Source of the DNA: Parcubacteria group bacterium
GTDB taxonomy: Bacteria > Patescibacteriota > JAUYIX01
Assembly (NCBI GenBank): GCA_043799475.1
Contig: JAZDNR010000014.1
Location: forward strand, 1-39,378
Direction of reading: 5' to 3'
DNA: 39,378 nucleotides
Shown here: positions 1 through 39,378 of the stretch, one piece after another
Position numbering within the stretch: position 1 is the first letter of the stretch
Layout of the letters: every line of letters begins with the position of its first letter
Notes under the pieces: generated by a model
The model's database searches: none
Told to the model about the DNA's origin: nothing
The model's input: the letters and a program-made list of their open reading frames with translations, nothing else
Made by a program: the position numbers and the translations under genes

Positions 1-23
1 AGAGTGCCCGAGTCAAGCTCGGG
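1..23 (-). repeat. Repeat module R0 (truncated by window edge)
   Basis: + sense: box remnant AGAGTG, then hairpin CCCGAG-tcaag-CTCGGG (7-23), followed by CCGAAAC. Confidence 0.5.
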
Positions 24-63
24 CCGAAACTTGAATGAAATTTGCATGGCATTACAACACTGA

Positions 64-108
64 ACTTCAAGCTCTTGCGAGCGGCCCGAACGCCCCGGGC
101 GGTCGGGC
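64..108 (-). repeat. Repeat module R1
   Basis: + sense: box ACTTCAAGCTCTTGCGAGCG (64-83; small hairpin GCTC-ttgc-GAGC), then hairpin GCCCGAACGCC-ccg-GGCGGTCGGGC (84-108), then TCAGAAC. Confidence 0.7.
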
Positions 109-153
109 TCAGAACTCAGATGCAGGACACATCGCCACAGCAAACGGTGCTTG

Positions 154-194
154 AGTGTAAGCCTTGTGGGCGCCCGACCGTAATGACGGTCAGG
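154..194 (-). repeat. Repeat module R2
   Basis: + sense: box AGTGTAAGCCTTGTGGGCG (154-172; GCCT-tgt-GGGC, a paired change relative to GCTC/GAGC), then CCCGACCGT-aatg-ACGGTCAGG (173-194), then CCGTTAC. Confidence 0.7.
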
Positions 195-264
195 CCGTTA
201 CAATGCACAAATCGACCTTATCGAAGTCAGCTGCGCTTGACTACAGGTTCGTAAAGAACCGCAG

Positions 265-292
265 AGGTTAGCAGCTCCGTTGGATTTGTCAA
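265..292 (-). promoter_or_regulatory. Sigma70-like promoter of TU1
   Basis: Minus strand: TTGACA (292-287), 16-nt spacer, TAACCT (270-265), followed by ctGCGGTTCTTT. The -35 directly abuts the T-tract of terminator 294-327. Confidence 0.6.
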
Positions 293-293
293 T

Positions 294-327
294 AAAAAAG
301 CCCGAACACCTTGAGAGATGTTCGGGC
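294..327 (-). terminator. Intrinsic terminator of TU2
   Basis: Minus strand: hairpin GCCCGAACA..TGTTCGGGC (300-327) followed by T6 (294-299). It differs by 1 nt from the terminator at 2101-2135. Confidence 0.75.
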
Positions 328-371
328 CTGGGCCATAGCCTACCTGAGGCCACCTTACTTGACCCTACCCT

Positions 372-422
372 AGTGCAATCTCAAGTTCTCACTTGAGCGC
401 CCGGTCGGGTTGTCCGGCCGGG
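372..422 (-). repeat. Repeat module R3
   Basis: + sense: box AGTGCAATCTCAAGTTCTCACTTGAGCG (372-399; CTCAAG-ttctca-CTTGAG), then CCCGGTCGG-gttgt-CCGGCCGGG (400-422), then CCGATAG. Confidence 0.65.
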
Positions 423-467
423 CCGATAGCATAGTGTACGCCACCCCACACAAGTCTGCGTGACTTC

Positions 468-509
468 AGTTCATACTCTTATGAGCGGGCCGAACACAAG
501 TGCTCGGCC
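468..509 (-). repeat. Repeat module R4
   Basis: + sense: box AGTTCATACTCTTATGAGCG (468-487; TCATA-ctct-TATGA), then GGCCGA..TCGGCC hairpin (488-509), then CCGAAAT. Confidence 0.65.
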
Positions 510-554
510 CCGAAATCTAGGTTTGCCGTAATCAAGAGGGCCTGGCGAAACTCA

Positions 555-591
555 AGTGCATTCTCTTGCGAGCGCCCGAGCATAGCTCGGG
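555..591 (-). repeat. Repeat module R5
   Basis: + sense: box AGTGCATTCTCTTGCGAGCG (555-574), then CCCGAGC-ata-GCTCGGG (575-591), then CAGATAC. Confidence 0.65.
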
Positions 592-636
592 CAGATACCT
601 TAGTGGAGTGTAACTCACGCCACTCAACCCCAGCGT

Positions 637-683
637 AGTGCATACCCTTTTGAGCGCCGAGCGCAGCCATGGCGGCCGGCCGG
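637..683 (-). repeat. Repeat module R6 (second hairpin degenerate)
   Basis: + sense: box AGTGCATACCCTTTTGAGCG (637-656), followed by a GC-rich palindromic run (657-683) instead of a clean hairpin. Confidence 0.45.
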
Positions 684-749
684 AAATATGCCCGAGCCGA
701 CACAAACATGCCGAGCACTACCTGACCAAATGTTCTTAAGGAACTCGGA

Positions 750-778
750 AGCATAAACGGCATTACCGCGCCTGTCAA
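750..778 (-). promoter_or_regulatory. Sigma70-like promoter of TU2
   Basis: Minus strand: TTGACA (778-773), 17-nt spacer, TATGCT (755-750), then tCCGAGTTCCTT. Confidence 0.6.
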
Positions 779-783
779 TAAAA

Positions 784-2099
784 TGTCCTGTAAAAGCTAG
801 ATTGTCAGGGCTCGGTAAAAGCAAGAATGTCAGGGTGTTATTAATCCTTAAATCTCACCCATGGCAACTAAGCAAACACAAAAACCGGACTACCTCTATA
901 GAGAAGAGGTAATCCGTCTCTGGCAGCGCAAACAGATCCCAATGCAGCGAGCACAAGAGTTACTGGATTGTAGCGAGCGCCATGTCTATCGGCTACAAGA
1001 CATGCTCGAGCAGCGCGGCACGTTGCGCTACCAATCACATCCTGCCTGGAACCGTACTCCGGCAGACTTGGAAGAAATCGTCTGTCGTAAAATTCGTGAG
1101 AATCCAGTCCGTAAAAACCAACACATAGCTGACCTGCTCGCAGAAGATGGTTTTGCGACTAACCGTGCCACGGTCCGTAATATCCGGATCCGCAATCATC
1201 TTAGGCAGGACCAGATCACACGGACAGCCTATGAGCGCTTTGAGCGTGAGCGAGTTGGTGAGTTGATCATGCAAGACACCTCTACCCATCACTGGGTAGC
1301 GGAATTACCAAAGCTCAAGCTCATCGCAAACCTGGATGATCACTCCCGGCTCATTCCCTTTGCACGCTTCTTTTGGCATGACGGCACGTGGCAGAATATG
1401 CTCGCGATCCGCTCAGTACTCGAGCGGTATGGCTTATTTGAGACCTTTTTTGTCGATCGGGCAGGACATTTCTCCGGACAAGATCGGTTGCTTATGGCCT
1501 CCTCGCGTATCACTCGAGGCGAAGATGAGCGCGTCCAAATTCCGCGAGCGCTCGCCGAGGCGCAGGTTACCTTATCTAAGGCGACTGCCTATCATCCTGA
1601 GTCTAAGGGCAAGATCGAGCGCTGGTTTGGGTTTGCACAAGGTCGCTTGCCCCACGATCTGCATGCGAGCACTCTTGCGGCTGCCAATACCCAACTAGCC
1701 GCCTGGGTCAGGTGGTACAACACGAAGCATATTAATGCTGAGACGAAGCAAATTCCCCTGGTACGCTTCCGTCAGGCGATGCGTGAGGGACGTAGTGCTT
1801 TTGCTCCGCTTAAACCACGCTTACCACTCGACGATATCTTCGCCTTTAGGGCAGAGCGCTTGGTCCGTAAAGACAACACCTTCTCCTATGGTGGCAAGAC
1901 GTACCACTTACAGCACGTGGGCGGTGAGCTAATGTATAAAACCTGCGAGCTACGCATCCGGCCAACTGCAATCCGCGTGTGGTACCGTGGCAATTACATT
2001 ACGTCCGTCCCATTCCAAGGACCCTTTGACCGCCCGATCGACTAACACTACTGACATCAAGCTTTTACAAAAGACTGACATTCTAGCGTTTACGTAACA
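784..2099 (+). mobile_element. IS481-family insertion sequence (about 1.3 kb)
   Basis: Terminal inverted repeats: TGTCCTGTAAAAGCTAGATTGTCAG (784-808) against the reverse complement of 2075-2099, TGTTACGTAAACGCTAGAATGTCAG (20/25 identical). A second subterminal copy lies at each end (814-833; 2051-2069). Direct repeat TAAAA flanks both sides (779-783, 2100-2104). There is a single DDE transposase ORF. Confidence 0.8.
861..2045 (+). CDS. IS481-family DDE transposase (N-terminal HTH plus rve integrase core)
   Basis: 394-aa ORF. rve-like catalytic region: DTSTHHW ... FFVDRAGHF ... HPESKGKIERWF. The N-terminal region is HTH-like. It is enclosed by the inverted repeats. Confidence 0.85.
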   Translation: MATKQTQKPDYLYREEVIRLWQRKQIPMQRAQELLDCSERHVYRLQDMLEQRGTLRYQSHPAWNRTPADLEEIVCRKIRENPVRKNQHIADLLAEDGFATNRATVRNIRIRNHLRQDQITRTAYERFERERVGELIMQDTSTHHWVAELPKLKLIANLDDHSRLIPFARFFWHDGTWQNMLAIRSVLERYGLFETFFVDRAGHFSGQDRLLMASSRITRGEDERVQIPRALAEAQVTLSKATAYHPESKGKIERWFGFAQGRLPHDLHASTLAAANTQLAAWVRWYNTKHINAETKQIPLVRFRQAMREGRSAFAPLKPRLPLDDIFAFRAERLVRKDNTFSYGGKTYHLQHVGGELMYKTCELRIRPTAIRVWYRGNYITSVPFQGPFDRPID

Positions 2100-2100
2100 T

Positions 2101-2135
2101 AAAAAAAGCCCGAACACCATGAGAGATGTTCGGGC
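2101..2135 (-). terminator. Intrinsic terminator of the helicase gene
   Basis: Minus strand: hairpin GCCCGAACA..TGTTCGGGC (2108-2135) followed by T7 (2101-2107), 76 nt downstream of the stop codon. Confidence 0.75.
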
Positions 2136-2210
2136 GAGCACTGGACCTGACGCGGTTGTGCAGCACGCTACGTCAGCGCGCTATGGTACGCAGTACCGCA
2201 ATCTCAAAAC

Positions 2211-4058
2211 CTACTTGGCCTTGAGCATCTTGATCGTCTCGGTCACCGCCTCGTCCATGCTCCGCAGAGGGAACATATACGAAGGCTTGAGCCACTCCGG
2301 CAACGCGCCGAGGAGGAACCGATGAAACACGCGGCTCACGAAGATCGTGACGCCCAGGTCCTCGCCCGATCGGATGTTCCGACCGCGGACCTGCAACGCC
2401 TCGTTCATCGCGCGCCACTGCCAACGAGCCCAGGCGCCGTTCTTGCTAAAGCGTCGCACCTCAAACTGCGCCTCGGGTGAGTCCAACGGCGGATAGCCCG
2501 GCCGCAGAAAGAAGATGCATGGCGCGATCTGTCGCGGCAAGTCGACTCCCTGTCCGTACTGCGCCGAGGTCCCGATGAGTACAGTTCCGAAGCCGCTCTT
2601 GAATTGTTCCGCCACCTGTCGTGCCGGCACACCCTCTCCGAGTGCACCGTAAGTGATGGCATCCAGCTCAATGTCCCGGGCGGCGTGTTCCATAAAGAAC
2701 TTGCGCTCCGTCTCAGACTGAACCACGACGAGCGACCGGTTGCCGGCCTCTCCCATCTCCTTGGCTGCCTTGGCGATCATGCGCAGTGCCTTGTGCACCG
2801 CCCACTTTCGTTTGTCGGGCAGCTTGTCGGAGGTGTTGGGTCCGTCGCGCAACAAGTAGACCCGGGTGTTCTCCGACGGAAATGGCGAGCCCAACTGGAC
2901 AAAATGTCCCTTGAGTCCCGTCTCGTAGCCGAGAATTGCCGGATCGCCGACCGTCGCCGAGTAGGCGATGAACTTCTTGCCCACTGCCTTCTTGATGAGC
3001 GGAGCCACGTAGTATGGCTTGATCACCAGGAAGTAGCGCGCCTTCTTCTTGGTCCCCTTGAATCCTACGTCGTTCTTCTGGAAGTAACTACACACGACGT
3101 AGTTGAGCGGGTTGTAGATCTCATTCTCCAAAGAGAACTCGAGGGACTTGATCATCCGCGGAATGCCGCGGGTCAAGTTCTCGAGGGTCTTGATGGTCTC
3201 ACGGTCGCCCACTGGATCGAGCTTGCCTGACGCGATCGCGGAGCGTACATGCCCTTCGATCTTGTCAGCGTCAAACTTGGCCAGCATCGCGATCATGATC
3301 TCCACCTCTGTGTCTTGCACCAGTGCTGGTTTGGACGACGGATGTCTACGACAGATCTGGACCAGTAGCCGGCGGAACTCATTGAGGAGCTTGGCCTGCT
3401 TGCGGTCGAACTGACGCAGGACGTAGGCGCACTTGGTAAGATGGAAGTCTGTGACGGTGTACTCGAAGATGCGCCGTGCGATCGACGCCAGCTGATGCAC
3501 TTCGTCCACTACTACGAGGGAGGGGTCAAGAGCACGCCAGCGGTGATCGAACGTCCTGTTCATCAAGAAGAACGCTGTGGTACAACCGATGATGGCCTTG
3601 GCCGCCTCCGCCTCCCTACGTAAACGAAACTTGTTCCAGAGGTAGGCGCAGGGAGTTACGCCCGGCTCCTGAGTCATGCCAGTTTCCTGGTCCACACGGT
3701 GCGGGCAGTCGAGCGAATAGCAGGGAGACTCCTGGGCGTCGATGTTGGGGACACCCCGATCCTCATAGTAGAGGCAGGGGTTATCGGACCGCCCAGTGAG
3801 CGGCTCGAGTTGCGGGTGCATGGCGACGAGCTGGCCGACCAACTGCTTGGTGGGAGTCGTATAGAAGTTGGGACCAAGACTGTTGGCTTGGCAGGCGAGC
3901 AGGCCGGTCACGCCGGCAACGGTTTTGCCGGTGCCCGGTGGGCCCTCGAGGATGACTGAGTTGTACTGGCTGAACGGATCGATCATCTGATTCTGTTGCG
4001 GACGCTTTTCGGCAAACGGAAAACTCACCTCGAGCGTCTTTTTGTCCGAGATAGCCAT
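2211..4058 (-). CDS. XPD/Rad3/DinG-family SF2 helicase with a four-cysteine putative 4Fe-4S insert
   Basis: 615 aa. Walker A GPPGTGKT, motif II VVDEVH, SAT, GTSAQYGQGVDLP and QVRGRNIRSGEDLG. Four Cys lie between motifs I and II (NPC..SPCYSLDC..TPC). RBS AAAGGAG is 4 nt before the ATG. Confidence 0.85.
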   Translation of the reverse strand: MAISDKKTLEVSFPFAEKRPQQNQMIDPFSQYNSVILEGPPGTGKTVAGVTGLLACQANSLGPNFYTTPTKQLVGQLVAMHPQLEPLTGRSDNPCLYYEDRGVPNIDAQESPCYSLDCPHRVDQETGMTQEPGVTPCAYLWNKFRLRREAEAAKAIIGCTTAFFLMNRTFDHRWRALDPSLVVVDEVHQLASIARRIFEYTVTDFHLTKCAYVLRQFDRKQAKLLNEFRRLLVQICRRHPSSKPALVQDTEVEIMIAMLAKFDADKIEGHVRSAIASGKLDPVGDRETIKTLENLTRGIPRMIKSLEFSLENEIYNPLNYVVCSYFQKNDVGFKGTKKKARYFLVIKPYYVAPLIKKAVGKKFIAYSATVGDPAILGYETGLKGHFVQLGSPFPSENTRVYLLRDGPNTSDKLPDKRKWAVHKALRMIAKAAKEMGEAGNRSLVVVQSETERKFFMEHAARDIELDAITYGALGEGVPARQVAEQFKSGFGTVLIGTSAQYGQGVDLPRQIAPCIFFLRPGYPPLDSPEAQFEVRRFSKNGAWARWQWRAMNEALQVRGRNIRSGEDLGVTIFVSRVFHRFLLGALPEWLKPSYMFPLRSMDEAVTETIKMLKAK

Positions 4059-4150
4059 GGTTCTCCTTTCTTGGCTGTGGTTTGCAGCCTAGGTTCAGAT
4101 TGACAACGAGCGCGTCTTGAGCGGATTTCAAGTCGTTTCAAGAACCGCGC

Positions 4151-4179
4151 AGCCTAGTCGAAGTGTGCAATTTTGTCAA
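4151..4179 (-). promoter_or_regulatory. Sigma70-like promoter of the helicase gene
   Basis: Minus strand: TTGACA (4179-4174), 17-nt spacer, TAGGCT (4156-4151), then gcGCGGTTCTTG. The predicted 5' UTR is about 86 nt. Confidence 0.65.
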
Positions 4180-4182
4180 TAT

Positions 4183-4212
4183 AAAAAGGGGAGCAGATGT
4201 TCTCTGTTCCCC
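4183..4212 (-). terminator. Intrinsic terminator of TU3
   Basis: Minus strand: hairpin GGGGAACAGA..TCTGCTCCCC (4188-4212) followed by TTTTT, then directly ATATTGACA (the next -35). Confidence 0.65.
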
Positions 4213-4256
4213 CGGTACTGCGTCCTAACGTATTCGACTGTGAGATGGCGTGCTAA

Positions 4257-4299
4257 ACCTTAAGCTCTTACGAGCATGGAGAACGATTACTCGTTCTCC
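4257..4299 (-). repeat. Repeat module R7
   Basis: + sense: box ACCTTAAGCTCTTACGAGCA (4257-4276; GCTC-ttac-GAGC), then GGAGAACGA-ttac-TCGTTCTCC (4278-4299), then CCTGGGC. Confidence 0.7.
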
Positions 4300-4359
4300 C
4301 CTGGGCTGTACTCGAGTTGAATGCGCCTTAGAAAACTCTGCGACAACTCGCTTAACTTT

Positions 4360-4406
4360 ACTGCAAGCTCTTGTGGAGCGGGAGGCGCCACGACCGAGAC
4401 GCCTCC
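4360..4406 (-). repeat. Repeat module R8
   Basis: + sense: box ACTGCAAGCTCTTGTGGAGCG (4360-4380; GCTC-ttgtg-GAGC), then GGAGGCG-12 nt loop-CGCCTCC (4381-4406). Confidence 0.7.
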
Positions 4407-4461
4407 TCGCGACATTAAAGAACTTGAGAATACGACGTCTGACCCAACTTATGAGAACCGA

Positions 4462-4502
4462 AGTTCAAGCTCCATTGAGAGCGCGGGGGCAACGAACCCC
4501 CG
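4462..4502 (-). repeat. Repeat module R9
   Basis: + sense: box AGTTCAAGCTCCATTGAGAGCG (4462-4483; GCTC-cattga-GAGC), then CGGGGG-caacgaa-CCCCCG (4484-4502). Confidence 0.7.
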
Positions 4503-4577
4503 CAGGTCAACTCTGCGTGGGTTCGCGCTGCGGCGAAATGCTGCTGTACACCCTGGTACATGTCTAAAGGACCAAAT

Positions 4578-4605
4578 AAGATAGCATCTATCGCATTAAA
4601 GTCAA
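4578..4605 (-). promoter_or_regulatory. Sigma70-like promoter of TU3
   Basis: Minus strand: TTGACT (4605-4600, overlapping the T-tract of the upstream terminator), 16-nt spacer, TATCTT (4583-4578), then atTTGGTCCTTT. Confidence 0.5.
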
Positions 4606-4635
4606 AAAAGAGAGGAGCAGAACGACATCTGCTCC
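4604..4635 (-). terminator. Intrinsic terminator of TU4b
   Basis: Minus strand: hairpin GGAGCAGA-tgtcgt-TCTGCTCC (4614-4635), then TCTC and T6 (4604-4609). Confidence 0.65.
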
Positions 4636-4791
4636 CCGAGTACTGCGCGACACGACTGCACAGCTTTGTACGCCCTGCCCCAGTGCAAGCTCTTATGGAG
4701 CGGGAGAACAAATTTGTTCTCCCCGTTACTCGGACTTGCAAAACGGCGCCTTACGCGAAAGCACCGTGCCTAAGAACATGTCCACGAGGGA
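4636..4791 (-). ncRNA. Non-coding unit TU4b (single module R10)
   Basis: Promoter 4798-4825. About 69 nt of leader, then module R10, a 46-nt unique segment and terminator 4604-4635. Confidence 0.5.
4682..4722 (-). repeat. Repeat module R10
   Basis: + sense: box AGTGCAAGCTCTTATGGAGCG (4682-4702; GCTC-ttatg-GAGC), then GGAGAACA-aatt-TGTTCTCC (4703-4722), then CCGTTAC. Confidence 0.7.
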
Positions 4792-4797
4792 CCAGAG

Positions 4798-4825
4798 AGA
4801 CTAGCACACCATCAAAAAAGTTCAA
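4798..4825 (-). promoter_or_regulatory. Weaker member of the same promoter family (TU4b)
   Basis: Minus strand: TTGAAC (4825-4820), 16-nt spacer, TAGTCT (4803-4798), then ctCTGGTCCCTC. Confidence 0.4.
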
Positions 4826-4826
4826 G

Positions 4827-4971
4827 ATAAAAGTGCGGGAGCAAATAGATCTCTGCCCCCGCCCACACCCGACCGTAGTGGCCCGCAAATTACCGAAGCC
4901 TTCTGTGGCCCACCCCGGTGAACGACACCCCACCTCATATCCCACAAGGGACTTTTACATCCATTGGCGAA
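4827..4971 (-). ncRNA. Non-coding unit TU4a (one degenerate module, weak terminator)
   Basis: Promoter 4978-5006. A hairpin at 4837-4860 is followed on the minus strand by GCACTTTTATCTT. No RBS-preceded ORF. Confidence 0.35.
4891..4920 (-). repeat. Possible degenerate 15th repeat module
   Basis: + sense: TACCGAAGCCTTCTGTGGC resembles the R2 box GTGTAAGCCTTGTGGGCG (GCC-ttctgt-GGC). It is followed only by a weak CACC/GGTG pairing. Confidence 0.25.
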
Positions 4972-4977
4972 CCGTGC

Positions 4978-5006
4978 AGGCTAATGTACGTTGGTCGATC
5001 GGTCAA
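4978..5006 (-). promoter_or_regulatory. Sigma70-like promoter of TU4a
   Basis: Minus strand: TTGACC (5006-5001), 17-nt spacer, TAGCCT (4983-4978), then gCACGGTTCGCC. The -35 abuts the T-tract of terminator 5008-5042. Confidence 0.6.
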
Positions 5007-5007
5007 T

Positions 5008-5042
5008 AAAAAAGGCGGTTCTCATTGCAAATGAGAACCGCC
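5008..5042 (-). terminator. Intrinsic terminator of TU5
   Basis: Minus strand: 13-bp hairpin GGCGGTTCTCATT-tgc-AATGAGAACCGCC (5014-5042) followed by T6 (5008-5013). Confidence 0.8.
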
Positions 5043-5325
5043 GCTGCCTGGCCCTACGCTAGAGGACACCACTGAACCTCTGACTACCCCACTGTAGTAC
5101 AAACCCATTACGGCGGGCGGTCCTAAGGTGAGACCGCCCTCGTCACCTTAGCGGGCAGGACTCAACGCAACGTCAGTTCAAGACCTTACGGTCGCGGGCA
5201 GTCCCGGATGAACCACCCGCCGGCACTGTATTTGACTCAGAACCGCCAAACGGAACTTGACTGTAAGCTTTTGCGAGCGAGCCCCCATTGAGAGGGCTCC
5301 GACACCACAGTTTGATTAGGAACAG
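5043..5325 (-). ncRNA. Longer non-coding unit TU5 (module R11 near the 5' end plus about 217 nt of structured RNA)
   Basis: Lies between the terminator of the 235-aa gene (5366-5397) and terminator 5008-5042. The 5' end is uncertain because no good promoter was found. It contains mutually complementary segments at 5115-5151. Confidence 0.4.
5260..5299 (-). repeat. Repeat module R11
   Basis: + sense: box ACTGTAAGCTTTTGCGAGCG (5260-5279; GCTT-ttgc-GAGC with a T-G pair), then GAGCCC-9 nt loop-GGGCTC (5279-5299). Confidence 0.65.
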
Positions 5326-5365
5326 TGAAACTAACCGGACACAACCTCAGACCTTTTGGGCAAAG

Positions 5366-5397
5366 AAAAAGGGGCAGTCTCAGAATGAGCCTGCCCC
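5366..5397 (-). terminator. Intrinsic terminator of the 235-aa protein gene
   Basis: Minus strand: hairpin GGGGCAG..CTGCCCC (5371-5397) followed by TTTTTCTTTG, 43 nt after the stop codon. Confidence 0.7.
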
Positions 5398-5439
5398 CGA
5401 CGAACGATCAGACGTGACGAAGATGAGATGACGAGATGG

Positions 5440-6147
5440 TTACGCCGTGGCCTCCGCCAGAGGTGCGGTGTTGAGGAGACGGTTGTACTCCTCCCACTCC
5501 TCGAGCTTGGCTGGACGCAGCTCATCAACCTCGTAAGTGCCGTAATCGCCACCGCAGTTCGGGCGAAAGGGCCCGAAACCGCCGAGACGCCCGGCCTCCA
5601 TGAGGATGTCGCAGATCTTCTCGAACGACGTGTAGTTCACGTCGAGATCTGCGAATCCGTCGACCACCCAACTCTCAGGAAAGAGCGGGCGCACGATAGG
5701 ACAGGGCTGACCCTTGCCCATGGAGTTCTTCAATAACCCCTGCTTGAGGTCTGGCTCCCAGGGCGTCGGCCAACCAGCGGGGGTCGGTGCCGGGGTGAAG
5801 CGGAAGTACTTGCCCTTGAGACGGAGGAAGGCGGGTAGGCGTGTCGCATTCGTCGCGCTGGTGAACTTCGCCTTGCCGTCAAACTTGACCTCCTTACCGC
5901 CCTGACGGAAGCTGGCCCAGACCCAGTCCTTGGGAATGACGAACAACGACGAGACCGGATGCAGGATGACCTTCTTGGCGCACCTCTCGCGCAGTGGCGT
6001 GACAGTGTCCTTCTGGCCCTTCTTCTTGTCGCTGAAGAAGGTATCCCAGATGTCCTGCGTGCGGTGGGGATCCTCGTAGATCGGCATGAGGCCGATGAGG
6101 CGGAAGTAGTGAAGCACCCAGTTTGTCCTTTTGCTGCCGATAGGCAT
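5440..6147 (-). CDS. Hypothetical 235-aa protein, paralog A of the island pair. The glycine-rich C-terminal motif is reminiscent of RAMP proteins.
   Basis: RBS GGAG is 6 nt before the ATG, and the gene has its own promoter and terminator. It aligns with the 194-aa protein at NWVLHYFRLIGL/GWTCHLFTLKGL and at IVRP..W..AGRLGGFGPFR..GDYGTYEVDELRP/IVRP..W..AGSLQGFGSYR..GYHGTFELEEFRP. Confidence 0.75.
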   Translation of the reverse strand: MPIGSKRTNWVLHYFRLIGLMPIYEDPHRTQDIWDTFFSDKKKGQKDTVTPLRERCAKKVILHPVSSLFVIPKDWVWASFRQGGKEVKFDGKAKFTSATNATRLPAFLRLKGKYFRFTPAPTPAGWPTPWEPDLKQGLLKNSMGKGQPCPIVRPLFPESWVVDGFADLDVNYTSFEKICDILMEAGRLGGFGPFRPNCGGDYGTYEVDELRPAKLEEWEEYNRLLNTAPLAEATA

Positions 6148-6246
6148 GACGAACTCCTTGTTCTAGCGTAGCGTTGTTTATGTCCATTTTGAGGGAACAG
6201 CTCACGACGGTGAGGTCTAGAGGCTATTCCGCCAACAAGACCCGCG

Positions 6247-6275
6247 AAGCTAGCAGATCGTCTTTTGGCTGTCAA
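6247..6275 (-). promoter_or_regulatory. Sigma70-like promoter of the 235-aa protein gene
   Basis: Minus strand: TTGACA (6275-6270), 17-nt spacer, TAGCTT (6252-6247), then cGCGGGTCTTGT. Confidence 0.65.
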
Positions 6276-6313
6276 GATTCTGTCCCGATCCTGTGCGATC
6301 CGTTGCGAACATT

Positions 6314-6348
6314 AAAAAATGAGCCAGCTTCTTGTTAGAAGCTGGCTC
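6314..6348 (-). terminator. Intrinsic terminator of the 194-aa protein gene
   Basis: Minus strand: 12-bp hairpin GAGCCAGCTTCT-aaca-AGAAGCTGGCTC (6321-6348) followed by T6 (6314-6319). Confidence 0.8.
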
Positions 6349-6426
6349 GTGCACCCTTGTGGATTACGCAGTAGGACACGACACGGTGCCTAGCTGAAGT
6401 GTAGACTGCTAGCGCAGCGAGTTCGA

Positions 6427-7011
6427 CTAGACCGGTCGGAACTCCTCGAGCTCAAAAGTGCCGTGATAGCCGTCCTTCTCAGCTCGATAGCTGCCGAAAC
6501 CCTGCAGCGACCCTGCGTCGTTGATCAGCTCGGTCACGAACTCCTCGACGTCCGGTGCTAGGCAGATGTGGCCCGAGGCCGTCCAGGGCAGTTCGATACT
6601 GGGCCGCACGATCCCGCACTTGGCCGACTTCTTGCTGTCGTACCCCTGGCGAATGTCAGCTCGCCAACCATTGCAGTTCAACTGGAGGCCCTGCCCGGAG
6701 AGGTGCAGGAGGTGACGTAAGCGCACGTACTTCTTGTTGCGTGTGTCATCCTTGGGCTTGATGGTGACGATGCGGCCGTCTGGTAGCACGCGACCCGCGG
6801 CTTGTGCGGCGAGAGCGGCCCAGAACATTTCGCGCGGGATGTGTGGATTGCCCTGATGGTCGGCGTGCAGCTTGTGACGCGCAAGGTCCTCGGGCTCGTC
6901 GCCGCGCTGGTAGCCCGGCGCACCCTTCTTTTGCATGAGGATGCTCTCGAGTCCCTTGAGGGTGAACAAGTGACACGTCCAGCCAGGTGGACGAGGCTTG
7001 AGGTGGTTCAT
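6427..7011 (-). CDS. Hypothetical 194-aa protein, paralog B of the island pair
   Basis: RBS AAAGGAG is upstream of the ATG, and the gene has its own promoter and terminator. It shares N-terminal W..H.F.L.GL and C-terminal IVRP / GFG..R / G.(Y/H)GT(Y/F)E(V/L).E(L/F)RP motifs with the 235-aa protein. Confidence 0.75.
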   Translation of the reverse strand: MNHLKPRPPGWTCHLFTLKGLESILMQKKGAPGYQRGDEPEDLARHKLHADHQGNPHIPREMFWAALAAQAAGRVLPDGRIVTIKPKDDTRNKKYVRLRHLLHLSGQGLQLNCNGWRADIRQGYDSKKSAKCGIVRPSIELPWTASGHICLAPDVEEFVTELINDAGSLQGFGSYRAEKDGYHGTFELEEFRPV

Positions 7012-7115
7012 GAGTACATACTCCTTTCGGGAGTGGGTTGATGAACGAGTTTTTGAAACGTGATGTTGAGGTGCAGCATCTCTCAGAGCTTTTGTTCAGC
7101 CCAAAAAGACCGCGC

Positions 7116-7144
7116 AAGCTAGCACGGCTTAATCGCATTGTCAA
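7116..7144 (-). promoter_or_regulatory. Sigma70-like promoter of the 194-aa protein gene
   Basis: Minus strand: TTGACA (7144-7139), 17-nt spacer, TAGCTT (7121-7116), then gcGCGGTCTTTT. Confidence 0.65.
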
Positions 7145-7155
7145 CTCCCGCAACT

Positions 7156-7191
7156 AAAAAAGAGGGAGACGTAACTTTGTTCACGTCTCCC
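7156..7191 (-). terminator. Intrinsic terminator of TU6
   Basis: Minus strand: hairpin GGGAGACGT..ACGTCTCCC (7164-7191), then CT and T6 (7156-7161). Confidence 0.7.
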
Positions 7192-7236
7192 CATGGACAC
7201 CACATGACTACGCCACATCTCGCGCCACCCAACCTG

Positions 7237-7283
7237 ACTGTAAGCTTTTCTAGAGCGAGAGCAGTTCTCGGGTAGAACTGCTC
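7237..7283 (-). repeat. Repeat module R12
   Basis: + sense: box ACTGTAAGCTTTTCTAGAGCG (7237-7257; GCTT-ttcta-GAGC), then GAGCAGTTCT-cgggt-AGAACTGCTC (7259-7283). Confidence 0.7.
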
Positions 7284-7350
7284 AATCAGGGTCTGACTCG
7301 AAAACACTAGACGTAAGGACAGGTGAGTGGACGACACTCCGCCCGACCAA

Positions 7351-7390
7351 AGTACAAGCTCGAAAGAGCTGGGAGAACAGTTGTTCTCCC
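7351..7390 (-). repeat. Repeat module R13
   Basis: + sense: box AGTACAAGCTCGAAAGAGCT (7351-7370; AGCTC-gaaa-GAGCT, stem extended by a paired change), then GGGAGAAC-agtt-GTTCTCCC (7371-7390), then CTGGGCG. Confidence 0.7.
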
Positions 7391-7464
7391 CTGGGCGCCA
7401 CATTACTCTGAACTGGCACGCAACGGCATTGTGTACTTAAGAACAAGTCCTCGATGGACACGGC

Positions 7465-7493
7465 AAACTAACATATGATCTTGTAACTGAAAA
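7465..7493 (-). promoter_or_regulatory. Degenerate member of the island promoter family (TU6)
   Basis: Minus strand: TTTTCA (7493-7488), 17-nt spacer, TAGTTT (7470-7465), then gCCGTGTCCATC. Compare TAGCTTgcGCGGTCTT in the other promoters. Confidence 0.35.
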
Positions 7494-7502
7494 GGCTGCG
7501 TG

Positions 7503-8198
7503 TCAGCCGACCGGATTTTTGCCATCGTGCCGCTGCAGGTTACGTACAAACTGATCCAAGATCAAAAAGACTACCGCCATCATGAGCAGGAGAATGCTGA
7601 TCTTGGTACTGGAGTTGGAGATGGCCACAAAATCGTAGAGGCCGTGCAGTCCAATCCCTAGTAGCAAACCAAATAGCACCAGCCAGGCTCCGCCCCGCCG
7701 AGCAAATTTTCCTAGTCCCATAAAGTAGCCGATAATCCCAGCAGCGAGAGCGTGTAGCAAGGTCGCAGTCACAAAACGCAAGGGCAGGATCGAGGCGCCC
7801 TCACCCAGCACTACTAAGATGTTCTCCACAGTGGCAAAGCCGAGTGCGGCCACCACCATGTACATCACGCCATCCATGCGTTCATCAAAAACGCGATGGT
7901 GATAAACACTCAAAAAAACTATGGCAAATTTGGCGAGTTCCTCGATGGGTGCTATCACCGCAAAAGCTCCGATGATTGCCGCGCGACTAAAACCCGGTGC
8001 AGAATAATGCAAATACAAATCGATCGTGTACTCAATAAAAAGGGCCGGCAATGTCACGAGCATCCCCAGTAAAAACACGCGCCATAAAAAACGCCTAGGC
8101 TCGGGGTGTTTGCCGTCGGCCCGCAGATACCACCACAACCAAAAGAGCCCAGGTAGCAGTGCGAGGACAATGTTACGTAAGTCAACGAGGAAGTTCAC
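7503..8198 (-). CDS. PrsW-family intramembrane protease
   Basis: 231-aa polytopic membrane protein with EELAKF, FATVEN, HALAAG and HGLYDF motifs. GTG start. Confidence 0.8.
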   Translation of the reverse strand: MNFLVDLRNIVLALLPGLFWLWWYLRADGKHPEPRRFLWRVFLLGMLVTLPALFIEYTIDLYLHYSAPGFSRAAIIGAFAVIAPIEELAKFAIVFLSVYHHRVFDERMDGVMYMVVAALGFATVENILVVLGEGASILPLRFVTATLLHALAAGIIGYFMGLGKFARRGGAWLVLFGLLLGIGLHGLYDFVAISNSSTKISILLLMMAVVFLILDQFVRNLQRHDGKNPVG

Positions 8199-8220
8199 CT
8201 AGCCATACATGTTACGCTAA

Positions 8221-9783
8221 GTGGGCATGTTGAGCGAACGCGCCACGAGCCAACGTTTGCGCGAGCTTCTTGAGAGGCCCGCGGCAAACCCTCTACTGGT
8301 CCTGGCCCGTCGGCCTGGTGTCGAGGTTTACGTCGTGGGGGGTGCGGTACGCGATGCTCTGCTCGGGGTAACTGTGACCGACTTGGACTTGGTTGTGCGG
8401 GGTCTGCCGCAACCACAGCTCGAGCGAATTTTGCGGCGAGCCGGTCGCGTAGTTTTGGCCGGCAAGCGTTTTGGCGTGATCAAGTTTAGGGCGCGTGGCG
8501 CGTCTGAGAGCATTGATGTTGCCCTACCTCGCAGCGAACAGCCGACCGGTCGGGGAGGCTATCGCGATGTGCATGTTGTGGCTGACCACCTGCTGCCAAT
8601 TGAGCAGGACCTCGCGCGGCGCGACTTTACGATCAACGCCATTGCACTCAACCTACAGAGTGGCCGACAGAGTGGCAGATTGGTCGATCCCTTTGGGGGT
8701 AGAGCAGACCTCAAAGCTAAACTTATTCGGACGGTGGGGGATCCCGCCAAGCGTTTTAGCGAAGACTACACGCGTCTGTTGCGGGCTGTGCGTTTTGCCG
8801 TGCAGTTCGGTTTTGGGCTCGAGCGCCAGACCTTGCAAGTTCTACAACAACATGCGGCCGATCTCCCTCGTACGACCGCTTACCCATACCCTCAGGGTGA
8901 ACGTCTGGTGGCCTGGGAGCTAATTGGTCGCGAGGTCGGTCGTATGTTTTTTGCTAACGCCGCACGCGCAGTTGATCTTCTCGAGCAAACCAAACTATTA
9001 CACGAGGTTCTCCCGGAGGTGGATCGGCTTCGCACTATCAAACAGGACCCGAAATTTCATCCCGAGGGTGATGTCCTGACTCATACCAAGCAAGCTCTCT
9101 TGCGCCTGCACCAGGTAGAACCGGGCGCTAGTCTCACGCTCATTCTCTCAGTTTTGCTGCACGATGCTGGTAAGGCCACACATGTACAGATACGCGATCG
9201 CAAACTTGGGACCACTGTTAATCTATCCCGCCCCGCTGAGTTTTTTGCAAGTGAACGTTACCAACCCGCCCGTCAGCGCATTATGAACATCGGCCACCCC
9301 GCTGAGTCGGCGCGCATAGCCCAGCGCATTATTAAGCGACTCAAGCTTACGCAGTTTAGGCGCGATCCTCAGATAGGCCTTGATCAGATGGCCATCTTAC
9401 ATAATCTTGAAAACCATCTATTGCTCGATATTGAGAATGTTCGTCCGGCGCGTGCGGAGAAAATTCTGTTTTACCCCGATGGTCGCGTGCGTTGGGATTT
9501 GCTGACACTAATAAAGCTTGACGCAGGGCCCGGGTCGGATCGGCCGGCTAAGGTTTTTGCGCGAGTGCAGAAACTTTTGGCGCGTAAACTTGATCAAGCC
9601 GCCGAGCAGCAACTGCCGGCACCCTTGCTGACCGGGCATGATCTTAAAAAAATGAAGGTTGAACCTGGCCCGATTTACAAAGTTGTTTTGGAAGCAGTAC
9701 GCGACGCGCAGCTCGCCGGTCGGGTGACCGACCAGGCGGCTGCGCGTCGCGTTGCTAAAGATCTACTGGCGCGCCTGCGTTAG
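8221..9783 (+). CDS. cca: tRNA nucleotidyltransferase/poly(A) polymerase family protein with HD domain (probable CCA-adding enzyme)
   Basis: GGAVRD and DLDLVV nucleotidyltransferase motifs, and LLHDAGK (HD). The start is GTG 8221 or ATG 8227. Confidence 0.8.
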   Translation: MGMLSERATSQRLRELLERPAANPLLVLARRPGVEVYVVGGAVRDALLGVTVTDLDLVVRGLPQPQLERILRRAGRVVLAGKRFGVIKFRARGASESIDVALPRSEQPTGRGGYRDVHVVADHLLPIEQDLARRDFTINAIALNLQSGRQSGRLVDPFGGRADLKAKLIRTVGDPAKRFSEDYTRLLRAVRFAVQFGFGLERQTLQVLQQHAADLPRTTAYPYPQGERLVAWELIGREVGRMFFANAARAVDLLEQTKLLHEVLPEVDRLRTIKQDPKFHPEGDVLTHTKQALLRLHQVEPGASLTLILSVLLHDAGKATHVQIRDRKLGTTVNLSRPAEFFASERYQPARQRIMNIGHPAESARIAQRIIKRLKLTQFRRDPQIGLDQMAILHNLENHLLLDIENVRPARAEKILFYPDGRVRWDLLTLIKLDAGPGSDRPAKVFARVQKLLARKLDQAAEQQLPAPLLTGHDLKKMKVEPGPIYKVVLEAVRDAQLAGRVTDQAAARRVAKDLLARLR

Positions 9784-11861
9784 TAGAGTCCGTTAAGAGT
9801 GGCCTCCACACTTGACTTGACGGCCGCAGTTCCCCCGGCGATGTACCCAAAGGTGACCGTGGAGATGGAACCCAAGTAACTACTTGTCTCGGCCGGGACT
9901 GAGCTCTTACCGACTAACAAGATGGGTACCGAGATGGTCGGAGTGGTACCAGAGAGGCTTGAGATACCTGCAAGGGGACCGGCCACAAGCGCATCCGGGA
10001 AGTTAGAGTTGAGCGCAAAGACTATTCCAGTCGGTCCTGCCGGGAAGAAGTAAGCCGCAATAATCCGGGCAGTGTCGTTGCGGTTGATACCCCCCAACCG
10101 TGTGATAGTGCCGGCATAAGGCGCTACGTCGCTAGCCACTTGCGTACTGAGAGCCGCAGTTCCCCCGGCCAAAAAGATCGTGCCGAGCAAGGGGACACTC
10201 GCGAGATATGCCTCGGCCTGCGCATTGAGCGTGTCAGACTCTGAGAGCAAGATCGGCATAAAGAACGGGTTGAAGGTTGAGTTGCTGGCAATTGGACCGG
10301 CCGTCAGTGCGTCTGGGAAGTCGCTACCCTTGGCTAAGAAGGCTGCGCTGGCAGGCGCACCACGTAGATCATCCATTTGGTCAGCTACCAAACGGGCTGT
10401 CTCATAGCGGTTAGCTCCGGCGATGCGTCCGACATCGATCTTAGAATTGATCGCTTTGATGGCATCAATGACGCTTTGTTCAACAACCGCGCTTCCGCCA
10501 ATGACCCAGACGTCTTGTTCGGGATCATCCACGTTGTCAAAGACGCGGGCAATTTCGCTTTTGGTCTCATCGGGCAAGCTACTCTTGCGGGTACCAAGCA
10601 GTGGACCATGTAGCAAACCAGCCACTGGCGCTGCTACTAAACTGTCGGGAAAGACCTCGAGACTCGCGACTACTAAGGCATCGACACTCTTGTCGCCATA
10701 AGCCTCTTGGCTCACCTTGCGACCGGTATCGTAACGGTTACTGCCCGCAAAACGGATTAGCGCTTTGGGCGACTTGGTCACCTCAAGACCGTAGGGGCTG
10801 GCACCTGCGTCGAGTGCTACTACAGCGGCCTCAGTAAGAGCGCCACTTGGATTGAGGTTGATAACCGACAACTTGTCGCTCACCTGCAGGGGAACAAAAG
10901 CCCGATCGACCTTGCTCGAAAAGGCAATCTCAGTCGGTCGATCCGCCCCCGCGCTACCACCCAGGCCTGCTAAAACACGCGTCTCAGTAAACGGAGCGCT
11001 GTTGCTAAATTCGATCACTTGGTCACCTGAGACACCAGACGCATCCGTAGTCAGATAGCGACTAGGAGAACGAGGTTCAGACTCGATGGCCCAAGGCCCA
11101 GCCGCAAAGCCGCTCGTACTAGTAAAGGTACTGCTCGAGTTAGTCGAGTCGTCAAAGGTTCGCAGTGAACCGACAAAGGGATCAGCAAAGTGCGCGCGAT
11201 TATTGTCACTAATATCGCCCACGATTCCAAAACCACTCGCAGCAGTTGCAGGCGTAATGCTATCAGTTTGGGTAAGCGTCGTAGGATTAAATGAGCGTAC
11301 CTCTCCACTTAGTCCTCCGGTGGTAACCCAGACGCGATCCTCATTTTTGCTTAAGGCTATGTCCCAAGGGGTAAAGCCAGGACTCAAAGTTGCCGAGGAT
11401 ACTACGGTCGCACGACTACGTAGATCAACCTTTATAACTTTTGAAGCAGTCGCTACGTACAGATAGTACCCATTTTTGCTAAGAGCCAAACCCTGTGGTG
11501 TATCCGAGACGGGGATCGAGTACTCCAGCGCGTCATAATTAGTGTTGATGACATGGATTACCTTGAGTGCCGAATCGCTGACATAAAGGTAAGGGCGCTC
11601 GTCATCGGCTACAAGTTCCTCTGGCTCCGCCCCTGCTCCCAGTGCAATCGTAGTAAGCGGGGTAGAAGAGGCAGAAATAGTGTCGGCATTAAAGACCACT
11701 ACATTGTCTAGCCCCTGCTGCCCTATATAAAGCTTTTCGATGGCGGCAGCACTAGCCAGTACCTGTGCAGTAGGTCGGCCGAGATATAAGCCGCCAGCGA
11801 CCAACGCCAGCGCCAGCAGCGCGCGCGGGGCTATACGACTGAGATATTGGGGATAGGGCAT
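9780..11861 (-). CDS. Secreted or anchored protein with beta-propeller-like repeats and three C-terminal cell-wall-binding repeat 2 (CWB2) units
   Basis: 693 aa with an N-terminal hydrophobic segment. Three NRYDT/NRYET/NRNDT-containing repeats are typical of CWB2. Confidence 0.8.
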   Translation of the reverse strand: MPYPQYLSRIAPRALLALALVAGGLYLGRPTAQVLASAAAIEKLYIGQQGLDNVVVFNADTISASSTPLTTIALGAGAEPEELVADDERPYLYVSDSALKVIHVINTNYDALEYSIPVSDTPQGLALSKNGYYLYVATASKVIKVDLRSRATVVSSATLSPGFTPWDIALSKNEDRVWVTTGGLSGEVRSFNPTTLTQTDSITPATAASGFGIVGDISDNNRAHFADPFVGSLRTFDDSTNSSSTFTSTSGFAAGPWAIESEPRSPSRYLTTDASGVSGDQVIEFSNSAPFTETRVLAGLGGSAGADRPTEIAFSSKVDRAFVPLQVSDKLSVINLNPSGALTEAAVVALDAGASPYGLEVTKSPKALIRFAGSNRYDTGRKVSQEAYGDKSVDALVVASLEVFPDSLVAAPVAGLLHGPLLGTRKSSLPDETKSEIARVFDNVDDPEQDVWVIGGSAVVEQSVIDAIKAINSKIDVGRIAGANRYETARLVADQMDDLRGAPASAAFLAKGSDFPDALTAGPIASNSTFNPFFMPILLSESDTLNAQAEAYLASVPLLGTIFLAGGTAALSTQVASDVAPYAGTITRLGGINRNDTARIIAAYFFPAGPTGIVFALNSNFPDALVAGPLAGISSLSGTTPTISVPILLVGKSSVPAETSSYLGSISTVTFGYIAGGTAAVKSSVEATLNGLY

Positions 11862-11924
11862 GGGGGTATGTGGAAACTACTAATAAGTAGGGGTAGTCTA
11901 CCCTGGCATTAGCGCAGAGCAAAC

Positions 11925-12788
11925 ATGACCAGCACACATACCATTCACTCTATTTTGCCGGGCGCGCAGCCCTTTACCTACCCGGGCAATGACCAAGTGG
12001 CCTGTCTCATGTTGCATGGTTTTACCAGTACGCCACAAACGCTGCGTGAGTTAGCGCAAATTTTGAGTCGTCGCCAGGTCACCAGTCGTGCTCCTTTGCT
12101 ACCTGGGCATGGTACCCATGTGTCCGATCTCAATGGCCGCACTTGGGAGGAACTCGAAGCTTATGCGGAGCAAGAATTGGTTCAGCTCGCTAAGACACAC
12201 GCCAAAGTTATTTTAGTTGGTGAGTCGTCCGGGGGAACCATCGCTCTGCGTCTTGCTGTCAAGCATCGCGAAAAGGTGGCCGGTGTTGTAAGCGTGGGTG
12301 GTGCACTGGTGTTCCCCTTGGATAAGGTGATGCGCACGATCCTACCGATTTACAAACGTATTAGTCCCATGCAGCGCAAGGTGCGTGTAGCAGATGTATG
12401 TGATCGGCGCGCGCTGCGTGAACGCGTGGCCTATCGTTATATTCCGATGCACATGTTCCATCTTTTAATGCGCTACGCCCAACTTGCCATGCGAGATTTA
12501 CCCGAGGTCAGTGCTCCGTTGCTTATCTTACATGCGCGCCAAGACCACTCGGTCTCACCGCGCAGTGCTACGATCATGCGAAAGCTGGCCGGGTCACGCT
12601 ACAAAAAATTGATTTGGTATCCGCACAGCTATCACAACCTGCTGATCGATCTCGAAAAACAGCGTGTCTTTAAAGACATTGAACATTTTGTGCGGCGCGT
12701 AGAGCGCGCCCGCAACCTGCCAGTTAACGCGTTGCAAGAACCTCTTGGTAAACCGCACGCAGGCGACGCGCTGAGTTCTCCTCAGTAA
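11925..12788 (+). CDS. Alpha/beta hydrolase (carboxylesterase/lysophospholipase-like)
   Basis: HGF oxyanion motif, GESSGG nucleophile elbow, and a C-terminal His region. Confidence 0.8.
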   Translation: MTSTHTIHSILPGAQPFTYPGNDQVACLMLHGFTSTPQTLRELAQILSRRQVTSRAPLLPGHGTHVSDLNGRTWEELEAYAEQELVQLAKTHAKVILVGESSGGTIALRLAVKHREKVAGVVSVGGALVFPLDKVMRTILPIYKRISPMQRKVRVADVCDRRALRERVAYRYIPMHMFHLLMRYAQLAMRDLPEVSAPLLILHARQDHSVSPRSATIMRKLAGSRYKKLIWYPHSYHNLLIDLEKQRVFKDIEHFVRRVERARNLPVNALQEPLGKPHAGDALSSPQ

Positions 12789-13875
12789 GGTTGGCGCTGG
12801 CTCGCTGTCCGTGTTGCCCAAAACGCTGCCGCAACTCTGGGTCTTGGGCCAAGATCAGTACGTGCTCAGCCAAGCTCGCGGGCGAGTTAGCGGTGAGGTA
12901 GCCTGACCTGCCGTGTTCTACAAAATCTGAGTTACCGGGAGCCTGTGGCGCAACCACGGGGAGCCCGGCAGAGAGTGCCTCGATTGTGATAATGCCCTGT
13001 GTCTCAGAGATCGAGGGGTACACAAAGATATCCGCTGCTGAATAATATTGGGGAACATCGCGGTTCGGCACAAAACCAACAAATGTAATAGCACCACTTA
13101 GACCCATGCTTTGCGCCTGTAACTTGAGTCGCTTGAGATCAGGCCCGCCACCTACAAGTATTAATTGGCAGTTGGGTAGTTTAGTGCGTACTTGTTGGTA
13201 GGCACGTAGTAAGGTCAGCAAGTTTTTGTCTTGGATGGCCACTCGTGTGACGCAAAGTAGCAACAATTTGTCTTGCGCAAGACCAAGGCTCTTACGTAAG
13301 ATTGCCTTGGGGATGTTTAGTTTACAGCTGCGGGCTAGTCCAGTTGGGACCACATAAATCGGCCGTCGTATTCCACCCGTCCGCAAGTAAGCCTTGATTG
13401 AAGCAGAGGGGGCGATGATCGCGTCGCAAGTATTGGCAAAGCGATGCACCGAGTTAACCACCAGATGCTGCGCCAACTTGCGCGGTAGTAACGGTACATA
13501 GTGTGCGTATAAGTCGTAGCGTGCGTGATAAGTAAAAATGAGCGGCACCCGCAAATCGCGGGCAATTTTTTTAGCAAAGCGACCCACGCTGAACGGTTGC
13601 ATTGTATGGACGAGCTCAATCTGTTTGGCCCGCAGGCGTCGACGAAGTCCCGAGCTGGCTCTAAAAAGGGCGATTGGATATTCGGGGTACTTGGGATTGG
13701 GGATACTCTTGATCCGGATAATGTGTGGGTCCTGCTCGGTGTATCCAGGATATCGCGGAGTAATCAGCCAGACCCGTTCACCCAAGCGTTCGAGGCCATT
13801 TCTAAAGTTTTGAGTCGAGATCGCCACGCCACTAATCGCGGGAAAATAGGCATTAGCGGTAAACAAGATGTTCAC
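12724..13875 (-). CDS. Glycosyltransferase family 4
   Basis: 383 aa with a GT-B fold signature and the E-x7-E region SETQGIITIEALSAGLPVV. GTG start. The 3' end overlaps the convergent esterase gene by 65 nt. Confidence 0.85.
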   Translation of the reverse strand: MNILFTANAYFPAISGVAISTQNFRNGLERLGERVWLITPRYPGYTEQDPHIIRIKSIPNPKYPEYPIALFRASSGLRRRLRAKQIELVHTMQPFSVGRFAKKIARDLRVPLIFTYHARYDLYAHYVPLLPRKLAQHLVVNSVHRFANTCDAIIAPSASIKAYLRTGGIRRPIYVVPTGLARSCKLNIPKAILRKSLGLAQDKLLLLCVTRVAIQDKNLLTLLRAYQQVRTKLPNCQLILVGGGPDLKRLKLQAQSMGLSGAITFVGFVPNRDVPQYYSAADIFVYPSISETQGIITIEALSAGLPVVAPQAPGNSDFVEHGRSGYLTANSPASLAEHVLILAQDPELRQRFGQHGQRASANLTEENSARRLRAVYQEVLATR

Positions 13876-14271
13876 CCGGCCACCCTAGACGAGTGGACTG
13901 CAGTTATCCAGAGATCAGTGGAAAAGGGCAGTGGATTGCTCGTGCAAAGATTGTGCAAGCTCTACTGCTTGACTAAACCAAAAGTTCACAAACTTGGGGT
14001 ACTATATCCATGCGATTCGTAGCTGCTTGTTCGGTCACAAGACCCTCCGGTAGCCACTGAATGTCTCGCCTGGTGAGGTCTGGGAAGTGCCTCGCCGCGC
14101 GAGCAGGGCTACAAGTAGAGCAGCTGACTCGCAAAAACATAAGAGCTCTAAAAGGCTCCGTCTCTTGATTCCCGGAAGGCCGCACGGCGATTACGCCCAC
14201 GCGGCTTTTCGGTTTGTCTAAATGGTCTCTTTATGCCCACTTTTAGGCCCATTTGCGCTATTTTTGTGCCC

Positions 14272-14300
14272 TTGACAAAACGACCCAACTCGTGTAATCT
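14272..14300 (+). promoter_or_regulatory. Sigma70-like promoter upstream of hisS
   Basis: TTGACA (14272-14277), 17-nt spacer, TAATCT (14295-14300). Confidence 0.5.
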
Positions 14301-14306
14301 CGTCCG

Positions 14307-14420
14307 GTTGAGCATCTTTGGGAAGTGGATGCTCAATAACGAGGTGGCTTTTGAACGCTCTTTTAGAGCGTTCCCCGCCTCTAGGAAAGCCGAGGCTAAC
14401 ACCTTGGCTTTTCTTGTTAT
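14307..14420 (+). ncRNA. Candidate small RNA or terminated hisS leader (three hairpins, the last a terminator)
   Basis: Hairpins TTGAGCATC..GATGCTCAA (14308-14336), GAACGCTCT-ttt-AGAGCGTTC (14353-14373) and AAGCCGAGG-ctaaca-CCTTGGCTT followed by TTCTTGTTATT (14387-14420). A second -10, TATAAT, follows at 14433-14438. Confidence 0.35.
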
Positions 14421-14466
14421 TACGAACTCTCCTTATAATGGGTTCTCCTTGCTAAGCTACTGGGGC

Positions 14467-15798
14467 GTGAGCACACCAAAAAAAATCCAACTTCTCAAAG
14501 GCTTTAGAGATTACCTCGGCGAGGACGCATTGCTCCTGCGCGAGTTGAGTATCAAGGTGGAACAGGTTTTCCGTCTATTTGGTTTTGCCCCTATGTCGAC
14601 TCCAACTCTGGAATACGCCGAGTTGCTCGTCGGTAAGTACGGACCTGAGGCCGACAAGCTTATGTACAAATTTGTTGACCATGGCGGACGCAGCGTGGCC
14701 ATGCGCTATGACCACACTGTACCGTTAGCGCGAGCTATCAGCCTAAACCAAAACCTACCGCTACCTTTTAAGCGCTACACCATTGCACCGGTCTGGCGCG
14801 CCGACAAACCCCAAAAAGGTCGACTACGCGAGTTTATCCAGTGCGACGTTGATATTGTAGGAAGCGATCAAGCGCGTGCTGACGCTGAGATTTTGGCGGT
14901 GGCCTATCAACTGCTTACAAGTCTTGGAATTAAAGAGTTCTCCTTGCGTATCAATCATCGCGCCCTTATCAACGCGCTGGTTGCAGAGATACATGGAATT
15001 GCGAGCACACAAGTGGGGGCAGTGCTGCGTGTAATCGATCGGTTCCCCAAGCTGGGTGAGACTGCCGCTAAACAGTACTTGGTAGAACAAGGTCTCACTC
15101 AAGAGCAAGTTGCGCAGCTACTTAGGCTACTCTCGCCCAAGTTGGGCTTAAGTGGGCCGGCAAATACAGCACTAGCCAAACTGCGAGGCCACCTCAAGAA
15201 GAGCCCGGCCACTAGCGCGGCGCTCGACGAAATGCAGGCCATAGTGCAGCACGCGCTTGGTCTGGGAGTTCCTGAGGCGCATCTCCGGCTTGACCTTAAT
15301 GTAGTGCGCGGTCTGGATTACTACACGGGTATTGTTATGGAAGCCGAGCTCGCGGCATTGCCACTTTTTGGCAGTGTCTTGGGTGGCGGTCGCTACGACA
15401 AATTGATTGGGGCACTCACGGGCAAGTCCACACCTGCGGTCGGGATTACGCTTGGCCTTGGTCGTCTCTTTGAGGCTCTGGGAGAACTAAAGCTTGGCGT
15501 GCGTTCTCCGGCCGTAGCTGACGTACTAGTCGCGTTAGTGGATGCCGAGTCGAGTCAGACAGCAGAACAACTGGTGCAAACTTTACGTGCCAAGGGGCTC
15601 GGCGCCGTCCTCTACTTAGGCCGTCCGGGAGCTCTCGAAAAGCAACTCAAGTATGCCGATAAATTGGGAGTAACCTGGGTGGTCTGGCAGGGGCCCGAGG
15701 AGCGCACCAAAAAAATCTTTGTCGCCAAACACTTGGCAACCCGTAAGCAACAAGAGCTGAAACTCTCTGAGCTTATCAAAACACTTTTGGTTAAATAG
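14467..15798 (+). CDS. hisS: Histidine--tRNA ligase
   Basis: Motifs LKGFRDY, RYDHTVPLAR and GGGRYD. A GTG start at 14467 gives 443 aa, a typical length. The ORF extends to 14233, but that extension covers a promoter and hairpins, so the start is uncertain (14449-14467). Confidence 0.85.
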   Translation: MSTPKKIQLLKGFRDYLGEDALLLRELSIKVEQVFRLFGFAPMSTPTLEYAELLVGKYGPEADKLMYKFVDHGGRSVAMRYDHTVPLARAISLNQNLPLPFKRYTIAPVWRADKPQKGRLREFIQCDVDIVGSDQARADAEILAVAYQLLTSLGIKEFSLRINHRALINALVAEIHGIASTQVGAVLRVIDRFPKLGETAAKQYLVEQGLTQEQVAQLLRLLSPKLGLSGPANTALAKLRGHLKKSPATSAALDEMQAIVQHALGLGVPEAHLRLDLNVVRGLDYYTGIVMEAELAALPLFGSVLGGGRYDKLIGALTGKSTPAVGITLGLGRLFEALGELKLGVRSPAVADVLVALVDAESSQTAEQLVQTLRAKGLGAVLYLGRPGALEKQLKYADKLGVTWVVWQGPEERTKKIFVAKHLATRKQQELKLSELIKTLLVK

Positions 15799-15800
15799 GC

Positions 15801-16823
15801 CTACTGAATGGGGAAAGGCACCTCGGGCACGTGAGGGGTAGTAGTATTACCCGTATCTACGTTTGGTGCTGCACTATTATTCTGTGTGCTCGTTTTGTTA
15901 GCGGGGACATTTGATTCTTCTTCTGATTCTTCTTTGTCTTCATCGGTTTTGTCCGGGATTTTAGTGGCATCAAGCCGAGAAAATAATTCTTGCAAAGTAG
16001 GAACCACAGCATTTTCGAGTGGTTCTATGTTGAGACGTTTATTAAAGTCCCCCCAGGTGATTTCGAGCGTACCACTGGTGTCGCCAATCTCCTCAAAGGG
16101 TCCCTTTAGTCGCACGAGAGAGCCGCTCTGTTTGGCTACCCAGAGTTCAAGTGGCTGTTCACTAACGGATACAAGATCGACATTTGGTTTGGCTGACACA
16201 GCACCGCTCAGTACAAAAAGTTGATCCACTAGGCGCTCGAGCGCGTCGGGGTTTAATTGTGCTCTAAAATGTCGTGTCATGACTCCGACGACTTCTTCCT
16301 CAGCAAGCTCTTCGATATTTGTAAAAAGGTCCGGCGTTTCTTTAACCATCTTGGCGGCCGCTGCTCTCTCGAGCGCCGAAAGTTCAGGTGTCATGCCGGA
16401 AAGTGGCAGAACAAAAGCCGTGCGAGTTAGTTCTCTCAGGTCGAGTTCTCCAAGGTCAGGCAATTCGTCAATCCTAAAAAACAGTTGATCATTAACTACT
16501 CGGAGTTCACCTCTAAGCTGCTCGCCGGTTTGATCCTTGAGTGTAGCTGACAATGCCAAGCGCTCACCACCCCGGCCATGACGTGTGTAAGCGAGCTCAA
16601 GCCTGGCCGAGACTGCCGTAAACTTTTTGTTAAAAGTTGAAGTTGCTACGGGAACTTCGTCCAGTGTGCTCTCGACAAGAGCGCTAAAAGATTTGGCCTC
16701 AATAAGTTTTGCCAGTGCATTAACTAGGGCCTGATCCGGCGGCAAAGCTGCAGTGCGCGTGCACCCAGATAGCAGTAGGCCAAGAGCGAGGAGTGTAATA
16801 GTGACAAAATTTGGAGGCTTCAT
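15801..16823 (-). CDS. Hypothetical lipoprotein
   Basis: Signal peptide with lipobox LLSGC. The C-terminal tail is acidic and low-complexity. ATGA overlap with the rsmH stop. Confidence 0.7.
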   Translation of the reverse strand: MKPPNFVTITLLALGLLLSGCTRTAALPPDQALVNALAKLIEAKSFSALVESTLDEVPVATSTFNKKFTAVSARLELAYTRHGRGGERLALSATLKDQTGEQLRGELRVVNDQLFFRIDELPDLGELDLRELTRTAFVLPLSGMTPELSALERAAAAKMVKETPDLFTNIEELAEEEVVGVMTRHFRAQLNPDALERLVDQLFVLSGAVSAKPNVDLVSVSEQPLELWVAKQSGSLVRLKGPFEEIGDTSGTLEITWGDFNKRLNIEPLENAVVPTLQELFSRLDATKIPDKTDEDKEESEEESNVPANKTSTQNNSAAPNVDTGNTTTPHVPEVPFPIQ

Positions 16824-17755
16824 AGTATTTGACAGGCGCGTAGCTTAGCACTACGAGCCCGTGGATTGGTAGCACGTTCGCGTGAACTGGGCGTGATTGG
16901 TTTTTTGGTGAGGATTTTTACAGACGGATTGGTTCCGCAACGACACAACGGTAACTCGGGCGGACAGGTGCAAACTTTGGCCCAAGTTCTAAAGGTATCT
17001 TTTACAATCCGGTCCTCAAGCGAGTGAAAGCTGATCACCACCAACCGTCCTCCCGGCGCCAAAACTTTAACGGCAGCTCTTAGGCCCGTCTCGATTTGCT
17101 CAAGCTCGTGATTGACCGCTAGACGCAGGGCCAAAAAAACTTTGGTCGCGACGTGGGTTCCGCGTGTGTGTTGCTCTCGTCTCGGGAGAACAGATCGGAC
17201 CAGATCCACTAGTTGATCGGTACGCTCAAGCGGTGTTTGTCTGCGCTGCGCAACAATTTTTTGCGCGATACGATGGGCGTAGTGCTGTTCTCCCGCCAGG
17301 GCAAACTGAGTCTGTAACTTGGCCTCCGACCACTCCGCCAAAATGCGTGCCGCGGTGAGGTCCTCGCGCTGGTCCATGCGCATGTCAAGCGGTGCCGAGC
17401 CGCTAAAACTAAACCCGCGAGTCGTTGAGGTCAACTGTTCACTTGATACCCCAAGGTCCAACAGAACCCCATCGACTCGGGATTGTCCCAGATCTTGTAG
17501 TACCGCTACTAAATTGGGAAACTGCTCTTGCACGAGCACGAGCTGACCGGCGTTGATCTGCTTTTTAAAACGGTGCGTGGCTTGATCAATTGCAGCCGCG
17601 TCGCGGTCGAGGCCAATGAGTTTGCCGGTTGGTCCCAGTCGCTTAAAGATTAGGCTCGCATGCCCACCGGCCCCAAAAGTTCCGTCTAAGATTATCTGAC
17701 CCGGCTTGGGGGAGAGCCAGTGTAATACTTCTTCTAGCAAAACAGGTACGTGCAC
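16820..17755 (-). CDS. rsmH: 16S rRNA (cytosine1402-N4)-methyltransferase
   Basis: Motifs HVPVLL, DGTFGAGGH and DLGVSS. A GTG start at 17755, 4 nt after the upstream stop, gives 311 aa. The longer ORF to 17863 overlaps the upstream gene. Confidence 0.85.
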   Translation of the reverse strand: MHVPVLLEEVLHWLSPKPGQIILDGTFGAGGHASLIFKRLGPTGKLIGLDRDAAAIDQATHRFKKQINAGQLVLVQEQFPNLVAVLQDLGQSRVDGVLLDLGVSSEQLTSTTRGFSFSGSAPLDMRMDQREDLTAARILAEWSEAKLQTQFALAGEQHYAHRIAQKIVAQRRQTPLERTDQLVDLVRSVLPRREQHTRGTHVATKVFLALRLAVNHELEQIETGLRAAVKVLAPGGRLVVISFHSLEDRIVKDTFRTWAKVCTCPPELPLCRCGTNPSVKILTKKPITPSSRERATNPRARSAKLRACQIL

Positions 17756-17759
17756 GGTT

Positions 17760-18464
17760 TTATTGTATCTTAGACGGTGTGCTCTCACGGTTAGCTCGCA
17801 AAACTTCAAGAACGCGTTGGTCAGTGACAGGTTCAAAATTGTTATAGTGCGAACCGACGGCATAAAGGAGTGGATCGTGTTTGGACGCTACGACCCTATC
17901 GGCAACCGCTGAGACGAGCTTTTCGGCGCTTGCGCTGGTTACTGGAACCGCAACTATTATACTGCGGGCACCTTGTCGCTTGAGTAGTTCTACCGCAGCC
18001 CTAACTGTGTAGCCCGTGGCCATTCCATCGTCCACTAAAATGATGCGCTTATCGGCTACGGGGAGCTCCGGAACAATCGTCCGGTAGGCACGGTTTTTAT
18101 CCGCTAACTCGAGCGCTAATTTTTTACGCATGCCTTCTAGATACTCTCGAGTGGCTCCAAACTCTGTCGCCGCTTTTTCGTCCACAAGTAATCCACCGTC
18201 AATGGCTACCGCGCCGATGGCCAACTCGTGCGAGCCCGGCGCCGGCAGCTTTTTAACTAAGGCCACCTCGAGCCTCAGCCCCAATTGTTGCGCAATAAAG
18301 CCACCGATTTCGAGCCCACCGCGCGGGATCGCTACCACGAGAGCATCTTGCACACCTTTGAACTCGGCCAGCAGAGGTACCAGTAGCCGACTAGCCTCAA
18401 ACCTATTTTCAAACCGATTAGGGTAGTTGGGGATGTTTAGGGCCATTCGCACCCACGCTAGCAC
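17760..18464 (-). CDS. Phosphoribosyltransferase-family protein
   Basis: PRPP-binding motif IILVDDGMATGYT. SD GAGGGAG lies 8 nt before the GTG at 18464. Confidence 0.8.
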   Translation of the reverse strand: MLAWVRMALNIPNYPNRFENRFEASRLLVPLLAEFKGVQDALVVAIPRGGLEIGGFIAQQLGLRLEVALVKKLPAPGSHELAIGAVAIDGGLLVDEKAATEFGATREYLEGMRKKLALELADKNRAYRTIVPELPVADKRIILVDDGMATGYTVRAAVELLKRQGARSIIVAVPVTSASAEKLVSAVADRVVASKHDPLLYAVGSHYNNFEPVTDQRVLEVLRANRESTPSKIQ

Positions 18465-18570
18465 ATGCTAGACTCCCTCATCACCCGCATGGCAAAAGTG
18501 GCCGGCCTAAAGCCCCGGCTCGGCATGCAAGGAGGGCGGGCGCTAATTTGTTAACCCTCTTTGAGAGGAG

Positions 18571-19251
18571 GTGAGAACCATTAGCAACAACAAGCCCAAC
18601 GAAACCAAGCAGAGTGCGCCCGACCAGCTCAAAACCGATCAGGAGATTCTGGAAGAGCTCAAGGCCGCCAGTGGGGGAGAACGCAAGCGCAGTTTTGGAC
18701 TGACCGCCTTTATTGTTCTGCTCGCCATTGTGATCGGAGTGTTCACCTATATGAACCGCAAGGATGACAAGGACGAAAACAACACTGCCGCAAACAACGC
18801 TACAAATAACGTGGTAGCGGTTGAGGAACCGACCAACACGGCCTCCGAGGAATCGAACGAGACTTCCGAGACGATTGAGACGACCGAAACGCTAAATCAA
18901 ACTCCAACCACTAGCAGCGAGGCTCCTGGTGAAAAACCAACTGAGTTAAGCACGCGCTCGCAGACGGCCTACAGCGAGACTGCCCAAGTGGGAGAAGGTG
19001 TAACCCATTTGGCGCGTCGCGCCCTGGCCGTACACCTACGGGAGAACAGCATTAGCGATCTCACCGCAGAGCATAAGATTTTTGTCGAGGACTACCTCGC
19101 CAAACAGTCCGGCTACACCTGGATCGACGTCGGTACTACCAGTACCTTCGAGAAGACCTCGGTGGATGAGGCCGTTACAGCTGCACGCGCTTTAACGCCG
19201 GCGCAGCTACAAAACCTAGAACAGTACTCCGCCCTAGTCCCAGGACTATAA
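18571..19251 (+). CDS. Hypothetical membrane-anchored protein with a T/E/N-rich low-complexity linker
   Basis: 226-aa ORF with one TM segment (LTAFIVLLAIVIGVF). GTG start next to GAGAGGAG. Confidence 0.6.
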   Translation: MRTISNNKPNETKQSAPDQLKTDQEILEELKAASGGERKRSFGLTAFIVLLAIVIGVFTYMNRKDDKDENNTAANNATNNVVAVEEPTNTASEESNETSETIETTETLNQTPTTSSEAPGEKPTELSTRSQTAYSETAQVGEGVTHLARRALAVHLRENSISDLTAEHKIFVEDYLAKQSGYTWIDVGTTSTFEKTSVDEAVTAARALTPAQLQNLEQYSALVPGL

Positions 19252-19285
19252 TCCGGCTAGATCCGAGAGATTCTAGTTTGAATCG

Positions 19286-19314
19286 AAAGCGCCCCTCTAC
19301 GTAGGGGCGTTTTC
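19286..19314. terminator. Bidirectional intrinsic terminator between convergent genes
   Basis: Hairpin CGCCCCT-ctacgt-AGGGGCG (19290-19309), flanked by AAA upstream and TTTT downstream. Confidence 0.7.
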
Positions 19315-19332
19315 AGTTTGAGTGCTGATGAT

Positions 19333-19821
19333 TTAACGCTTTGCTTCGAGGGTCATTATGCGTTCCTCGTGTCGTGCAAGGGCTGAGCGATGTGCCGCAT
19401 GTTCGGCGTCATAGGTCTTGATTTTACTAATAACAAGATTGTCTACGCTTGTAATAAGCTTATCTATTTTTGACTCTGTACGTTTACCAGTTTCTTTAAC
19501 TTCAACCATGTCGTGTTCTAGGTTTATTAACCTGCCATCCATCTGCTCAAATCTTAAATCAATCTGCACAAATCTTTCATCAATCTTCTCAAACCTGGCA
19601 TCAACCTGCTCAAACCTGGCATCAACCTGCTCAAACCTGGCATCAACCTGCTCAAATCTTAAATCAATCTGCACAAATCTTTTATCAACCTTCTCAAGCC
19701 TTGCATCAATCTGCACAAATCTGGCATCAATCCGGCCGAACTTTTTATCGGTCTTTACGAAATATTTTTCGTGGCGATCAATCGCTGCTGCAATCCCTTG
19801 TAAAGTTGGCTTAGTTTTCAT
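19333..19821 (-). CDS. Hypothetical coiled-coil protein with about ten heptad repeats (x-h-D-x-R-F-x)
   Basis: 162 aa. Run RIDARFV QIDARLE KVDKRFV QIDLRFE QVDARFE x3 KIDERFV QIDLRFE QMDGRLI. Confidence 0.7.
   Translation of the reverse strand: MKTKPTLQGIAAAIDRHEKYFVKTDKKFGRIDARFVQIDARLEKVDKRFVQIDLRFEQVDARFEQVDARFEQVDARFEKIDERFVQIDLRFEQMDGRLINLEHDMVEVKETGKRTESKIDKLITSVDNLVISKIKTYDAEHAAHRSALARHEERIMTLEAKR
19588..19650 (-). repeat. Three perfect tandem 21-bp repeats inside the coiled-coil gene
   Basis: CTCAAACCTGGCATCAACCTG at 19588-19608, 19609-19629 and 19630-19650. Diverged copies flank them across about 19546-19755. Confidence 0.9.
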
Positions 19822-19922
19822 GGGTAGTTTTAGGTTAGCATATCTTGTAGACAGGGTAAGCCAGAGCGCTTAACAAAAGATTAACATTTGTCTAAGGGGA
19901 TCTAAAAAGGTGCACCAGTAGC

Positions 19923-21080
19923 CTAGCGTTTGGGCGCAGCACGCTTGTGGAGCTGCGCAACACTTGACCGTAAGATGTCGATCGCTTTTTGGAGTTGATC
20001 TTTAGTAGTGGAACGACCCAGAGTAAGACGTAAGCTACCGTCGACACGTGTGTAAGGCAGTCCCAACGCCAGCATGACATGTGAGGGCGCAAAACTTTTT
20101 GAGTCACAACTTGAGCCAGCCGACGCTGCCAGGCCTGCGTCGTCGAGCAAGCTTACCAGCGCATCGCCTTGGATGCCCTCAAATGACACATGAATATTAT
20201 TGGGTAGTCGCAGGGTGGCATGTCCAGTGAGTTCTGCGCTTGGTATCTCGGTCAAAATTTTTTTAATCGCCCAATCGCGTAGTGACACCAGCCGGGCCGA
20301 AGTTTGCTCACGTTCTACCTCCGCGATCTCTAGAGCGATCGCAAACCCAACGATTGCCGCGAGGTTCTCCGTGCCAGCGCGTTTGCCATCCTCTTGACTA
20401 CCGCCAACAATCAATGGGTCAAGTTCAACACCTTTGCGGCAGTACAAAAGACCAACACCCTTGGGGCCGTAGATCTTACTGCCATTGAGCGTCATGAGAT
20501 CAGCGCCCAAATCAGTCACTTTGAGTGGGAGCGCACCGGCCGCTTGGCAAGCATCGGTGTGTAGGGGCACCTTATGTGCATGTGCCAGCCGAGCAAGTTC
20601 GCGCAAGGGCTGAATAGTCCCGATCTCATTATTGGCATACATAACCGAGACCAGTACCGTATCCGGGCGCAGTGCTTTTTTGAGCGACCCAAGCACCACG
20701 ATGCCATGTTGGTCGACCGGTAAACGTGTAACGTCAAAGCCCTCGCGCTCAAGTACCTCAGCGGCTTTAAGCACGGCTTTGTGCTCGATGTCAGAGACTA
20801 TGACGTGTTTGCCTCGACCCGCACGCTGGGCCGCTCTTGCGACTCCTAAGATGGCGGTGTTATCGGATTCGGTTCCGGATCCAACAAAAATCAATTCGTC
20901 CGGAGAACAGCCGAGTACTCGAGCGACTCGCGTGCGTGCATCTGAGAGCGATTGACGGGCAACTCGTCCCAGGGCATGCGCTCCAGATGGATTGCCATAG
21001 TCGGTTTTTAGGCTGTGCTCCATCGCCGCGATCACTCGTGGATCAATTGGCGTGGCGGCAGCGTGGTCTAAGTAGATCAT
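19923..21080 (-). CDS. Cysteine desulfurase, NifS/IscS-like (class I)
   Basis: Begins MIYLDHAAATP. PLP-lysine region GSKIYGPKG and catalytic loop SAGSSCDS. The ORF extends to TTG 21137, but ATG 21080 matches the usual N-terminus. Confidence 0.85.
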   Translation of the reverse strand: MIYLDHAAATPIDPRVIAAMEHSLKTDYGNPSGAHALGRVARQSLSDARTRVARVLGCSPDELIFVGSGTESDNTAILGVARAAQRAGRGKHVIVSDIEHKAVLKAAEVLEREGFDVTRLPVDQHGIVVLGSLKKALRPDTVLVSVMYANNEIGTIQPLRELARLAHAHKVPLHTDACQAAGALPLKVTDLGADLMTLNGSKIYGPKGVGLLYCRKGVELDPLIVGGSQEDGKRAGTENLAAIVGFAIALEIAEVEREQTSARLVSLRDWAIKKILTEIPSAELTGHATLRLPNNIHVSFEGIQGDALVSLLDDAGLAASAGSSCDSKSFAPSHVMLALGLPYTRVDGSLRLTLGRSTTKDQLQKAIDILRSSVAQLHKRAAPKR

Positions 21081-21166
21081 CAAGTGCCCACGTGTACCGC
21101 ACAATTGTTCCGGGGTCAATATAAATGAGAGCCTCAAGAATTAATTCCTGAGGCTCAAGAGTTAGG

Positions 21167-21718
21167 TCACGCTGCCTTGGATGTGGCGCGCAGCGGCAGC
21201 ACAAGGGGAACCCGTCGCATAAAGCAAACTTCACGGCGATCAGCATGCTGTTTACGAGTTCCGCAATGCTTGCCAAAGTGCCGTTTGTAGATCGCCACGG
21301 CATTTTGGTTGTCGGCGTAGCACCACACGATAAAGGTAATGTGGCTCTCGATGCGTCGGTTGTTCTCCCGGACCCAGGTGGCCATGGTGGTGAGTCCATC
21401 TTCGGTCAGGAGGGTCCCGTAACCGCGACCTTGACAAAATGGATCGATGCCGAGCTCGACCAGCTCCACGACCGGGGTGGGGCGTCTAAAACCTCCATGG
21501 ATGGCCCACTTGGTGTAGCCGACGATGCGTCCTCCAACGCAGCACACAAAGAGGCGCTCCTTTGGCGTTGCGCGATAACCGCACAGAGTCCAAGAGTAGG
21601 CGGCCTTGGGATCATCGCGATTCCCCAAAAAAACGTGGGCATTGATTGAGGCGATCGCTCTGAGGTCGGCCAAAGTGGCCGACCGAACGATCCCCGTGCG
21701 ACGGTTAGTTTTGGGCAT
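21167..21718 (-). CDS. GNAT-family N-acetyltransferase
   Basis: Acetyl-CoA motif CQGRGYGTLL. SD GGGAG lies 6 nt before the ATG. Confidence 0.75.
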   Translation of the reverse strand: MPKTNRRTGIVRSATLADLRAIASINAHVFLGNRDDPKAAYSWTLCGYRATPKERLFVCCVGGRIVGYTKWAIHGGFRRPTPVVELVELGIDPFCQGRGYGTLLTEDGLTTMATWVRENNRRIESHITFIVWCYADNQNAVAIYKRHFGKHCGTRKQHADRREVCFMRRVPLVLPLRATSKAA

Positions 21719-21751
21719 GTCACACTCCCTTTGCCGTTTGTGGCTAGGTTA

Positions 21752-22408
21752 CTAAGCGTTACTAAACGAGAGATCAGTCAAGGCGGTGATCACAAGATGT
21801 GGGTAGCGCGCCGGTGTCGTAGCGTAGGGACTATCCGGTCGGTGTACCCAGATGGTTTGAATCTGCATACCGAGGCCCGTCTCATAGATGACGTCGAGAA
21901 TCGTCACGTCGTCCTCGAGATGAATAATGGGTGGGCCGTAGAGCCGCAGAATCTCTCGTACGATGTTCACCTTATGCGATTTGTTTTGGACAATATGCAT
22001 GCCGGTGTGTGGCAGCGTGCTCAGTGCGATTTTGTCGCGTTGGTAGACAGTGTCACCAAAGCTTACAAAGATGACAGGGATTCTGAGGGCCTGCCAGGCC
22101 ACAAAAGCCAGAAAGCTGTCCTCGTACGGACGAATGTTTTTGATCATCCATTTGGTAAAGTCGACCTTGAGTGCAGATGGCGCAAAATGACGAGAGGTGC
22201 GGAGCTCGATCTCCTCAGTAAATACTCTGAGGGAGAACCCACGTTCTTCAGCGGCTTGCCAAGATGTGTGGGCAACGTCGTGCGGTACTCCGCGCGACGT
22301 AAAGAGCTCGAGTACCGTCTCGATACCGCTAATGAAATGCGAGACGGTAAAGTCGAAGTCGCTCACGATGGCGCGTGGGAATGGCAGCATTTGTGATTGC
22401 ACGAGCAT
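21752..22408 (-). CDS. HAD-superfamily hydrolase-like protein
   Basis: Motif I IVSDFDFTV (DxDxT), motif II VIFVSFG and motif IV LEDD. SD AAGGAG is upstream. Preferred over the mirror ORF 21731-22396 on the plus strand. Confidence 0.6.
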   Translation of the reverse strand: MLVQSQMLPFPRAIVSDFDFTVSHFISGIETVLELFTSRGVPHDVAHTSWQAAEERGFSLRVFTEEIELRTSRHFAPSALKVDFTKWMIKNIRPYEDSFLAFVAWQALRIPVIFVSFGDTVYQRDKIALSTLPHTGMHIVQNKSHKVNIVREILRLYGPPIIHLEDDVTILDVIYETGLGMQIQTIWVHRPDSPYATTPARYPHLVITALTDLSFSNA

Positions 22409-22587
22409 TGCTCCTTATTGGCGATGGAGTTGTTGAGATTGGTAAGGTGCCCAAAGAGCGGATTGGCGATTATAGAGCAGTGAGGCTGGTGTGCAAGTGA
22501 AGGCTCGTAAAGACCGGTGAACCAGTGCAACCAGTTGACGTGCGGCTCAATGCTGAATATAGTACAAATCTAGTACTAATTAATTTT

Positions 22588-23040
22588 ATGCTGCGTATAG
22601 GCAAGCTTACCGATTACGGAATCGACCTTCTGACGCTCTTTGTGGCTGACAAGCGCGGATTTGGCGTTAGCGGAGTGTCAGCCTCAGAACTCTCACGGCA
22701 ATCCGGAGTTCCCCTGCCGACAGTGAGCAAGGTGTGTAAATTGCTGGCAAGAGCTGGTCTGTTGATTGGGAGTCGCGGAGCAACGGGCGGGTATCGGCTG
22801 GCACACGATCCAACTGAGATCTCACTAGCAGATGTTGTTCGTGCACTTGAGGGGCCGATTGCATTGACAGATTGTTTAGCCTCGTCTGGGACGTGCGCGG
22901 TTGAACAAACCTGCAAGACGCGCGCCAACTGGAGCCACGTCAACACACACGTCCTGCGGTCACTTGAATCGATCACTGTCGCCGACATGCACCAGGCGTC
23001 ACTCTCAACAAAATCACGCAAGTGGCATGTCCAAGCCTAA
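22588..23040 (+). CDS. Rrf2-family transcriptional regulator (IscR/SufR-like)
   Basis: Begins [11 protein letters not shown]. Winged HTH, plus three Cys ([14 protein letters not shown]) that could bind an Fe-S cluster. It sits immediately upstream of sufB. Confidence 0.85.
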
Positions 23041-24466
23041 CGCCATCGAACGAGTCAGCTTCCGTCCCTACCGTCACGGCTTCTCTAGCAAAATTGAGAG
23101 CGATAGGGTGCCGATTGGACTCAACCAAGGCATCATCCGTACGATCTCGGCTAAAAAACATGAACCGGAGTGGCTTCTCGAGTGGCGGCTGCGTGCTTAC
23201 CGGCATTGGCGTGCGCTCACACCTCCCGCTTGGCAAAATGTGAAGTTCCCGCCGATCAACTATGCGGCGATCCGCTACTACGCGGCACCCAAACGCCGCG
23301 CCCTCAAATCGCTCGACGAGATTGATCCGGAGATTGTGCGTATGTTTAACAAATTGGGGATTCCGCTCGAGGAGCAAAAACGCATCTCGGGAGTGGCGGT
23401 GGATGCCGTGGTCGACAGTGCTTCGGTCGCTACTACTTTTAAGGCAGAACTGCGCAGACTTGGGATTCTCTTTTGCAGTATGAGCGAGGCGGTGCGTGAA
23501 TATCCGGACTTGGTGCGGCAGTACCTCGGCAGCGTCGTGCCCTTTGGTGATAACTACTTTGCCAGTCTCAATGCTGCCGTGTTTAGCGATGGCTCCTTTT
23601 GCTACATTCCGCGCGGGGTGCATTGTCCGATGGATCTCTCGACCTACTTTAGAATCAACTCGGCTGGTACTGGTCAATTTGAACGCACCCTAATAATTGC
23701 CGAAGACGATTCGTACGTCAGCTATCTTGAGGGTTGTACTGCCCCACGCCGCAATGAGAACCAATTGCACGCTGCCGTAGTTGAGATCGTCGCCAAAGAT
23801 CGCGCCGAAGTACGCTATGCTACTGTCCAAAACTGGTACCCCGGCGACGCCAACGGCAAAGGCGGCATTTACAATTTTGTAACCAAGCGTGGTAAATGCG
23901 CAGGGTGTGCCAGCAAAATTAGCTGGACTCAGGTCGAGACGGGTTCTGCCATAACTTGGAAGTACCCCAGCGTAATCCTCCAAGGCGACGACTCGGTCGG
24001 TGAATTTTACTCGGTGGCGCTCACCGCCAACCACCAGCAAGCTGATACAGGTAGCAAAATGATCCATATCGGTAAGAACACACGCAGTACCATTATCGCT
24101 AAAGGTATTGCGGCGGGACGTGGACGTAACATCTACCGCGGACTCGTGCGAGTGCTCGGTAAGGCTCGGGGTGCGCGTAACTACACGCAGTGCGATTCTC
24201 TAATGCTGGGCAGCCAGTGTGAGGCCGAGACCCTACCGTATATAGAGGCGCGTCGCGGTGATACAGAACTCGAGCATGAGGCCAGCACCACGACGATCCG
24301 CGAGGACCAGTTGCTATATCTCAAGCAGCGCGGTATCGACGAGGAGCAAGCGGTCAGCCTGATCATTAACGGTTTTGGGCGTCAAGTGTTAAGTCGCCTA
24401 CCCCTGGAGTTTGCCGTCGAGGCACGTAATCTCCTGGGGTTACGCCTAGAAGGGAGCATCGCTTAG
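23027..24466 (+). CDS. sufB: Fe-S cluster assembly protein SufB
   Basis: 479 aa from ATG 23027. Typical SufB C-terminal beta-helix region, with operon context sufBCDSU. The 5' extension to 22901 overlaps the Rrf2 gene. Confidence 0.9.
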
Positions 24467-24468
24467 TC

Positions 24469-25185
24469 ATGTCTATGTCCGGCGCAGTAAAAAACGTACT
24501 CTCCATTAAAAACCTAGCCGTAACATGCCAGGGTAAAGAAATCCTTAAGAGCCTCTCGCTACAAGTTCTGCCGGGTCAGTTGCATGTCATCGCGGGACCC
24601 AATGGATCTGGTAAGAGCACCCTCGCACATGTTCTTGCGGGTGATCCGCGCTACGTCATCACACAGGGCAGCATTTTCTACGGCAAGATTGACTTGCTGG
24701 CACTTGCTCCCGAGGAGCGTGCGCGCGTGGGACTGTTTGTAGCTTTTCAGCACCCCGTGGAGATCCCGGGCTTGTCAGTAGCCAGTTTTTTACATGCTGT
24801 GTTGGGTGAGCAAGCGCGCGCTCAGGGGTTTGAGCCGCAGAGCCCAAATACATTTTTAGTTCTCCTCAAAAAAAAGTTGGCGGTCGTGGGCCTGCCAGCC
24901 AACATGCTCGAGCGCCCTATCAATGTGGGGTTCTCCGGGGGCGAAAAAAAGCGCTTAGAGTTATTACAACTTTTGTTGCTCGAGCCAAGTCTCATAATTT
25001 TGGATGAACTCGACTCCGGCGTTGATAGTCAAGGTACCGAACTTATTATTAGGGTGTTGCAAAAACTCCGTGCACCCGCGCGTACTATTCTCGTCATTAC
25101 GCACAACCCGGCGCTACTTAAGAAAATAAAGCCAGATGCGGTGCACCATCTTGCGACCGGCCAACTTGTCGAGGCACGCGCATGA
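24469..25185 (+). CDS. sufC: Fe-S cluster assembly ATPase SufC
   Basis: Walker A GPNGSGKST, ABC signature FSGGEKKR and Walker B ILDELDSG. Confidence 0.92.
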   Translation: MSMSGAVKNVLSIKNLAVTCQGKEILKSLSLQVLPGQLHVIAGPNGSGKSTLAHVLAGDPRYVITQGSIFYGKIDLLALAPEERARVGLFVAFQHPVEIPGLSVASFLHAVLGEQARAQGFEPQSPNTFLVLLKKKLAVVGLPANMLERPINVGFSGGEKKRLELLQLLLLEPSLIILDELDSGVDSQGTELIIRVLQKLRAPARTILVITHNPALLKKIKPDAVHHLATGQLVEARA

Positions 25186-26177
25186 AGCAGATAGCACTAA
25201 CACCCTTGCAACTGCCGACAACTCGCCAAGAAGATTGGCGCTACACCGACGTCTCCAAACTCGTTGGTCGCTATCGACCCGCTATCGCTGAGTTTCAACT
25301 AACCAAGCAACCCCGCGGCGTGCAGCTTGTCAACAAAGTTCTCACAGTTGCAGCTGGGACCAAACTCCAAGAGCCACTCGTTCTCACATTACCCAACTTA
25401 GGCGCCAACACTTTGGTTCGCCCAAAGCTCAAGGTCCGTATTGGGGCTGGTGCTTTGGTAAATTTGCACGAGCGATACAACGCATCTGGAGCGCACAATG
25501 GTTTAATCTGGCCCCAGATCGACTTTGAGCTCGATCCTCTAGCTCAACTCTCGCACATAATTGAGGCAGCGAGCGTGGCTCGCCTCATTACTATTCATAC
25601 TGCATTTTTAGCAGAACAAACCTTGCTCAAGTCATGGCTTGTCTCGAGTGGATCAGCTTTAGCGCGCCACGAATATCACGTCAGGCTAGCTGGCAAAGGG
25701 GCTAACGCAGATCTGCGCGGTCTCTTACTTGCTACACAAAATCATCAAGTTGGATGTCACACAAGTGTCGAGCACTGTTCGGCTGCAACCCAGTCTCGTC
25801 AGCTCTATCGGGCGGTTGTAGCGGGGCAAGCCAGTGCTATTACGCATAGTAAAGTTTTTGTTAGACACGGTGCAACCCAAGCCACCTCTGAACAACTTCT
25901 CAAAACGCTTTTACTAGACTCAACCGCCAAAGGTTTTGCTCGGCCAGAGCTCCATGTAGCCAACCATCAAGTACATTGCTCGCACGGAGCGGCCACTGGT
26001 CAACTCAATCCGCAGGTACTTTTTTATCTCAAAAGTCGCGGGCTCACCCCGCATCAAGCCCAACGCTTGCTCCTACGTGCTTTTGTGTTGGCTGATGCCG
26101 CAGCTAATCCGTACGCGCAAGAACTTATCGAAGGCGCACTCGACAGAATACTCGACAGAATCCTCAATCAACCGTGA
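25182..26177 (+). CDS. sufD: Fe-S cluster assembly protein SufD
   Basis: 331 aa with a SufB/D-family C-terminal region. ATGA overlap with sufC, and the expected position in the operon. Confidence 0.85.
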   Translation: MKQIALTPLQLPTTRQEDWRYTDVSKLVGRYRPAIAEFQLTKQPRGVQLVNKVLTVAAGTKLQEPLVLTLPNLGANTLVRPKLKVRIGAGALVNLHERYNASGAHNGLIWPQIDFELDPLAQLSHIIEAASVARLITIHTAFLAEQTLLKSWLVSSGSALARHEYHVRLAGKGANADLRGLLLATQNHQVGCHTSVEHCSAATQSRQLYRAVVAGQASAITHSKVFVRHGATQATSEQLLKTLLLDSTAKGFARPELHVANHQVHCSHGAATGQLNPQVLFYLKSRGLTPHQAQRLLLRAFVLADAAANPYAQELIEGALDRILDRILNQP

Positions 26178-27385
26178 GATCTTCGTTGTTACCAAAGTCT
26201 GACTTTTTGATCCTCTCTCGCTGCACAAAAAACGGCCGCCCACTGGTCTATCTCGATAGCGCTGCGACCTCACAAAAACCGCGCCAAGTACTGGCTGCGA
26301 TGCAGGAATTTTACGAGTCTGCTAACGCTAATATAAACCGTGGAGTTTACGAACTGAGTGTGCGCGCGACCCAGGCCTATGAGCAATCTCGCAAAACCGT
26401 ACAAAAGTTTATCGCTGCCAAAGATCCAGCGGAGATCGTGTTCACCCGTAATGCGACCGAAGCACTCAATCTCGTGGCGGAGAGTTACGGCCAGTCAGTG
26501 CTCAAGCCAGGCGACGAAATTATTCTGACGCGCCTTGAACATCACTCCAACATAGTGCCATGGCAGGTAGTGGCCAAAAAAACAGGCGCCAAGCTACAGG
26601 TTTGGGAACTAGCGCCGGATCAAACTCTAAAATTGCAGGATTTAGCAAAACTTCTCTCCTCTAAAACCAAAATTGTTGCTCTCGCACACGTCTCTAACGT
26701 ACTCGGCACGGTCACACCGATCCGAAAGGTCGCTGACTTAGCTCACGCGCAAGGTGCGATTGTCGTCGTTGATGGCGCACAAGCGGTCGGCCACCTGCCC
26801 GTCGATGTAAGCGAGCTCGGGGCTGATTTTTACGTGTTCTCCGGGCATAAAGTCTATGGTCCAACAGGGATTGGCGTGCTCTTTGGCCGGCGTGCACTAC
26901 TTGAGTCGATGCCGCCTTACCAAACGGGTGGCGACATGGTTGAGAGCGTTTCATTTGAGACCACGACGTATGCTGCGCTGCCGCAAAAATTTGAGGCGGG
27001 GACTCCTAACGTTGCTGGGGCGATTGGTCTGGTCGCTGCTCTTAACTATATCAATCGTCACGGTGTCGCCAATCTAGGAGAACACGAGCGGATGCTGGCC
27101 GCTCAAGCTACTAAAGAGTTAGCTAAGCTCCCAGGAGTTAAAGTGCTTTCTCGGGGAAGCTCGGGACTTGTGTCGTTTGTGGTAGAAGGCCTTCATGCAC
27201 ACGACGTAGGGACCATACTTGATCGTGAGGGTGTCGCTATTCGTACCGGCCTGCTCTGTGCAGAACCACTCGTCCGCTCGCTCGGCTTTGAGGCAATTTG
27301 TCGCGCTTCTTTTGCGGGTTACAGCGATGAGTCGGATGTCTTGGCGCTAGTGGCCGCGCTAAAAAAAGCCTGTGCACTAACATGA
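26174..27385 (+). CDS. sufS: Cysteine desulfurase SufS (class II)
   Basis: Motifs FSGHKVYGPTGIG and RTGLLCAEP. 4-nt overlaps with both neighbours. Confidence 0.9.
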   Translation: MRSSLLPKSDFLILSRCTKNGRPLVYLDSAATSQKPRQVLAAMQEFYESANANINRGVYELSVRATQAYEQSRKTVQKFIAAKDPAEIVFTRNATEALNLVAESYGQSVLKPGDEIILTRLEHHSNIVPWQVVAKKTGAKLQVWELAPDQTLKLQDLAKLLSSKTKIVALAHVSNVLGTVTPIRKVADLAHAQGAIVVVDGAQAVGHLPVDVSELGADFYVFSGHKVYGPTGIGVLFGRRALLESMPPYQTGGDMVESVSFETTTYAALPQKFEAGTPNVAGAIGLVAALNYINRHGVANLGEHERMLAAQATKELAKLPGVKVLSRGSSGLVSFVVEGLHAHDVGTILDREGVAIRTGLLCAEPLVRSLGFEAICRASFAGYSDESDVLALVAALKKACALT

Positions 27386-27825
27386 ACAGCCTTAGCGAAG
27401 ATCTTTACCAAGAAACGATCTTGGATCACGCCAGTCGGCCACGGCACGCCCATCCGCTCGAGGGTAGTCAGCAAACGCACGCCTACAATCCACTGTGTGG
27501 AGACAGTCTAACCGTCTTTGCGCGTGCCATTGGCCAGAGACAGGGACTTCACGAAATTGCTTGTGTTGCACATGGCTGTGTGCTCTCCAAGGCTTCGGCC
27601 TCGCTCATGGCCGCTACGACACAAAAAAAATCAAAGGCTGAGATACTAGAACTCTGCGACCAAGTCCAGCGGATGGTCACTGGCCTGCACGCCATACCAA
27701 CCAACGCGACCCTTGAGTCACTCCAACCGCTCGCCTCGGTCGCGCGCTACCCGGCCCGTATCAAATGCGTCATGTTGCCCTGGCACGCGCTTAAAAAACT
27801 ACTAAGCAATACGGCGGCACAATGA
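27382..27825 (+). CDS. sufU: Sulfur-transfer/scaffold protein SufU
   Basis: Motifs NPLCGD and HGCVLSKASAS. Confidence 0.85.
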   Translation: MNSLSEDLYQETILDHASRPRHAHPLEGSQQTHAYNPLCGDSLTVFARAIGQRQGLHEIACVAHGCVLSKASASLMAATTQKKSKAEILELCDQVQRMVTGLHAIPTNATLESLQPLASVARYPARIKCVMLPWHALKKLLSNTAAQ

Positions 27826-28163
27826 GACACGTCCCTACACACCCAGCTAACTCTATAGAGCAGCAGGTCCTGGGAGAACTCCAAACTTGCTATGATCCCG
27901 AGATCCCCGTCAGTATCGTCGACCTCGGCCTTATTTACCGTTACCAAATTAAGGGAACCAAAAAAAGCGGGTACCATGTGTCCGTCACTCTGACCCTGAC
28001 TACGCCCGGCTGTGCAATGGGAGTGACAATCGCAGGTGAAATCGAATCAAAGATCAAAAAGTTACCTCACGTCAAAGCCTGCCAGACGACGATCACCTTT
28101 GATCCGCCTTGGGATGCAAGTCGCATGTCGCAATCGGCCCGCTTACAACTCGGTCTGCTTTAG
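27822..28163 (+). CDS. sufT: SufT-like DUF59 Fe-S assembly protein
   Basis: Motifs DPEIPVSIVDLGLIY and TLTTPGCAM. Confidence 0.8.
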   Translation: MRHVPTHPANSIEQQVLGELQTCYDPEIPVSIVDLGLIYRYQIKGTKKSGYHVSVTLTLTTPGCAMGVTIAGEIESKIKKLPHVKACQTTITFDPPWDASRMSQSARLQLGLL

Positions 28164-28267
28164 TTTGAACAAAAACACGCAACGCTCTCGACTGGAGAGC
28201 GTTGTGTACTGGGAAGTGATTTTGTAGCTGGGAGTATATCACGCGGCAAGCTACACTTTATCCACCT

Positions 28268-28612
28268 ATGCACATCCAAGTTCTCTACTTTAAAGGCTGC
28301 CCCAATTATCTTGCCGCTATCGGCAATCTCAACGCCGCTTTGCACGCGCTTAGCATGTCTAAAAGCACCACGGTTGAACCTCGTGAGATCAAAACCCAAG
28401 CCGAGGCAGAGGCTAAGCACTTTATCGGCTCACCAACATTTATTATTGAGGGTCTCGATATGTTTGGAGAACCAAGCAGCCTCACTTATGGCCTGCGGTG
28501 TCGCACCTACGTACTTGATGGACGTATGGTAAGCGTTCCTACACAGGCAGACTTTGCCGAGCATCTGCGCGTGTTGACCAAGCGACCGCGACCACAATCC
28601 AAACCACGCTAA
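28268..28612 (+). CDS. Small thioredoxin-fold protein
   Basis: 114 aa with the pattern VLYFKGCPN ... GSPTFIIEG, typical of glutaredoxin/thioredoxin-like folds. Confidence 0.6.
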   Translation: MHIQVLYFKGCPNYLAAIGNLNAALHALSMSKSTTVEPREIKTQAEAEAKHFIGSPTFIIEGLDMFGEPSSLTYGLRCRTYVLDGRMVSVPTQADFAEHLRVLTKRPRPQSKPR

Positions 28613-28654
28613 ACAGGTCACCAGCCTGAACACTAAATGTGCTCATAAAAATGT

Positions 28655-28774
28655 TTAGGGCCCTATCGTGATGCGATGGGCCCTTAGTCGAGGATGCTCC
28701 CCCTCGACAGGGATTGTGGCTCGGCGTTTTAGCGCCAGAGCCGCGGATGATCCTGACGCTGCAGGGGTCCGCAT
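28655..28774 (-). CDS. Possible 39-aa small ORF
   Basis: SD AAAGGAG lies 8 nt before the ATG (28774). The stop is embedded in a 10-bp hairpin (28658-28683) followed by TAAACATTTTTAT. No recognisable similarity. Confidence 0.2.
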   Translation of the reverse strand: MRTPAASGSSAALALKRRATIPVEGEHPRLRAHRITIGP

Positions 28775-29235
28775 ATGTTCTACTCCTTTCTCCCTGCGCG
28801 ATCTTCGCGATTCTATCTATACGCGCCAACGGGATGAATCTGATTGAAGCCGGTGTGTGAAGCCGGCCACATAAGGTTGCGGCGTCCGCAGTCTGTCTCT
28901 GTCAAAGATCGACCGGTGACGAGGTGCGACTGTCAGACGGTAAGCCCCGAGTGACCTAGACCTCTTTGAGGTTGTGGGACAAAGTTGTCCCTGGTATGTC
29001 TGGTACACCATGGGCCTACGAGGAGCGCTTCGCACATCTTGTTATTAAGTGGACGACGTGCGGACGCCGCGTGAACGCGCGACATGCCGTGGCTCGCTAC
29101 GTGAACGGGCGGCTGTCCCGATACTTGCGCACGGAACACCTCCTGATCTTAACACCGACGAAATAAAGGATCGGACGTGTGGAGAGAACACCCCGGGGAG
29201 CACCATGGTTGGCGCTGTTCCCAGAGGATTCAAGG

Positions 29236-29264
29236 AACTTACCAGTTAATCCCGGTCCTGTCAA
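29236..29264 (-). promoter_or_regulatory. Sigma70-like promoter inside the ORF-poor gap
   Basis: Minus strand: TTGACA (29264-29259), 17-nt spacer, TAAGTT (29241-29236). Confidence 0.45.
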
Positions 29265-29336
29265 GACTATGTGCAGACTGGGCGCAGCGGGGCTTTTTGG
29301 ACCATTTGAGGCCCTTTATCGCAAAGATTTGGGGCC

Positions 29337-29493
29337 AAAATAAAGATGGGGGTTGAAAGACGAGTCCAACCCCCGGTGTAGTCAGGGAATGACCGCCTGA
29401 CCACTTATGTAAGCGGCCCGTTCCCCATGCCTTTAAAACGCCGGGACACGGTAATCGCCTCTCTAGCATAAGGAACGGGCACTCACGAGCAAC
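29337..29493 (-). ncRNA. Candidate small RNA of about 150 nt (unknown family)
   Basis: Promoter at 29500-29527. A long-range pairing GCCCGTTCC/GGAACGGGC, and hairpin GTCAGG..CCTGAC. Terminator GGGGGTTG..CAACCCCC followed by ATCTTTATTTTG (29337-29374). Confidence 0.4.
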
Positions 29494-29499
29494 GCCGGC

Positions 29500-29527
29500 A
29501 TGCTAGCAAAACTGTTACCCTTGACAA
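29500..29527 (-). promoter_or_regulatory. Promoter of the candidate sRNA
   Basis: Minus strand: TTGTCA (29527-29522), 16-nt spacer, TAGCAT (29505-29500). Its -35 overlaps the -35 of the divergent plus-strand promoter. Confidence 0.45.
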
Positions 29528-29548
29528 AGTGCCGAGATTTGCTACACT
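29521..29548 (+). promoter_or_regulatory. Promoter of the Zn-ribbon gene
   Basis: TTGACA (29521-29526), 16-nt spacer, TACACT (29543-29548). Confidence 0.5.
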
Positions 29549-29647
29549 CTCCGCGACAAAAAGTTTTAGTACTCGGTTCTCGAGTAATCGAAGGACAAAG
29601 AGGCAAAAAGCCCAGTAGTCAGTTAATAAATTAAGTAAGGAATCACA

Positions 29648-29842
29648 GTGCCCTTCGATCAAAATCGACCGGGCGGGCCGTCAAACGGCCAAGGTGGATT
29701 CCGACGCCAGATGGTGAAAGGTGCCTGGACCTGCTCAAACTGCGGGAACCAGATCACCGAGCTACCGTTCGAACCGGACGGTCAGCGCCCCATCTACTGT
29801 CGGGACTGCCACGCCCAGCGCCGCCGCGACTACCGTCGCTAA
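29648..29842 (+). CDS. Small CxxC-x17-CxxC zinc-ribbon protein
   Basis: 64 aa with CSNCGNQITELPFEPDGQRPIYCRDC and an Arg-rich tail. SD AAGGA lies before the GTG. Strong terminator downstream. Confidence 0.75.
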   Translation: MPFDQNRPGGPSNGQGGFRRQMVKGAWTCSNCGNQITELPFEPDGQRPIYCRDCHAQRRRDYRR

Positions 29843-29869
29843 CGCGCCTCGCGCCTAACTAAGGCGCGA

Positions 29870-29905
29870 CCAATACCGCCCCCGTAAGGGGGCGGTATTG
29901 GTTTT
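29870..29905 (+). terminator. Intrinsic terminator of the Zn-ribbon gene
   Basis: 14-bp hairpin CCAATACCGCCCCC-gtaa-GGGGGCGGTATTGG followed by TTTT. Confidence 0.85.
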
Positions 29906-29921
29906 GCAGGCTACACTTATT

Positions 29922-29954
29922 AAAAAAGGGGAGCCGGATTGAGTCCTGGCTCCC
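29922..29954 (-). terminator. Intrinsic terminator downstream of tRNA-Glu
   Basis: Minus strand: hairpin GGGAGCC..GGCTCCC followed by T6 (29922-29927). Confidence 0.7.
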
Positions 29955-30056
29955 GCACTAGACCTTCAAGGGAGTACCCTCACTTTCTGGTGCACTAATG
30001 GCACTGGGTCACGAGTCTAAGCTAAACGCAGCCTGGAGATACATTTTTCTTTAGTG

Positions 30057-30134
30057 TGGTGGTCCCATCGGGATTCGAACCCGAGTTTTCTGGCTGAAAA
30101 CCAGACGTCCTAGGCCAGGCTAGACGATGGGACC
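30057..30134 (-). tRNA. tRNA-Glu (anticodon UUC), CCA encoded
   Basis: The reverse complement folds as a cloverleaf. Acceptor GGTCCCA/TGGGACC, D stem GTCT/GGAC, anticodon arm TCTGG-TTTTCAG-CCAGA, T arm TCGGG-TTCGAAT-CCCGA, then discriminator A plus CCA. Confidence 0.93.
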
Positions 30135-30141
30135 CGCGCTG

Positions 30142-30170
30142 ATACTATGGGCTTGCGCGAGTCGCGTCAA
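30142..30170 (-). promoter_or_regulatory. Promoter of tRNA-Glu
   Basis: Minus strand: TTGACG (30170-30165), 17-nt spacer, TAGTAT (30147-30142), 7 nt before the tRNA 5' end. Confidence 0.65.
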
Positions 30171-30189
30171 CGCGCAAAACTGCCTAAGT

Positions 30190-31290
30190 ATGCTTATCCT
30201 TGGGATCGAGTCGAGTTGTGACGAAACTGCCGCAGCCGTGGTTAACGGTCGGCTAGATTTGCTCTCAGCAGTCGTCTCCTCGCAGATTGATCTGCACCGC
30301 GTGACGCACGGGGTTGTGCCCGAGGTGGCCGCTCGCGCTCACACCGAAAAAATTATTCCTGTTATCGAGGCAACTCTGCGCAAGGCCCAGGTCAAGCCAG
30401 GAGAACTCGATGCCATTGCAGTCACCCGCGGCCCAGGCCTGATTACCTCACTCTTGGTCGGTCTCGAGACGGCCAAGTCACTCAGTTTTGCTCTCAATAT
30501 TCCACTTATCGGCGTCAACCATATAGAAGGTCATGTTCTCTCGAACCTTCTCACGAGGCGGACAGGCAAACGCGCTCGCGGATGGCTACGCAGCAGCGGC
30601 GCACTACGTTTTGAGAAAAAACGTTTACCGATCGTTGTTCTCACGGTATCGGGCGGACACACTGAGCTCATACTTCTAAGAGAAATTGGTCGCTATAAGT
30701 TGCTTGGCCGAACGCGTGACGATGCTGCCGGGGAAGCTTTTGACAAAGTTGCTAAGTTGCTGGGTTTACCTTACCCCGGTGGACCGGCCATCAGTGAAGC
30801 TGGCAAGGGCGGCGACGCAACGGCCTTTGCCTTTCCCCGACCCATGCTCAACATGCCTAACTTTGATTTTTCTTTTGCGGGGCTTAAAAGCGATGTTGCT
30901 CGTACGGTAGAACGGCTCTCGCCGCGGCAACGGCGCAGGTACCTGGCTGATCTCGCAGCCAGTTTTGAACAAGCTGTAGTGGACACGCTCCTCGGCAAAG
31001 CGCTGCGTGCGCTCGCGCGTTATCAGGCCCGAGAACTCTGGATTGTCGGAGGAGTAGCTGCTAACCAGCGTTTACGCAGCCAAGCGGCTCAACATTTCGC
31101 CAATTTAAGTCGCAGGATCAAAGGTAACAGGGCGGTTCACCTAGAAATACCCTCCTTTGAGTTTTGTACCGATAATGCCGTAATGATTGCGGCTGTTGGG
31201 GCCCTCAAGTACAAGCGCGGAGCTTACGACCGGATTGCGAGCTTACAAGCCGACTCTAACCTTGACCTTGTTGTCCACAGTGGGGTGTAG
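30190..31290 (+). CDS. tsaD: tRNA N6-adenosine threonylcarbamoyltransferase
   Basis: Motifs MLILGIESSCDET, NHIEGH, SGGHTEL and GGVAAN. ATG 30190 is chosen because the 30127 extension overlaps the tRNA and its promoter. Confidence 0.9.
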   Translation: MLILGIESSCDETAAAVVNGRLDLLSAVVSSQIDLHRVTHGVVPEVAARAHTEKIIPVIEATLRKAQVKPGELDAIAVTRGPGLITSLLVGLETAKSLSFALNIPLIGVNHIEGHVLSNLLTRRTGKRARGWLRSSGALRFEKKRLPIVVLTVSGGHTELILLREIGRYKLLGRTRDDAAGEAFDKVAKLLGLPYPGGPAISEAGKGGDATAFAFPRPMLNMPNFDFSFAGLKSDVARTVERLSPRQRRRYLADLAASFEQAVVDTLLGKALRALARYQARELWIVGGVAANQRLRSQAAQHFANLSRRIKGNRAVHLEIPSFEFCTDNAVMIAAVGALKYKRGAYDRIASLQADSNLDLVVHSGV

Positions 31291-31324
31291 CAGTGGGCTG
31301 CAGGTGAGTTACTCTATATAGGTC

Positions 31325-32680
31325 ATGGCTAAACGATCTTCCCCCAGCTCTAAGCGCCCCTGGCTCGTACCGGCACTCATTGCTGGTATCGTAGTTGTAG
31401 CCGCTCTGATTGCTTACTTTTTTGGCGATCAAATCGCGACCTTTATCCGCTACCGCGGGTCCAGCACCCCCGGCTCGGCCGCAGTCTTGGCGATTACTTG
31501 TATTGATCAAAACGAGGATGGCAGCTGCAATGGCGATACAGGGCGTGTAGCAGAGGTACAGCTGCAGCTCACTGAGCAAAGTGGCACAGTTAGCAACCAG
31601 GTAACCGATGCCAATGGTACGGCGCGTTTTTCGCCAGTTTCTTATGGGAACCACGAGATGCTAGTGACACTGCCTTTTCCTGGCCGCGTAACGGTTCCCA
31701 ATCCGATTTTGGTATCTGTCCCCGCACCGACCAGCGCAAACGATGTTGGATTTGAGGTGCAGGTTTTTGTACCGATCGCACTTACGGGTGAATCACAGTT
31801 CAGCCTCGATTTGTCTTATCTGGACCCAACTATTCCCGGAGCGCTGCTCAAAGAGGACCCGCTGTCAGTCGACCGGGCCTACACCTTTTACCCGGGCCAA
31901 GCTATCGGGGTGCGGATTGATGTCGGAGCCAATCAAGCGCTTAAAGACCGTACTCGACTAAGTCTAATCTCTGACTTTGATGATGCCTGCGTCGAGGCAG
32001 CCACTGAGATGCGTCCGGTCACAGGTAGAGCCGACGACACCAAGGTGCGGTGGGATGTAGACACGCTAAAACCAGGGAAGTTTAATCGCTCCTTTAGCTA
32101 CGCTATGCGGCTGGATGTCGCCCTTCCCGAAATTTCACCGTTAATCTGTACTGACCGCGTGACGATTTTGAGTAGCACTGGAGCCACGTTAGCTACTACC
32201 ACGCGCTCATATCAGATTGTGCCCTTGCCCACAGATCGCGCTGTGCTCGAGATGGGTAAGAGTGTAGCAGACGACAACGCAGGAGCGGTTAAAGCCGGTG
32301 ACACCCTGACCTACACGCTCGCCATCACTAACATCGGTCAAGTTGACGAGATCAGTGCCAATCTCATGGACGACATGCCGGCCTTAGTAGAAGAACCCAA
32401 GCTGATCTCGGCACCAAACCCCAAACAGGTTGAGGTCTCTAGTACAGGTGGCAAAAATGGGACCGGTTTTATTAAAGTTACTGGTCTACAAGTGCCAGTC
32501 ACAAGTCAAGTAGGTGAACAAGTTACGATTAGCTTTAGCGTTAAAGTTAAGGCCGACGTTAAACAGTTCGAGCGCATCGACAACTACGTTACGCTAAAAG
32601 GAAAAGATGGTGCCTATGTTGAGGCGCGTAAAGTGATTAAAGTCGGTCAAGCCATAAACTTTGTAGAAGCTAAGCGCTAG
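31325..32680 (+). CDS. Membrane-anchored surface protein with SdrD-B-like and DUF11 repeat domains
   Basis: N-terminal TM segment, a DANGTARF..YGNHEM (Cna-B/SdrD-B-like) region, and the DUF11 signature GDTLTYTLAITNIG. Confidence 0.7.
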   Translation: MAKRSSPSSKRPWLVPALIAGIVVVAALIAYFFGDQIATFIRYRGSSTPGSAAVLAITCIDQNEDGSCNGDTGRVAEVQLQLTEQSGTVSNQVTDANGTARFSPVSYGNHEMLVTLPFPGRVTVPNPILVSVPAPTSANDVGFEVQVFVPIALTGESQFSLDLSYLDPTIPGALLKEDPLSVDRAYTFYPGQAIGVRIDVGANQALKDRTRLSLISDFDDACVEAATEMRPVTGRADDTKVRWDVDTLKPGKFNRSFSYAMRLDVALPEISPLICTDRVTILSSTGATLATTTRSYQIVPLPTDRAVLEMGKSVADDNAGAVKAGDTLTYTLAITNIGQVDEISANLMDDMPALVEEPKLISAPNPKQVEVSSTGGKNGTGFIKVTGLQVPVTSQVGEQVTISFSVKVKADVKQFERIDNYVTLKGKDGAYVEARKVIKVGQAINFVEAKR

Positions 32681-32727
32681 TTTAGTTGTCCGTTGCGCGG
32701 GCGCGGGTTTTGCGCGAGTATCTAGCC

Positions 32728-35394
32728 ATGTCTGCAAAGTCCAGCCAGGCCCGGGTTAAGGTAATTCTGCCGCCGGCTTATAGTCCGGCTGATTACGAGG
32801 TCAAAACTTACCAACTTTGGGAGAAGGCTGGCTATTTTAGGGGCGTGATCGATCCGAGTAAAAAGGCCTACTGCATTGCTATGCCCCCACCCAACGCCAC
32901 GGGGCGGCTGCACTTAGGACACGCCACCGCTGGTACCATCGAGGATATTTTGATTAGATTTGAACGCATGCGTGGTAAGGCCGCGGTGTTCATACCGGGG
33001 ACGGACCATGCGGCGCTGCCAACCAACGCGCTTGTAGAAAAAAAGTTGGCTGAGGAAGAGGGCAAAACCAAACATGACTTGGGGCGAGAAGAGTATCTCA
33101 AACGAGTACGCGCCTTTGTGGCTGATTCACAAAAAAGTATCCGCGACCAAATACGACGCCTGGGAGTTTCCTGTGACTGGTCGCGCGAGCGTTACACAAT
33201 GGACGAACAAATGACACGCGCCGTCAATGAATCGTTTATCCGTATGTATAACGACGGTCTGATTTATCGTGGCAAACGCATTATCTCGTGGTGTCCACGC
33301 TGCGCCTCGTCACTCTCGGACATCGAAGTCGAGTACGAGGAAGTACCGGGTTCGCTCTGGTTTATTAAGTACCCGATTGTGGAGGATGGAGAATGGTCAC
33401 TCAACAAGTCGATTATGGTGGCGACTACACGACCGGAGACCATGCTTGGTGATACGGCCGTGGCTGTTAATCCGGACGACAAGCGCTACAAAAAGTTGGT
33501 CGGCAAACATGTTGTGTTGCCTTTGATGGAACGCGAGATCAAAATCATCGCCGACAAACATGTCGATATGCACTTTGGAACCGGTGCACTCAAAGTGACA
33601 CCTGCACACGATCTAGCCGACTACGATATTGCCACACGACATAATCTGCAGGCGATCAATGTCATAGGCGAGAGCGGTCGTATGACTAAAGCGGCCAAAG
33701 AGTTTACCGACTTGCAGATCGAGGATGCGCGCGAGGCGGTGGTTGCACGGCTACAAAAACTAGGTTTTCTGGATCATATAGAAGAAACGAAGCATTCTAC
33801 GCCGGCCTGTAGCCGTTGTGACGCCCGTGTTCAACTGCTTATCTCGGACCAATGGTTTGTAAAAGTAGCGCCGCTCGCCGAAAAAGCGATCGAGGCGGTA
33901 AAAAATGGCTCAATTGATTTTACTCCACGCTACTTTACAAAAATCTATCTAGATTGGATGGAGAATTTGCACGACTGGAATATCTCGCGGCAAATCTGGT
34001 GGGGTCATCGTATTCCTGTGTTCACTTGTACCAAATGTGAACATCGCATCGTTGCGTCTAAGGCACCGGCAAAGTGTCCCAAGTGCAGAGGCGACGTCAA
34101 ACAAGACCTCGATACATTGGATACATGGTTTTCGTCGGGGCTATGGACGTTTGCGACATTAGGCTGGCCCAAAAAGACCAAGGACCTAGACTTTTGGCAC
34201 CCTACGGACGTGATGGAGACGGGTCGTGATCTTTTGTTTTTGTGGGTCGCCCGCATGGTTATGCTGAGTTTGTATTTGCAAAGAGAAATACCGTTCAAAA
34301 AAGTGTACATGCATGGCTTGGTACTCGACAAAGATGGTCAAAAAATGTCCAAGTCAAAAGGCAACGGTATTGATCCTTTGGATGTAGCTGACAAATACGG
34401 TATGGACGCGGTACGCCTCTCACTCGTAACAGGTGTTTCGGCCGGCCGAGACAACCGTCTTTGCGGAAAAAAAATTGAAGGGTATCGCAACACTATTAAT
34501 AAATTGTGGAATGTTGGTCGCTTTGTAATTACGACAACTAAGTGTGAACGGACTTGCAAGCGGTTGGTCGATATCAAGCTTGATTCTCTCGGGTTAGAAG
34601 ACCAGTGGATTTTGCATCGTCTGGATGAACTTACCGAGACGGTCACGCGCGCAATCGAGGGCTACCGTTTTTCGGACGCCTCGCAAGCGCTGATTGACTT
34701 TATCTGGAGCGACTTTGCCGATTGGTACCTCGAAATTGCCAAACAGCAACCGGGGCCGGCAAAAAACGATGTTCTCCTGGCGGTGCTGGAGCAGGTGCTT
34801 ACGCTTTTACATCCCTTTGCGCCCTTTGTTACGGAAGTGCTCTGGCAGGAGTTAAAAAAGGCCGATCCCGAGATTGCGCGTCGACCCGATCTGATTGTGG
34901 CGTCTTGGCCAAGTAGTAATAAAGCTCTACGTAATCCGACCGCGGCTCGGACCTTTGGAGAACTTCGCGCGCTTGTAACCGCCCTGCGTGCTGTCAGAGC
35001 GGACTACCACATTGAACCTAAGAAAGTTGTAACAGTGACGCTTATCAAAGGCACGCTGCCCAAGTCACAAACGGCGATGGTTGAAAAACTTGCACGTATC
35101 GCGTTGACGGATGGAAGGACCGGTAAAGGCGTTACCCGTACGGCGGGGTCATGGAAGTTTGTTGCTGACGTAACTGCACATGCCGACATCAAACGCGAGC
35201 ACGCCCGTGTTAGCAAAGAGCTCGCCAAGCTTACACAAGTGCTCGCATCGCTTGAGAAGCGTCTCAAAAACAAAACCTTTGTCAGCAAAGCTCCGGCGTC
35301 CGTTATCGTCAAAGAGCGTGAGCGACAGACTGAACTTAGTAAGCGCGTAACTGAGCTTACCAACCTCGTGCAAGAACTAGGTCAGCTGAGGTAA
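32728..35394 (+). CDS. valS: Valine--tRNA ligase
   Basis: HIGH motif PPPNATGRLHLGHA, KMSKS motif KMSKSKGN and a C-terminal coiled coil. ATG 32728 is preferred over TTG 32686. Confidence 0.93.
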   Translation: MSAKSSQARVKVILPPAYSPADYEVKTYQLWEKAGYFRGVIDPSKKAYCIAMPPPNATGRLHLGHATAGTIEDILIRFERMRGKAAVFIPGTDHAALPTNALVEKKLAEEEGKTKHDLGREEYLKRVRAFVADSQKSIRDQIRRLGVSCDWSRERYTMDEQMTRAVNESFIRMYNDGLIYRGKRIISWCPRCASSLSDIEVEYEEVPGSLWFIKYPIVEDGEWSLNKSIMVATTRPETMLGDTAVAVNPDDKRYKKLVGKHVVLPLMEREIKIIADKHVDMHFGTGALKVTPAHDLADYDIATRHNLQAINVIGESGRMTKAAKEFTDLQIEDAREAVVARLQKLGFLDHIEETKHSTPACSRCDARVQLLISDQWFVKVAPLAEKAIEAVKNGSIDFTPRYFTKIYLDWMENLHDWNISRQIWWGHRIPVFTCTKCEHRIVASKAPAKCPKCRGDVKQDLDTLDTWFSSGLWTFATLGWPKKTKDLDFWHPTDVMETGRDLLFLWVARMVMLSLYLQREIPFKKVYMHGLVLDKDGQKMSKSKGNGIDPLDVADKYGMDAVRLSLVTGVSAGRDNRLCGKKIEGYRNTINKLWNVGRFVITTTKCERTCKRLVDIKLDSLGLEDQWILHRLDELTETVTRAIEGYRFSDASQALIDFIWSDFADWYLEIAKQQPGPAKNDVLLAVLEQVLTLLHPFAPFVTEVLWQELKKADPEIARRPDLIVASWPSSNKALRNPTAARTFGELRALVTALRAVRADYHIEPKKVVTVTLIKGTLPKSQTAMVEKLARIALTDGRTGKGVTRTAGSWKFVADVTAHADIKREHARVSKELAKLTQVLASLEKRLKNKTFVSKAPASVIVKERERQTELSKRVTELTNLVQELGQLR

Positions 35395-35405
35395 ACTATC
35401 CGGCA

Positions 35406-36899
35406 ATGGTTGTACTCTCCGCGCGGATCGAAGATCCGCATATTGAACAGTCGCTGCAACGTAAACTCAGGCGTCGCAAAGTAACTTGGCGAATTATCTG
35501 GATTGCGCTTTTAATATTGATGCTTGGTGCTGGTGTGTATGCCTATCTGCGTTTTGCTGCCTATGGTCGCGTCAAAGCGGCGGCCTTACTTGAGGAGGGT
35601 AAGCAGGCCGAACAGCAATTTGAACTAACGCAGGCGGTAGAATTTTACGAGCAAGCCCTGGCTCTACGCAGCGTGGCGCGAGCCCCAGCAGCAGAGGCAG
35701 CTTACCGCGCCGGCAAGATTTTTGAACGCAAGGGCGATCATGGCGGAGGGCAATCTTATTTAGAGCAGGCCGAACGGTTGGACTCGAGTAACACTACTTA
35801 CCTTAGCGCACTGGGCCAGTCGTACTTGGCAAGTCGCCAACTAGATAAGGCCGAGGCCGCCTTTGATCGGGCGCTCGCGAGAGACTCCAGTTTTGCCGAC
35901 GCGCTCTTTGGTAAAGCAAGCCTGGCCTACGCCCGGCAGCAGGGTATGCTGGGCGACGATCGCATATCTGACACGCTAAAAGCTAGCAGTAAGCACGCTG
36001 AAGCTCGCTTAGTGCAGGCCATCCGCGCGATTCATAAAGAGCCGAGTAAATCAGGTCGCACTTTTGATGACTTGCTCACAGCCGATCAGCTTGGGGTCCA
36101 AGAGACCGCGCGAGCTCTAAAGCCGCTGGCCGAGCAACTTGCCGGTAAGCCGGACAATCCCGCCTATGAGTTCACACTAGTGGGAGCTGGGCTACTCGAG
36201 CGTAATGAGTTCGATTTAGCGCTGCTCGAGTTAAGTGCTGCTACCGATGAGGACGATGAATATCGTGATGCCTGGGTCAATCGTGCCCTGGCTGAGGTTT
36301 TGCTCAAACAGTATGACGCGGCAGGCGATTCGCTCGAGAAAGCCGTCAGGCTTGATCCGAGTTTTGGGTTCTCCCGTTATGTGGAGGGACTGCTAGCTGA
36401 GGCGACGGATGATCTGGACTTGGCGCGCGAGCGTTACGAGTTGGCGCTTGAGCAACGCTACCAAGAGCCGCAGGTGTATGTGGCACTCGCCAAGTTGCTC
36501 GACACTACAGGAGAACGCCAGGAGGCCATTGCGCTACTCGCGGCGGCTCTCAAAGATGGTGTTAAGTCTGAACAACTCTACGATACACTCTTTTGGCTGT
36601 ACGTTGATGTGGAGCAGTACGACGAGGCACTTGAGCTAGCGCGGAACTTTAGAAAGTTTAACGATCGCAGTACAACCGCCGAAGGCATGGTTGCCTTTGG
36701 CTACCTAAAGACTGATGAGGAGGAAAAAGCACGCCAAACCGCGAGCTCGTTGCTGGCCCGCGACCCGCTCTCTGCCATCGGCACACTCGTGTTGGGTTTG
36801 CTCGACGACAATTTTGATCTTCTACGCAAAGCTCGCGATCTCGATTTTGGCGGTAAAGTGCGTGACCTTGCCGACCAAGTGCTTCGTTCCGGAATATAA
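35406..36899 (+). CDS. TPR-repeat protein with an N-terminal membrane anchor
   Basis: 497 aa with a TM segment (IIWIALLILMLGAGVYAYL) and multiple TPR-like A/L/Y-rich repeats. Confidence 0.7.
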   Translation: MVVLSARIEDPHIEQSLQRKLRRRKVTWRIIWIALLILMLGAGVYAYLRFAAYGRVKAAALLEEGKQAEQQFELTQAVEFYEQALALRSVARAPAAEAAYRAGKIFERKGDHGGGQSYLEQAERLDSSNTTYLSALGQSYLASRQLDKAEAAFDRALARDSSFADALFGKASLAYARQQGMLGDDRISDTLKASSKHAEARLVQAIRAIHKEPSKSGRTFDDLLTADQLGVQETARALKPLAEQLAGKPDNPAYEFTLVGAGLLERNEFDLALLELSAATDEDDEYRDAWVNRALAEVLLKQYDAAGDSLEKAVRLDPSFGFSRYVEGLLAEATDDLDLARERYELALEQRYQEPQVYVALAKLLDTTGERQEAIALLAAALKDGVKSEQLYDTLFWLYVDVEQYDEALELARNFRKFNDRSTTAEGMVAFGYLKTDEEEKARQTASSLLARDPLSAIGTLVLGLLDDNFDLLRKARDLDFGGKVRDLADQVLRSGI

Positions 36900-37077
36900 A
36901 AAAAGGGGCGAACATCACGAGCTATTTCAAGCCGTAGTACTCCTTGGTCAGACGCAAACTCACTTAGCCTGCGCGTATCAGTAGTCAATGAGACGGCGGA
37001 AGCTAGAATGAGTGGTTTCACAAAAAGTACCTAAACTTTTCACAATTGTACTGCAGTGGTATAGATAGGTTCTCCTT

Positions 37078-37749
37078 ATGCGATTACTACTAGTCGAAGA
37101 CGAAAAAGAGCTTGCCAAACCTCTCAAAGAGGGGCTCGAGTACCAAAAGTACGCCGTGGACTTGGCCTTTGATGGCGCTGAGGGCGAGCGCTTAGCCCGG
37201 GAGAACGCCTACGACGTGATCATTATGGACATCATGTTGCCGCATAAGGACGGTGTCTCTATCACCAAGAGTCTACGCGGCGACGGTATCTCGACACCGA
37301 TACTAATGCTCACTGCCAAAGGTACCGTCGAGGACAAAACCGTCGGACTGGATGCTGGTGCGGACGACTACTTGCCCAAACCGTTTGCTTTTGGAGAACT
37401 CTCAGCACGAGTGCGTGCGCTCTTGCGCCGGGCTAGCACTGAGAAAAAACCAGTTCTCCAAGTAGGTGATCTCACACTCGATCCTGCCACACATGACATC
37501 ATACGTGCGGGTAAAAAAATTGATCTGGTCAAAAAAGATTTTCAGCTACTGGAGTATCTCATGCGCAACGCCGATCGGGTGCTCACGCGGGCCGAGATTG
37601 AGGAGCACGTTTGGGACCGTAATGCTGAGCTTTGGTCAGATGTGATTCGCTCGCACATCAAAACTCTGCGCGCCAAGATCGATAAGGGTCACAAGGCCAA
37701 GCTTATCCGGACGATTCATGGGGTAGGCTATAAGATTTCCGCCAAGTAG
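37078..37749 (+). CDS. OmpR-family response regulator
   Basis: Receiver domain (DVIIMDIMLP, TAKG) plus a winged-helix C-terminal domain (RTIHGVGYK). Confidence 0.9.
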   Translation: MRLLLVEDEKELAKPLKEGLEYQKYAVDLAFDGAEGERLARENAYDVIIMDIMLPHKDGVSITKSLRGDGISTPILMLTAKGTVEDKTVGLDAGADDYLPKPFAFGELSARVRALLRRASTEKKPVLQVGDLTLDPATHDIIRAGKKIDLVKKDFQLLEYLMRNADRVLTRAEIEEHVWDRNAELWSDVIRSHIKTLRAKIDKGHKAKLIRTIHGVGYKISAK

Positions 37750-37791
37750 GCGCTCCCTGGACGGTAAAAAGTGCGGTGCTAGGCTAGCGCC

Positions 37792-39222
37792 ATGACGACT
37801 TTAAGCGATTTTTTTTCGCCCCTGCGGAGGCTTAGGCAGTTTGCTACGGCCCGCGTTAAGCTGGTGACCTGGTTTGTGGCCGTCTTGGGAGGGGTTCTCA
37901 TAACTTTTGTGGCTGCACTGATTGGGCTGGTGCATCACAACCTTTTTGTAACTCTCAACGAGCGCCTTATAACCAACACCCAACAACTCGCCGATCTCAT
38001 CGAGCTGCGCGAGGGAGAACTGCTCTTTGCCAAGCTCGACCAAATCAATCTCGAGAACGAGGCCCTGCGGAGTTTTTCCGTCCAAATGGTAGCGCCCGAC
38101 GGGCAAATTCTCTGGCAAGCCGCCCGCAACAAGTTGCCGGTCAGCGCGGCCGTACAAAAAGCGCTCGACTCCGACGAGTCAATTCTTAACAGTGTCACTC
38201 TCCCCTTTGAGCGTTATCAAGTTCTTGCCAAACCAGTCACGCGGGAGGGCGAATTGTTGGGTGTTCTCCAGTCGGGACTCAGCTTACGCGATATTGACGA
38301 GGCCATCGCTAAACTTTTACTCGGTGCTCTCTTTACTATCCCTATCGCCCTAGGACTGGCTGGCATTGGTGCTTGGTTTTTAGCCGTCAAAACCCTGCAT
38401 CCCATCGAGGAGAACCTCCGTCGTCAGCGCCAGTTCATCCAAGATGCCTCGCATGAGTTACGCACCCCACTGGCTATCATCCAGAGCAATATTGATGTGG
38501 CCTTACAAAATCCAGAACCAACCCTCACGCAACTTACCGATAAACTTATTACAGTCAACGAGACTACTAAGCGTATGGGTAAAATTATTACTGATCTCTT
38601 TACCCTAAGTACCTCAGACAATCAATTGTTGCGACTTAAACCTAAACTTATCGAGCTCGATAAGGTGGCGCGCGATGTTGTCAAACAGATGAAGAGCCTG
38701 GCGCGTAAAAAACAACAAGAGTTGATTCTGAGCGAGGAGGAGGAACTTATTGTGCATGCTGACGAGGACCGCATAAAACAAGTTCTCACTATCTTGGTCG
38801 ACAACGCCATTAAATACACGCCCGCCCAAGGACGCATCGCGGTGAGCGTTGTCAAAACTCCGGCTATCGACTACGCCAAATTAAGCGTGGTCGACAACGG
38901 ACCGGGTATCTCTAAAACTGACCAAGAAAAAATCTTTGAACGCTTTTATCGGGTTGATAAATCACGGTCGCGTGAGCTGGGGGGCAATGGTTTAGGTCTT
39001 GCTATTGCCAATACACTGGTGCAACGCCAACAAGGGCACATCAGCGTCCAAAGCAAACTAGGCCTTGGTACGCGCTTTGATGTGTTTTTGCCCCTCGTAG
39101 CCAAAAAGTCAAAATCCGGGCGCAGCTTTGCCATTCCGGGCTTACCGAGCCTGCCCAAGCTGTTCACCCGGTCAACCAAAGTCGTGGATCATCCACAGAT
39201 TGATCAGCCAAAGGTCTCCTAG
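37792..39222 (+). CDS. Sensor histidine kinase (HisKA plus HATPase_c)
   Basis: Two TM segments, H-box ASHELRTPL, N-box DNAIKY and G-boxes DNGPGI and GGNGLGLAI. Confidence 0.9.
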   Translation: MTTLSDFFSPLRRLRQFATARVKLVTWFVAVLGGVLITFVAALIGLVHHNLFVTLNERLITNTQQLADLIELREGELLFAKLDQINLENEALRSFSVQMVAPDGQILWQAARNKLPVSAAVQKALDSDESILNSVTLPFERYQVLAKPVTREGELLGVLQSGLSLRDIDEAIAKLLLGALFTIPIALGLAGIGAWFLAVKTLHPIEENLRRQRQFIQDASHELRTPLAIIQSNIDVALQNPEPTLTQLTDKLITVNETTKRMGKIITDLFTLSTSDNQLLRLKPKLIELDKVARDVVKQMKSLARKKQQELILSEEEELIVHADEDRIKQVLTILVDNAIKYTPAQGRIAVSVVKTPAIDYAKLSVVDNGPGISKTDQEKIFERFYRVDKSRSRELGGNGLGLAIANTLVQRQQGHISVQSKLGLGTRFDVFLPLVAKKSKSGRSFAIPGLPSLPKLFTRSTKVVDHPQIDQPKVS

Positions 39223-39261
39223 TATACTGTTGACACTACTAGTTAAGCCAAAGGAGAAAAG

Positions 39262-39378
39262 ATGGCACGTCAAAAAGGCAAGACCCCGTGTAAGGCTGCG
39301 CGCACTGATAAAGATACGATAACAGTGCCGTATGGACACGTGGTTTTCTACGTGATTATTGGGCTCATCATTGGTATG
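39262..39378 (+). CDS. 5' end of a hypothetical membrane protein (runs off the window)
   Basis: SD AAAGGAG lies 5 nt before ATG 39262. The frame is open to the window end, and a hydrophobic stretch VVFYVIIGLIIG follows. Confidence 0.4.
   Translation, partial: MARQKGKTPCKAARTDKDTITVPYGHVVFYVIIGLIIGM

What the first reader, a model, noticed from the sequence alone, without database searches (positions are those of the whole stretch)
1..7508. Insulated minus-strand island: an XPD/DinG-like helicase, two paralogous small proteins and at least 7 structured non-coding array units (candidate undescribed RNA-array / CRISPR-like system)
Seen: every element between 1 and 7508 reads on the minus strand. 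From high to low coordinate the order is TU6 (R13, R12), the 194-aa protein, the 235-aa paralog, TU5 (R11), TU4a, TU4b (R10), TU3 (R9-R7), the 615-aa helicase, the IS481 insertion, TU2 (R6-R3) and TU1 (R2-R0, continuing off-window). Nine related promoters partition it into monocistronic units, most closed by a hairpin/T-tract terminator (eight clear, one weak; TU1's 3' end is off-window). About 40 percent of the island has no credible ORF. No cas1/cas2, integrase, reverse transcriptase or obvious nuclease is visible in the window. Sampled stretches of the three CDS look more GC-rich than the neighbours, but I did not compute this. Established: type IV CRISPR-Cas combines a DinG-family helicase (Csf4/CasDinG) with small RAMP proteins (Cas7/Csf2, Cas5/Csf3, Cas6) and usually lacks adaptation genes. 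Inference: a helicase, two RAMP-like paralogs and arrays of structured repeats separated by unique fixed-length segments could be a very divergent, minimal RNA-guided system. Alternatively it could be another RNA-array-based defence or mobile module, for example antitoxin-like or decoy RNAs. The left boundary is outside the window.
Basis: partly seen in the sequence, partly recalled or inferred. Interest (0 to 1): 0.9.

Follow-up and report, generated by a model that had tools for sequence, protein, structure and literature searches.

The report
Helicase-linked VIPR RNA-guided locus in Parcubacteria
The island is a chromosomal VIPR system, a recently described CRISPR-like RNA-guided DNA-recognition system, with two RAMP (Vipr) proteins, an XPD/DinG-type helicase and about two dozen guide RNAs built from 5-nt repeats; it is real but it is a new member of a kind first reported in 2026, not an undescribed system.

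Summary

The "unique segments" between modules are tracts of 8-14 pentanucleotide repeats with consensus N-R-G-Y-N. A pyrimidine occupies position 4 in 115 of 124 units (p = 3e-25).

A profile of the small-protein family matches the solved SUSP1 Vipr protein (E = 1e-12). The AlphaFold model (pLDDT 94) matches Cas7/Csm3 RAMPs.

This is therefore a VIPR system (bioRxiv 10.64898/2026.04.26.720920): Vipr filaments on GGY/NN-repeat vrRNAs that read DNA with a one-base-skip code.

Of 51 genome loci found through the helicase alone, 48 carry a Vipr gene and most carry same-strand repeat tracts. All look like Patescibacteria loci.

It is probably the helicase-bearing VIPR type, type IV by elimination.

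Local peculiarities:
- a second divergent Vipr;
- a relaxed RGY motif that fits a lost Asp in the G-loop;
- guide tracts in mRNA 3' UTRs;
- a variable-hairpin plus conserved GNRA-mini-hairpin junction in polycistronic arrays.

No targets were found.

The parts
2211..4058 (-). XPD/DinG-family SF2 helicase (615 aa), the likely VIPR accessory (vap) helicase. It has Walker A and DExH motifs and four invariant cysteines (C95, C113, C118, C137), consistent with an Fe-S cluster.
   Evidence: Pfam Helicase_C_2 and DEAD. PADLOC typeIV_DinG model PDLC01439 at 3.2e-40 over the full length, and the best hit for all 25 family members. The family profile scores best against XPD in the PDB, 1.8e-19. Invariant cysteines.
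5440..6147 (-). vipr-A: 235-aa Vipr (ancestral RAMP, Cas7-like), the canonical Vipr of the helicase-linked family.
   Evidence: The profile of 79 homologues hits PDB 36pp_D 'SUSP1 Vipr protein' at E = 1.1e-12. The AF2 model has pLDDT 93.7. Foldseek finds Csm3/Cas7 at E about 1e-6 and a viral uncharacterised protein at 2e-11. It is 27-32% identical to the Vipr ORFs next to helicase homologues.
6427..7011 (-). vipr-B: 194-aa divergent Vipr paralogue.
   Evidence: BLASTP against vipr-A gives 6e-13. The Vipr HMM scores 113 bits. A 58%-identical orthologue lies on L006 in the same gene order.
815..2093 (+). Insertion sequence (394-aa rve-type transposase at 861-2045, ISNCY/IS481-like) with imperfect inverted ends. 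It sits between the helicase terminator and the TU2 promoter and interrupts no gene or vrRNA.
   Evidence: (inverted repeat I1).
7196..7492 (-). TU6: promoter 7492-7465; leader with weak periodicity; module A 7355-7391; tract A 7295-7354 (12 units); module B 7241-7284; tract B 7196-7240 (9 units).
7163..7192 (-). Terminator of TU6. Its hairpin is the 3' hairpin of vrRNA B.
7116..7144 (-). Promoter of vipr-B (TTGACA-17-TAGCTT).
6321..6411 (-). vrRNA tract in the 3' UTR of vipr-B (6352-6411, 12 units) plus terminator hairpin 6348-6321.
   Evidence: L006 has the same arrangement after its orthologue.
6247..6275 (-). Promoter of vipr-A (TTGACA-17-TAGCTT).
5366..5398 (-). Terminator after vipr-A.
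   Evidence: Read from the sequence.
5014..5352 (-). TU5, with no clear promoter: tract C0 5303-5352; module C 5264-5300; tract C 5214-5263; module C2 5179-5221; tract C2 5144-5178; module C3 5100-5140; tract C3 5045-5099; terminator 5042-5014.
4835..5006 (-). TU4a: promoter 5006-4978; a single vrRNA tract with its best-scoring part at 4866-4935 (14 units); terminator 4862-4835. This is a monocistronic vrRNA gene without a module.
4612..4825 (-). TU4b: promoter 4825-4798; tract D0 4727-4776; module D 4686-4724; tract D 4641-4685; terminator 4637-4612.
4183..4605 (-). TU3: promoter 4605-4578; leader tract 4503-4570; module E 4466-4504; tract E 4411-4465; module F 4364-4407; tract F 4304-4363; module G 4261-4300; tract G 4216-4260; terminator 4213-4183.
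4151..4179 (-). Promoter of the helicase gene (TTGACA-17-TAGGCT).
2108..2203 (-). vrRNA tract in the helicase 3' UTR (2139-2203; 13 units, all 13 with a pyrimidine at position 4) plus terminator 2135-2108.
   Evidence: A tract follows the helicase stop codon within 130 nt in 30 of 52 related loci, against 5 of 52 in the antisense control.
298..778 (-). TU2: promoter 778-750; leader tract 684-728; module H 641-683 (weak fold); tract H 596-640; module I 559-594; tract I 514-558; module J 472-511; tract J 427-471; module K 381-424; tract K 331-380; terminator 329-298.
1..292 (-). TU1: promoter 292-265; tract 199-248; module L0 158-196; tract 113-157; module L 68-109; tract L 28-67; module M 1-27, cut off by the contig end.

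Best explanation
The island is a chromosomally encoded VIPR (Viral Interference Programmable Repeat) system of the helicase-associated kind, in a Parcubacteria (Patescibacteria) genome.

**Shown here**
- Two Vipr-family RAMP proteins and one XPD/DinG-family helicase with four conserved cysteines are expressed from promoters of a single family.
- That promoter family also drives six RNA transcription units.
- The RNA units carry about 22-25 tracts of 8-14 pentanucleotide repeats (N-R-G-Y-N, equivalent to YNNRG).
- Each tract ends in a GC-rich hairpin, either a terminator or the P1 hairpin of a junction module.

**Inferred by homology with the characterised SUSP1 and P. fulva systems**
1. Each tract plus its 3' hairpin is a vrRNA.
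2. Vipr protomers polymerise along the tract, one per repeat. They sequester R-G-Y and display the two variable bases.
3. The displayed dinucleotides read double-stranded DNA with one base skipped after every two (NNx), forming an R-loop triplex.

**Inferred with less support**
- The helicase is recruited to the bound target and unwinds or clears DNA 5'->3'. This would strengthen silencing or block replication of an invading element, as CasDinG does for type IV-A CRISPR. No nuclease is encoded.
- In polycistronic units, the conserved P2 mini-hairpin plus UUG marks the boundary where neighbouring vrRNAs are separated, by a host RNase or by the second Vipr.
- The 194-aa paralogue is a specialised cap or handle-binding subunit.
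For: **Protein identity**
- HMMER over 1.84 billion representatives found 274 relatives of the two paralogues. Their profile hits the solved SUSP1 Vipr at 1.1e-12 over 190 residues.
- The AF2 model with that alignment has pLDDT 93.7. Its Foldseek matches are Cas7/Csm3 RAMPs.
- SUSP1 residues that contact the second G and the pyrimidine are conserved: R138 aligns with R153, W178 with F194 or Y174, and R179 with R195 or R175. D177, which reads the first G, is Pro or Ser here (residue roles).

**RNA code**
- In the fixed register that starts right after each module, position 4 is a pyrimidine in 115 of 124 units (p = 3e-25) and position 3 is G in 75 of 124 (p = 5e-13). Positions 1 and 5 carry no information. 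The first motif position is A or G, which fits the lost Asp.
- A position-weight scan gives 22 tracts on the island's minus strand and 17 over the remaining 64 kb of both strands.
- The published definition is 9-16 YNNGG repeats plus a structured 3' tail, with YNNNG, NNNGG and NNNNG variants.

**Co-occurrence**
- Of 51 genome loci found with the helicase profile alone, 48 hold a Vipr ORF within 8 kb. Most also carry many same-strand periodic tracts, up to about 45.
- Relatives show promoter-TGCAGT-tract-terminator units, or arrays in which a hairpin alternates with a tract.

**Other points**
- The paper states that types III-V carry nuclease or helicase accessory genes and that only III and V carry nucleases.
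- No guide has a self-target beyond chance level on the contig, as the paper also reports for its systems.
Against: - There are no expression, processing or binding data for this locus or for any helicase-type VIPR.
- No natural target was found. Exact NNx patterns for three guides gave nothing in viral or metagenome contigs except one match, which is no more than chance would give.
- In SUSP1 the GGY>AGY substitution was among the motif perturbations reported to abolish silencing. The A-rich first position here therefore needs the altered pocket that I infer but did not test.
- The type assignment (IV) is by elimination. The paper's figures and tables could not be read.
- The helicase profile matches XPD better than any solved CasDinG, so the CasDinG analogy is functional only.
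- The roles I give to P2 and to the second Vipr rest on anatomy alone.
- Module H folds no better than shuffled sequence.
Confidence: 0.88

Rival explanations
1. It is a highly divergent, minimal type IV CRISPR-Cas system. The modules would be CRISPR repeats, the segments between them spacers, the small proteins Csf2/Csf3-like and the helicase CasDinG.
For: - The helicase family's best defence-library hit is a DinG model labelled as associated with type IV-A.
- The small proteins have the Cas7 fold.
- There are no adaptation genes, as in type IV.
- Some relatives have arrays in which one conserved hairpin alternates with segments of about 60 nt.
Against: - The 'spacers' have a strict 5-nt R-G-Y periodicity. 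CRISPR spacers do not.
- In the window the long hairpin differs in every unit, so there is no direct repeat. Tandem Repeats Finder and the repeat finder detect no array.
- No Csf1, Cas5 or Cas6 is present. Neither small protein hits any Cas model in PADLOC, Pfam or NCBIfam, yet their family profile hits Vipr at 1e-12.
- Many units are monocistronic genes with their own promoter and terminator.
- The core Csf4 models score only weakly: 1e-10 at best, in 3 of 25 family members.
Confidence: 0.04
2. The locus is a decaying or inactive remnant of a VIPR system. An IS has invaded it and the arrays have diverged, so it no longer acts on any target.
For: - An IS sits inside the island.
- Many repeat units depart from R-G-Y. 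G is at position 3 in only 60% of units.
- Module H is degenerate.
- TU5 lacks a promoter.
- No targets were found.
Against: - All three ORFs are intact and full length relative to their homologues.
- The catalytic helicase motifs and the four cysteines are invariant.
- The IS lies between a terminator and a promoter and disrupts nothing.
- Nine promoters and nine terminators are intact.
- The paper notes internal degeneracy of repeats in functional vrRNAs.
- The missing targets are expected. Phages of Patescibacteria are poorly sampled, and only exact matching was possible here.
Confidence: 0.06
3. The RNA arrays are not guides. They are regulatory, decoy or antitoxin RNAs, as in a type III toxin-antitoxin system, or sponges bound by the small proteins, and the helicase is unrelated to them.
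For: - The RNAs are arrays of structured units transcribed next to small RNA-binding proteins.
- Type III antitoxins are also repeat arrays that precede a terminator and a protein gene.
Against: - The small proteins are Vipr/RAMP, not ToxN/AbiE-type endoribonucleases.
- The variable positions are exactly the two of every five that carry guide information in VIPR.
- The helicase co-occurs with Vipr and the tracts in 48 of 51 loci.
- No toxin-like domain was found.
Confidence: 0.02

Closest known systems
VIPR systems (Vipr protein plus vrRNA; bioRxiv 10.64898/2026.04.26.720920 and 10.64898/2026.04.26.720927), probably the helicase-bearing type
   Same: - The small proteins are Vipr-family RAMPs.
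- The guide RNAs are built from 8-14 pentanucleotide repeats, with three conserved and two hypervariable positions, followed by a 3' hairpin.
- Several vrRNA genes flank the protein genes.
- An accessory gene acts on DNA.
- There is no CRISPR array and no cas1 or cas2.
- There is no self-targeting.
   Different: - The host is a Patescibacteria chromosome flanked by housekeeping genes, not a phage or prophage.
- The motif is R-G-Y rather than G-G-Y, and the Asp that reads the first G is replaced.
- There are two diverged Vipr genes. The paper counts 670 Vipr proteins in 667 systems.
- Polycistronic arrays are joined by a variable hairpin plus a conserved GNRA-type mini-hairpin, not by hammerhead ribozymes or staggered overlaps.
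- Some vrRNA tracts are embedded in mRNA 3' UTRs.
- Nothing in this type has been tested experimentally.
Type IV-A CRISPR-Cas (Csf complex plus CasDinG)
   Same: - A RAMP-based RNA-guided complex is paired with a DinG/XPD-family 5'->3' helicase.
- There is no nuclease and no adaptation module.
- The expected outcome is interference without cleavage.
- The helicase family's best defence-library hit is a DinG model associated with type IV-A.
   Different: - There is no CRISPR repeat-spacer array, and no Csf1, Cas5 or Cas6.
- The RAMPs belong to the Vipr clade.
- The guides are gapped pentanucleotide codes.
- The helicase keeps four cysteines of an XPD-like Fe-S motif. CasDinG is reported to have only a vestigial Fe-S domain; this is from my own knowledge and was not tested here.
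- No solved CasDinG appears among the helicase profile's PDB hits.
Type III-A Csm3 / Cas7 backbone subunits
   Same: They are the closest solved folds to the 235-aa protein: Foldseek E about 1e-6, TM about 0.5, with an RRM core, G-loop and thumb.
   Different: Sequence identity is only 10-14%. There is no Cas10, Csm2, Csm4 or Csm5, and no CRISPR array.

Membership tests
VIPR system | A Vipr protein: a minimal RAMP homologous to the SUSP1/P. fulva Vipr family. | tested here: met
   The family profile scores 1.1e-12 against PDB 36pp_D (SUSP1 Vipr) over residues 2-192. The model has a RAMP fold with pLDDT 93.7. G-loop and thumb residues R138, W178 and R179 have conserved counterparts.
VIPR system | vrRNAs made of tandem pentanucleotide repeats with conserved GGY (or a related consensus) alternating with hypervariable NN, at least 4 and typically 9-16 units. 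| tested here: met
   There are 22 or more tracts of 7-14 units with consensus N-R-G-Y-N. Position 4 is a pyrimidine in 93% of units (p = 3e-25) and positions 1 and 5 carry no information. The first G is relaxed to A or G, which lies within the paper's 'related consensus' (YNNNG).
VIPR system | The repeat tract is followed by a structured, conserved 3' tail. | tested here: inconclusive
   Every tract ends at a GC-rich hairpin, either P1 or a terminator. However, the hairpin sequence differs between units, and the conserved element (P2) lies after it. Without mapped RNA ends I cannot say which side P2 belongs to.
VIPR system | A minimal locus: vipr plus an accessory (vap) gene acting on DNA, long non-coding flanks, no CRISPR array and no cas1/cas2. 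| tested here: met
   The locus holds two vipr genes and one XPD/DinG helicase, is 42% non-coding, and has no Cas or adaptation domains. The helicase-Vipr linkage holds in 48 of 51 loci.
VIPR system | vrRNAs are expressed, co-purify with Vipr and direct DNA binding by the one-base-skip rule. | not testable with these tools
   This needs small-RNA sequencing, pull-downs and reporter assays. Computationally, only exact NNx matching was possible, and it gave no convincing target.
VIPR type IV (helicase type) | Position in the published Vipr phylogeny, together with that type's vap gene and vrRNA architecture. | not testable with these tools
   The text says that types III-V carry nucleases or helicases and that only III and V carry nucleases. 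The tree, the locus diagrams and the data files are not held. The assignment is by elimination only.
Type IV CRISPR-Cas | A CRISPR array of near-identical direct repeats separated by unique spacers. | tested here: not met
   Tandem Repeats Finder and the repeat finder detect no such array. P1 differs in every unit, and the intervening segments are 5-nt periodic.
Type IV CRISPR-Cas | Csf1 (large subunit), Cas5/Csf3 and Cas6/Csf5 alongside Cas7/Csf2. | tested here: not met
   Only two small proteins are present. Neither hits any Cas model in PADLOC, Pfam or NCBIfam.
Type IV CRISPR-Cas | A CasDinG (Csf4) helicase. | tested here: inconclusive
   The 'associated' DinG model PDLC01439 is the best hit for all 25 family members (down to 2.5e-48). 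The core Csf4 models hit only 3-5 members weakly. NCBIfam lists no Csf4 match. The PDB profile search favours XPD.
Hammerhead-interspersed vrRNA arrays | A hammerhead ribozyme between adjacent vrRNAs. | tested here: not met
   No Rfam ribozyme family matches the minus strand of 1-7600, even at E <= 5. The junctions lack the CUGANGA and GAAA core sequences.
Type III toxin-antitoxin | Near-identical tandem RNA repeats processed by a ToxN-like endoribonuclease toxin. | tested here: not met
   The repeats are not near-identical, and the proteins are RAMP/Vipr.

The most novel reading that the evidence does not exclude
The helicase-linked Patescibacteria VIPR family, and this two-Vipr locus in particular, could be a living intermediate between single-RAMP VIPR and multi-subunit class 1 CRISPR effectors of the type IV kind. 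On this reading:
- the divergent 194-aa paralogue has specialised, like Cas5 or Cas6, to recognise the conserved P2 mini-hairpin and to define or cap vrRNA ends in polycistronic arrays;
- the XPD/DinG helicase plays the CasDinG role;
- relatives with a single conserved hairpin alternating with about 60-nt guide tracts (L038, L040, L049) are functional analogues of repeat-spacer arrays that lack only an adaptation module.
Probability: 0.15. Interest if true: 0.75.

Novelty: new member of a known kind. Interest (0 to 1): 0.45.

Why it matters
VIPR was reported only in 2026, and experiments so far cover the phage-borne type II, plus small-RNA sequencing for types III and V. This locus and the roughly 50 relatives recovered here supply several things that work lacks:

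- **A sequence-level description of the helicase-linked form.** It is chromosomal, found in Patescibacteria, has up to about 45 guide tracts per locus, and is tightly linked to an Fe-S XPD/DinG helicase.
- **A natural test of how the GGY pocket co-varies with the repeat motif.** Asp is replaced by Pro or Ser, and the first G becomes A or G.
- **Examples of RAMP duplication inside VIPR.** The authors postulate this step on the way to CRISPR.
- **New ways of packaging guides.** These are tracts in 3' UTRs, and polycistronic arrays joined by a double hairpin.

If the helicase works like CasDinG, this would be an independent pairing of a RAMP filament with a DinG-type motor. That bears on the origin of type IV CRISPR.

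Tried and rejected
- **Three-way junction.** I first read each module as a three-way junction closed by pairing between its flanks, for example CCUGAUUG with CAGUCAGG. I dropped this once the flanks proved to be periodic R-G-Y tracts, whose composition creates such complementarity by itself.
- **Ribozyme junctions.** I tested for a hammerhead or other self-cleaving ribozyme. Rfam has no hit at the gathering threshold or at E <= 5, and the core motifs are absent.
- **Word-indexed protein searches.** Searches with either small protein returned only the query itself. The exhaustive HMMER search was needed.
- **Single-sequence AlphaFold.** The model was useless, with pLDDT 31.5.
- **Locus search with the Vipr alignment.** The search for related loci failed because the alignment has no conserved stretch. 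I used the helicase alignment instead.
- **Library and phage searches.** Pfam, PADLOC and NCBIfam have no model for the small proteins; the only library match is a weak hit to PHROG 4652, of unknown function. tblastn against GenBank phages found nothing.
- **Covariance model.** The MAFFT alignment of the modules does not respect the P1 stems, so I built no covariance model. I relied on per-module folding with shuffles instead.
- **Target searches.** No guide has a self-target at 80% or better NN match beyond a few short-guide hits of the kind chance gives. Exact NNx patterns of guides F and A gave nothing in viral or metagenome contigs. Guide K gave one hit, in a low-GC phage tail gene. Its flanking dinucleotides match only 1 of 2 on each side and its skipped base is not at the wobble position, so I judge it chance.
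- **Synteny.** Only L002/L003 share the CCA-enzyme neighbour.

Full report
**What is in the sequence**

The window is the complete 39,378-nt contig of a MAG labelled 'Parcubacteria group bacterium'. Outside the island it encodes housekeeping genes: a CCA-adding enzyme, HisRS, ValRS, the Suf system and tRNA-Glu. Nothing there suggests a prophage.

Three intact minus-strand genes are present:
- a 615-aa helicase at 2211-4058;
- a 235-aa protein at 5440-6147;
- a 194-aa protein at 6427-7011.

A plus-strand rve-type transposase lies inside an IS at about 815-2093. Nine minus-strand promoters share one pattern, TTGACA-N16-17-TAnnnT followed by nnnnGGTYC. There are nine hairpin/T-tract terminators. 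About 42% of the island has no ORF.

The two small proteins are paralogues (6e-13, 29% identity).

The repeated module is real. It consists of a GC-rich hairpin P1 whose sequence differs in every copy, followed after 0-2 nt by a conserved mini-hairpin P2 and then UUG, UUA or AUG. P2 is usually GCUC-GNRA-like loop-GAGC. It covaries to GACC/GGUC in one copy and to GCC/GGC in another. Of 15 complete copies, 14 have this fold as their minimum-free-energy structure, with z-scores from -2.6 to -5.8 against dinucleotide shuffles. Module H is the exception. I count 16 modules rather than 14. No Rfam family matches.

The segments between modules are not arbitrary. I read them in the register that begins right after P2 and its three trailing bases, a register I fixed before looking at periodicity. 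Twelve tracts then resolve into 124 pentamers with consensus N-R-G-Y-N:
- position 4 is a pyrimidine in 115 of 124 units (p = 3e-25);
- position 3 is G in 75 of 124 (p = 5e-13);
- position 2 is A (41%) or G (30%);
- positions 1 and 5 carry essentially no information;
- the other four registers show no such signal.

A position-weight scan finds 22 tracts on the island's minus strand. It finds 17 in the remaining roughly 64 kb of both strands, at a threshold set from that outside sequence.

Tracts also begin at the transcription starts of the RNA units. They fill the monocistronic unit TU4a, and they occupy the 3' UTRs of the helicase gene (13 of 13 units with a pyrimidine at position 4) and of the 194-aa gene. 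Every tract ends at a GC-rich hairpin, either a P1 or a terminator.

**What the proteins are**

Word-indexed searches found nothing but the queries themselves. Pfam, NCBIfam and PADLOC have no model for the small proteins.

An exhaustive HMMER search with the two-paralogue profile found 274 cluster representatives. A profile of 79 of them matches one solved structure, 36pp chain D, named 'SUSP1 Vipr protein', at E = 1.1e-12 over almost its whole length. With that alignment, AlphaFold gives a confident model (pLDDT 93.7). Its best PDB matches are all Cas7-type RAMPs (Csm3; E about 1e-6, TM about 0.5). Its best viral match is an uncharacterised virus protein (2e-11).

The helicase has Walker A and DExH motifs and four invariant cysteines between them. 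Its family profile is closest to XPD among solved structures (1.8e-19). All 25 aligned members hit the same PADLOC model best, a DinG model labelled as associated with type IV-A CRISPR. The core Csf4 models are hit only weakly.

**Comparison with what is known**

Two 2026 preprints describe VIPR systems:
- The Vipr protein is a minimal RAMP that the authors argue predates CRISPR.
- vrRNAs are about 100 nt long and contain 9-16 YNNGG repeats followed by a structured 3' tail.
- One protomer binds each repeat. It sequesters GGY and presents NN.
- DNA is read with one base skipped after each dinucleotide.
- There are seven types with different accessory (vap) genes. Types III-V carry nucleases or helicases, and only III and V carry nucleases.
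- Variant repeat motifs exist (YNNNG, NNNGG, NNNNG).
- Array architectures vary, and include hammerhead-interspersed and staggered arrays.

The island meets the testable defining features: a Vipr homologue, pentanucleotide-code RNAs that end in a hairpin, a DNA-acting accessory gene, and no CRISPR array or adaptation genes. By elimination it is the helicase type (IV). I could not read the figures or data tables that would confirm this.

One detail links protein and RNA. Of the SUSP1 residues that hold the motif, those that contact the second G and the pyrimidine (R138, W178, R179) have conserved counterparts in both window proteins. D177, which reads the first G, is Pro in the 235-aa protein and Ser in the 194-aa protein. 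Correspondingly, the first motif position here is A or G rather than G. This is an inference from alignment, not a test.

**Related loci**

I searched one genome per species with the helicase profile alone and recovered 51 loci. Most carry Patescibacteria labels. A few MAGs are labelled Gammaproteobacteria or archaea but carry the same locus.
- 48 of the 51 have a Vipr ORF within 8 kb. Two of the three exceptions are truncated contigs.
- Most have many periodic tracts on the helicase strand and few on the other. Five loci have 40-45.
- A tract follows the helicase stop codon within 130 nt in 30 of 52 loci, against 5 of 52 in the antisense control.
- A second, more divergent Vipr occurs in six loci besides the window.
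- The short contig L006 carries a 58%-identical orthologue of the 194-aa protein. It is followed by a vrRNA unit with its own double hairpin and then the start of a 235-like gene.

Guide packaging differs between relatives. L001 and L004 have strings of monocistronic promoter-TGCAGT-tract-terminator genes. L038, L040 and L049 have arrays in which one conserved hairpin alternates with tracts of about 60 nt. The window mixes monocistronic units with polycistronic ones joined by the P1-P2 module. I did not see that junction form in the other loci.

**How it most likely works**

Shown: the parts list and its conservation across loci.

Inferred from the characterised type II systems: each tract with its 3' hairpin is a vrRNA; Vipr polymerises on it; and the displayed dinucleotides bind double-stranded DNA of an invading element by the NNx rule.

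Inferred with less support:
- The Fe-S XPD/DinG helicase is loaded at the bound site and extends interference by unwinding or by displacing polymerases, as CasDinG does for type IV-A. No nuclease is present.
- P2 plus UUG marks where neighbouring vrRNAs are separated.
- The second Vipr is a specialised subunit.

I found no targets. There is no self-target beyond chance, which is what the paper reports for its own systems. Exact gapped patterns for three guides found nothing in viral or metagenome collections, apart from one match that I judge to be chance. This is weak negative evidence, because only exact matching was possible and phages of these bacteria are poorly sampled.

**Verdict**

It is wrong in filing, because this is not type IV CRISPR and is no longer undescribed. 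The locus is a new member of the VIPR kind, with local variations worth noting. Interest is moderate.

Noticed in passing
window 2102-2135 and 294-327; IS at about 815-2093: The helicase terminator and the TU2 terminator are 97% identical over 34 nt (repeat D7). After the TU2 copy comes TTTTTTATTGACA, a promoter -35 element. After the helicase copy, the IS end begins at the corresponding point. The IS may therefore have landed in, or replaced, a promoter that once followed the helicase terminator.
   Followed up: partly
window promoters listed, for example 7144-7116 and 4179-4151: All nine promoters, for protein genes as well as RNA genes, are followed 4-5 nt after the -10 element by GGTYC. 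This looks like a first R-G-Y repeat unit at the transcription start. Even the mRNAs may therefore begin with a Vipr-binding unit, which hints at autoregulation or co-assembly.
   Followed up: no
window P2 modules, for example 4364-4378, compared with promoters 7116-7121 and 6247-6252: The 3' half of P2 plus the start of the tract (GAGCTTGCAGT) resembles the -10 element plus start region of the locus promoters (TAGCTTGCGCGGT). The junction modules may descend from terminator-promoter junctions, or may keep weak promoter activity without a -35 element.
   Followed up: no
L036, L038, L040, L049, L051 (helicase-strand arrays, for example L038 4760-5600): Some relatives carry 40-45 periodic tracts arranged like a CRISPR array. 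A single conserved hairpin (L038: GGUCAGC...GAAA...GCUGAC; L040/L049: GAGCAAG...CUUGCU) alternates with tracts of about 60 nt, and there are no T-runs between units.
   Followed up: partly
L007, L014, L018, L020, L021, L030, L041, L046, L056: MAG records titled 'uncultured Gammaproteobacteria', 'Woesearchaeota' or 'Aenigmatarchaeota' carry the same helicase-Vipr loci as Patescibacteria genomes. This suggests mislabelled bins or mis-binned contigs rather than a wide host range.
   Followed up: no
L052 (Kerfeldbacteria, helicase at 8001-9656): This is the only long locus with a helicase homologue (37% identity) but no Vipr ORF and no periodic tract within 8 kb. It may be a helicase that has lost its VIPR partner, or a paralogue with another role.
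   Followed up: no
L058 9961-9986 (IMGVR_UViG_3300006790_000277): This is the only exact NNx match, for guide K with 18 specified bases. It lies in a 512-aa tail-fibre-like gene of a low-GC phage. The flanking dinucleotides match only 1 of 2 on each side, and the skipped base falls on codon position 1. I judged it to be chance.
   Followed up: yes
window 33891-33965 (-) and 13876-13930 (-): Short stretches outside the island score as periodic R-G-Y tracts (16.0 and 12.4). The first lies antisense inside the ValRS gene. The second lies just upstream of a glycosyltransferase gene. Both are probably chance, and neither has an adjacent hairpin or promoter.
   Followed up: partly
window 8221-9783 and L002 4727-6232: A CCA-adding/poly(A) polymerase gene neighbours the VIPR locus both in the window and in the GCA_028711565 relative (49% identity). 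No other locus shares this neighbour.
   Followed up: yes

What the first reader, a model, noticed from the sequence alone, without database searches (positions are those of the whole stretch)
1..745. Two-hairpin repeat with covarying stems and exactly 45-nt unique inter-repeat segments
Seen: each module, written in + sense, is a 19-28 nt box (consensus A-S-T-K-Y-AAGCTC-ttgc-GAGCG). The box itself forms a small hairpin and is followed directly by a second GC-rich hairpin of 6-11 bp. The box is conserved, but paired positions change together. Small hairpin variants are GCTC/GAGC, GCCT/GGGC, GCTT/GAGC, AGCTC/GAGCT, CTCAAG/CTTGAG and TCATA/TATGA. The second hairpin has a different sequence in every copy. 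The distance from the end of hairpin 2 to the next box is 45 nt for R1->R2 (109-153), R3->R4 (423-467), R4->R5 (510-554) and R5->R6 (592-636). This holds even though hairpin 2 varies from 17 to 25 nt and the period varies from 82 to 96 nt. R0->R1 is 40 nt. The first 7 nt of each segment are semi-conserved (CCGAAAC, CCGAAAT, CCGATAG, CAGATAC, TCAGAAC), and the remaining 38 nt show no mutual similarity by eye. Inference: conserved structure with drifting sequence indicates selection at the RNA (or ssDNA) level. Fixed-length unique segments resemble spacers or guides measured by a protein ruler. Unlike CRISPR, the repeats are not homogenised, so repeat-identity-based CRISPR finders would not call this.
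Basis: partly seen in the sequence, partly recalled or inferred. Interest (0 to 1): 0.88.

Follow-up and report, generated by a model that had tools for sequence, protein, structure and literature searches.

The report
Guide-RNA array of a VIPR system
The hairpin repeats are the punctuation of a minus-strand array of VIPR guide RNAs (vrRNAs), whose "unique 45-nt segments" are nine 5-nt code words read one-by-one by a Cas7-like Vipr protein encoded 5 kb away; it is a new, uncharacterised member (in a candidate-phyla-radiation bacterium) of an RNA-guided DNA-recognition system first described in 2026.

Summary
In detail: 16 two-hairpin modules (7 in 1-745; others at 4264-5298 and 7244-7390), with spacings of exactly 45, 45, 45, 45 and 40 nt. 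The contig is a whole 39,378-bp Parcubacteria MAG contig, so the array is cut by the contig end.

The RNA sense is the minus strand. There the "unique" segments are 8-13 pentamers of form NN(R)GY, in fixed register with the GC-rich hairpin (phase-free test z=13.4, 0/2000 shuffles). So 45 nt is 9 pentamers and 40 nt is 8.

Two paralogous RAMP proteins lie alongside (5440-6147 and 6427-7011, minus strand). Their profile matches the solved SUSP1 Vipr protein (PDB 36pp, E=2e-9), and the model resembles Cas7/Csm3. An XPD/DinG-family helicase (2211-4058) sits between the arrays.

This matches VIPR systems (bioRxiv 10.64898/2026.04.26.720920): Vipr, an accessory gene, and vrRNAs made of pentanucleotide repeats plus a structured tail. 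At least 24 vrRNA units lie in nine transcription units.

The strand, the claimed lack of similarity among segments and the spacer analogy were wrong.

No targets were found. Unusual features are hairpin-punctuated polycistronic arrays, a relaxed motif and two Vipr paralogs.

The parts
1..292 (-). Transcription unit T2. Putative promoter: TTGACA 292-287, 16 nt, TAACCT 270-265. A small 5' hairpin at 260-246 is followed by at least 3 vrRNA units. The unit runs off the contig end.
   Evidence: Sequence reading; 5' hairpin fold; pentamer tracts 245-195, 160-109 and 70-24, each with 5-6 GY in phase 0
7..23 (-). Module M0: GC-rich hairpin hpA. Its partner small hairpin (1-5) is cut by the contig end.
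71..108 (-). Module M1: hpA 108-84 (3' hairpin of unit T2u2) abutting hpB 82-71 (GCUC-GCAA-GAGC, 5' hairpin of unit T2u3)
   Evidence: z=-2.5
161..194 (-). Module M2: hpA 194-173 and hpB 171-161 (GCC-CACAA-GGC)
   Evidence: z=-3.2
294..778 (-). Transcription unit T1. Promoter 778-750 (TTGACA-17-TATGCT), 5' hairpin 744-732, five vrRNA units, intrinsic terminator 329-298 plus T-run.
   Evidence: Promoter and terminator scan; tracts 731-684, 644-592, 562-510, 474-423, 379-328
380..422 (-). Module M3: hpA 422-400 and an extended hpB 397-380 (7 bp)
   Evidence: z=-4.4
475..509 (-). Module M4: hpA 509-488 and hpB 486-475 (GCUC-AUAA-GAGU, with a G.U pair only possible in minus sense)
   Evidence: z=-4.6
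563..591 (-). Module M5: hpA 591-575 and hpB 572-563
   Evidence: z=-2.6
645..683 (-). Module M6: degenerate hpA 683-657 and hpB 654-645 (CUC-AAAA-GGG)
   Evidence: z=+0.65; the weakest copy
784..2098 (+). Insertion sequence; not part of the system. It has an rve-type transposase ORF at 861-2045, imperfect terminal inverted repeats and a TAAAA target duplication (779-783 / 2099-2103). It sits between the T0 terminator and the T1 promoter.
   Evidence: (I1/I2)
2102..2225 (-). vrRNA unit T0 in the helicase 3' UTR. Its 5' hairpin (2225-2203) overlaps the helicase stop codon. The tract is 2202-2136 (9 of 13 pentamers with GY in one phase). The terminator is 2135-2108.
2211..4058 (-). Accessory (vap-like) gene: XPD/DinG-family SF2 helicase, 615 aa, with four invariant Cys (95, 113, 118, 137).
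   Evidence: Pfam DEAD+Helicase_C_2; PADLOC typeIV_DinG E=3e-40; alignment A6; AF2 pLDDT 90 with Foldseek hits to DinG/XPD at TM 0.66-0.70 and CasDinG at 0.57-0.61
4181..4605 (-). Transcription unit T6. Promoter 4605-4578; four vrRNA units; modules at 4502-4469, 4406-4367 and 4299-4264; terminator about 4212-4188.
4606..4825 (-). Transcription unit T5. Putative promoter TTGAAC 4825-4820 / TAGTCT 4803-4798; 5' hairpin 4792-4780; two units (module 4722-4689); terminator 4637-4612.
4827..5006 (-). Transcription unit T4. Putative promoter TTGACC 5006-5001 / TAGCCT 4983-4978; 1-2 units. The last tract (4897-4863) is canonical YNNGG (TTCGG..TGCGG..TACGG TCGGG TGTGG). Terminator 4862-4835.
5008..5366 (-). 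Transcription unit T3 downstream of vipr-B. Four units; modules at 5298-5267, 5219-5182 and 5139-5104; terminator 5042-5014.
5440..6147 (-). vipr-B: 235-aa RAMP (Vipr homologue)
   Evidence: Profile vs PDB 36pp_D 'SUSP1 Vipr protein' E=2e-9; AF2 model with top Foldseek hits Csm3/Cas7; 4448 relatives in the 50%-clustered library
6314..6426 (-). vrRNA unit T8 directly after vipr-A, ending in terminator 6348-6321
   Evidence: 7 of 15 pentamers with GY in one phase
6427..7011 (-). vipr-A: 194-aa second Vipr paralogue
   Evidence: hhalign vs Vipr alignment A4: probability 99.2%, E=3e-19
7152..7467 (-). Transcription unit T7 upstream of vipr-A. 5' hairpin 7459-7447; three units; modules at 7390-7357 and 7283-7244; terminator 7191-7164.

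Best explanation
Region 1-745 is part of the guide-RNA (vrRNA) arrays of a chromosomal VIPR system in a Parcubacteria (CPR) bacterium. The whole locus spans about 1-7470, on the minus strand, and is interrupted by an IS element.

Each vrRNA unit reads, 5' to 3':
- UUG;
- a conserved first pentamer GMACU;
- 8-13 pentamers of form NN(R)GY;
- a final NNCGG;

By homology with the characterised SUSP1 system, one Vipr protomer binds each pentamer. It buries the (R)GY bases and displays the two variable bases. A filament of 9-13 protomers then reads double-stranded DNA through a gapped code (NN, skip one). That is why segment lengths are exact multiples of 5, such as 45 and 40 nt.

The XPD/DinG-type helicase between the arrays is the accessory effector. 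It probably unwinds or clears the bound target, much as CasDinG does in type IV-A CRISPR.

Shown here: the anatomy, the periodicity, Vipr homology and fold, the helicase family, and synteny in relatives. Inferred: transcription and processing between the two hairpins, filament assembly, the decoding rule, and a defence or regulatory role.
For: 1. Pentamer code. Tracts aligned to the GC hairpin give position 4 = G 62%, position 5 = Y 85%, position 3 = R 64% over 191 pentamers. The summed best-phase GY count is 105 against 56.7+-3.6 in shuffles (z=13.4, 0/2000). Thirteen of 19 tracts share phase 0. The + sense gives only z=3.3. Lag-5/10/15 autocorrelation has z=2.6-3.8 at lags 5 and 10 in both arrays, with none in flanking genes.

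2. Vipr protein. The profile of the 235-aa protein and its homologues hits only PDB 36pp 'SUSP1 Vipr protein' (E=2e-9), aligned through the G-loop GxGxWRP / GFGPFRP. The AF2 model resembles Csm3, Cas7-11 and type VII Cas7. A second paralogue scores hhalign 99.2%.

3. Match to the published definition (10.64898/2026.04.26.720920). That definition is a vipr gene, one vap gene, long flanking intergenic regions with ~100-nt vrRNAs of 9-16 pentanucleotide repeats (YNNGG, or the variants NNNGG, YNNNG, NNNNG) followed by a structured 3' tail, with helicases or nucleases as vap genes in types III-V.

4. Strand. There are seven minus-strand intrinsic terminators and sigma-70-like promoters. Minus-sense folds are equal or better in 10 of 13 modules.

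5. Synteny. Homologous Vipr and helicase genes in eight other Patescibacteria loci are flanked by up to 20 tracts with 8-9 of 9 GY-periodic pentamers on the gene strand.

6. G-loop substitution. SUSP1 Asp177, which contacts the first G of GGY, is Pro or Ser here. Trp178 becomes Phe/Tyr and Arg179 is kept. This fits the relaxed first position of the motif.
Against: - No expression data exist for this MAG. Transcription, processing and RNP formation are inferred.
- The motif is degenerate: only about 55% of pentamers carry GY in phase, against near-invariant GGY in SUSP1.
- No target was found. No near-perfect match exists in the contig under any skip rule. Three NNx patterns gave no exact match in IMG/VR and one gave none in JGI metagenomes. 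A contiguous NNN decode gave no BLAST match in phages.
- The Vipr link rests on a profile E-value of 2e-9 plus a generic RAMP fold, and the AF2 model is of moderate quality (pLDDT 72).
- The preprint's supplementary tables were not readable. I cannot say which of the seven types this is, or whether this locus is already listed.
Confidence: 0.88

Rival explanations
1. A TIGR-Tas 'stem-loop' array. In that system, variable palindromic hairpins separate units that carry two 8-12-nt spacers flanked by box C/D-like motifs, and a Nop-domain Tas protein binds them. TIGR-Tas systems are known from CPR bacteria.
For: The TIGR-Tas paper (PMC12045711) describes arrays with variable but consistently palindromic hairpins, found among other places in Patescibacteria. 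Superficially this resembles the variable GC hairpins here.
Against: No Nop-domain protein was found among the 30 ORFs of at least 100 aa scanned, which include all genes next to the arrays. The genes adjacent to the arrays are RAMP/Vipr paralogues and a helicase. The inter-hairpin segments are continuous 5-nt repeats of 40-65 nt, not two 8-12-nt spacers with box C/D pairs.
Confidence: 0.02
2. A decayed or atypical CRISPR array of a type IV-A-like system (Cas7-like protein plus DinG helicase), with diverged repeats and about 45-nt spacers.
For: The helicase's best defence-library match is the type IV-A DinG profile (E=3e-40). The adjacent proteins have a Cas7-like fold.
Against: - No two repeats are alike, and the large hairpin shares no sequence between copies.
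- No cas1, cas2, csf1, csf3 or cas6 was found.
- CRISPR spacers have no 5-nt periodicity, whereas these segments do (z=13.4).
- Many units have their own promoter and terminator.
- The RAMP matches Vipr by sequence, not Csf2.
- The helicase fold is closer to FeS-containing DinG/XPD than to CasDinG.
Confidence: 0.03
3. Ordinary non-guide RNA or DNA repeats. Candidates are a family of tandem regulatory sRNAs, REP/MITE-like palindromic elements, or stacked terminators. In that case the neighbouring RAMP and helicase genes would be coincidental.
For: There is no expression or target evidence. Hairpin-rich intergenic repeats are common. No Rfam family matches.
Against: - The co-occurrence of Vipr homologues, the helicase and GY-periodic tracts is conserved across loci whose helicases are only 45-50% identical.
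- The periodic motif is the one the Vipr family is known to bind.
- The register is fixed relative to the hairpin.
- The large hairpins are not followed by T-runs, except in the last unit of each transcript.
Confidence: 0.05
4. A ribozyme-interspersed vrRNA array, in which the two-hairpin junction is a self-cleaving element, as in the hammerhead-interspersed VIPR arrays.
For: The preprint reports hammerhead-interspersed arrays in types I and V. The + strand shows a CGAAAC-like string next to the large hairpin.
Against: No hammerhead or other ribozyme model matches on either strand, even at E<=10 for 1-900 and E<=1 for 4059-7520. The CUGANGA core is absent. The junction between the two hairpins is only 0-2 nt.
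Confidence: 0.02

Closest known systems
VIPR systems (Vipr RAMP + vap + vrRNAs), bioRxiv 10.64898/2026.04.26.720920 and 10.64898/2026.04.26.720927; prototype Escherichia phage SUSP1 (type II)
   Same: - A small RAMP homologous to Vipr.
- A minimal locus with one DNA-acting accessory gene.
- No CRISPR array or adaptation genes.
- Flanking arrays of ~70-110-nt RNAs made of 8-13 pentanucleotide repeats, with a conserved G-pyrimidine core and variable positions.
- Each tract followed by a structured 3' element.
- Unit lengths that are multiples of 5.
   Different: - The host is a CPR bacterial chromosome in a housekeeping neighbourhood, not a phage or prophage.
- The motif is relaxed to NN(R)GY, i.e. 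the 'YNNNG'-like variant. This is consistent with loss of the Asp that reads the first G.
- There are two diverged Vipr paralogues.
- The accessory gene is an FeS-type XPD/DinG helicase.
- There are at least 24 vrRNA units.
- Several units are strung together on one transcript. They are separated only by a sequence-variable GC hairpin abutting a small conserved hairpin, rather than an invariant pseudoknotted tail, own promoters, staggered overlap or hammerheads.
Orthologous VIPR loci of other Patescibacteria fetched here (L001, L002/L003, L004/L005, L006, L007, L008)
   Same: Same gene set and order (Vipr, sometimes two paralogues; arrays; helicase; arrays). Same GY-periodic pentamer tracts on the gene strand.
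   Different: In those loci each vrRNA has its own TTGACA promoter and T-run terminator. In L006 the terminator/tail hairpin is sequence-conserved between units. The window instead has polycistronic, hairpin-punctuated arrays with a non-conserved 3' hairpin.
Type IV-A CRISPR-Cas (Csf complex + CasDinG)
   Same: A Cas7-like filament on a guide RNA plus a DinG-family helicase and no nuclease. The likely outcome is DNA binding or interference without cleavage. The helicase matches the type IV DinG profile.
   Different: There are no repeats or spacers and no Csf1, Csf3 or Cas6. The guide is a gapped pentamer code. The helicase keeps four Cys and is structurally nearer DinG/XPD. The statement that CasDinG has only a vestigial FeS domain comes from my own knowledge.
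TIGR-Tas stem-loop arrays (PMC12045711)
   Same: Arrays of short guides punctuated by variable palindromic hairpins, also found in CPR bacteria.
   Different: The protein differs (Nop domain versus RAMP). The guide layout differs (two 8-12-nt spacers with box C/D versus a pentamer tract). No Tas gene is present here.

Membership tests
VIPR system | A Vipr protein: a small stand-alone RAMP with RRM core, G-loop and thumb, homologous to the SUSP1 Vipr family | tested here: met
   Profile hit to PDB 36pp_D with E=2e-9, aligned through the G-loop. AF2 model's top Foldseek hits are Csm3/Cas7. Second paralogue: hhalign 99.2%.
VIPR system | vrRNAs made of about 9-16 tandem pentanucleotide repeats, with conserved GGY (or a related consensus) alternating with variable bases | tested here: met
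   8-13 pentamers per unit. Position weights: G 62% at position 4, Y 85% at position 5, R 64% at position 3. z=13.4 against shuffles. The consensus is relaxed (NN(R)GY); some tracts are canonical YNNGG or NNGGY (4897-4863, 379-328).
VIPR system | The repeat tract is followed by a structured 3' tail | tested here: met
   Every tract ends at a GC-rich hairpin or an intrinsic terminator, in fixed 5-nt register. Unlike SUSP1, the hairpin sequence is not invariant.
VIPR system | A minimal locus: vipr plus a DNA-acting accessory gene (vap), long flanking non-coding regions, no CRISPR array, no cas1/cas2 | tested here: met
   The helicase is at 2211-4058. No CRISPR-like identical repeats. No cas genes among 30 ORFs scanned.
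VIPR system | vrRNAs are expressed as ~100-nt RNAs and co-purify with Vipr | not testable with these tools
   Only promoter- and terminator-like sites could be scanned.
VIPR system | Variable NN bases specify dsDNA targets with a 1-nt skip; natural targets lie in phages or mobile elements | tested here: inconclusive
   No match better than chance within the contig for any of seven rules. No exact NNx hits in IMG/VR (three vrRNAs) or JGI metagenomes (one). CPR phages are poorly sampled and only exact matches could be scanned.
CRISPR-Cas type IV-A | An array of near-identical direct repeats separating acquired spacers | tested here: not met
   Repeat finders report only 69-82% identical 22-nt boxes, and no family for the large hairpin.
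CRISPR-Cas type IV-A | A multisubunit Csf complex (Csf1, Csf2/Cas7, Csf3/Cas5, Cas6) | tested here: not met
   PADLOC and NCBIfam give no Cas hit for either RAMP, or for homologues of vipr-B in three other loci. Only two Vipr paralogues are present.
CRISPR-Cas type IV-A | A CasDinG helicase | tested here: inconclusive
   The typeIV_DinG profile scores E=3e-40 over the full length. However, Foldseek ranks E. coli DinG and XPD above CasDinG, and four Cys are invariant.
TIGR-Tas | A Nop-domain Tas protein next to the array | tested here: not met
   No Nop hit in any scanned ORF.
TIGR-Tas | [quoted passage not shown] | tested here: not met
   The tracts are uninterrupted pentamer repeats of 40-65 nt.
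Hammerhead-interspersed vrRNA arrays / known self-cleaving ribozymes | A match to a ribozyme covariance model between units | tested here: not met
   Rfam at gathering threshold on the whole window, and by E-value on 1-900 and 4059-7520, gave no ribozyme.

The most novel reading that the evidence does not exclude
The locus may be an evolutionary and mechanistic intermediate between VIPR and class 1 (type IV-like) CRISPR effectors. The ancestral RAMP has duplicated and diverged. One paralogue would form the pentamer-reading filament. The other would recognise the conserved small hairpin and first pentamer, acting as a Cas5/Cas6-like cap or processing enzyme. Guides would be delivered as a polycistronic array punctuated by hairpins, like repeats. 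A DinG-family helicase would be the effector.

A linked possibility follows from loss of the Asp that reads the first G. That loss may free a third base per pentamer, giving a different decoding rule from the published NN + 1-skip.
Probability: 0.15. Interest if true: 0.85.

Novelty: new member of a known kind. Interest (0 to 1): 0.55.

Why it matters
VIPR was first described in 2026 and has been characterised only in phage-borne type II systems. This locus shows a cellular version with many guides (at least 24) in a candidate-phyla-radiation bacterium. The gene set is syntenic in relatives whose helicases are only 45-50% identical.

Three features bear directly on the proposed VIPR-to-CRISPR transition:
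- a duplicated RAMP;
- a DinG/XPD helicase partner, as in type IV-A CRISPR;
- guide units strung on one transcript and separated by structured, covarying hairpins.

It also provides a natural experiment on the code. A G-loop substitution coincides with a relaxed repeat motif.

For genome annotation, it shows that long 'empty' intergenic regions in CPR genomes can be dense guide-RNA arrays. CRISPR finders and Rfam both miss them.

Tried and rejected
1. Rfam, at gathering threshold and by E-value, on both strands: only a tRNA at 30060-30134. This rejects hammerheads, other ribozymes and known sRNAs.
2. MAFFT alignment of the modules failed on the variable hairpin. I replaced it with a hand-registered pseudo-alignment.
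3. Global Fourier power at period 5 was not significant, because hairpin lengths reset the phase. I replaced it with lag autocorrelation and a phase-free per-tract test.
4. Close relatives: exact-protein look-up failed. Helicase scans of genome contigs and metagenome contigs found none. The Vipr alignment was too divergent for the search for related loci.
Almost all were single hits in unrelated taxa, and none of the 120 matches had a GY-periodic tract downstream. So strain-to-strain turnover of the segments could not be examined.
6. Spacer-style BLAST of 1-780 against phages and plasmids: no match.
7. Target decoding: no self-target in the contig under seven rules. NNx exact scans and a contiguous NNN BLAST were all negative.
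8. I considered integron attC sites, REP/BIME elements, nut-like boxA/boxB sites, tRNA-like units and promoter-per-repeat (type II-C-like) arrays, by reading the sequence. None fits the conserved flanks, the 5-nt register or the gene context.
9. TIGR-Tas was considered after a literature hit, and rejected for lack of a Nop protein and box C/D layout.
Full report
**What is there**

The window is a complete 39,378-bp contig of a 'Parcubacteria group bacterium' MAG. It has about 53% GC and carries housekeeping genes: HisRS, ValRS, the SUF system, MraW, TsaD and a CCA-adding enzyme.

In + sense each is a box (A-S-T-K-Y-AAGCTC-ttgc-GAGCG) that forms a small hairpin, followed at once by a GC-rich hairpin of unique sequence, then CCGAAAC-like bases. 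The gaps from the end of the large hairpin to the next box are 40, 45, 45, 45 and 45 nt, as claimed.

The same module recurs outside the finding. Seven copies lie between 4264 and 5298, and two between 7244 and 7390. That makes 16 copies, counting the one truncated at position 1.

**Structure**

Fourteen of 15 complete modules fold into the same two abutting hairpins, with z-scores from -2.1 to -6.1. I built a hand-registered alignment of the outer 5 bp of the large hairpin and the 4 bp of the small one. On it, 93.7% of cells pair against 63.3% in shuffles (0/500).

All five large-hairpin pairs show changes on both sides. Two of four small-hairpin pairs do, for example GCUC/GAGC to GACC/GGUC. 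The large-hairpin register came from each copy's own fold. The result therefore shows conserved structure without conserved sequence, rather than classical covariation in homologous columns.

**Strand**

The minus strand is the RNA sense, on five grounds:
- Minus-sense folds are as good or better in 10 of 13 modules, owing to G.U pairs.
- The small hairpin loops read GCAA or GUAA (GNRA) in minus sense.
- The scan tool finds five clear intrinsic terminators on the minus strand (329-298, 2135-2108, 4637-4612, 4862-4835, 5042-5014) and promoters at 778-750 and 4605-4578.
- Two further terminators (about 5400-5367 and about 4212-4188) and several TTGACA-16/17-TAnnnT promoters are visible in the sequence.
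- All three protein genes of the locus are on the minus strand.

**The 'unique' segments are a pentamer code**

Read in minus sense and right-justified to the large hairpin, the segments resolve into 5-nt words: TGAGT TTCGC CAGGC ... ACGGC ... TTCGG. Over 191 pentamers, position 4 is G in 62%, position 5 is a pyrimidine in 85%, and position 3 is a purine in 64%. Positions 1-2 are unbiased.

Three tests support the periodicity:
- A phase-free test sums, over 19 tracts, the GY count in each tract's best phase. It gives 105 against 56.7+-3.6 for shuffles (z=13.4, 0/2000).
- Thirteen of 19 tracts share the same phase relative to the hairpin. The + sense gives only z=3.3.
- GY autocorrelation is raised at lags 5 and 10 in both arrays (z=2.6-3.8), and at lag 15 in the second array (z=3.3; 1.2 in the first). 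It shows no multiple-of-5 pattern in the IS, the helicase, the vipr gene or the rest of the contig.

Hence 45 nt is nine pentamers and 40 nt is eight. The 5' part of the 'box' (AGTGCAA) is the complement of UUG plus a conserved first pentamer, GMACU.

**Associated genes**

The 235-aa ORF at 5440-6147 (minus strand) has no Pfam, NCBIfam or PADLOC match. A profile of it with five homologues hits one PDB sequence: 36pp 'SUSP1 Vipr protein', with E=2e-9 over residues 7-184, including the G-loop.

Its AlphaFold model has pLDDT 72 and pTM 0.71. The best matches are Csm3, Cas7-11 and type VII Cas7. The family is large, with 4448 representatives at E<=1e-3 in the 50%-clustered library.

The 194-aa ORF at 6427-7011 (minus strand) is a second, diverged paralogue (hhalign 99.2%, E=3e-19).

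The 615-aa ORF at 2211-4058 (minus strand), between the arrays, is an XPD/DinG-family helicase:
- Pfam gives DEAD plus Helicase_C_2.
- PADLOC typeIV_DinG scores E=3e-40.
- Four Cys are invariant.
- The AF2 model has pLDDT 90. Foldseek TM-scores are 0.58-0.70 to DinG/XPD (0.66-0.70 for the best) and 0.57-0.61 to CasDinG.

**Identification**

The PDB hit led to two 2026 preprints on VIPR systems. They define VIPR as:
- a Vipr RAMP;
- one accessory 'vap' gene (DNA binders, or nucleases/helicases in types III-V);
- ~100-nt vrRNAs made of 9-16 YNNGG repeats (with variants NNNGG, YNNNG and NNNNG), followed by a structured 3' tail.

Each Vipr protomer binds one repeat, buries GGY and displays NN. The filament reads dsDNA with a one-nucleotide skip and silences transcription. 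The window meets every sequence-level criterion (see the membership test).

SUSP1 Asp177 contacts the first G of GGY. It is Pro in vipr-B and Ser in vipr-A. The stacking Trp178 becomes Phe or Tyr, and Arg179 is retained. This fits the weak conservation of the first position of the motif here. That link is my inference.

**Architecture of the locus (minus strand)**

- T7 array (7467-7152, three units).
- vipr-A.
- T8 (one unit).
- vipr-B.
- T3, T4, T5 and T6 (5366-4181, about 11-12 units).
- The helicase.
- T0, one unit in the helicase 3' UTR, whose 5' hairpin overlaps the stop codon.
- An IS insertion (784-2098, TAAAA duplication).
- T1 (778-294, five units).
- T2 (292-1, at least three units, cut by the contig end).

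That gives at least 24 vrRNA units.

Within a transcript, the units are separated only by the large hairpin followed 0-2 nt later by the small hairpin. The last unit of each transcript uses the intrinsic terminator as its 3' hairpin.

Four of the seven promoter-proximal starts (T1, T2, T5, T7), and also T0, begin with a 4-9 bp, 5-nt-loop hairpin followed by UGU/AUG and pentamers. T3 and T6 do so weakly, and T4 does not. I therefore read the small hairpin as the 5' element of each unit and the large hairpin as its 3' tail. Processing, or at least filament insulation, would occur at their junction. This step is inferred.

**Relatives**

The nearest helicase homologues are only 45-50% identical. 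No close relative exists in the genome or metagenome collections.

In eight loci from other Patescibacteria, the helicase is flanked by the same kind of tracts: up to 20 per locus, with 8-9 of 9 GY in phase, on the gene strand. A Vipr gene was confirmed next to it in all eight. Three of these loci also carry short and long Vipr paralogues.

In those loci each vrRNA has its own promoter and T-run terminator. In L006 the terminator/tail is sequence-conserved.

The polycistronic, hairpin-punctuated layout therefore looks lineage-specific. It is not among the architectures named in the preprint's text (own arrays, staggered, hammerhead-interspersed, single). The preprint's supplementary data could not be read.

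**Targets**

None was found. This is weak evidence either way. Only exact gapped patterns could be scanned, CPR phages are poorly sampled, and the decoding rule for the relaxed motif is unknown.

**Verdict**

The finding is a genuine, non-random structure. It is the vrRNA array of a VIPR system, not CRISPR, TIGR-Tas, a ribozyme array or generic repeats.

It is a new, uncharacterised member of a recently described kind, with some unusual features:
- a chromosomal CPR host;
- two Vipr paralogues;
- an FeS-type DinG/XPD helicase;
- a relaxed motif;
- hairpin-punctuated polycistronic arrays.

Confidence is 0.88 and interest 0.55.

Noticed in passing
window 784-2098: An insertion sequence with an rve-type transposase ORF (861-2045, +), about 40-nt imperfect terminal inverted repeats and a probable 5-bp TAAAA target duplication. 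It has landed exactly between the terminator of vrRNA T0 and the -35 box of array T1. Removing it restores the 'GGGCTTTTTTTATTGACA' terminator-promoter junction seen between other units.
   Followed up: partly
window 294-327 and 2102-2135: Two minus-strand terminator hairpins are 97% identical over 34 nt, although the vrRNA tracts before them differ. This suggests duplication or gene conversion of unit ends.
   Followed up: no
window 7144-7100, 6275-6230, 4179-4135 (minus strand): The promoters of vipr-A, vipr-B and the helicase share TTGACA-17-TAG(C/G)(T/C)T followed by a similar (G)CGCGG(G/T)TCTT(G/T) leader. This may be a common operator or 5'-UTR element. Its function is unknown.
   Followed up: no
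window 6427-7011 (-); L006 3913-4314 and 4557-5273; L007 122-685 and 1100-1885; L008 2540-3091 and 3324-3977: A short (about 133-194 aa) and a long (about 217-261 aa) Vipr paralogue occur side by side in this contig and in three distant relatives. L001, L002 and L004 have one. The preprint counts 670 Vipr proteins in 667 systems, so paired paralogues seem rare in its set.
   Followed up: partly
window 2203-2225 (-): The 5' hairpin of vrRNA T0 (9-bp stem, -11.5 kcal/mol) spans the helicase stop codon. This guide would therefore be made from the helicase mRNA 3' end.
   Followed up: partly
window 2211-4058 (-), residues C95, C113, C118, C137: Four cysteines are invariant across 19 homologues of the helicase. 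The pattern is that of an XPD/DinG-type 4Fe-4S domain. From memory, this differs from the vestigial FeS domain of CasDinG.
   Followed up: partly
L006 170-215, 330-365, 835-870, 990-1025: In this relative every vrRNA ends in a nearly identical long terminator hairpin (GGGCGGGGTTCGTCGGTTCACTCCGA..CCCCGCC + T-run), i.e. an invariant tail. The window's 3' hairpins are all different.
   Followed up: no
window 28613-30059: A 1.4-kb stretch without an ORF of at least 100 aa, next to the only tRNA (30060-30134, -). It shows period-3 and period-6 GY signal (z=4.1 and 3.0) but no period-5 signal. It may be a short or disrupted coding region; it is not a vrRNA array.
   Followed up: no
window 19536-19732: A 21-nt tandem repeat (9.4 copies, 81% matches) inside the coiled-coil-like ORF 19333-19821 (-).
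   Followed up: no
L001 5869-5966 and 7781-7880: Runs of N (masked or scaffold gaps) lie inside the long vrRNA array region of this relative. This is consistent with assemblies breaking in such arrays, as the window's contig does at position 1.
   Followed up: no

Follow-up and report, generated by a model that had tools for sequence, protein, structure and literature searches.

Positions 1-7500 of the 39,378-nucleotide stretch of Parcubacteria-group DNA that was analysed (the window) very probably represent a chromosomal VIPR (Viral Interference Programmable Repeat) locus of this CPR bacterium, and the hairpin-bounded unique segments that recur there are best explained, with equally high confidence, as the guide RNAs (vrRNAs) of the VIPR system. 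According to the available text of two preprints, VIPR, first reported in 2026, recognises DNA by means of guide RNAs, and its type II (Vipr and vrRNA) occurs in Escherichia phage SUSP1 and in a P. fulva prophage (bioRxiv 10.64898/2026.04.26.720920, 10.64898/2026.04.26.720927). Experimental characterisation has so far been confined to phage-borne type II. The segments are a genuine observation, yet the kind of system to which they belong is already known, having been described very recently; the locus, which comes from a cellular CPR bacterium with a reduced genome, is rich in guides (about 24), and its clade recurs in at least 69 species-level genomes.

The locus contains two Vipr RAMP genes, the gene of an Fe-S helicase of the XPD/DinG family and about 24 vrRNA units on the minus strand, arranged in about eight predicted transcripts. 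The genes vipr-1, vipr-2 and the helicase gene alternate with non-coding units that amount to 5 kb, and every small unit reads on the minus strand. The proteins are still annotated as hypothetical or as a generic helicase. In the following list the boundaries of the hairpins were set by eye, and transcript ends and unit boundaries are predictions.

7371-7459, minus strand: vrRNA g1, first unit of transcript 7156-7470; GTCC/GGAC, box TTGTTCT, 48-nt tract (7392-7439), 3' hairpin
7259-7370, minus strand: vrRNA g2; AGCTC/GAGCT, box TGTACT, 67-nt tract (7284-7350, 13 pentads), 3' hairpin
7164-7256, minus strand: vrRNA g3; mini-hairpin, box TTACAGT, 44-nt tract (7193-7236), 3' hairpin acting as predicted terminator (U-tract to about 7156)
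6427-7011, minus strand: vipr-2, paralogous Vipr-type RAMP protein, 194 aa
6321-6412, minus strand: candidate vrRNA v2, within the vipr-2 3' UTR; tract of about 12 pentads (6353-6412), terminator hairpin 6321-6348
5440-6147, minus strand: vipr-1, Vipr-type RAMP protein, 235 aa
5279-5370, minus strand: vrRNA f0; 9-10 pentads (5301-5348) between the vipr-1 terminator (5371-5397) and a 3' hairpin
5194-5278, minus strand: vrRNA f1; mini-hairpin, box TTACAGT, 38-nt tract (5222-5259), 3' hairpin
5115-5193, minus strand: vrRNA f2; GACC/GGTC, box TTGAACT, 35-nt tract (5140-5174), 3' hairpin
5014-5114, minus strand: vrRNA f3; box TTGTACT, 53-nt tract (5043-5095, 10-11 pentads), terminator hairpin 5014-5042
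4835-4962, minus strand: vrRNA e1, single-guide transcript; 79-nt tract (4863-4941, 15-16 pentads), terminator hairpin 4835-4862
4702-4792, minus strand: vrRNA d1, earlier taken for a leader; GTCC/GGAC, box ATGTTCT, 48-nt tract (4725-4772), 3' hairpin
4614-4701, minus strand: vrRNA d2; GCTC/GAGC, box TTGCACT, 44-nt tract (4638-4681), terminator hairpin
4483-4572, minus strand: vrRNA c1, first unit of transcript 4183-4580 (promoter 4578-4605); 51-nt tract (4504-4554), 3' hairpin
4381-4482, minus strand: vrRNA c2; 55-nt tract (4407-4461), 3' hairpin
4278-4379, minus strand: vrRNA c3; 58-nt tract (4302-4359), 3' hairpin
4188-4275, minus strand: vrRNA c4; box TTAAGGT, 43-nt tract (4214-4256), terminator hairpin
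2211-4058, minus strand: Fe-S SF2 helicase of the XPD/DinG family, presumed vipr-accessory (vap) gene, 615 aa
2108-2208, minus strand: vrRNA h1; 12-13 pentads (2140-2204, about 63 nt) immediately downstream of the stop codon of the helicase gene, terminator hairpin 2108-2135
656-744, minus strand: vrRNA b1, first unit of transcript 294-748 (promoter 750-778); GTTC/GAAC, box ATTTGGT, 43-nt tract
574-655, minus strand: vrRNA b2; 44-nt tract (593-636)
487-573, minus strand: vrRNA b3; 43-nt tract (512-554)
399-486, minus strand: vrRNA b4; 43-nt tract (425-467)
300-397, minus strand: vrRNA b5; 43-nt tract (329-371), terminator hairpin
172-260, minus strand: vrRNA a1, first unit, transcript start near 260; GGTTC/GAACC, box TGTAGT, 43-nt tract
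84-171, minus strand: vrRNA a2; 45-nt tract (109-153)
6-82, minus strand: vrRNA a3; 38-nt tract (26-63), the array continuing past the contig end

A vrRNA unit consists of a 5' mini-hairpin of 4-5 bp, a 7-nt box (UUGNACU-like), 7-16 pentads and a GC-rich 3' hairpin. The units, 77-128 nt long (median 89), abut head to tail, with up to five per transcript. The 22-24 tracts have a modal length of nine pentads (about 45 nt), and the pentad consensus is NNNGY, as illustrated by the tract of vrRNA b5: AGGGT AGGGT CAAGT AAGGT GGCCT CAGGT AGGCT ATGGC CCA. With the register anchored at the box end, 94% of 199 pentads carry a pyrimidine at position 5 (p=2e-42) and 64% a G at position 4 (p=6e-22). The first G of the canonical GGY is not conserved, being present in 35% of the pentads in the window and in 25% across the clade. 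The five best YNNGG runs of the 39-kb window all lie inside these units on the minus strand. The pairs of the mini-hairpins are standard in 81 of 82 cases over 15 different stem sequences, and the 3' hairpins (7-13 bp, GC-rich, of a sequence that varies among units) have a mean z of -4.6 relative to shuffles. Two units deviate: the candidate v2 has no clear box and is weaker than the others, and f0 has no promoter of its own.

Six predicted transcript starts can be aligned through a -35 region, a -10 region, the mini-hairpin (GTCC..GGAC or GTTC..GAAC) and the 7-nt box. Strong minus-strand terminator hairpins are predicted at 329-298, 2135-2108, 4637-4612, 4862-4835, 5042-5014, 6348-6321 and 7192-7163; the scan returned 15 terminator-like sites, as compared with 7.0 +/- 2.3 in shuffled sequence. 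The promoter of the helicase gene directly follows vrRNA c4. Neither at gathering thresholds nor at E<=10 did the modules match any Rfam family, the hammerhead included, so that ribozyme-interspersed arrays are unlikely here. Pairing of the 5' box with an ACUACAG-like 3' motif was considered in one related locus (L001) and rejected, as one mismatch per pair persists.

The initial annotation had interpreted the region as leader-array-terminator cassettes in which the hairpin-flanked segment is fixed at about 45 nt, in the manner of a CRISPR spacer, and the leaders are not guides. The four terminal segments on which it relied (44, 44, 46 and 45 nt) were recovered within 1-2 nt on remeasurement (43 nt at 329-371, 43 nt at 4214-4256, 44 nt at 4638-4681 and 44 nt at 7193-7236), and 10 of 22 tracts are 43-45 nt long. 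A last segment of always 44-46 nt is nevertheless contradicted by the further terminal tracts of 53 nt (5043-5095), 79 nt (4863-4941) and about 63 nt (2140-2204). Internal segments described as longer do exist at 4381-4482 (55 nt), 4278-4379 (58 nt, previously given as 60) and 7259-7370 (67 nt) but are not general, since those in 399-655 measure 43-44 nt and those in 84-171 and 5115-5278 measure 35-45 nt. Over the whole range of 35-79 nt the tract lengths step by 5, and 13 of 22 equal 5n+3 (p=6e-5). The box pyrimidine, the tract and the first G of the hairpin together make whole pentads, such that 43 nt corresponds to nine pentads. The length constraint is a 5-nt quantisation and not a fixed 44-46 nt. 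In the 69 related loci described below, the tracts comprise 10-25 pentads with a mode of 13.

The leaders of about 60-69 nt indeed share an architecture, but it is that of a guide: each consists of a 5' mini-hairpin, a box and 8-10 in-frame pentads and is the first guide of its transcript. The third sequence cited as a leader, TTAAGAACATTTGG, comes from a different mini-hairpin, of which it forms the loop and the 3' arm; it resembles the others only through a CTTAAG palindrome. By contrast, the proposal that the terminator hairpin occupies the position of the inter-unit hairpin was borne out, in that all of the approximately 23 tracts run into a GC-rich hairpin that starts with G, with a U-tract following that of the last unit. 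The motif CCGGTAC or CCGAGTAC said to follow the terminator stems is present at only two of the four terminators in question, and a closing GTAC/GTAAC is found in only about 5 of 23 tracts. Taken together, cassettes with a segment of fixed length are an improbable explanation of the locus. What explains the anatomy, namely the pentad periodicity and the connection with the adjacent RAMP and helicase genes, had not been recognised earlier.

Assignment of the two small proteins to Vipr is based on their sequences and predicted structure. A profile of the vipr-1 family (60 sequences) matches the SUSP1 Vipr protein (PDB 36pp_D) with E=1.4e-12 over residues 3-192 of 202. The family was recovered by an exhaustive HMM search, whereas a word-indexed protein search with vipr-1 had returned only vipr-1 itself. 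The Vipr alignment lacks any conserved stretch of 7-10 residues. The AF2 model of vipr-1 (pLDDT 93.5) has Csm3/Cas7 RAMPs as its best Foldseek matches. Thumb residues R153-P154 and G-loop residues R195-P196 are nearly invariant, and the thumb Arg and the G-loop motif G..G(L/F)G.(F/Y)RP are conserved throughout the family. Vipr-2 is 29% identical to vipr-1 (E=6e-13) and is scored by the Vipr HMM with E=5e-37; two vipr copies are also present in 8 of the 69 related loci. Pfam, NCBIfam and PADLOC contained nothing for either protein, a weak match to phrog_4652 being the only one obtained. The locus thus encodes a small homologue of the RAMP proteins that has an RRM core, a thumb and a glycine-rich loop and stands outside a CRISPR-Cas context. 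In SUSP1 Vipr, D177 reads the first G of GGY, according to the available preprint text (bioRxiv 10.64898/2026.04.26.720920, 10.64898/2026.04.26.720927). The G-loop position aligned to it is S, D, A or P in the CPR Vipr proteins. Relaxation of the repeat to NNNGY goes together with loss of this base-reading residue.

The 615-residue helicase contains the Pfam domains Helicase_C_2 and DEAD and four invariant cysteines (C95, C113, C118 and C137) assigned to an Fe-S cluster. Its AF2 model (pLDDT 92.4) is most similar in Foldseek to E. coli DinG and archaeal XPD (TM 0.63-0.70), with CasDinG ranking 25th or lower (about 0.60). No relatives of the helicase were found in IMG/VR. Conceivably, the enzyme serves in repair and is no more than syntenic with vipr.

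Related loci were gathered with the helicase alignment as query. A vipr gene lies within 5 kb of the helicase gene in 69 of 74 species-level loci, most of them labelled CPR/Patescibacteria, and a Vipr gene was located upstream in all eight of eight helicase-homologue loci. Period-5 tracts were scored by a log-odds segment score, as a run-length detector of period-5 pyrimidines proved too noisy. The score identified 591 tracts in sense and 86 in antisense orientation, 546 in non-coding DNA beside both genes. Sense-strand tracts accompany vipr and the helicase gene in 56 of 69 loci (median 7 per locus) although their primary sequences are unrelated. Position 4 of the clade pentads is G in 52%, and the 45 nt 3' of the tracts fold to a mean of -15.6 kcal/mol, compared with -8.5 for random 45-mers. 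A single 5' handle motif common to the clade was not found. Two of the related loci, L002 and L003, are identical where they overlap and hence carry no information on guide turnover.

These properties agree with those of a minimal VIPR locus, in which a vipr gene and one accessory (vap) gene are flanked by long non-coding, RNA-encoding DNA, and in which the vrRNA is composed of tandem pentanucleotide repeats, here of the variant YNNNG and not YNNGG, that end in a structurally conserved 3' cap, here without an invariant sequence. The available preprint text describes vrRNAs of about 100 nt with 9-16 repeats of YNNGG or a related unit, detected by a rule of at least four units, names YNNNG, NNNGG and NNNNG as alternative repeats, and distinguishes seven types with staggered, hammerhead-interspersed or single arrays; in types III-V the accessory genes are predicted nucleases or helicases, and some types are enriched in defence islands (bioRxiv 10.64898/2026.04.26.720920, 10.64898/2026.04.26.720927). 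As in SUSP1, the locus combines a small single-RRM RAMP having the thumb Arg and the aromatic-Arg-Pro of the G-loop with guides of about 80-130 nt composed of tandem pentanucleotides, in which variable bases lie between a fixed pyrimidine and G and a structured 3' element follows the tract. In both, several vrRNAs are situated upstream of, between and downstream of two protein genes, and there is neither a CRISPR array nor adaptation genes. In contrast to SUSP1, the repeat is NNNGY, with no conservation of the G that opens GGY, the tract is capped at its 3' end by a variable-sequence hairpin instead of an invariant pseudoknotted tail, a 5' mini-hairpin and a 7-nt box are added, up to five units are joined per transcript, the partner is an Fe-S XPD/DinG helicase instead of the DNA-binding vap1, and the locus is chromosomal, among the housekeeping genes of CPR bacteria. 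The helicase accessory gene, the cellular location and the YNNNG-type repeat are in keeping with types III-V as the preprints present them. Hairpin-delimited arrays with 5' mini-hairpin and box are not mentioned in the available text, which names neither CPR/Patescibacteria nor DinG/XPD.

The CPR clade might constitute a distinct, hitherto uncharacterised VIPR type, a proposal that is made only tentatively. In such a type, only G-Y would be fixed, leaving three free bases per pentad and a code that is perhaps read as contiguous triplets and not as NN with a 1-nt skip. The guides, with mini-hairpin and box on one side and a 3' hairpin of unconstrained sequence on the other, would be cut from polycistronic precursors without ribozymes. 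With its Fe-S XPD/DinG partner, the RAMP filament would form a machine parallel or ancestral to type IV CRISPR, inherited vertically in CPR chromosomes and not phage-borne.

The resemblance to type IV-A CRISPR-Cas (Csf effector complex and CasDinG) requires consideration. Both would combine a Cas7-like RAMP filament on a guide RNA with a DinG-family helicase and lack an evident nuclease. Accordingly, the region might be a degenerate or minimal type IV-like CRISPR-Cas locus, with the hairpins as diverged repeats, the segments as contiguous spacers, the RAMPs as Cas7/Cas5 and the helicase as CasDinG. The RAMP fold, the match of the helicase to the PADLOC typeIV_DinG model (E=3e-40) and the alternation of hairpin and unique sequence would be in keeping with this reading. 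However, a CRISPR array has near-identical direct repeats and contiguous spacers, whereas here the repeat copies are merely 60-78% identical and their hairpins completely unrelated in sequence, and the supposed spacers display a strict 5-nt periodicity, known from no CRISPR spacer; the guide is periodic and presumably gapped. Searches of the locus proteins against Pfam, PADLOC and NCBIfam yielded no Cas1/Cas2, Csf1, Csf3 (Cas5), Csf5/Cas6 or other cas hits; the protein profile matches Vipr directly by sequence; and the helicase, which retains the four Fe-S cysteines, is structurally nearer E. coli DinG and XPD than CasDinG. A type IV-like locus is therefore very unlikely. Still less credible are ordinary small regulatory RNAs or stacked terminators or attenuators unrelated to the proteins, their period of 5 a compositional accident: the lack of an Rfam match and of an identified target would suit them, but not the extreme statistics of the anchored register or the recurrence of period-5 tracts beside vipr and the helicase gene in different species.

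As a VIPR system, the locus may function as follows. By homology to SUSP1, one Vipr protomer would bind each pentad and sequester G-Y, and the variable bases would be presented for gapped pairing with double-stranded DNA, which would result in sequence-specific DNA binding by the RNP. The helicase might then load onto, or be recruited to, the site that the RNP occupies, in the way known for CasDinG in type IV-A CRISPR. The 3' hairpin presumably stops the filament and protects the 3' end; mini-hairpin and box probably mark the 5' end and the point at which polycistronic precursors are processed. In this model a guide length of about 45 nt results from nine protomer-binding units. The anatomy of the guides (5' mini-hairpin, box, n pentads, 3' hairpin) is precise and testable, and the pairing of a RAMP with an XPD/DinG helicase opens the proposed relationship of VIPR to CRISPR, type IV especially, to experiment. 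Exact 1-nt-skip (NNx) patterns of six guides, with no mismatches allowed, had 0 hits in IMG/VR, as did exact patterns of two guides in JGI metagenomes; sampling of CPR phages is poor. A self-scan of the contig under five skip rules revealed no match above background.

Among other RNA systems, TIGR-Tas employs tigRNAs of 36 nt with two spacer halves and Tas proteins with a Nop domain (PMC12045711). It shares with the present locus short-guide arrays of a non-CRISPR kind in parasitic bacteria and phages and the split or non-contiguous reading of the target that is proposed here; in contrast, the proteins here are RAMPs without a Pfam domain match and the guides are pentad tracts. TIGR, integron attC sites, RNA repeats of type III toxin-antitoxin systems, retron RNA and CRISPR-like arrays were dropped as candidates on account of variable repeats, missing partner genes or the period of 5.

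The origin of the units had been attributed to duplication of whole leader-array-terminator cassettes. Duplication of units is plausible as judged from sequence similarity, but the leader part of the proposal does not apply, the leaders being first guides. Identity between the terminators at 294-327 and 2102-2135 reaches 97%, and the units at 7371-7459 and 4702-4792 have in common the 5' handle and the GGGGAGAAC...GTTCTCCC hairpin while most of their tracts differ.

The decisive feature of the small RNA units is the pentad pattern inside their tracts. As the initial annotation stated, all of these units read along the minus strand of the window, which is the complete 39,378-nt contig of a Parcubacteria-group (CPR) metagenome-assembled genome (MAG). 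Parsing yielded 22 units, and two further candidates were placed in 3' UTRs, one behind the helicase gene and one behind vipr-2. A unit (77-128 nt, median 89) consists, in order, of a mini-hairpin of 4-5 bp, a 7-nt box (UUGNACU, AUGUUCU and similar), a "unique" tract and a GC-rich hairpin of 7-13 bp. In the mini-hairpins 81 of 82 pairs are kept over 15 different stem sequences, including GCUC/GAGC, GUCC/GGAC, GUUC/GAAC, GACC/GGUC and GCC/GGC. The 3' hairpins are unrelated to each other in sequence and have a mean z of -4.6 relative to shuffled sequences. No Rfam family matched the units. Six predicted transcript starts align in the -35 region, the -10 region, the mini-hairpin and the 7-nt box, and a window scan revealed 15 terminator-like sites on the minus strand, versus 7.0 +/- 2.3 in shuffles. 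The tracts were cut into 5-mers from the end of the box, such that the register is independent of the tract itself.

Base composition of the pentads (n = 199)
Position 5: pyrimidine 94%, G 0.5% (p = 2e-42)
Position 4: G 64% (p = 6e-22)
Position 3: G 35% (not significant)
Positions 1-2: unbiased

When the whole window was scanned for YNNGG, the best five matches were all minus-strand sites within units. Two further stretches, 32546-32660 and 38640-38749 (minus, antisense to coding genes), also show a pyrimidine every 5 nt over 22-23 pentads; they have neither the position-4 G nor flanking hairpins and probably arose by chance.

The last segment of each transcript had been proposed to measure "always 44-46 nt". 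The four segments quoted are present, but with our hairpin boundaries their lengths deviate by 1-2 nt from the original figures:

329-371, minus, terminal segment of 43 nt
4214-4256, minus, terminal segment of 43 nt
4638-4681, minus, terminal segment of 44 nt
7193-7236, minus, terminal segment of 44 nt

Longer internal segments were likewise recovered (55, 58 and 67 nt). The fixed length of about 45 nt does not hold, as the terminal tract 5043-5095 has 53 nt, the tract of the stand-alone unit 4835-4962 has 79 nt and the tract 2140-2204, directly after the helicase stop codon, has approximately 63 nt. Instead, lengths follow pentad quantisation. Tract lengths of 5n+3 were found in 13 of 22 cases (p = 6e-5) and in many units the G that opens the 3' hairpin string has no pairing partner, so that the box pyrimidine, the tract and this G add up to whole pentads, 43 nt corresponding to nine. 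The supposed leaders are the first guides, because they are built like the other units, from a mini-hairpin, a box and in-frame pentads. The motif CCGGTAC or CCGAGTAC follows two of the four quoted terminators and is missing from the other two. The central structural insight, the identity of terminator and final 3' hairpin, was right.

Downstream of each of the three protein genes lies a pentad tract with a 3' hairpin but without a separate promoter:

2108-2208, minus, tract unit after the helicase stop
5279-5370, minus, tract unit after the vipr-1 terminator
6321-6412, minus, tract unit after the vipr-2 stop

Read-through may produce these guides, or they may be cut from the 3' UTRs of the mRNAs.

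The previously unannotated genes vipr-1 (5440-6147, minus) and vipr-2 (6427-7011, minus) are paralogues with 29% identity. Neither small protein matched Pfam, NCBIfam or PADLOC. An exhaustive HMM search expanded the family to 274 cluster representatives, and a profile of 60 sequences matched over the full length PDB 36pp, "SUSP1 Vipr protein" (E = 1.4e-12), from an Escherichia phage with a characterised type II system. The AF2 model (pLDDT 93.5) matches Csm3/Cas7 RAMPs. VIPR systems are described in two 2026 preprints (bioRxiv 10.64898/2026.04.26.720920,.720927). According to these, Vipr is a small ancestral RAMP that polymerises on the vrRNA, one protomer per repeat; the vrRNA consists of 9-16 YNNGG pentads and a structured 3' tail. 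Pairing with double-stranded DNA is by the NN dinucleotides under a 1-nt-skip rule, and GGY is sequestered. The loci usually comprise vipr and one vap gene and form seven types, with nucleases or helicases in III-V; alternative repeats (YNNNG, NNNGG, NNNNG) are noted. The present locus agrees with this description in protein, repeat, 3' cap and locus make-up, its repeat having the YNNNG form in contrast to the YNNGG of the main description. It is very likely that the units constitute a VIPR guide-RNA locus, a kind of system that is itself already known, if only for months. The accessible text of the preprints does not mention a 5' handle, hairpin-delimited polycistronic arrays, an Fe-S XPD/DinG partner or chromosomal spread across CPR lineages, and these four features may or may not lie within the seven types.

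In SUSP1 Vipr, D177 reads the first G of GGY; the second G, like the pyrimidine, is held by an aromatic residue and an Arg (bioRxiv 10.64898/2026.04.26.720920,.720927). In the profile alignment the residue at D177 is S, D or A in most relatives and P in vipr-1, W178 corresponds to F or Y, and R179 and the thumb R138 are conserved.

About 5560-5580, minus, vipr-1 G-loop (residues 190-196) with the D177-aligned residue

Judged from this alignment, replacement of D177 would match loss of the first G, in parallel with the NNNGY repeat.

The gene at 2211-4058 (minus) encodes an XPD/DinG-family helicase with Pfam matches to Helicase_C_2 and DEAD, similarity to PADLOC typeIV_DinG (E = 3e-40) and four invariant cysteines. 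Its predicted structure has E. coli DinG and archaeal XPD as nearest matches; CasDinG ranks lower. No relative of the helicase family was found in IMG/VR.

A Vipr gene was located immediately upstream in all eight contigs reached through helicase homologues. When species-representative genomes were scanned, 74 helicase loci were obtained, mostly labelled CPR/Patescibacteria and a few with other or generic labels. A Vipr gene lies within 5 kb in 69 of the 74, and three of the remaining five end at a contig edge. The commonest order is vipr, approximately 1 kb of non-coding DNA and the helicase; eight loci contain two viprs. The 69 loci contain 591 period-5 pyrimidine tracts in sense versus 86 in antisense orientation; 546 lie in non-coding DNA adjoining the vipr and helicase genes (median 7 per locus). 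The tract score was based on position 5 alone; even so, G occurs at position 4 in 52% (25% at position 3). The length of these tracts is about 10-25 pentads, most often 13, which makes the nine-pentad mode specific to the window locus. The 45 nt downstream of the tracts have a mean folding energy of -15.6 kcal/mol versus -8.5 for random 45-mers.

How the RNA genes are organised differs between loci, from a promoter and terminator for each RNA in two of them (L001, L002) to hairpin-repeat arrays in the complete CPR genome CP129473.1 (L007). There, between vipr and the helicase (9340-9740), near-identical CAGAATCTTCGAAAGGAGATTCTG-like hairpin repeats separate the pentad tracts, a layout that resembles CRISPR more closely than do the variable hairpins in the window. 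No guide in the AT-rich L001 (6260-9900) shares its TTGACA-N17-TAnnnT promoter or its terminator with another; mini-hairpins are absent, the box (UGCAGU or UACAGU) is located at the start of transcription, and many tracts close with ACUACAG or AGUGCAG ahead of the terminator. Several helicase contigs (L009, L016, L021, L023, L024, L048, L054 and others) belong to MAGs whose labels read Gammaproteobacteria, Woesearchaeota or Aenigmatarchaeota; we suspect that these labels are wrong, since almost every other carrier has a CPR/Patescibacteria label.

Beyond the gene content, RNA anatomy, periodicity and conservation established here, the SUSP1 work suggests that Vipr would form filaments on the pentads, recognise DNA by gapped pairing and silence it. 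The helicase might act at the bound site, by analogy with type IV-A CRISPR. From its position, the 3' hairpin would limit the filament and protect the 3' end; in a transcript's final unit the terminator would serve both purposes. The mini-hairpin and box, likewise judged from position, would define the 5' end and the processing site. Exact 1-nt-skip patterns had no exact matches in IMG/VR (six guides) or JGI metagenomes (two guides), and no self-target on the contig exceeded background under five skip rules.

Housekeeping genes are the neighbours in the window and in other loci. A gene of the CCA-adding/poly(A) polymerase family adjoins the VIPR locus both in the window (8221-9783, plus) and in a distant CPR genome (L004, 6727-8232), which hints at conserved chromosomal synteny. 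An ISNCY/IS481-like insertion sequence (815-2093; transposase 861-2045, plus; 35-nt inverted ends 815-849 and 2059-2093) sits within the guide-RNA array, with the terminator of the post-helicase guide (2108-2135) on one side and the promoter of the next transcript (750-778) on the other; the terminators 2108-2135 and 294-327 are 97% identical. The helicase, vipr-1 and vipr-2 have near-identical promoters and 5'-UTR starts, TTGACA-N17-TAG(C/G)(C/T)T followed by GCGCGGTCTT-like sequence:

4145-4185, minus, shared promoter and 5'-UTR start
6232-6275, minus, shared promoter and 5'-UTR start
7101-7145, minus, shared promoter and 5'-UTR start

This similarity suggests common regulation or duplication of a promoter cassette.

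Follow-up and report, generated by a model that had tools for sequence, protein, structure and literature searches.

Two diverged Vipr-like RAMP paralogues in a probable helicase-associated VIPR locus of a genome labelled Parcubacteria

Overview

The two small proteins encoded next to each other on the minus strand of the analysed window (the whole stretch of 39,378 nucleotides) are most probably two diverged Vipr paralogues of a chromosomal, helicase-associated VIPR locus, a reading to which we assign a probability of about 0.88. VIPR systems, in which a minimal RAMP protein performs RNA-guided recognition of DNA, have been described as proposed ancestors of CRISPR effectors (bioRxiv 10.64898/2026.04.26.720920, 10.64898/2026.04.26.720927). 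The present locus is clearly a further cellular example of these already described systems, linked to a helicase and with YNNNG repeats, and its two-RAMP form is possibly an interesting variant.

The vipr genes

The gene vipr-A (5440..6147, minus strand) encodes a RAMP of 235 residues with a G-loop at G186-G203, the IVRP motif at 151-154 and a thumb hairpin formed by residues 108-140, and vipr-B (6427..7011, minus strand) encodes a RAMP of 194 residues with the G-loop at G167-G184 and IVRP at 134-137. The initial annotation regarded both open reading frames as paralogous, and this view is confirmed. The C-terminal ~118 residues are 29% identical (BLASTP, E 6e-13), and the global MAFFT alignment likewise yields 29% identity from end to end, with the N-terminal W..H.F.L.GL aligned too. 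This motif and the C-terminal motifs C(P/G)IVRP, AG.L.GFG..R and G.(Y/H)GT(Y/F)E, which the same annotation had named, are all found in the two proteins. An exhaustive HMMER search with a profile of both proteins recovered a family of 274 relatives, in which the positions common to A and B (IVRP, W, AG, G.G, R, G..G) are invariant or nearly so. Judged from their sequences, A and B are true paralogues with a likeness far above chance.

The family HMM recognises A with an E-value of 3e-54 and B with 5e-39. A also matches phrog_4652, a PHROG family of unknown function that is matched by 65 of the 69 aligned family members. The bit scores of A against other family members are around 100, compared to 52 against B, while a rough neighbour-joining tree places A and B inside a single clade of seven members, which includes a Vipr protein linked to a helicase. 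An orthologue of B (P0003) is 58% identical to it, and no loci related to this pair were found in the metagenomes.

Predicted fold and relationship to the solved Vipr

Neither A nor B has a match in Pfam, NCBIfam or PADLOC, Cas profiles included. Sequence searches of the PDB with the single sequences (phmmer) and with a two-sequence profile of A and B returned noise only, and word-index protein searches with A, B or an alignment of 97 sequences recovered only the queries themselves or a handful of matches. A profile of 69 family sequences, however, matches PDB entry 36pp_D, the "SUSP1 Vipr protein", with an E-value of 8.5e-13 over almost the full length. The direct hhalign comparison of A and B with SUSP1 Vipr is weak (E 1.3e-3, probability 18%), and the connection to the solved Vipr depends on the family profile, not on direct pairwise comparison.

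The AlphaFold (AF2) models of A and B (pLDDT 93.6 and 93.3, respectively) each display a single ferredoxin-like RRM of the order beta-alpha-beta-beta-alpha-beta, into which a beta-hairpin is inserted as the thumb; a glycine-rich loop follows helix 2 and leads into the last strand. Top Foldseek matches for both models are Csm3, Cmr4, type VII Cas7 and Cas7-11 (probability 1.0, E 1e-7 to 1e-5), and the search with A in BFVD retrieves viral RAMP-like proteins. Together with the profile match to SUSP1 Vipr, these models support the interpretation of A and B as Cas7-like single-RRM RAMPs of the Vipr family with a predicted RNA-binding function. The earlier suggestion of divergent, RNA-binding RAMPs, for which AlphaFold and Foldseek had been proposed as a check, is thus borne out at the level of predicted structure: the guess of RAMPs was right because A and B appear as diverged copies of Vipr, which is a minimal Cas7-like RNA-binding protein.

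In SUSP1 Vipr the residues R138, W178 and R179 hold the repeat positions G2 and Y3, and all three are retained in A and B, W178 as an aromatic residue; B retains E71 and M72 in addition. The contacts to G1, H17 and D177, are replaced by D26 and P193 in A and by Q27 and S174 in B, which agrees with the missing first G in the repeat logo of the locus. We consider this joint loss of the G1-contact residues and of the first G of the repeat a natural correlation of sequence and structure.

Predicted vrRNA genes

The vrRNA genes of VIPR systems are described as arrays of 9-16 tandem pentanucleotide repeats (YNNGG, with the variants NNNGG, YNNNG and NNNNG) that end in a structured 3' tail and are located in intergenic regions flanking vipr; the repeat type "YNNNG" is named in the Methods of the preprint, loci of types III and V were expressed there in E. 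coli, and SUSP1 represents type II of seven types, with YNNGG repeats (bioRxiv 10.64898/2026.04.26.720920,.720927). In the present locus we predict from the sequence about 24 such guide-RNA genes, all on the minus strand. Each of the 24 units consists of a run of 8-13 pentamers with the pattern [G/C]-Y-N-N-N ("YNNNG" type) and a subsequent stable GC-rich hairpin. In 15 units the latter is followed by a small GNRA-like hairpin (GCTC-loop-GAGC), in the others by a T-run. The two hairpins abut without a linker and make up what the initial annotation called the two-hairpin module.

The information content at period 5 is 1.46 bits, against 0.15 +/- 0.03 bits in shuffled sequences, and none of 1000 shuffles reaches the observed value; periods 3, 4, 6 and 7 gave no comparable signal. 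Phase 1 of the pentamer is G or C in 79% and phase 2 a pyrimidine in 94%, while phases 3 and 4 carry no information. The pattern was examined with register-anchored logos and a scan scoring [G/C]Y, since noise made a plain period-5 Fourier scan over the full window of little use. Tracts scoring at least 15 occur only on the minus strand of positions 1-7500, as do those scoring 14.5 with a single exception. The hairpins following the 24 tracts have a mean z of -5.1, and terminators are enriched on the minus strand. A search against Rfam at gathering thresholds found tRNA only, so the units do not belong to a curated Rfam family.

The predicted vrRNA genes are distributed over the entire locus (all on the minus strand). 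Upstream of vipr-B lie v01-v03 (7163..7445), each with a pentamer tract and a GC hairpin; v01 and v02 continue with the small hairpin, and v03 ends in a terminator at 7192-7163. The single v04 (6321..6409) in the 3' region of vipr-B ends in a terminator hairpin at 6348-6321. The region between vipr-A and the helicase gene harbours v05-v15 (4187..5345), with a weak pentamer tract in v12 and internal terminators at 5045-5011, 4862-4835, 4637-4612 and 4213-4187. Directly after the helicase stop codon follows v16 (2108..2181), which ends in a terminator at 2135-2108, and v17-v24 occupy positions 1..731, where the array runs past the contig end at base 1.

Type III toxin-antitoxin RNA arrays and REP/BIME elements were considered as alternative sources of these repeats and rejected, as the units are about 100 nt long, diverged, confined to the locus, built on a 5-nt code and located beside RAMP genes. 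An open reading frame at 4560-5009 on the plus strand overlaps the vrRNA array in antisense orientation, has no family match and is unlikely to be a real gene.

Helicase and promoter-like elements

The gene at 2211..4058 (minus strand) encodes an SF2 helicase of the XPD/Rad3/DinG family with 615 residues (Pfam Helicase_C_2 and DEAD), in which C95, C113, C118 and C137 are invariant among four aligned homologues. We regard it as the probable accessory (vap) gene of the VIPR locus. In 14 of 17 metagenome loci and in both of two genome loci, a vipr gene is immediately followed by a homologue of the helicase with 40-49% identity; relatives of the helicase were not found in viral contigs.

Promoter-like elements precede all three protein-coding genes on the minus strand. 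TTGACA-N17-TAGCTT is present upstream of vipr-B (7116..7144), where it was picked out by eye and falls under the threshold of the consensus scan, and upstream of vipr-A (6247..6275, direct repeat D18). TTGACA-N17-TAGGCT upstream of the helicase gene (4151..4179) was likewise recognised by eye. The common form TTGACA-N17-TAG..T of the three sites suggests co-regulation. In a related locus (L001) the element TTGACA-N17-TAGATT upstream of the A-like start matches the promoter-like element of vipr-A.

Proposed mode of action

By analogy with SUSP1 (bioRxiv 10.64898/2026.04.26.720920,.720927), each unit would give rise to a vrRNA transcript of roughly 80-100 nt, with the vrRNA ends, processing sites and promoters of the present locus all being predictions. 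Vipr protomers would polymerise on this vrRNA, one per pentamer, with thumb, G-loop and helix 1 sequestering the conserved G-Y and presenting the variable bases, which would read double-stranded DNA non-contiguously. The complex may silence or mark competing mobile elements, and the XPD/DinG-type helicase may then act on the bound target. By homology, the RNA element read by Vipr should be the tract of pentanucleotide repeats, and the two-hairpin module should form the 3' tail of the vrRNA and the boundary of the unit rather than the element primarily read by the protein. With YNNNG repeats, three bases of each repeat might be used for reading, a code different from the two bases and one skipped base of SUSP1.

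Comparison with known systems

A typical VIPR is described as a minimal locus without CRISPR array and without cas adaptation or effector genes, usually with one vap gene, the vrRNAs as expressed guides that co-purify with Vipr and direct non-contiguous recognition of double-stranded DNA, and Vipr as a separate, early-branching clade of RAMPs (bioRxiv 10.64898/2026.04.26.720920,.720927). The present locus shares with SUSP1 the small RAMP of ~20-26 kDa with a single RRM, thumb and G-loop, the lack of a CRISPR array and adaptation genes, an adjoining accessory gene, and long intergenic series of ~100-nt units with pentanucleotide repeats, two or three hypervariable positions and a structured 3' tail. 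The residues holding repeat positions G2 and Y3 are conserved in both. The two differ in the repeat, which is [G/C]-Y-N-N-N ("YNNNG") here and YNNGG in SUSP1, along with the replaced G1-contact residues H17 and D177. The accessory protein is an XPD/DinG-type helicase of 615 residues instead of the DNA-binding Vap1, and SUSP1 has one vipr gene and four vrRNA genes where the present locus has two diverged vipr genes and about 24 vrRNA genes. A variable GC hairpin and a small GNRA-like hairpin make up the tail, in contrast to the conserved pseudoknotted tail of SUSP1. SUSP1 is a phage, whereas the present locus is located in chromosomal housekeeping DNA of a metagenome-assembled genome labelled Parcubacteria.

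Cas7 subunits (Csm3, Cmr4, type VII Cas7, Cas7-11 domains) resemble A and B in the RRM core, the thumb and the G-rich loop before the last strand, with TM values of 0.45-0.62. However, identities amount to only about 10-14%, Cas profiles do not match, and the locus lacks crRNA and CRISPR array as well as Cas5, Cas8/Cas10 and Cas11 partners. The local repeat period of 5 nt also differs from the 6 nt per protomer of Class 1 effectors.

Alternative explanations

A and B share with Cas6 a C-terminal G-h-G...G-h-G loop and the vicinity of hairpin-forming repeats, and the initial annotation had pointed to a RAMP/Cas6-type affinity and to the N-terminal histidine of many Cas6 enzymes. In this explanation A, B or both would be endoribonucleases that recognise the two-hairpin module, and the N-terminal histidine would serve to cleave the array transcripts. 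Many units follow one another in the same orientation with only one promoter-like site before and one terminator after them, so that some processing activity is indeed needed. The direct contact of the two hairpins could mark a cleavage site, and a histidine is present in strand beta-1 of both proteins. The affinity to RAMPs holds, but its Cas6 part is not supported: Cas6 has two RRM/ferredoxin domains and cuts CRISPR repeats, whereas A and B are modelled with one RRM, find their best structural matches in Cas7 subunits rather than in Cas6, and have no conserved catalytic histidine. The N-terminal histidine is replaced by tyrosine in P0009 and the L004 protein, the A-like proteins most closely related, and aligns to Asn5 of SUSP1, a residue of no known function, instead of the RNA-contacting His17. 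Most related vipr-helicase loci, moreover, possess a single vipr and no small hairpin, yet have vrRNA arrays, and staggered arrays and hammerhead ribozymes are reported as other routes of vrRNA processing (bioRxiv 10.64898/2026.04.26.720920,.720927). We therefore consider a Cas6-like role very unlikely. Still less credible is a type IV CRISPR-Cas system in degenerate or minimal form, in which A and B would represent Csf2 and Csf3 (Cas7 and Cas5) accompanied by CasDinG and a decayed array. Two different RAMPs adjoining a DinG-family helicase do resemble the gene content of type IV-A, whose interference mainly without cleavage may be counted as a further likeness, and the best defence-model match of the helicase is PADLOC typeIV_DinG ("CAS-IV-A; associated", E 3e-40, full length), as it is for all four helicase homologues tested. 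But type IV-A comprises Csf1-Csf2-Csf3-Cas6/Csf5 and CasDinG, and the locus lacks a CRISPR array, having pentamer tracts and variable hairpins as its repeated elements, and lacks genes for Csf1/Cas8-like, Cas6/Csf5 and Cas11 proteins. Both A and B are Cas7-like and neither is Cas5-like, and the missing Cas profile matches in Pfam, NCBIfam and PADLOC stand against this explanation as well. Canonical Csf4 models match only one of the four helicases tested (about 1e-8), a csf4 match to the helicase was not found in NCBIfam, and a sequence search of the PDB places it nearest to XPD, the best match (E 3e-10), and DinG.

Two further explanations retain the Vipr assignment. A and B could belong to independent, neighbouring VIPR systems with their own vrRNAs, of which one or neither is tied to the helicase. 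Each vipr gene has a separate promoter-like site and terminator, and the low identity of A and B (29%) and the higher scores of A with other members point in the same direction. The 667 systems reported in 664 loci (bioRxiv 10.64898/2026.04.26.720920,.720927) imply that adjacent VIPR systems do occur. The sequences of the GC hairpins are also grouped by location, with the GGGGAGAAC-type near the genes and the GCCCGR-type in 1-700 and 2108-2135. Against such independence, all three array segments have the same pentamer logo, the same small hairpin and the same TTGMA junction, the promoter-like sites share a common form, and A and B fall into the same clade of the rough tree with a helicase-linked Vipr. 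The gene order B-then-A and similar intergenic elements are furthermore kept in L001 (with its B 58% identical). On balance, we regard two independent systems as doubtful and lean towards the two paralogues of a single VIPR locus polymerising, either apart or intermixed, on vrRNAs of one class. A more far-reaching proposal is that A and B build a non-redundant heteromeric effector on the vrRNA, one as the backbone and the other capping its end or hairpin tail, which recruits the helicase. Such an effector would be a surviving intermediate form, placed between VIPR systems with one RAMP and type IV-like Class 1 effectors with several. The step of duplication and specialisation that would lead there is only postulated in the preprint (bioRxiv 10.64898/2026.04.26.720920,.720927), and we think this proposal unlikely. 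If the paralogues were such specialised subunits, the locus would allow a direct test of how multi-subunit CRISPR effectors are proposed to have arisen from VIPR; otherwise, it still usefully serves to annotate two "hypothetical proteins" and a "non-coding" region of kilobase scale. The locus combines two co-conserved RAMP paralogues and an adjoining DinG-family helicase with an unusually large repertoire of about 24 guides.

Target searches, related loci and genomic context

Seven gapped-pattern scans of viral contigs and one BLAST search, which together cover models with one skipped nucleotide and with none, revealed no convincing natural target of the guides. The NN-x patterns of v08, v03, v21 and two guides of a related locus (L018) had no match in the viral contigs. 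For 21 guides the NNN codes were joined and compared by BLAST with 50,697 phage records, likewise with no match. The patterns of v16 and v02 matched once each. We interpret both as chance matches, because the flanking dinucleotides fail to extend them (1/4 and 0/4) and the skipped bases in the v16 match do not track phase 5.

In 12 related loci scanned, 62 of 65 GTNNN tracts are located on the vipr strand. The possession of two vipr genes is unusual; among the loci examined, a single further lineage shows it.

VIPR systems typically have a viral or proviral location. The present locus is instead chromosomal, as are 25.5% of the VIPR systems reported, which reside in cellular chromosomes (bioRxiv 10.64898/2026.04.26.720920,.720927). 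A CRISPR array is absent, with no regular direct repeats detected by TRF and a repeat search. The neighbouring genes are housekeeping genes (PrsW, CCA/poly(A) polymerase, HisRS, MraW, SufBD, ValRS). Within the vrRNA region, an insertion sequence on the plus strand (815..2093) carries an ISNCY/IS481-like rve transposase at 861-2045 (Pfam rve_3; NCBIfam transpos_ISNCY_2, E 5e-47) and is bounded by inverted repeats of 35 nt at 815-849 and 2059-2093.

Identity of the two paralogues

Two genes on the minus strand, vipr-A (A; 5440..6147, 235 aa) and vipr-B (B; 6427..7011, 194 aa), encode Vipr proteins, the Cas7-like components of a VIPR system, and not Cas6-like processors. The initial annotation had described them as paralogous ORFs with shared N- and C-terminal motifs, which ORF calling, BLASTP (E 6e-13, 29% identity across the last ~118 residues) and global alignment bear out. 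The latter gives 29% identity and aligns the N-terminal W..H.F.L.GL as well as the C-terminal motifs C(P/G)IVRP ... AG.L.GFG..R ... G..GT.E. Both are recorded as hypothetical proteins (V1895_00505, V1895_00510) of a "Parcubacteria group bacterium" MAG; Pfam, NCBIfam and PADLOC contain no model for either, and a word-indexed protein search for relatives returned only self-matches. An exhaustive HMMER search with an A+B profile recovered 274 proteins at E <= 1e-3, mostly of 190-280 aa. The positions common to A and B fall on nearly invariant columns of this family (consensus G..P.LM ... IGIP...L.A.L..AGR.VK ... W..D.RRG ... IVRP.F..W ... AG...GLG.FRP...G.FG.F.V). Among the aligned members, 65 of 69 match the functionally uncharacterised PHROG phrog_4652, and none matches Pfam. 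The profile of these 69 sequences has one match in the PDB, the Vipr protein of phage SUSP1 (36pp_D, "SUSP1 Vipr protein"; E 8.5e-13, positions 13-202 of 221). The link of A and B to SUSP1 Vipr is profile-level and transitive, because their direct comparison by hhalign is weak (E 1.3e-3, probability 18%).

AlphaFold2 models built from the family alignments (pLDDT 93.6 for A and 93.3 for B, pTM 0.87 for both) each consist of one beta-alpha-beta-beta-alpha-beta RRM, with a long beta-hairpin insertion as thumb (residues 108-140 in A) and a glycine-rich loop after helix 2 and before the last strand. Against the PDB, Foldseek matches both models to Cas7-type RAMPs, namely Csm3 (type III-A), Cmr4, type VII Cas7 and Cas7-11 (probability 1.0, E 1e-7 to 1e-5, TM 0.45-0.62). 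Viral predicted structures gave as best matches an uncharacterised viral protein (E 3e-11) and a phage protein named "Cas system-associated RAMP superfamily protein". The initial annotation had considered A and B possible divergent RNA-binding or RNA-processing RAMPs, reminiscent of Cas6-type proteins, an idea to be abandoned if the predicted folds lacked an RRM/RAMP architecture. Since the models contain an RRM and Foldseek places them on Cas7-type RAMPs, the RAMP assignment stands; its Cas6-like part is not supported.

A VIPR locus and its candidate guide array

VIPR systems are already known as a kind from two bioRxiv preprints of April-June 2026, and the window locus is an additional member. 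According to these preprints, a system comprises a ~20-kDa single-RRM RAMP, Vipr, ~100-nt vrRNAs and usually one accessory gene, vap; each vrRNA has a structured 3' tail behind a series of 9-16 YNNGG pentamers, and one Vipr protomer per pentamer polymerises along the RNA, sequestering GGY; dsDNA is read by the NN bases with every third base skipped (10.64898/2026.04.26.720920, 10.64898/2026.04.26.720927). The preprints also list seven types, with nucleases or helicases in types III-V, the variant repeats NNNGG, YNNNG and NNNNG, a share of 25.5% of loci on cellular chromosomes, and 670 Vipr proteins in 667 systems (10.64898/2026.04.26.720920, 10.64898/2026.04.26.720927); by that count, few loci carry two vipr genes.

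The surroundings of A and B fit this layout. Repeat units lie in the "non-coding" stretches 1-860, 2046-2210, 4059-5439, 6148-6426 and 7012-7502 on the minus strand, that of A and B. In these units, pentamers in fixed register come after a small hairpin, GCTC-N4/5-GAGC (loop mostly GNRA-like), and a TTGMA junction. The logo of 14 tracts of 10 pentamers each shows G (55%) or C (24%) at phase 1, T (75%) or C (19%) at phase 2, no information at phases 3-4 and weakly A/G at phase 5, which makes the pentamers the "YNNNG" variant. At period 5 the summed information amounts to 1.46 bits as against 0.15 +/- 0.03 in shuffled sequence (none of 1000 shuffles reached 1.46); for periods 3, 4, 6 and 7 it does not exceed 0.49 bits. 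In a scan of the whole window, tracts scoring at least 15 were confined to the minus strand of 1-7500, as were all but one of those scoring 14.5.

We recognise 24 candidate vrRNA genes (v01-v24), in each of which a tract of ~41-71 nt leads into a GC-rich hairpin with 7-15 bp and a variable sequence (mean z -5.1 against shuffles); v24 is truncated at the contig end, and the array continues past base 1. Eight of these hairpins look like intrinsic terminators because a T-run comes after, and in 15 cases the next unit's small hairpin comes immediately afterwards. The "two-hairpin module" of the initial annotation is therefore a vrRNA tail or unit boundary. Many terminators are immediately followed by ATTGAC, fusing the terminator with the next putative -35 box. 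Three putative promoter-like sites (TTGACA-N17-TAG(C/G)(T/C)T, read by eye) precede B (7116-7144), A (6247-6275) and the helicase gene (4151-4179), all on the minus strand. An ORF of 149 aa antisense to the array (4560-5009, plus strand) has no family match and is probably not a gene, though automatic annotation could call one.

The RNA contacts of SUSP1 Vipr, taken from the cryo-EM preprint, were mapped onto both paralogues. G2 is held by R138 (R153 in A, R136 in B) and W178 (F194, Y175), and Y3 by R179 (R195, R176) and E71/M72 (D74/W75, E61/M62), whereas G1 is recognised by H17 (D26, Q27) and D177 (P193, S174). Judged from the alignment, the residues holding G2 and Y3 thus appear retained and both G1-recognising residues substituted, which parallels the logo, where G2 and Y3 show conservation and the G1 position is almost unconstrained.

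No DNA target was identified in seven gapped NN-x scans of a viral contig collection, each yielding nothing or a single non-extending match, and a BLAST search of phage genomes with the concatenated NNN codes gave no match.

The helicase-linked clade

Downstream of A lies an XPD/Rad3/DinG-family SF2 helicase gene (2211..4058, minus strand; Pfam Helicase_C_2 and DEAD), whose best PDB sequence match is archaeal XPD (E 3e-10). Its best defence-model match is PADLOC typeIV_DinG "CAS-IV-A; associated" (E 3e-40), also the top match of four homologues; canonical Csf4 models match these helicases poorly. Four Cys are invariant across four aligned homologues. Homologues of 40-49% identity occur in two species-representative genomes and 17 metagenome contigs, and in both genomes and 14 of these contigs an HMM scan placed a vipr gene immediately upstream in the same orientation; the remaining three contigs have at most 1.3 kb of upstream sequence. 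Across 12 vipr-helicase loci, the vipr strand carries 62 of 65 GTNNN tracts, most of which run into hairpins of GGGCAGGG...CCCTGCC type. These loci form a coherent helicase-linked VIPR clade, presumably one of the helicase-bearing types of the preprint.

In locus L003 (8981-10776) two separate ORFs (profile positions 2-244 and 257-611) make up the helicase homologue, which is intact in the otherwise near-identical L002 (8995-10881) and L005; the split, present in one sample, is due to a frameshift or a difference in assembly. Contig L008 contains no helicase gene; at 1146-4619 a single vipr is followed by ~3.4 kb without called genes, where the gene strand carries at least 15 GTNNN tracts; this makes the vrRNA array very long.

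Two RAMPs in one locus

With ~24 candidate guides, repeats of YNNNG type and a helicase as its probable vap gene, the window locus is richly equipped; what is uncommon about it is the two-RAMP arrangement. Among the loci found, two vipr genes occur only here and in one other lineage (L002/L003/L005), whose products have 275 and 252 aa, the second matching the family at hhalign E 8.5e-28. A scores ~100 bits against typical family members and 52 bits against B, and B retains every nearly invariant family residue except the Pro of FRP. A B orthologue, P0003 (58% identical), lies on the 1.26-kb contig L001, followed in turn by a vrRNA-like tract with terminator, another unit of that kind, a TTGACA-N17-TAGATT site (~1130-1160) near-identical to the promoter-like sites of the window, a 5' UTR 73% identical to that upstream of A, and an ORF start, MAAIG... 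(MPIGS... in A). The order B-then-A is therefore conserved. A rough NJ tree unites A and B in a seven-member clade with the helicase-linked L004 Vipr, which is weak evidence because distances are saturated.

The most interesting question is whether the arrangement represents subunit specialisation en route to Class 1 effectors. A and B may build separate filaments, a mixed filament, or a pair of backbone and cap. The vrRNA logo and junction elements are identical across all array segments, and the hairpin sequences cluster by location. Tails of GGGGAGAAC...GTTCTCCCC type are found near the genes (v01, v03, v10, v11, v14, v15), and GCCCGR...YCGGGC-like tails in v16 and v18-v24. This grouping could reflect either the history of the array or a pairing of each paralogue with its own class of tail.

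Insertion sequence and remaining window

Between v16 and v17-v24 the array is broken by an ISNCY/IS481-like insertion sequence (815-2093). Its rve-family transposase (861-2045, plus strand; NCBIfam ISNCY_2 E 5e-47, IS481 E 2e-25) is flanked by 35-nt imperfect inverted repeats (815-849 and 2059-2093). On either side of the element, the terminator hairpins of v21 (294-327) and v16 (2102-2135) are 97% identical across 34 nt (AAAAAAGCCCGAACACC[T/A]TGAGAGATGTTCGGGC), which points to a vrRNA tail having been duplicated recently or to recombination within the array.

The remainder of the window is housekeeping DNA. A 21-bp tandem repeat at 19536-19732 (9.4 copies, 81% matches, consensus CATCAATCTGCTCAAATCTTG) lies within overlapping ORFs at 19333-19821 (minus strand) and 19418-19873 (plus strand), and may encode a 7-residue protein repeat. 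The window, labelled "Parcubacteria group bacterium", has a G+C content of ~54%, and the two closest genomes with the helicase bear the label "uncultured Gammaproteobacteria"; the taxonomy assigned to these MAGs may be unreliable.
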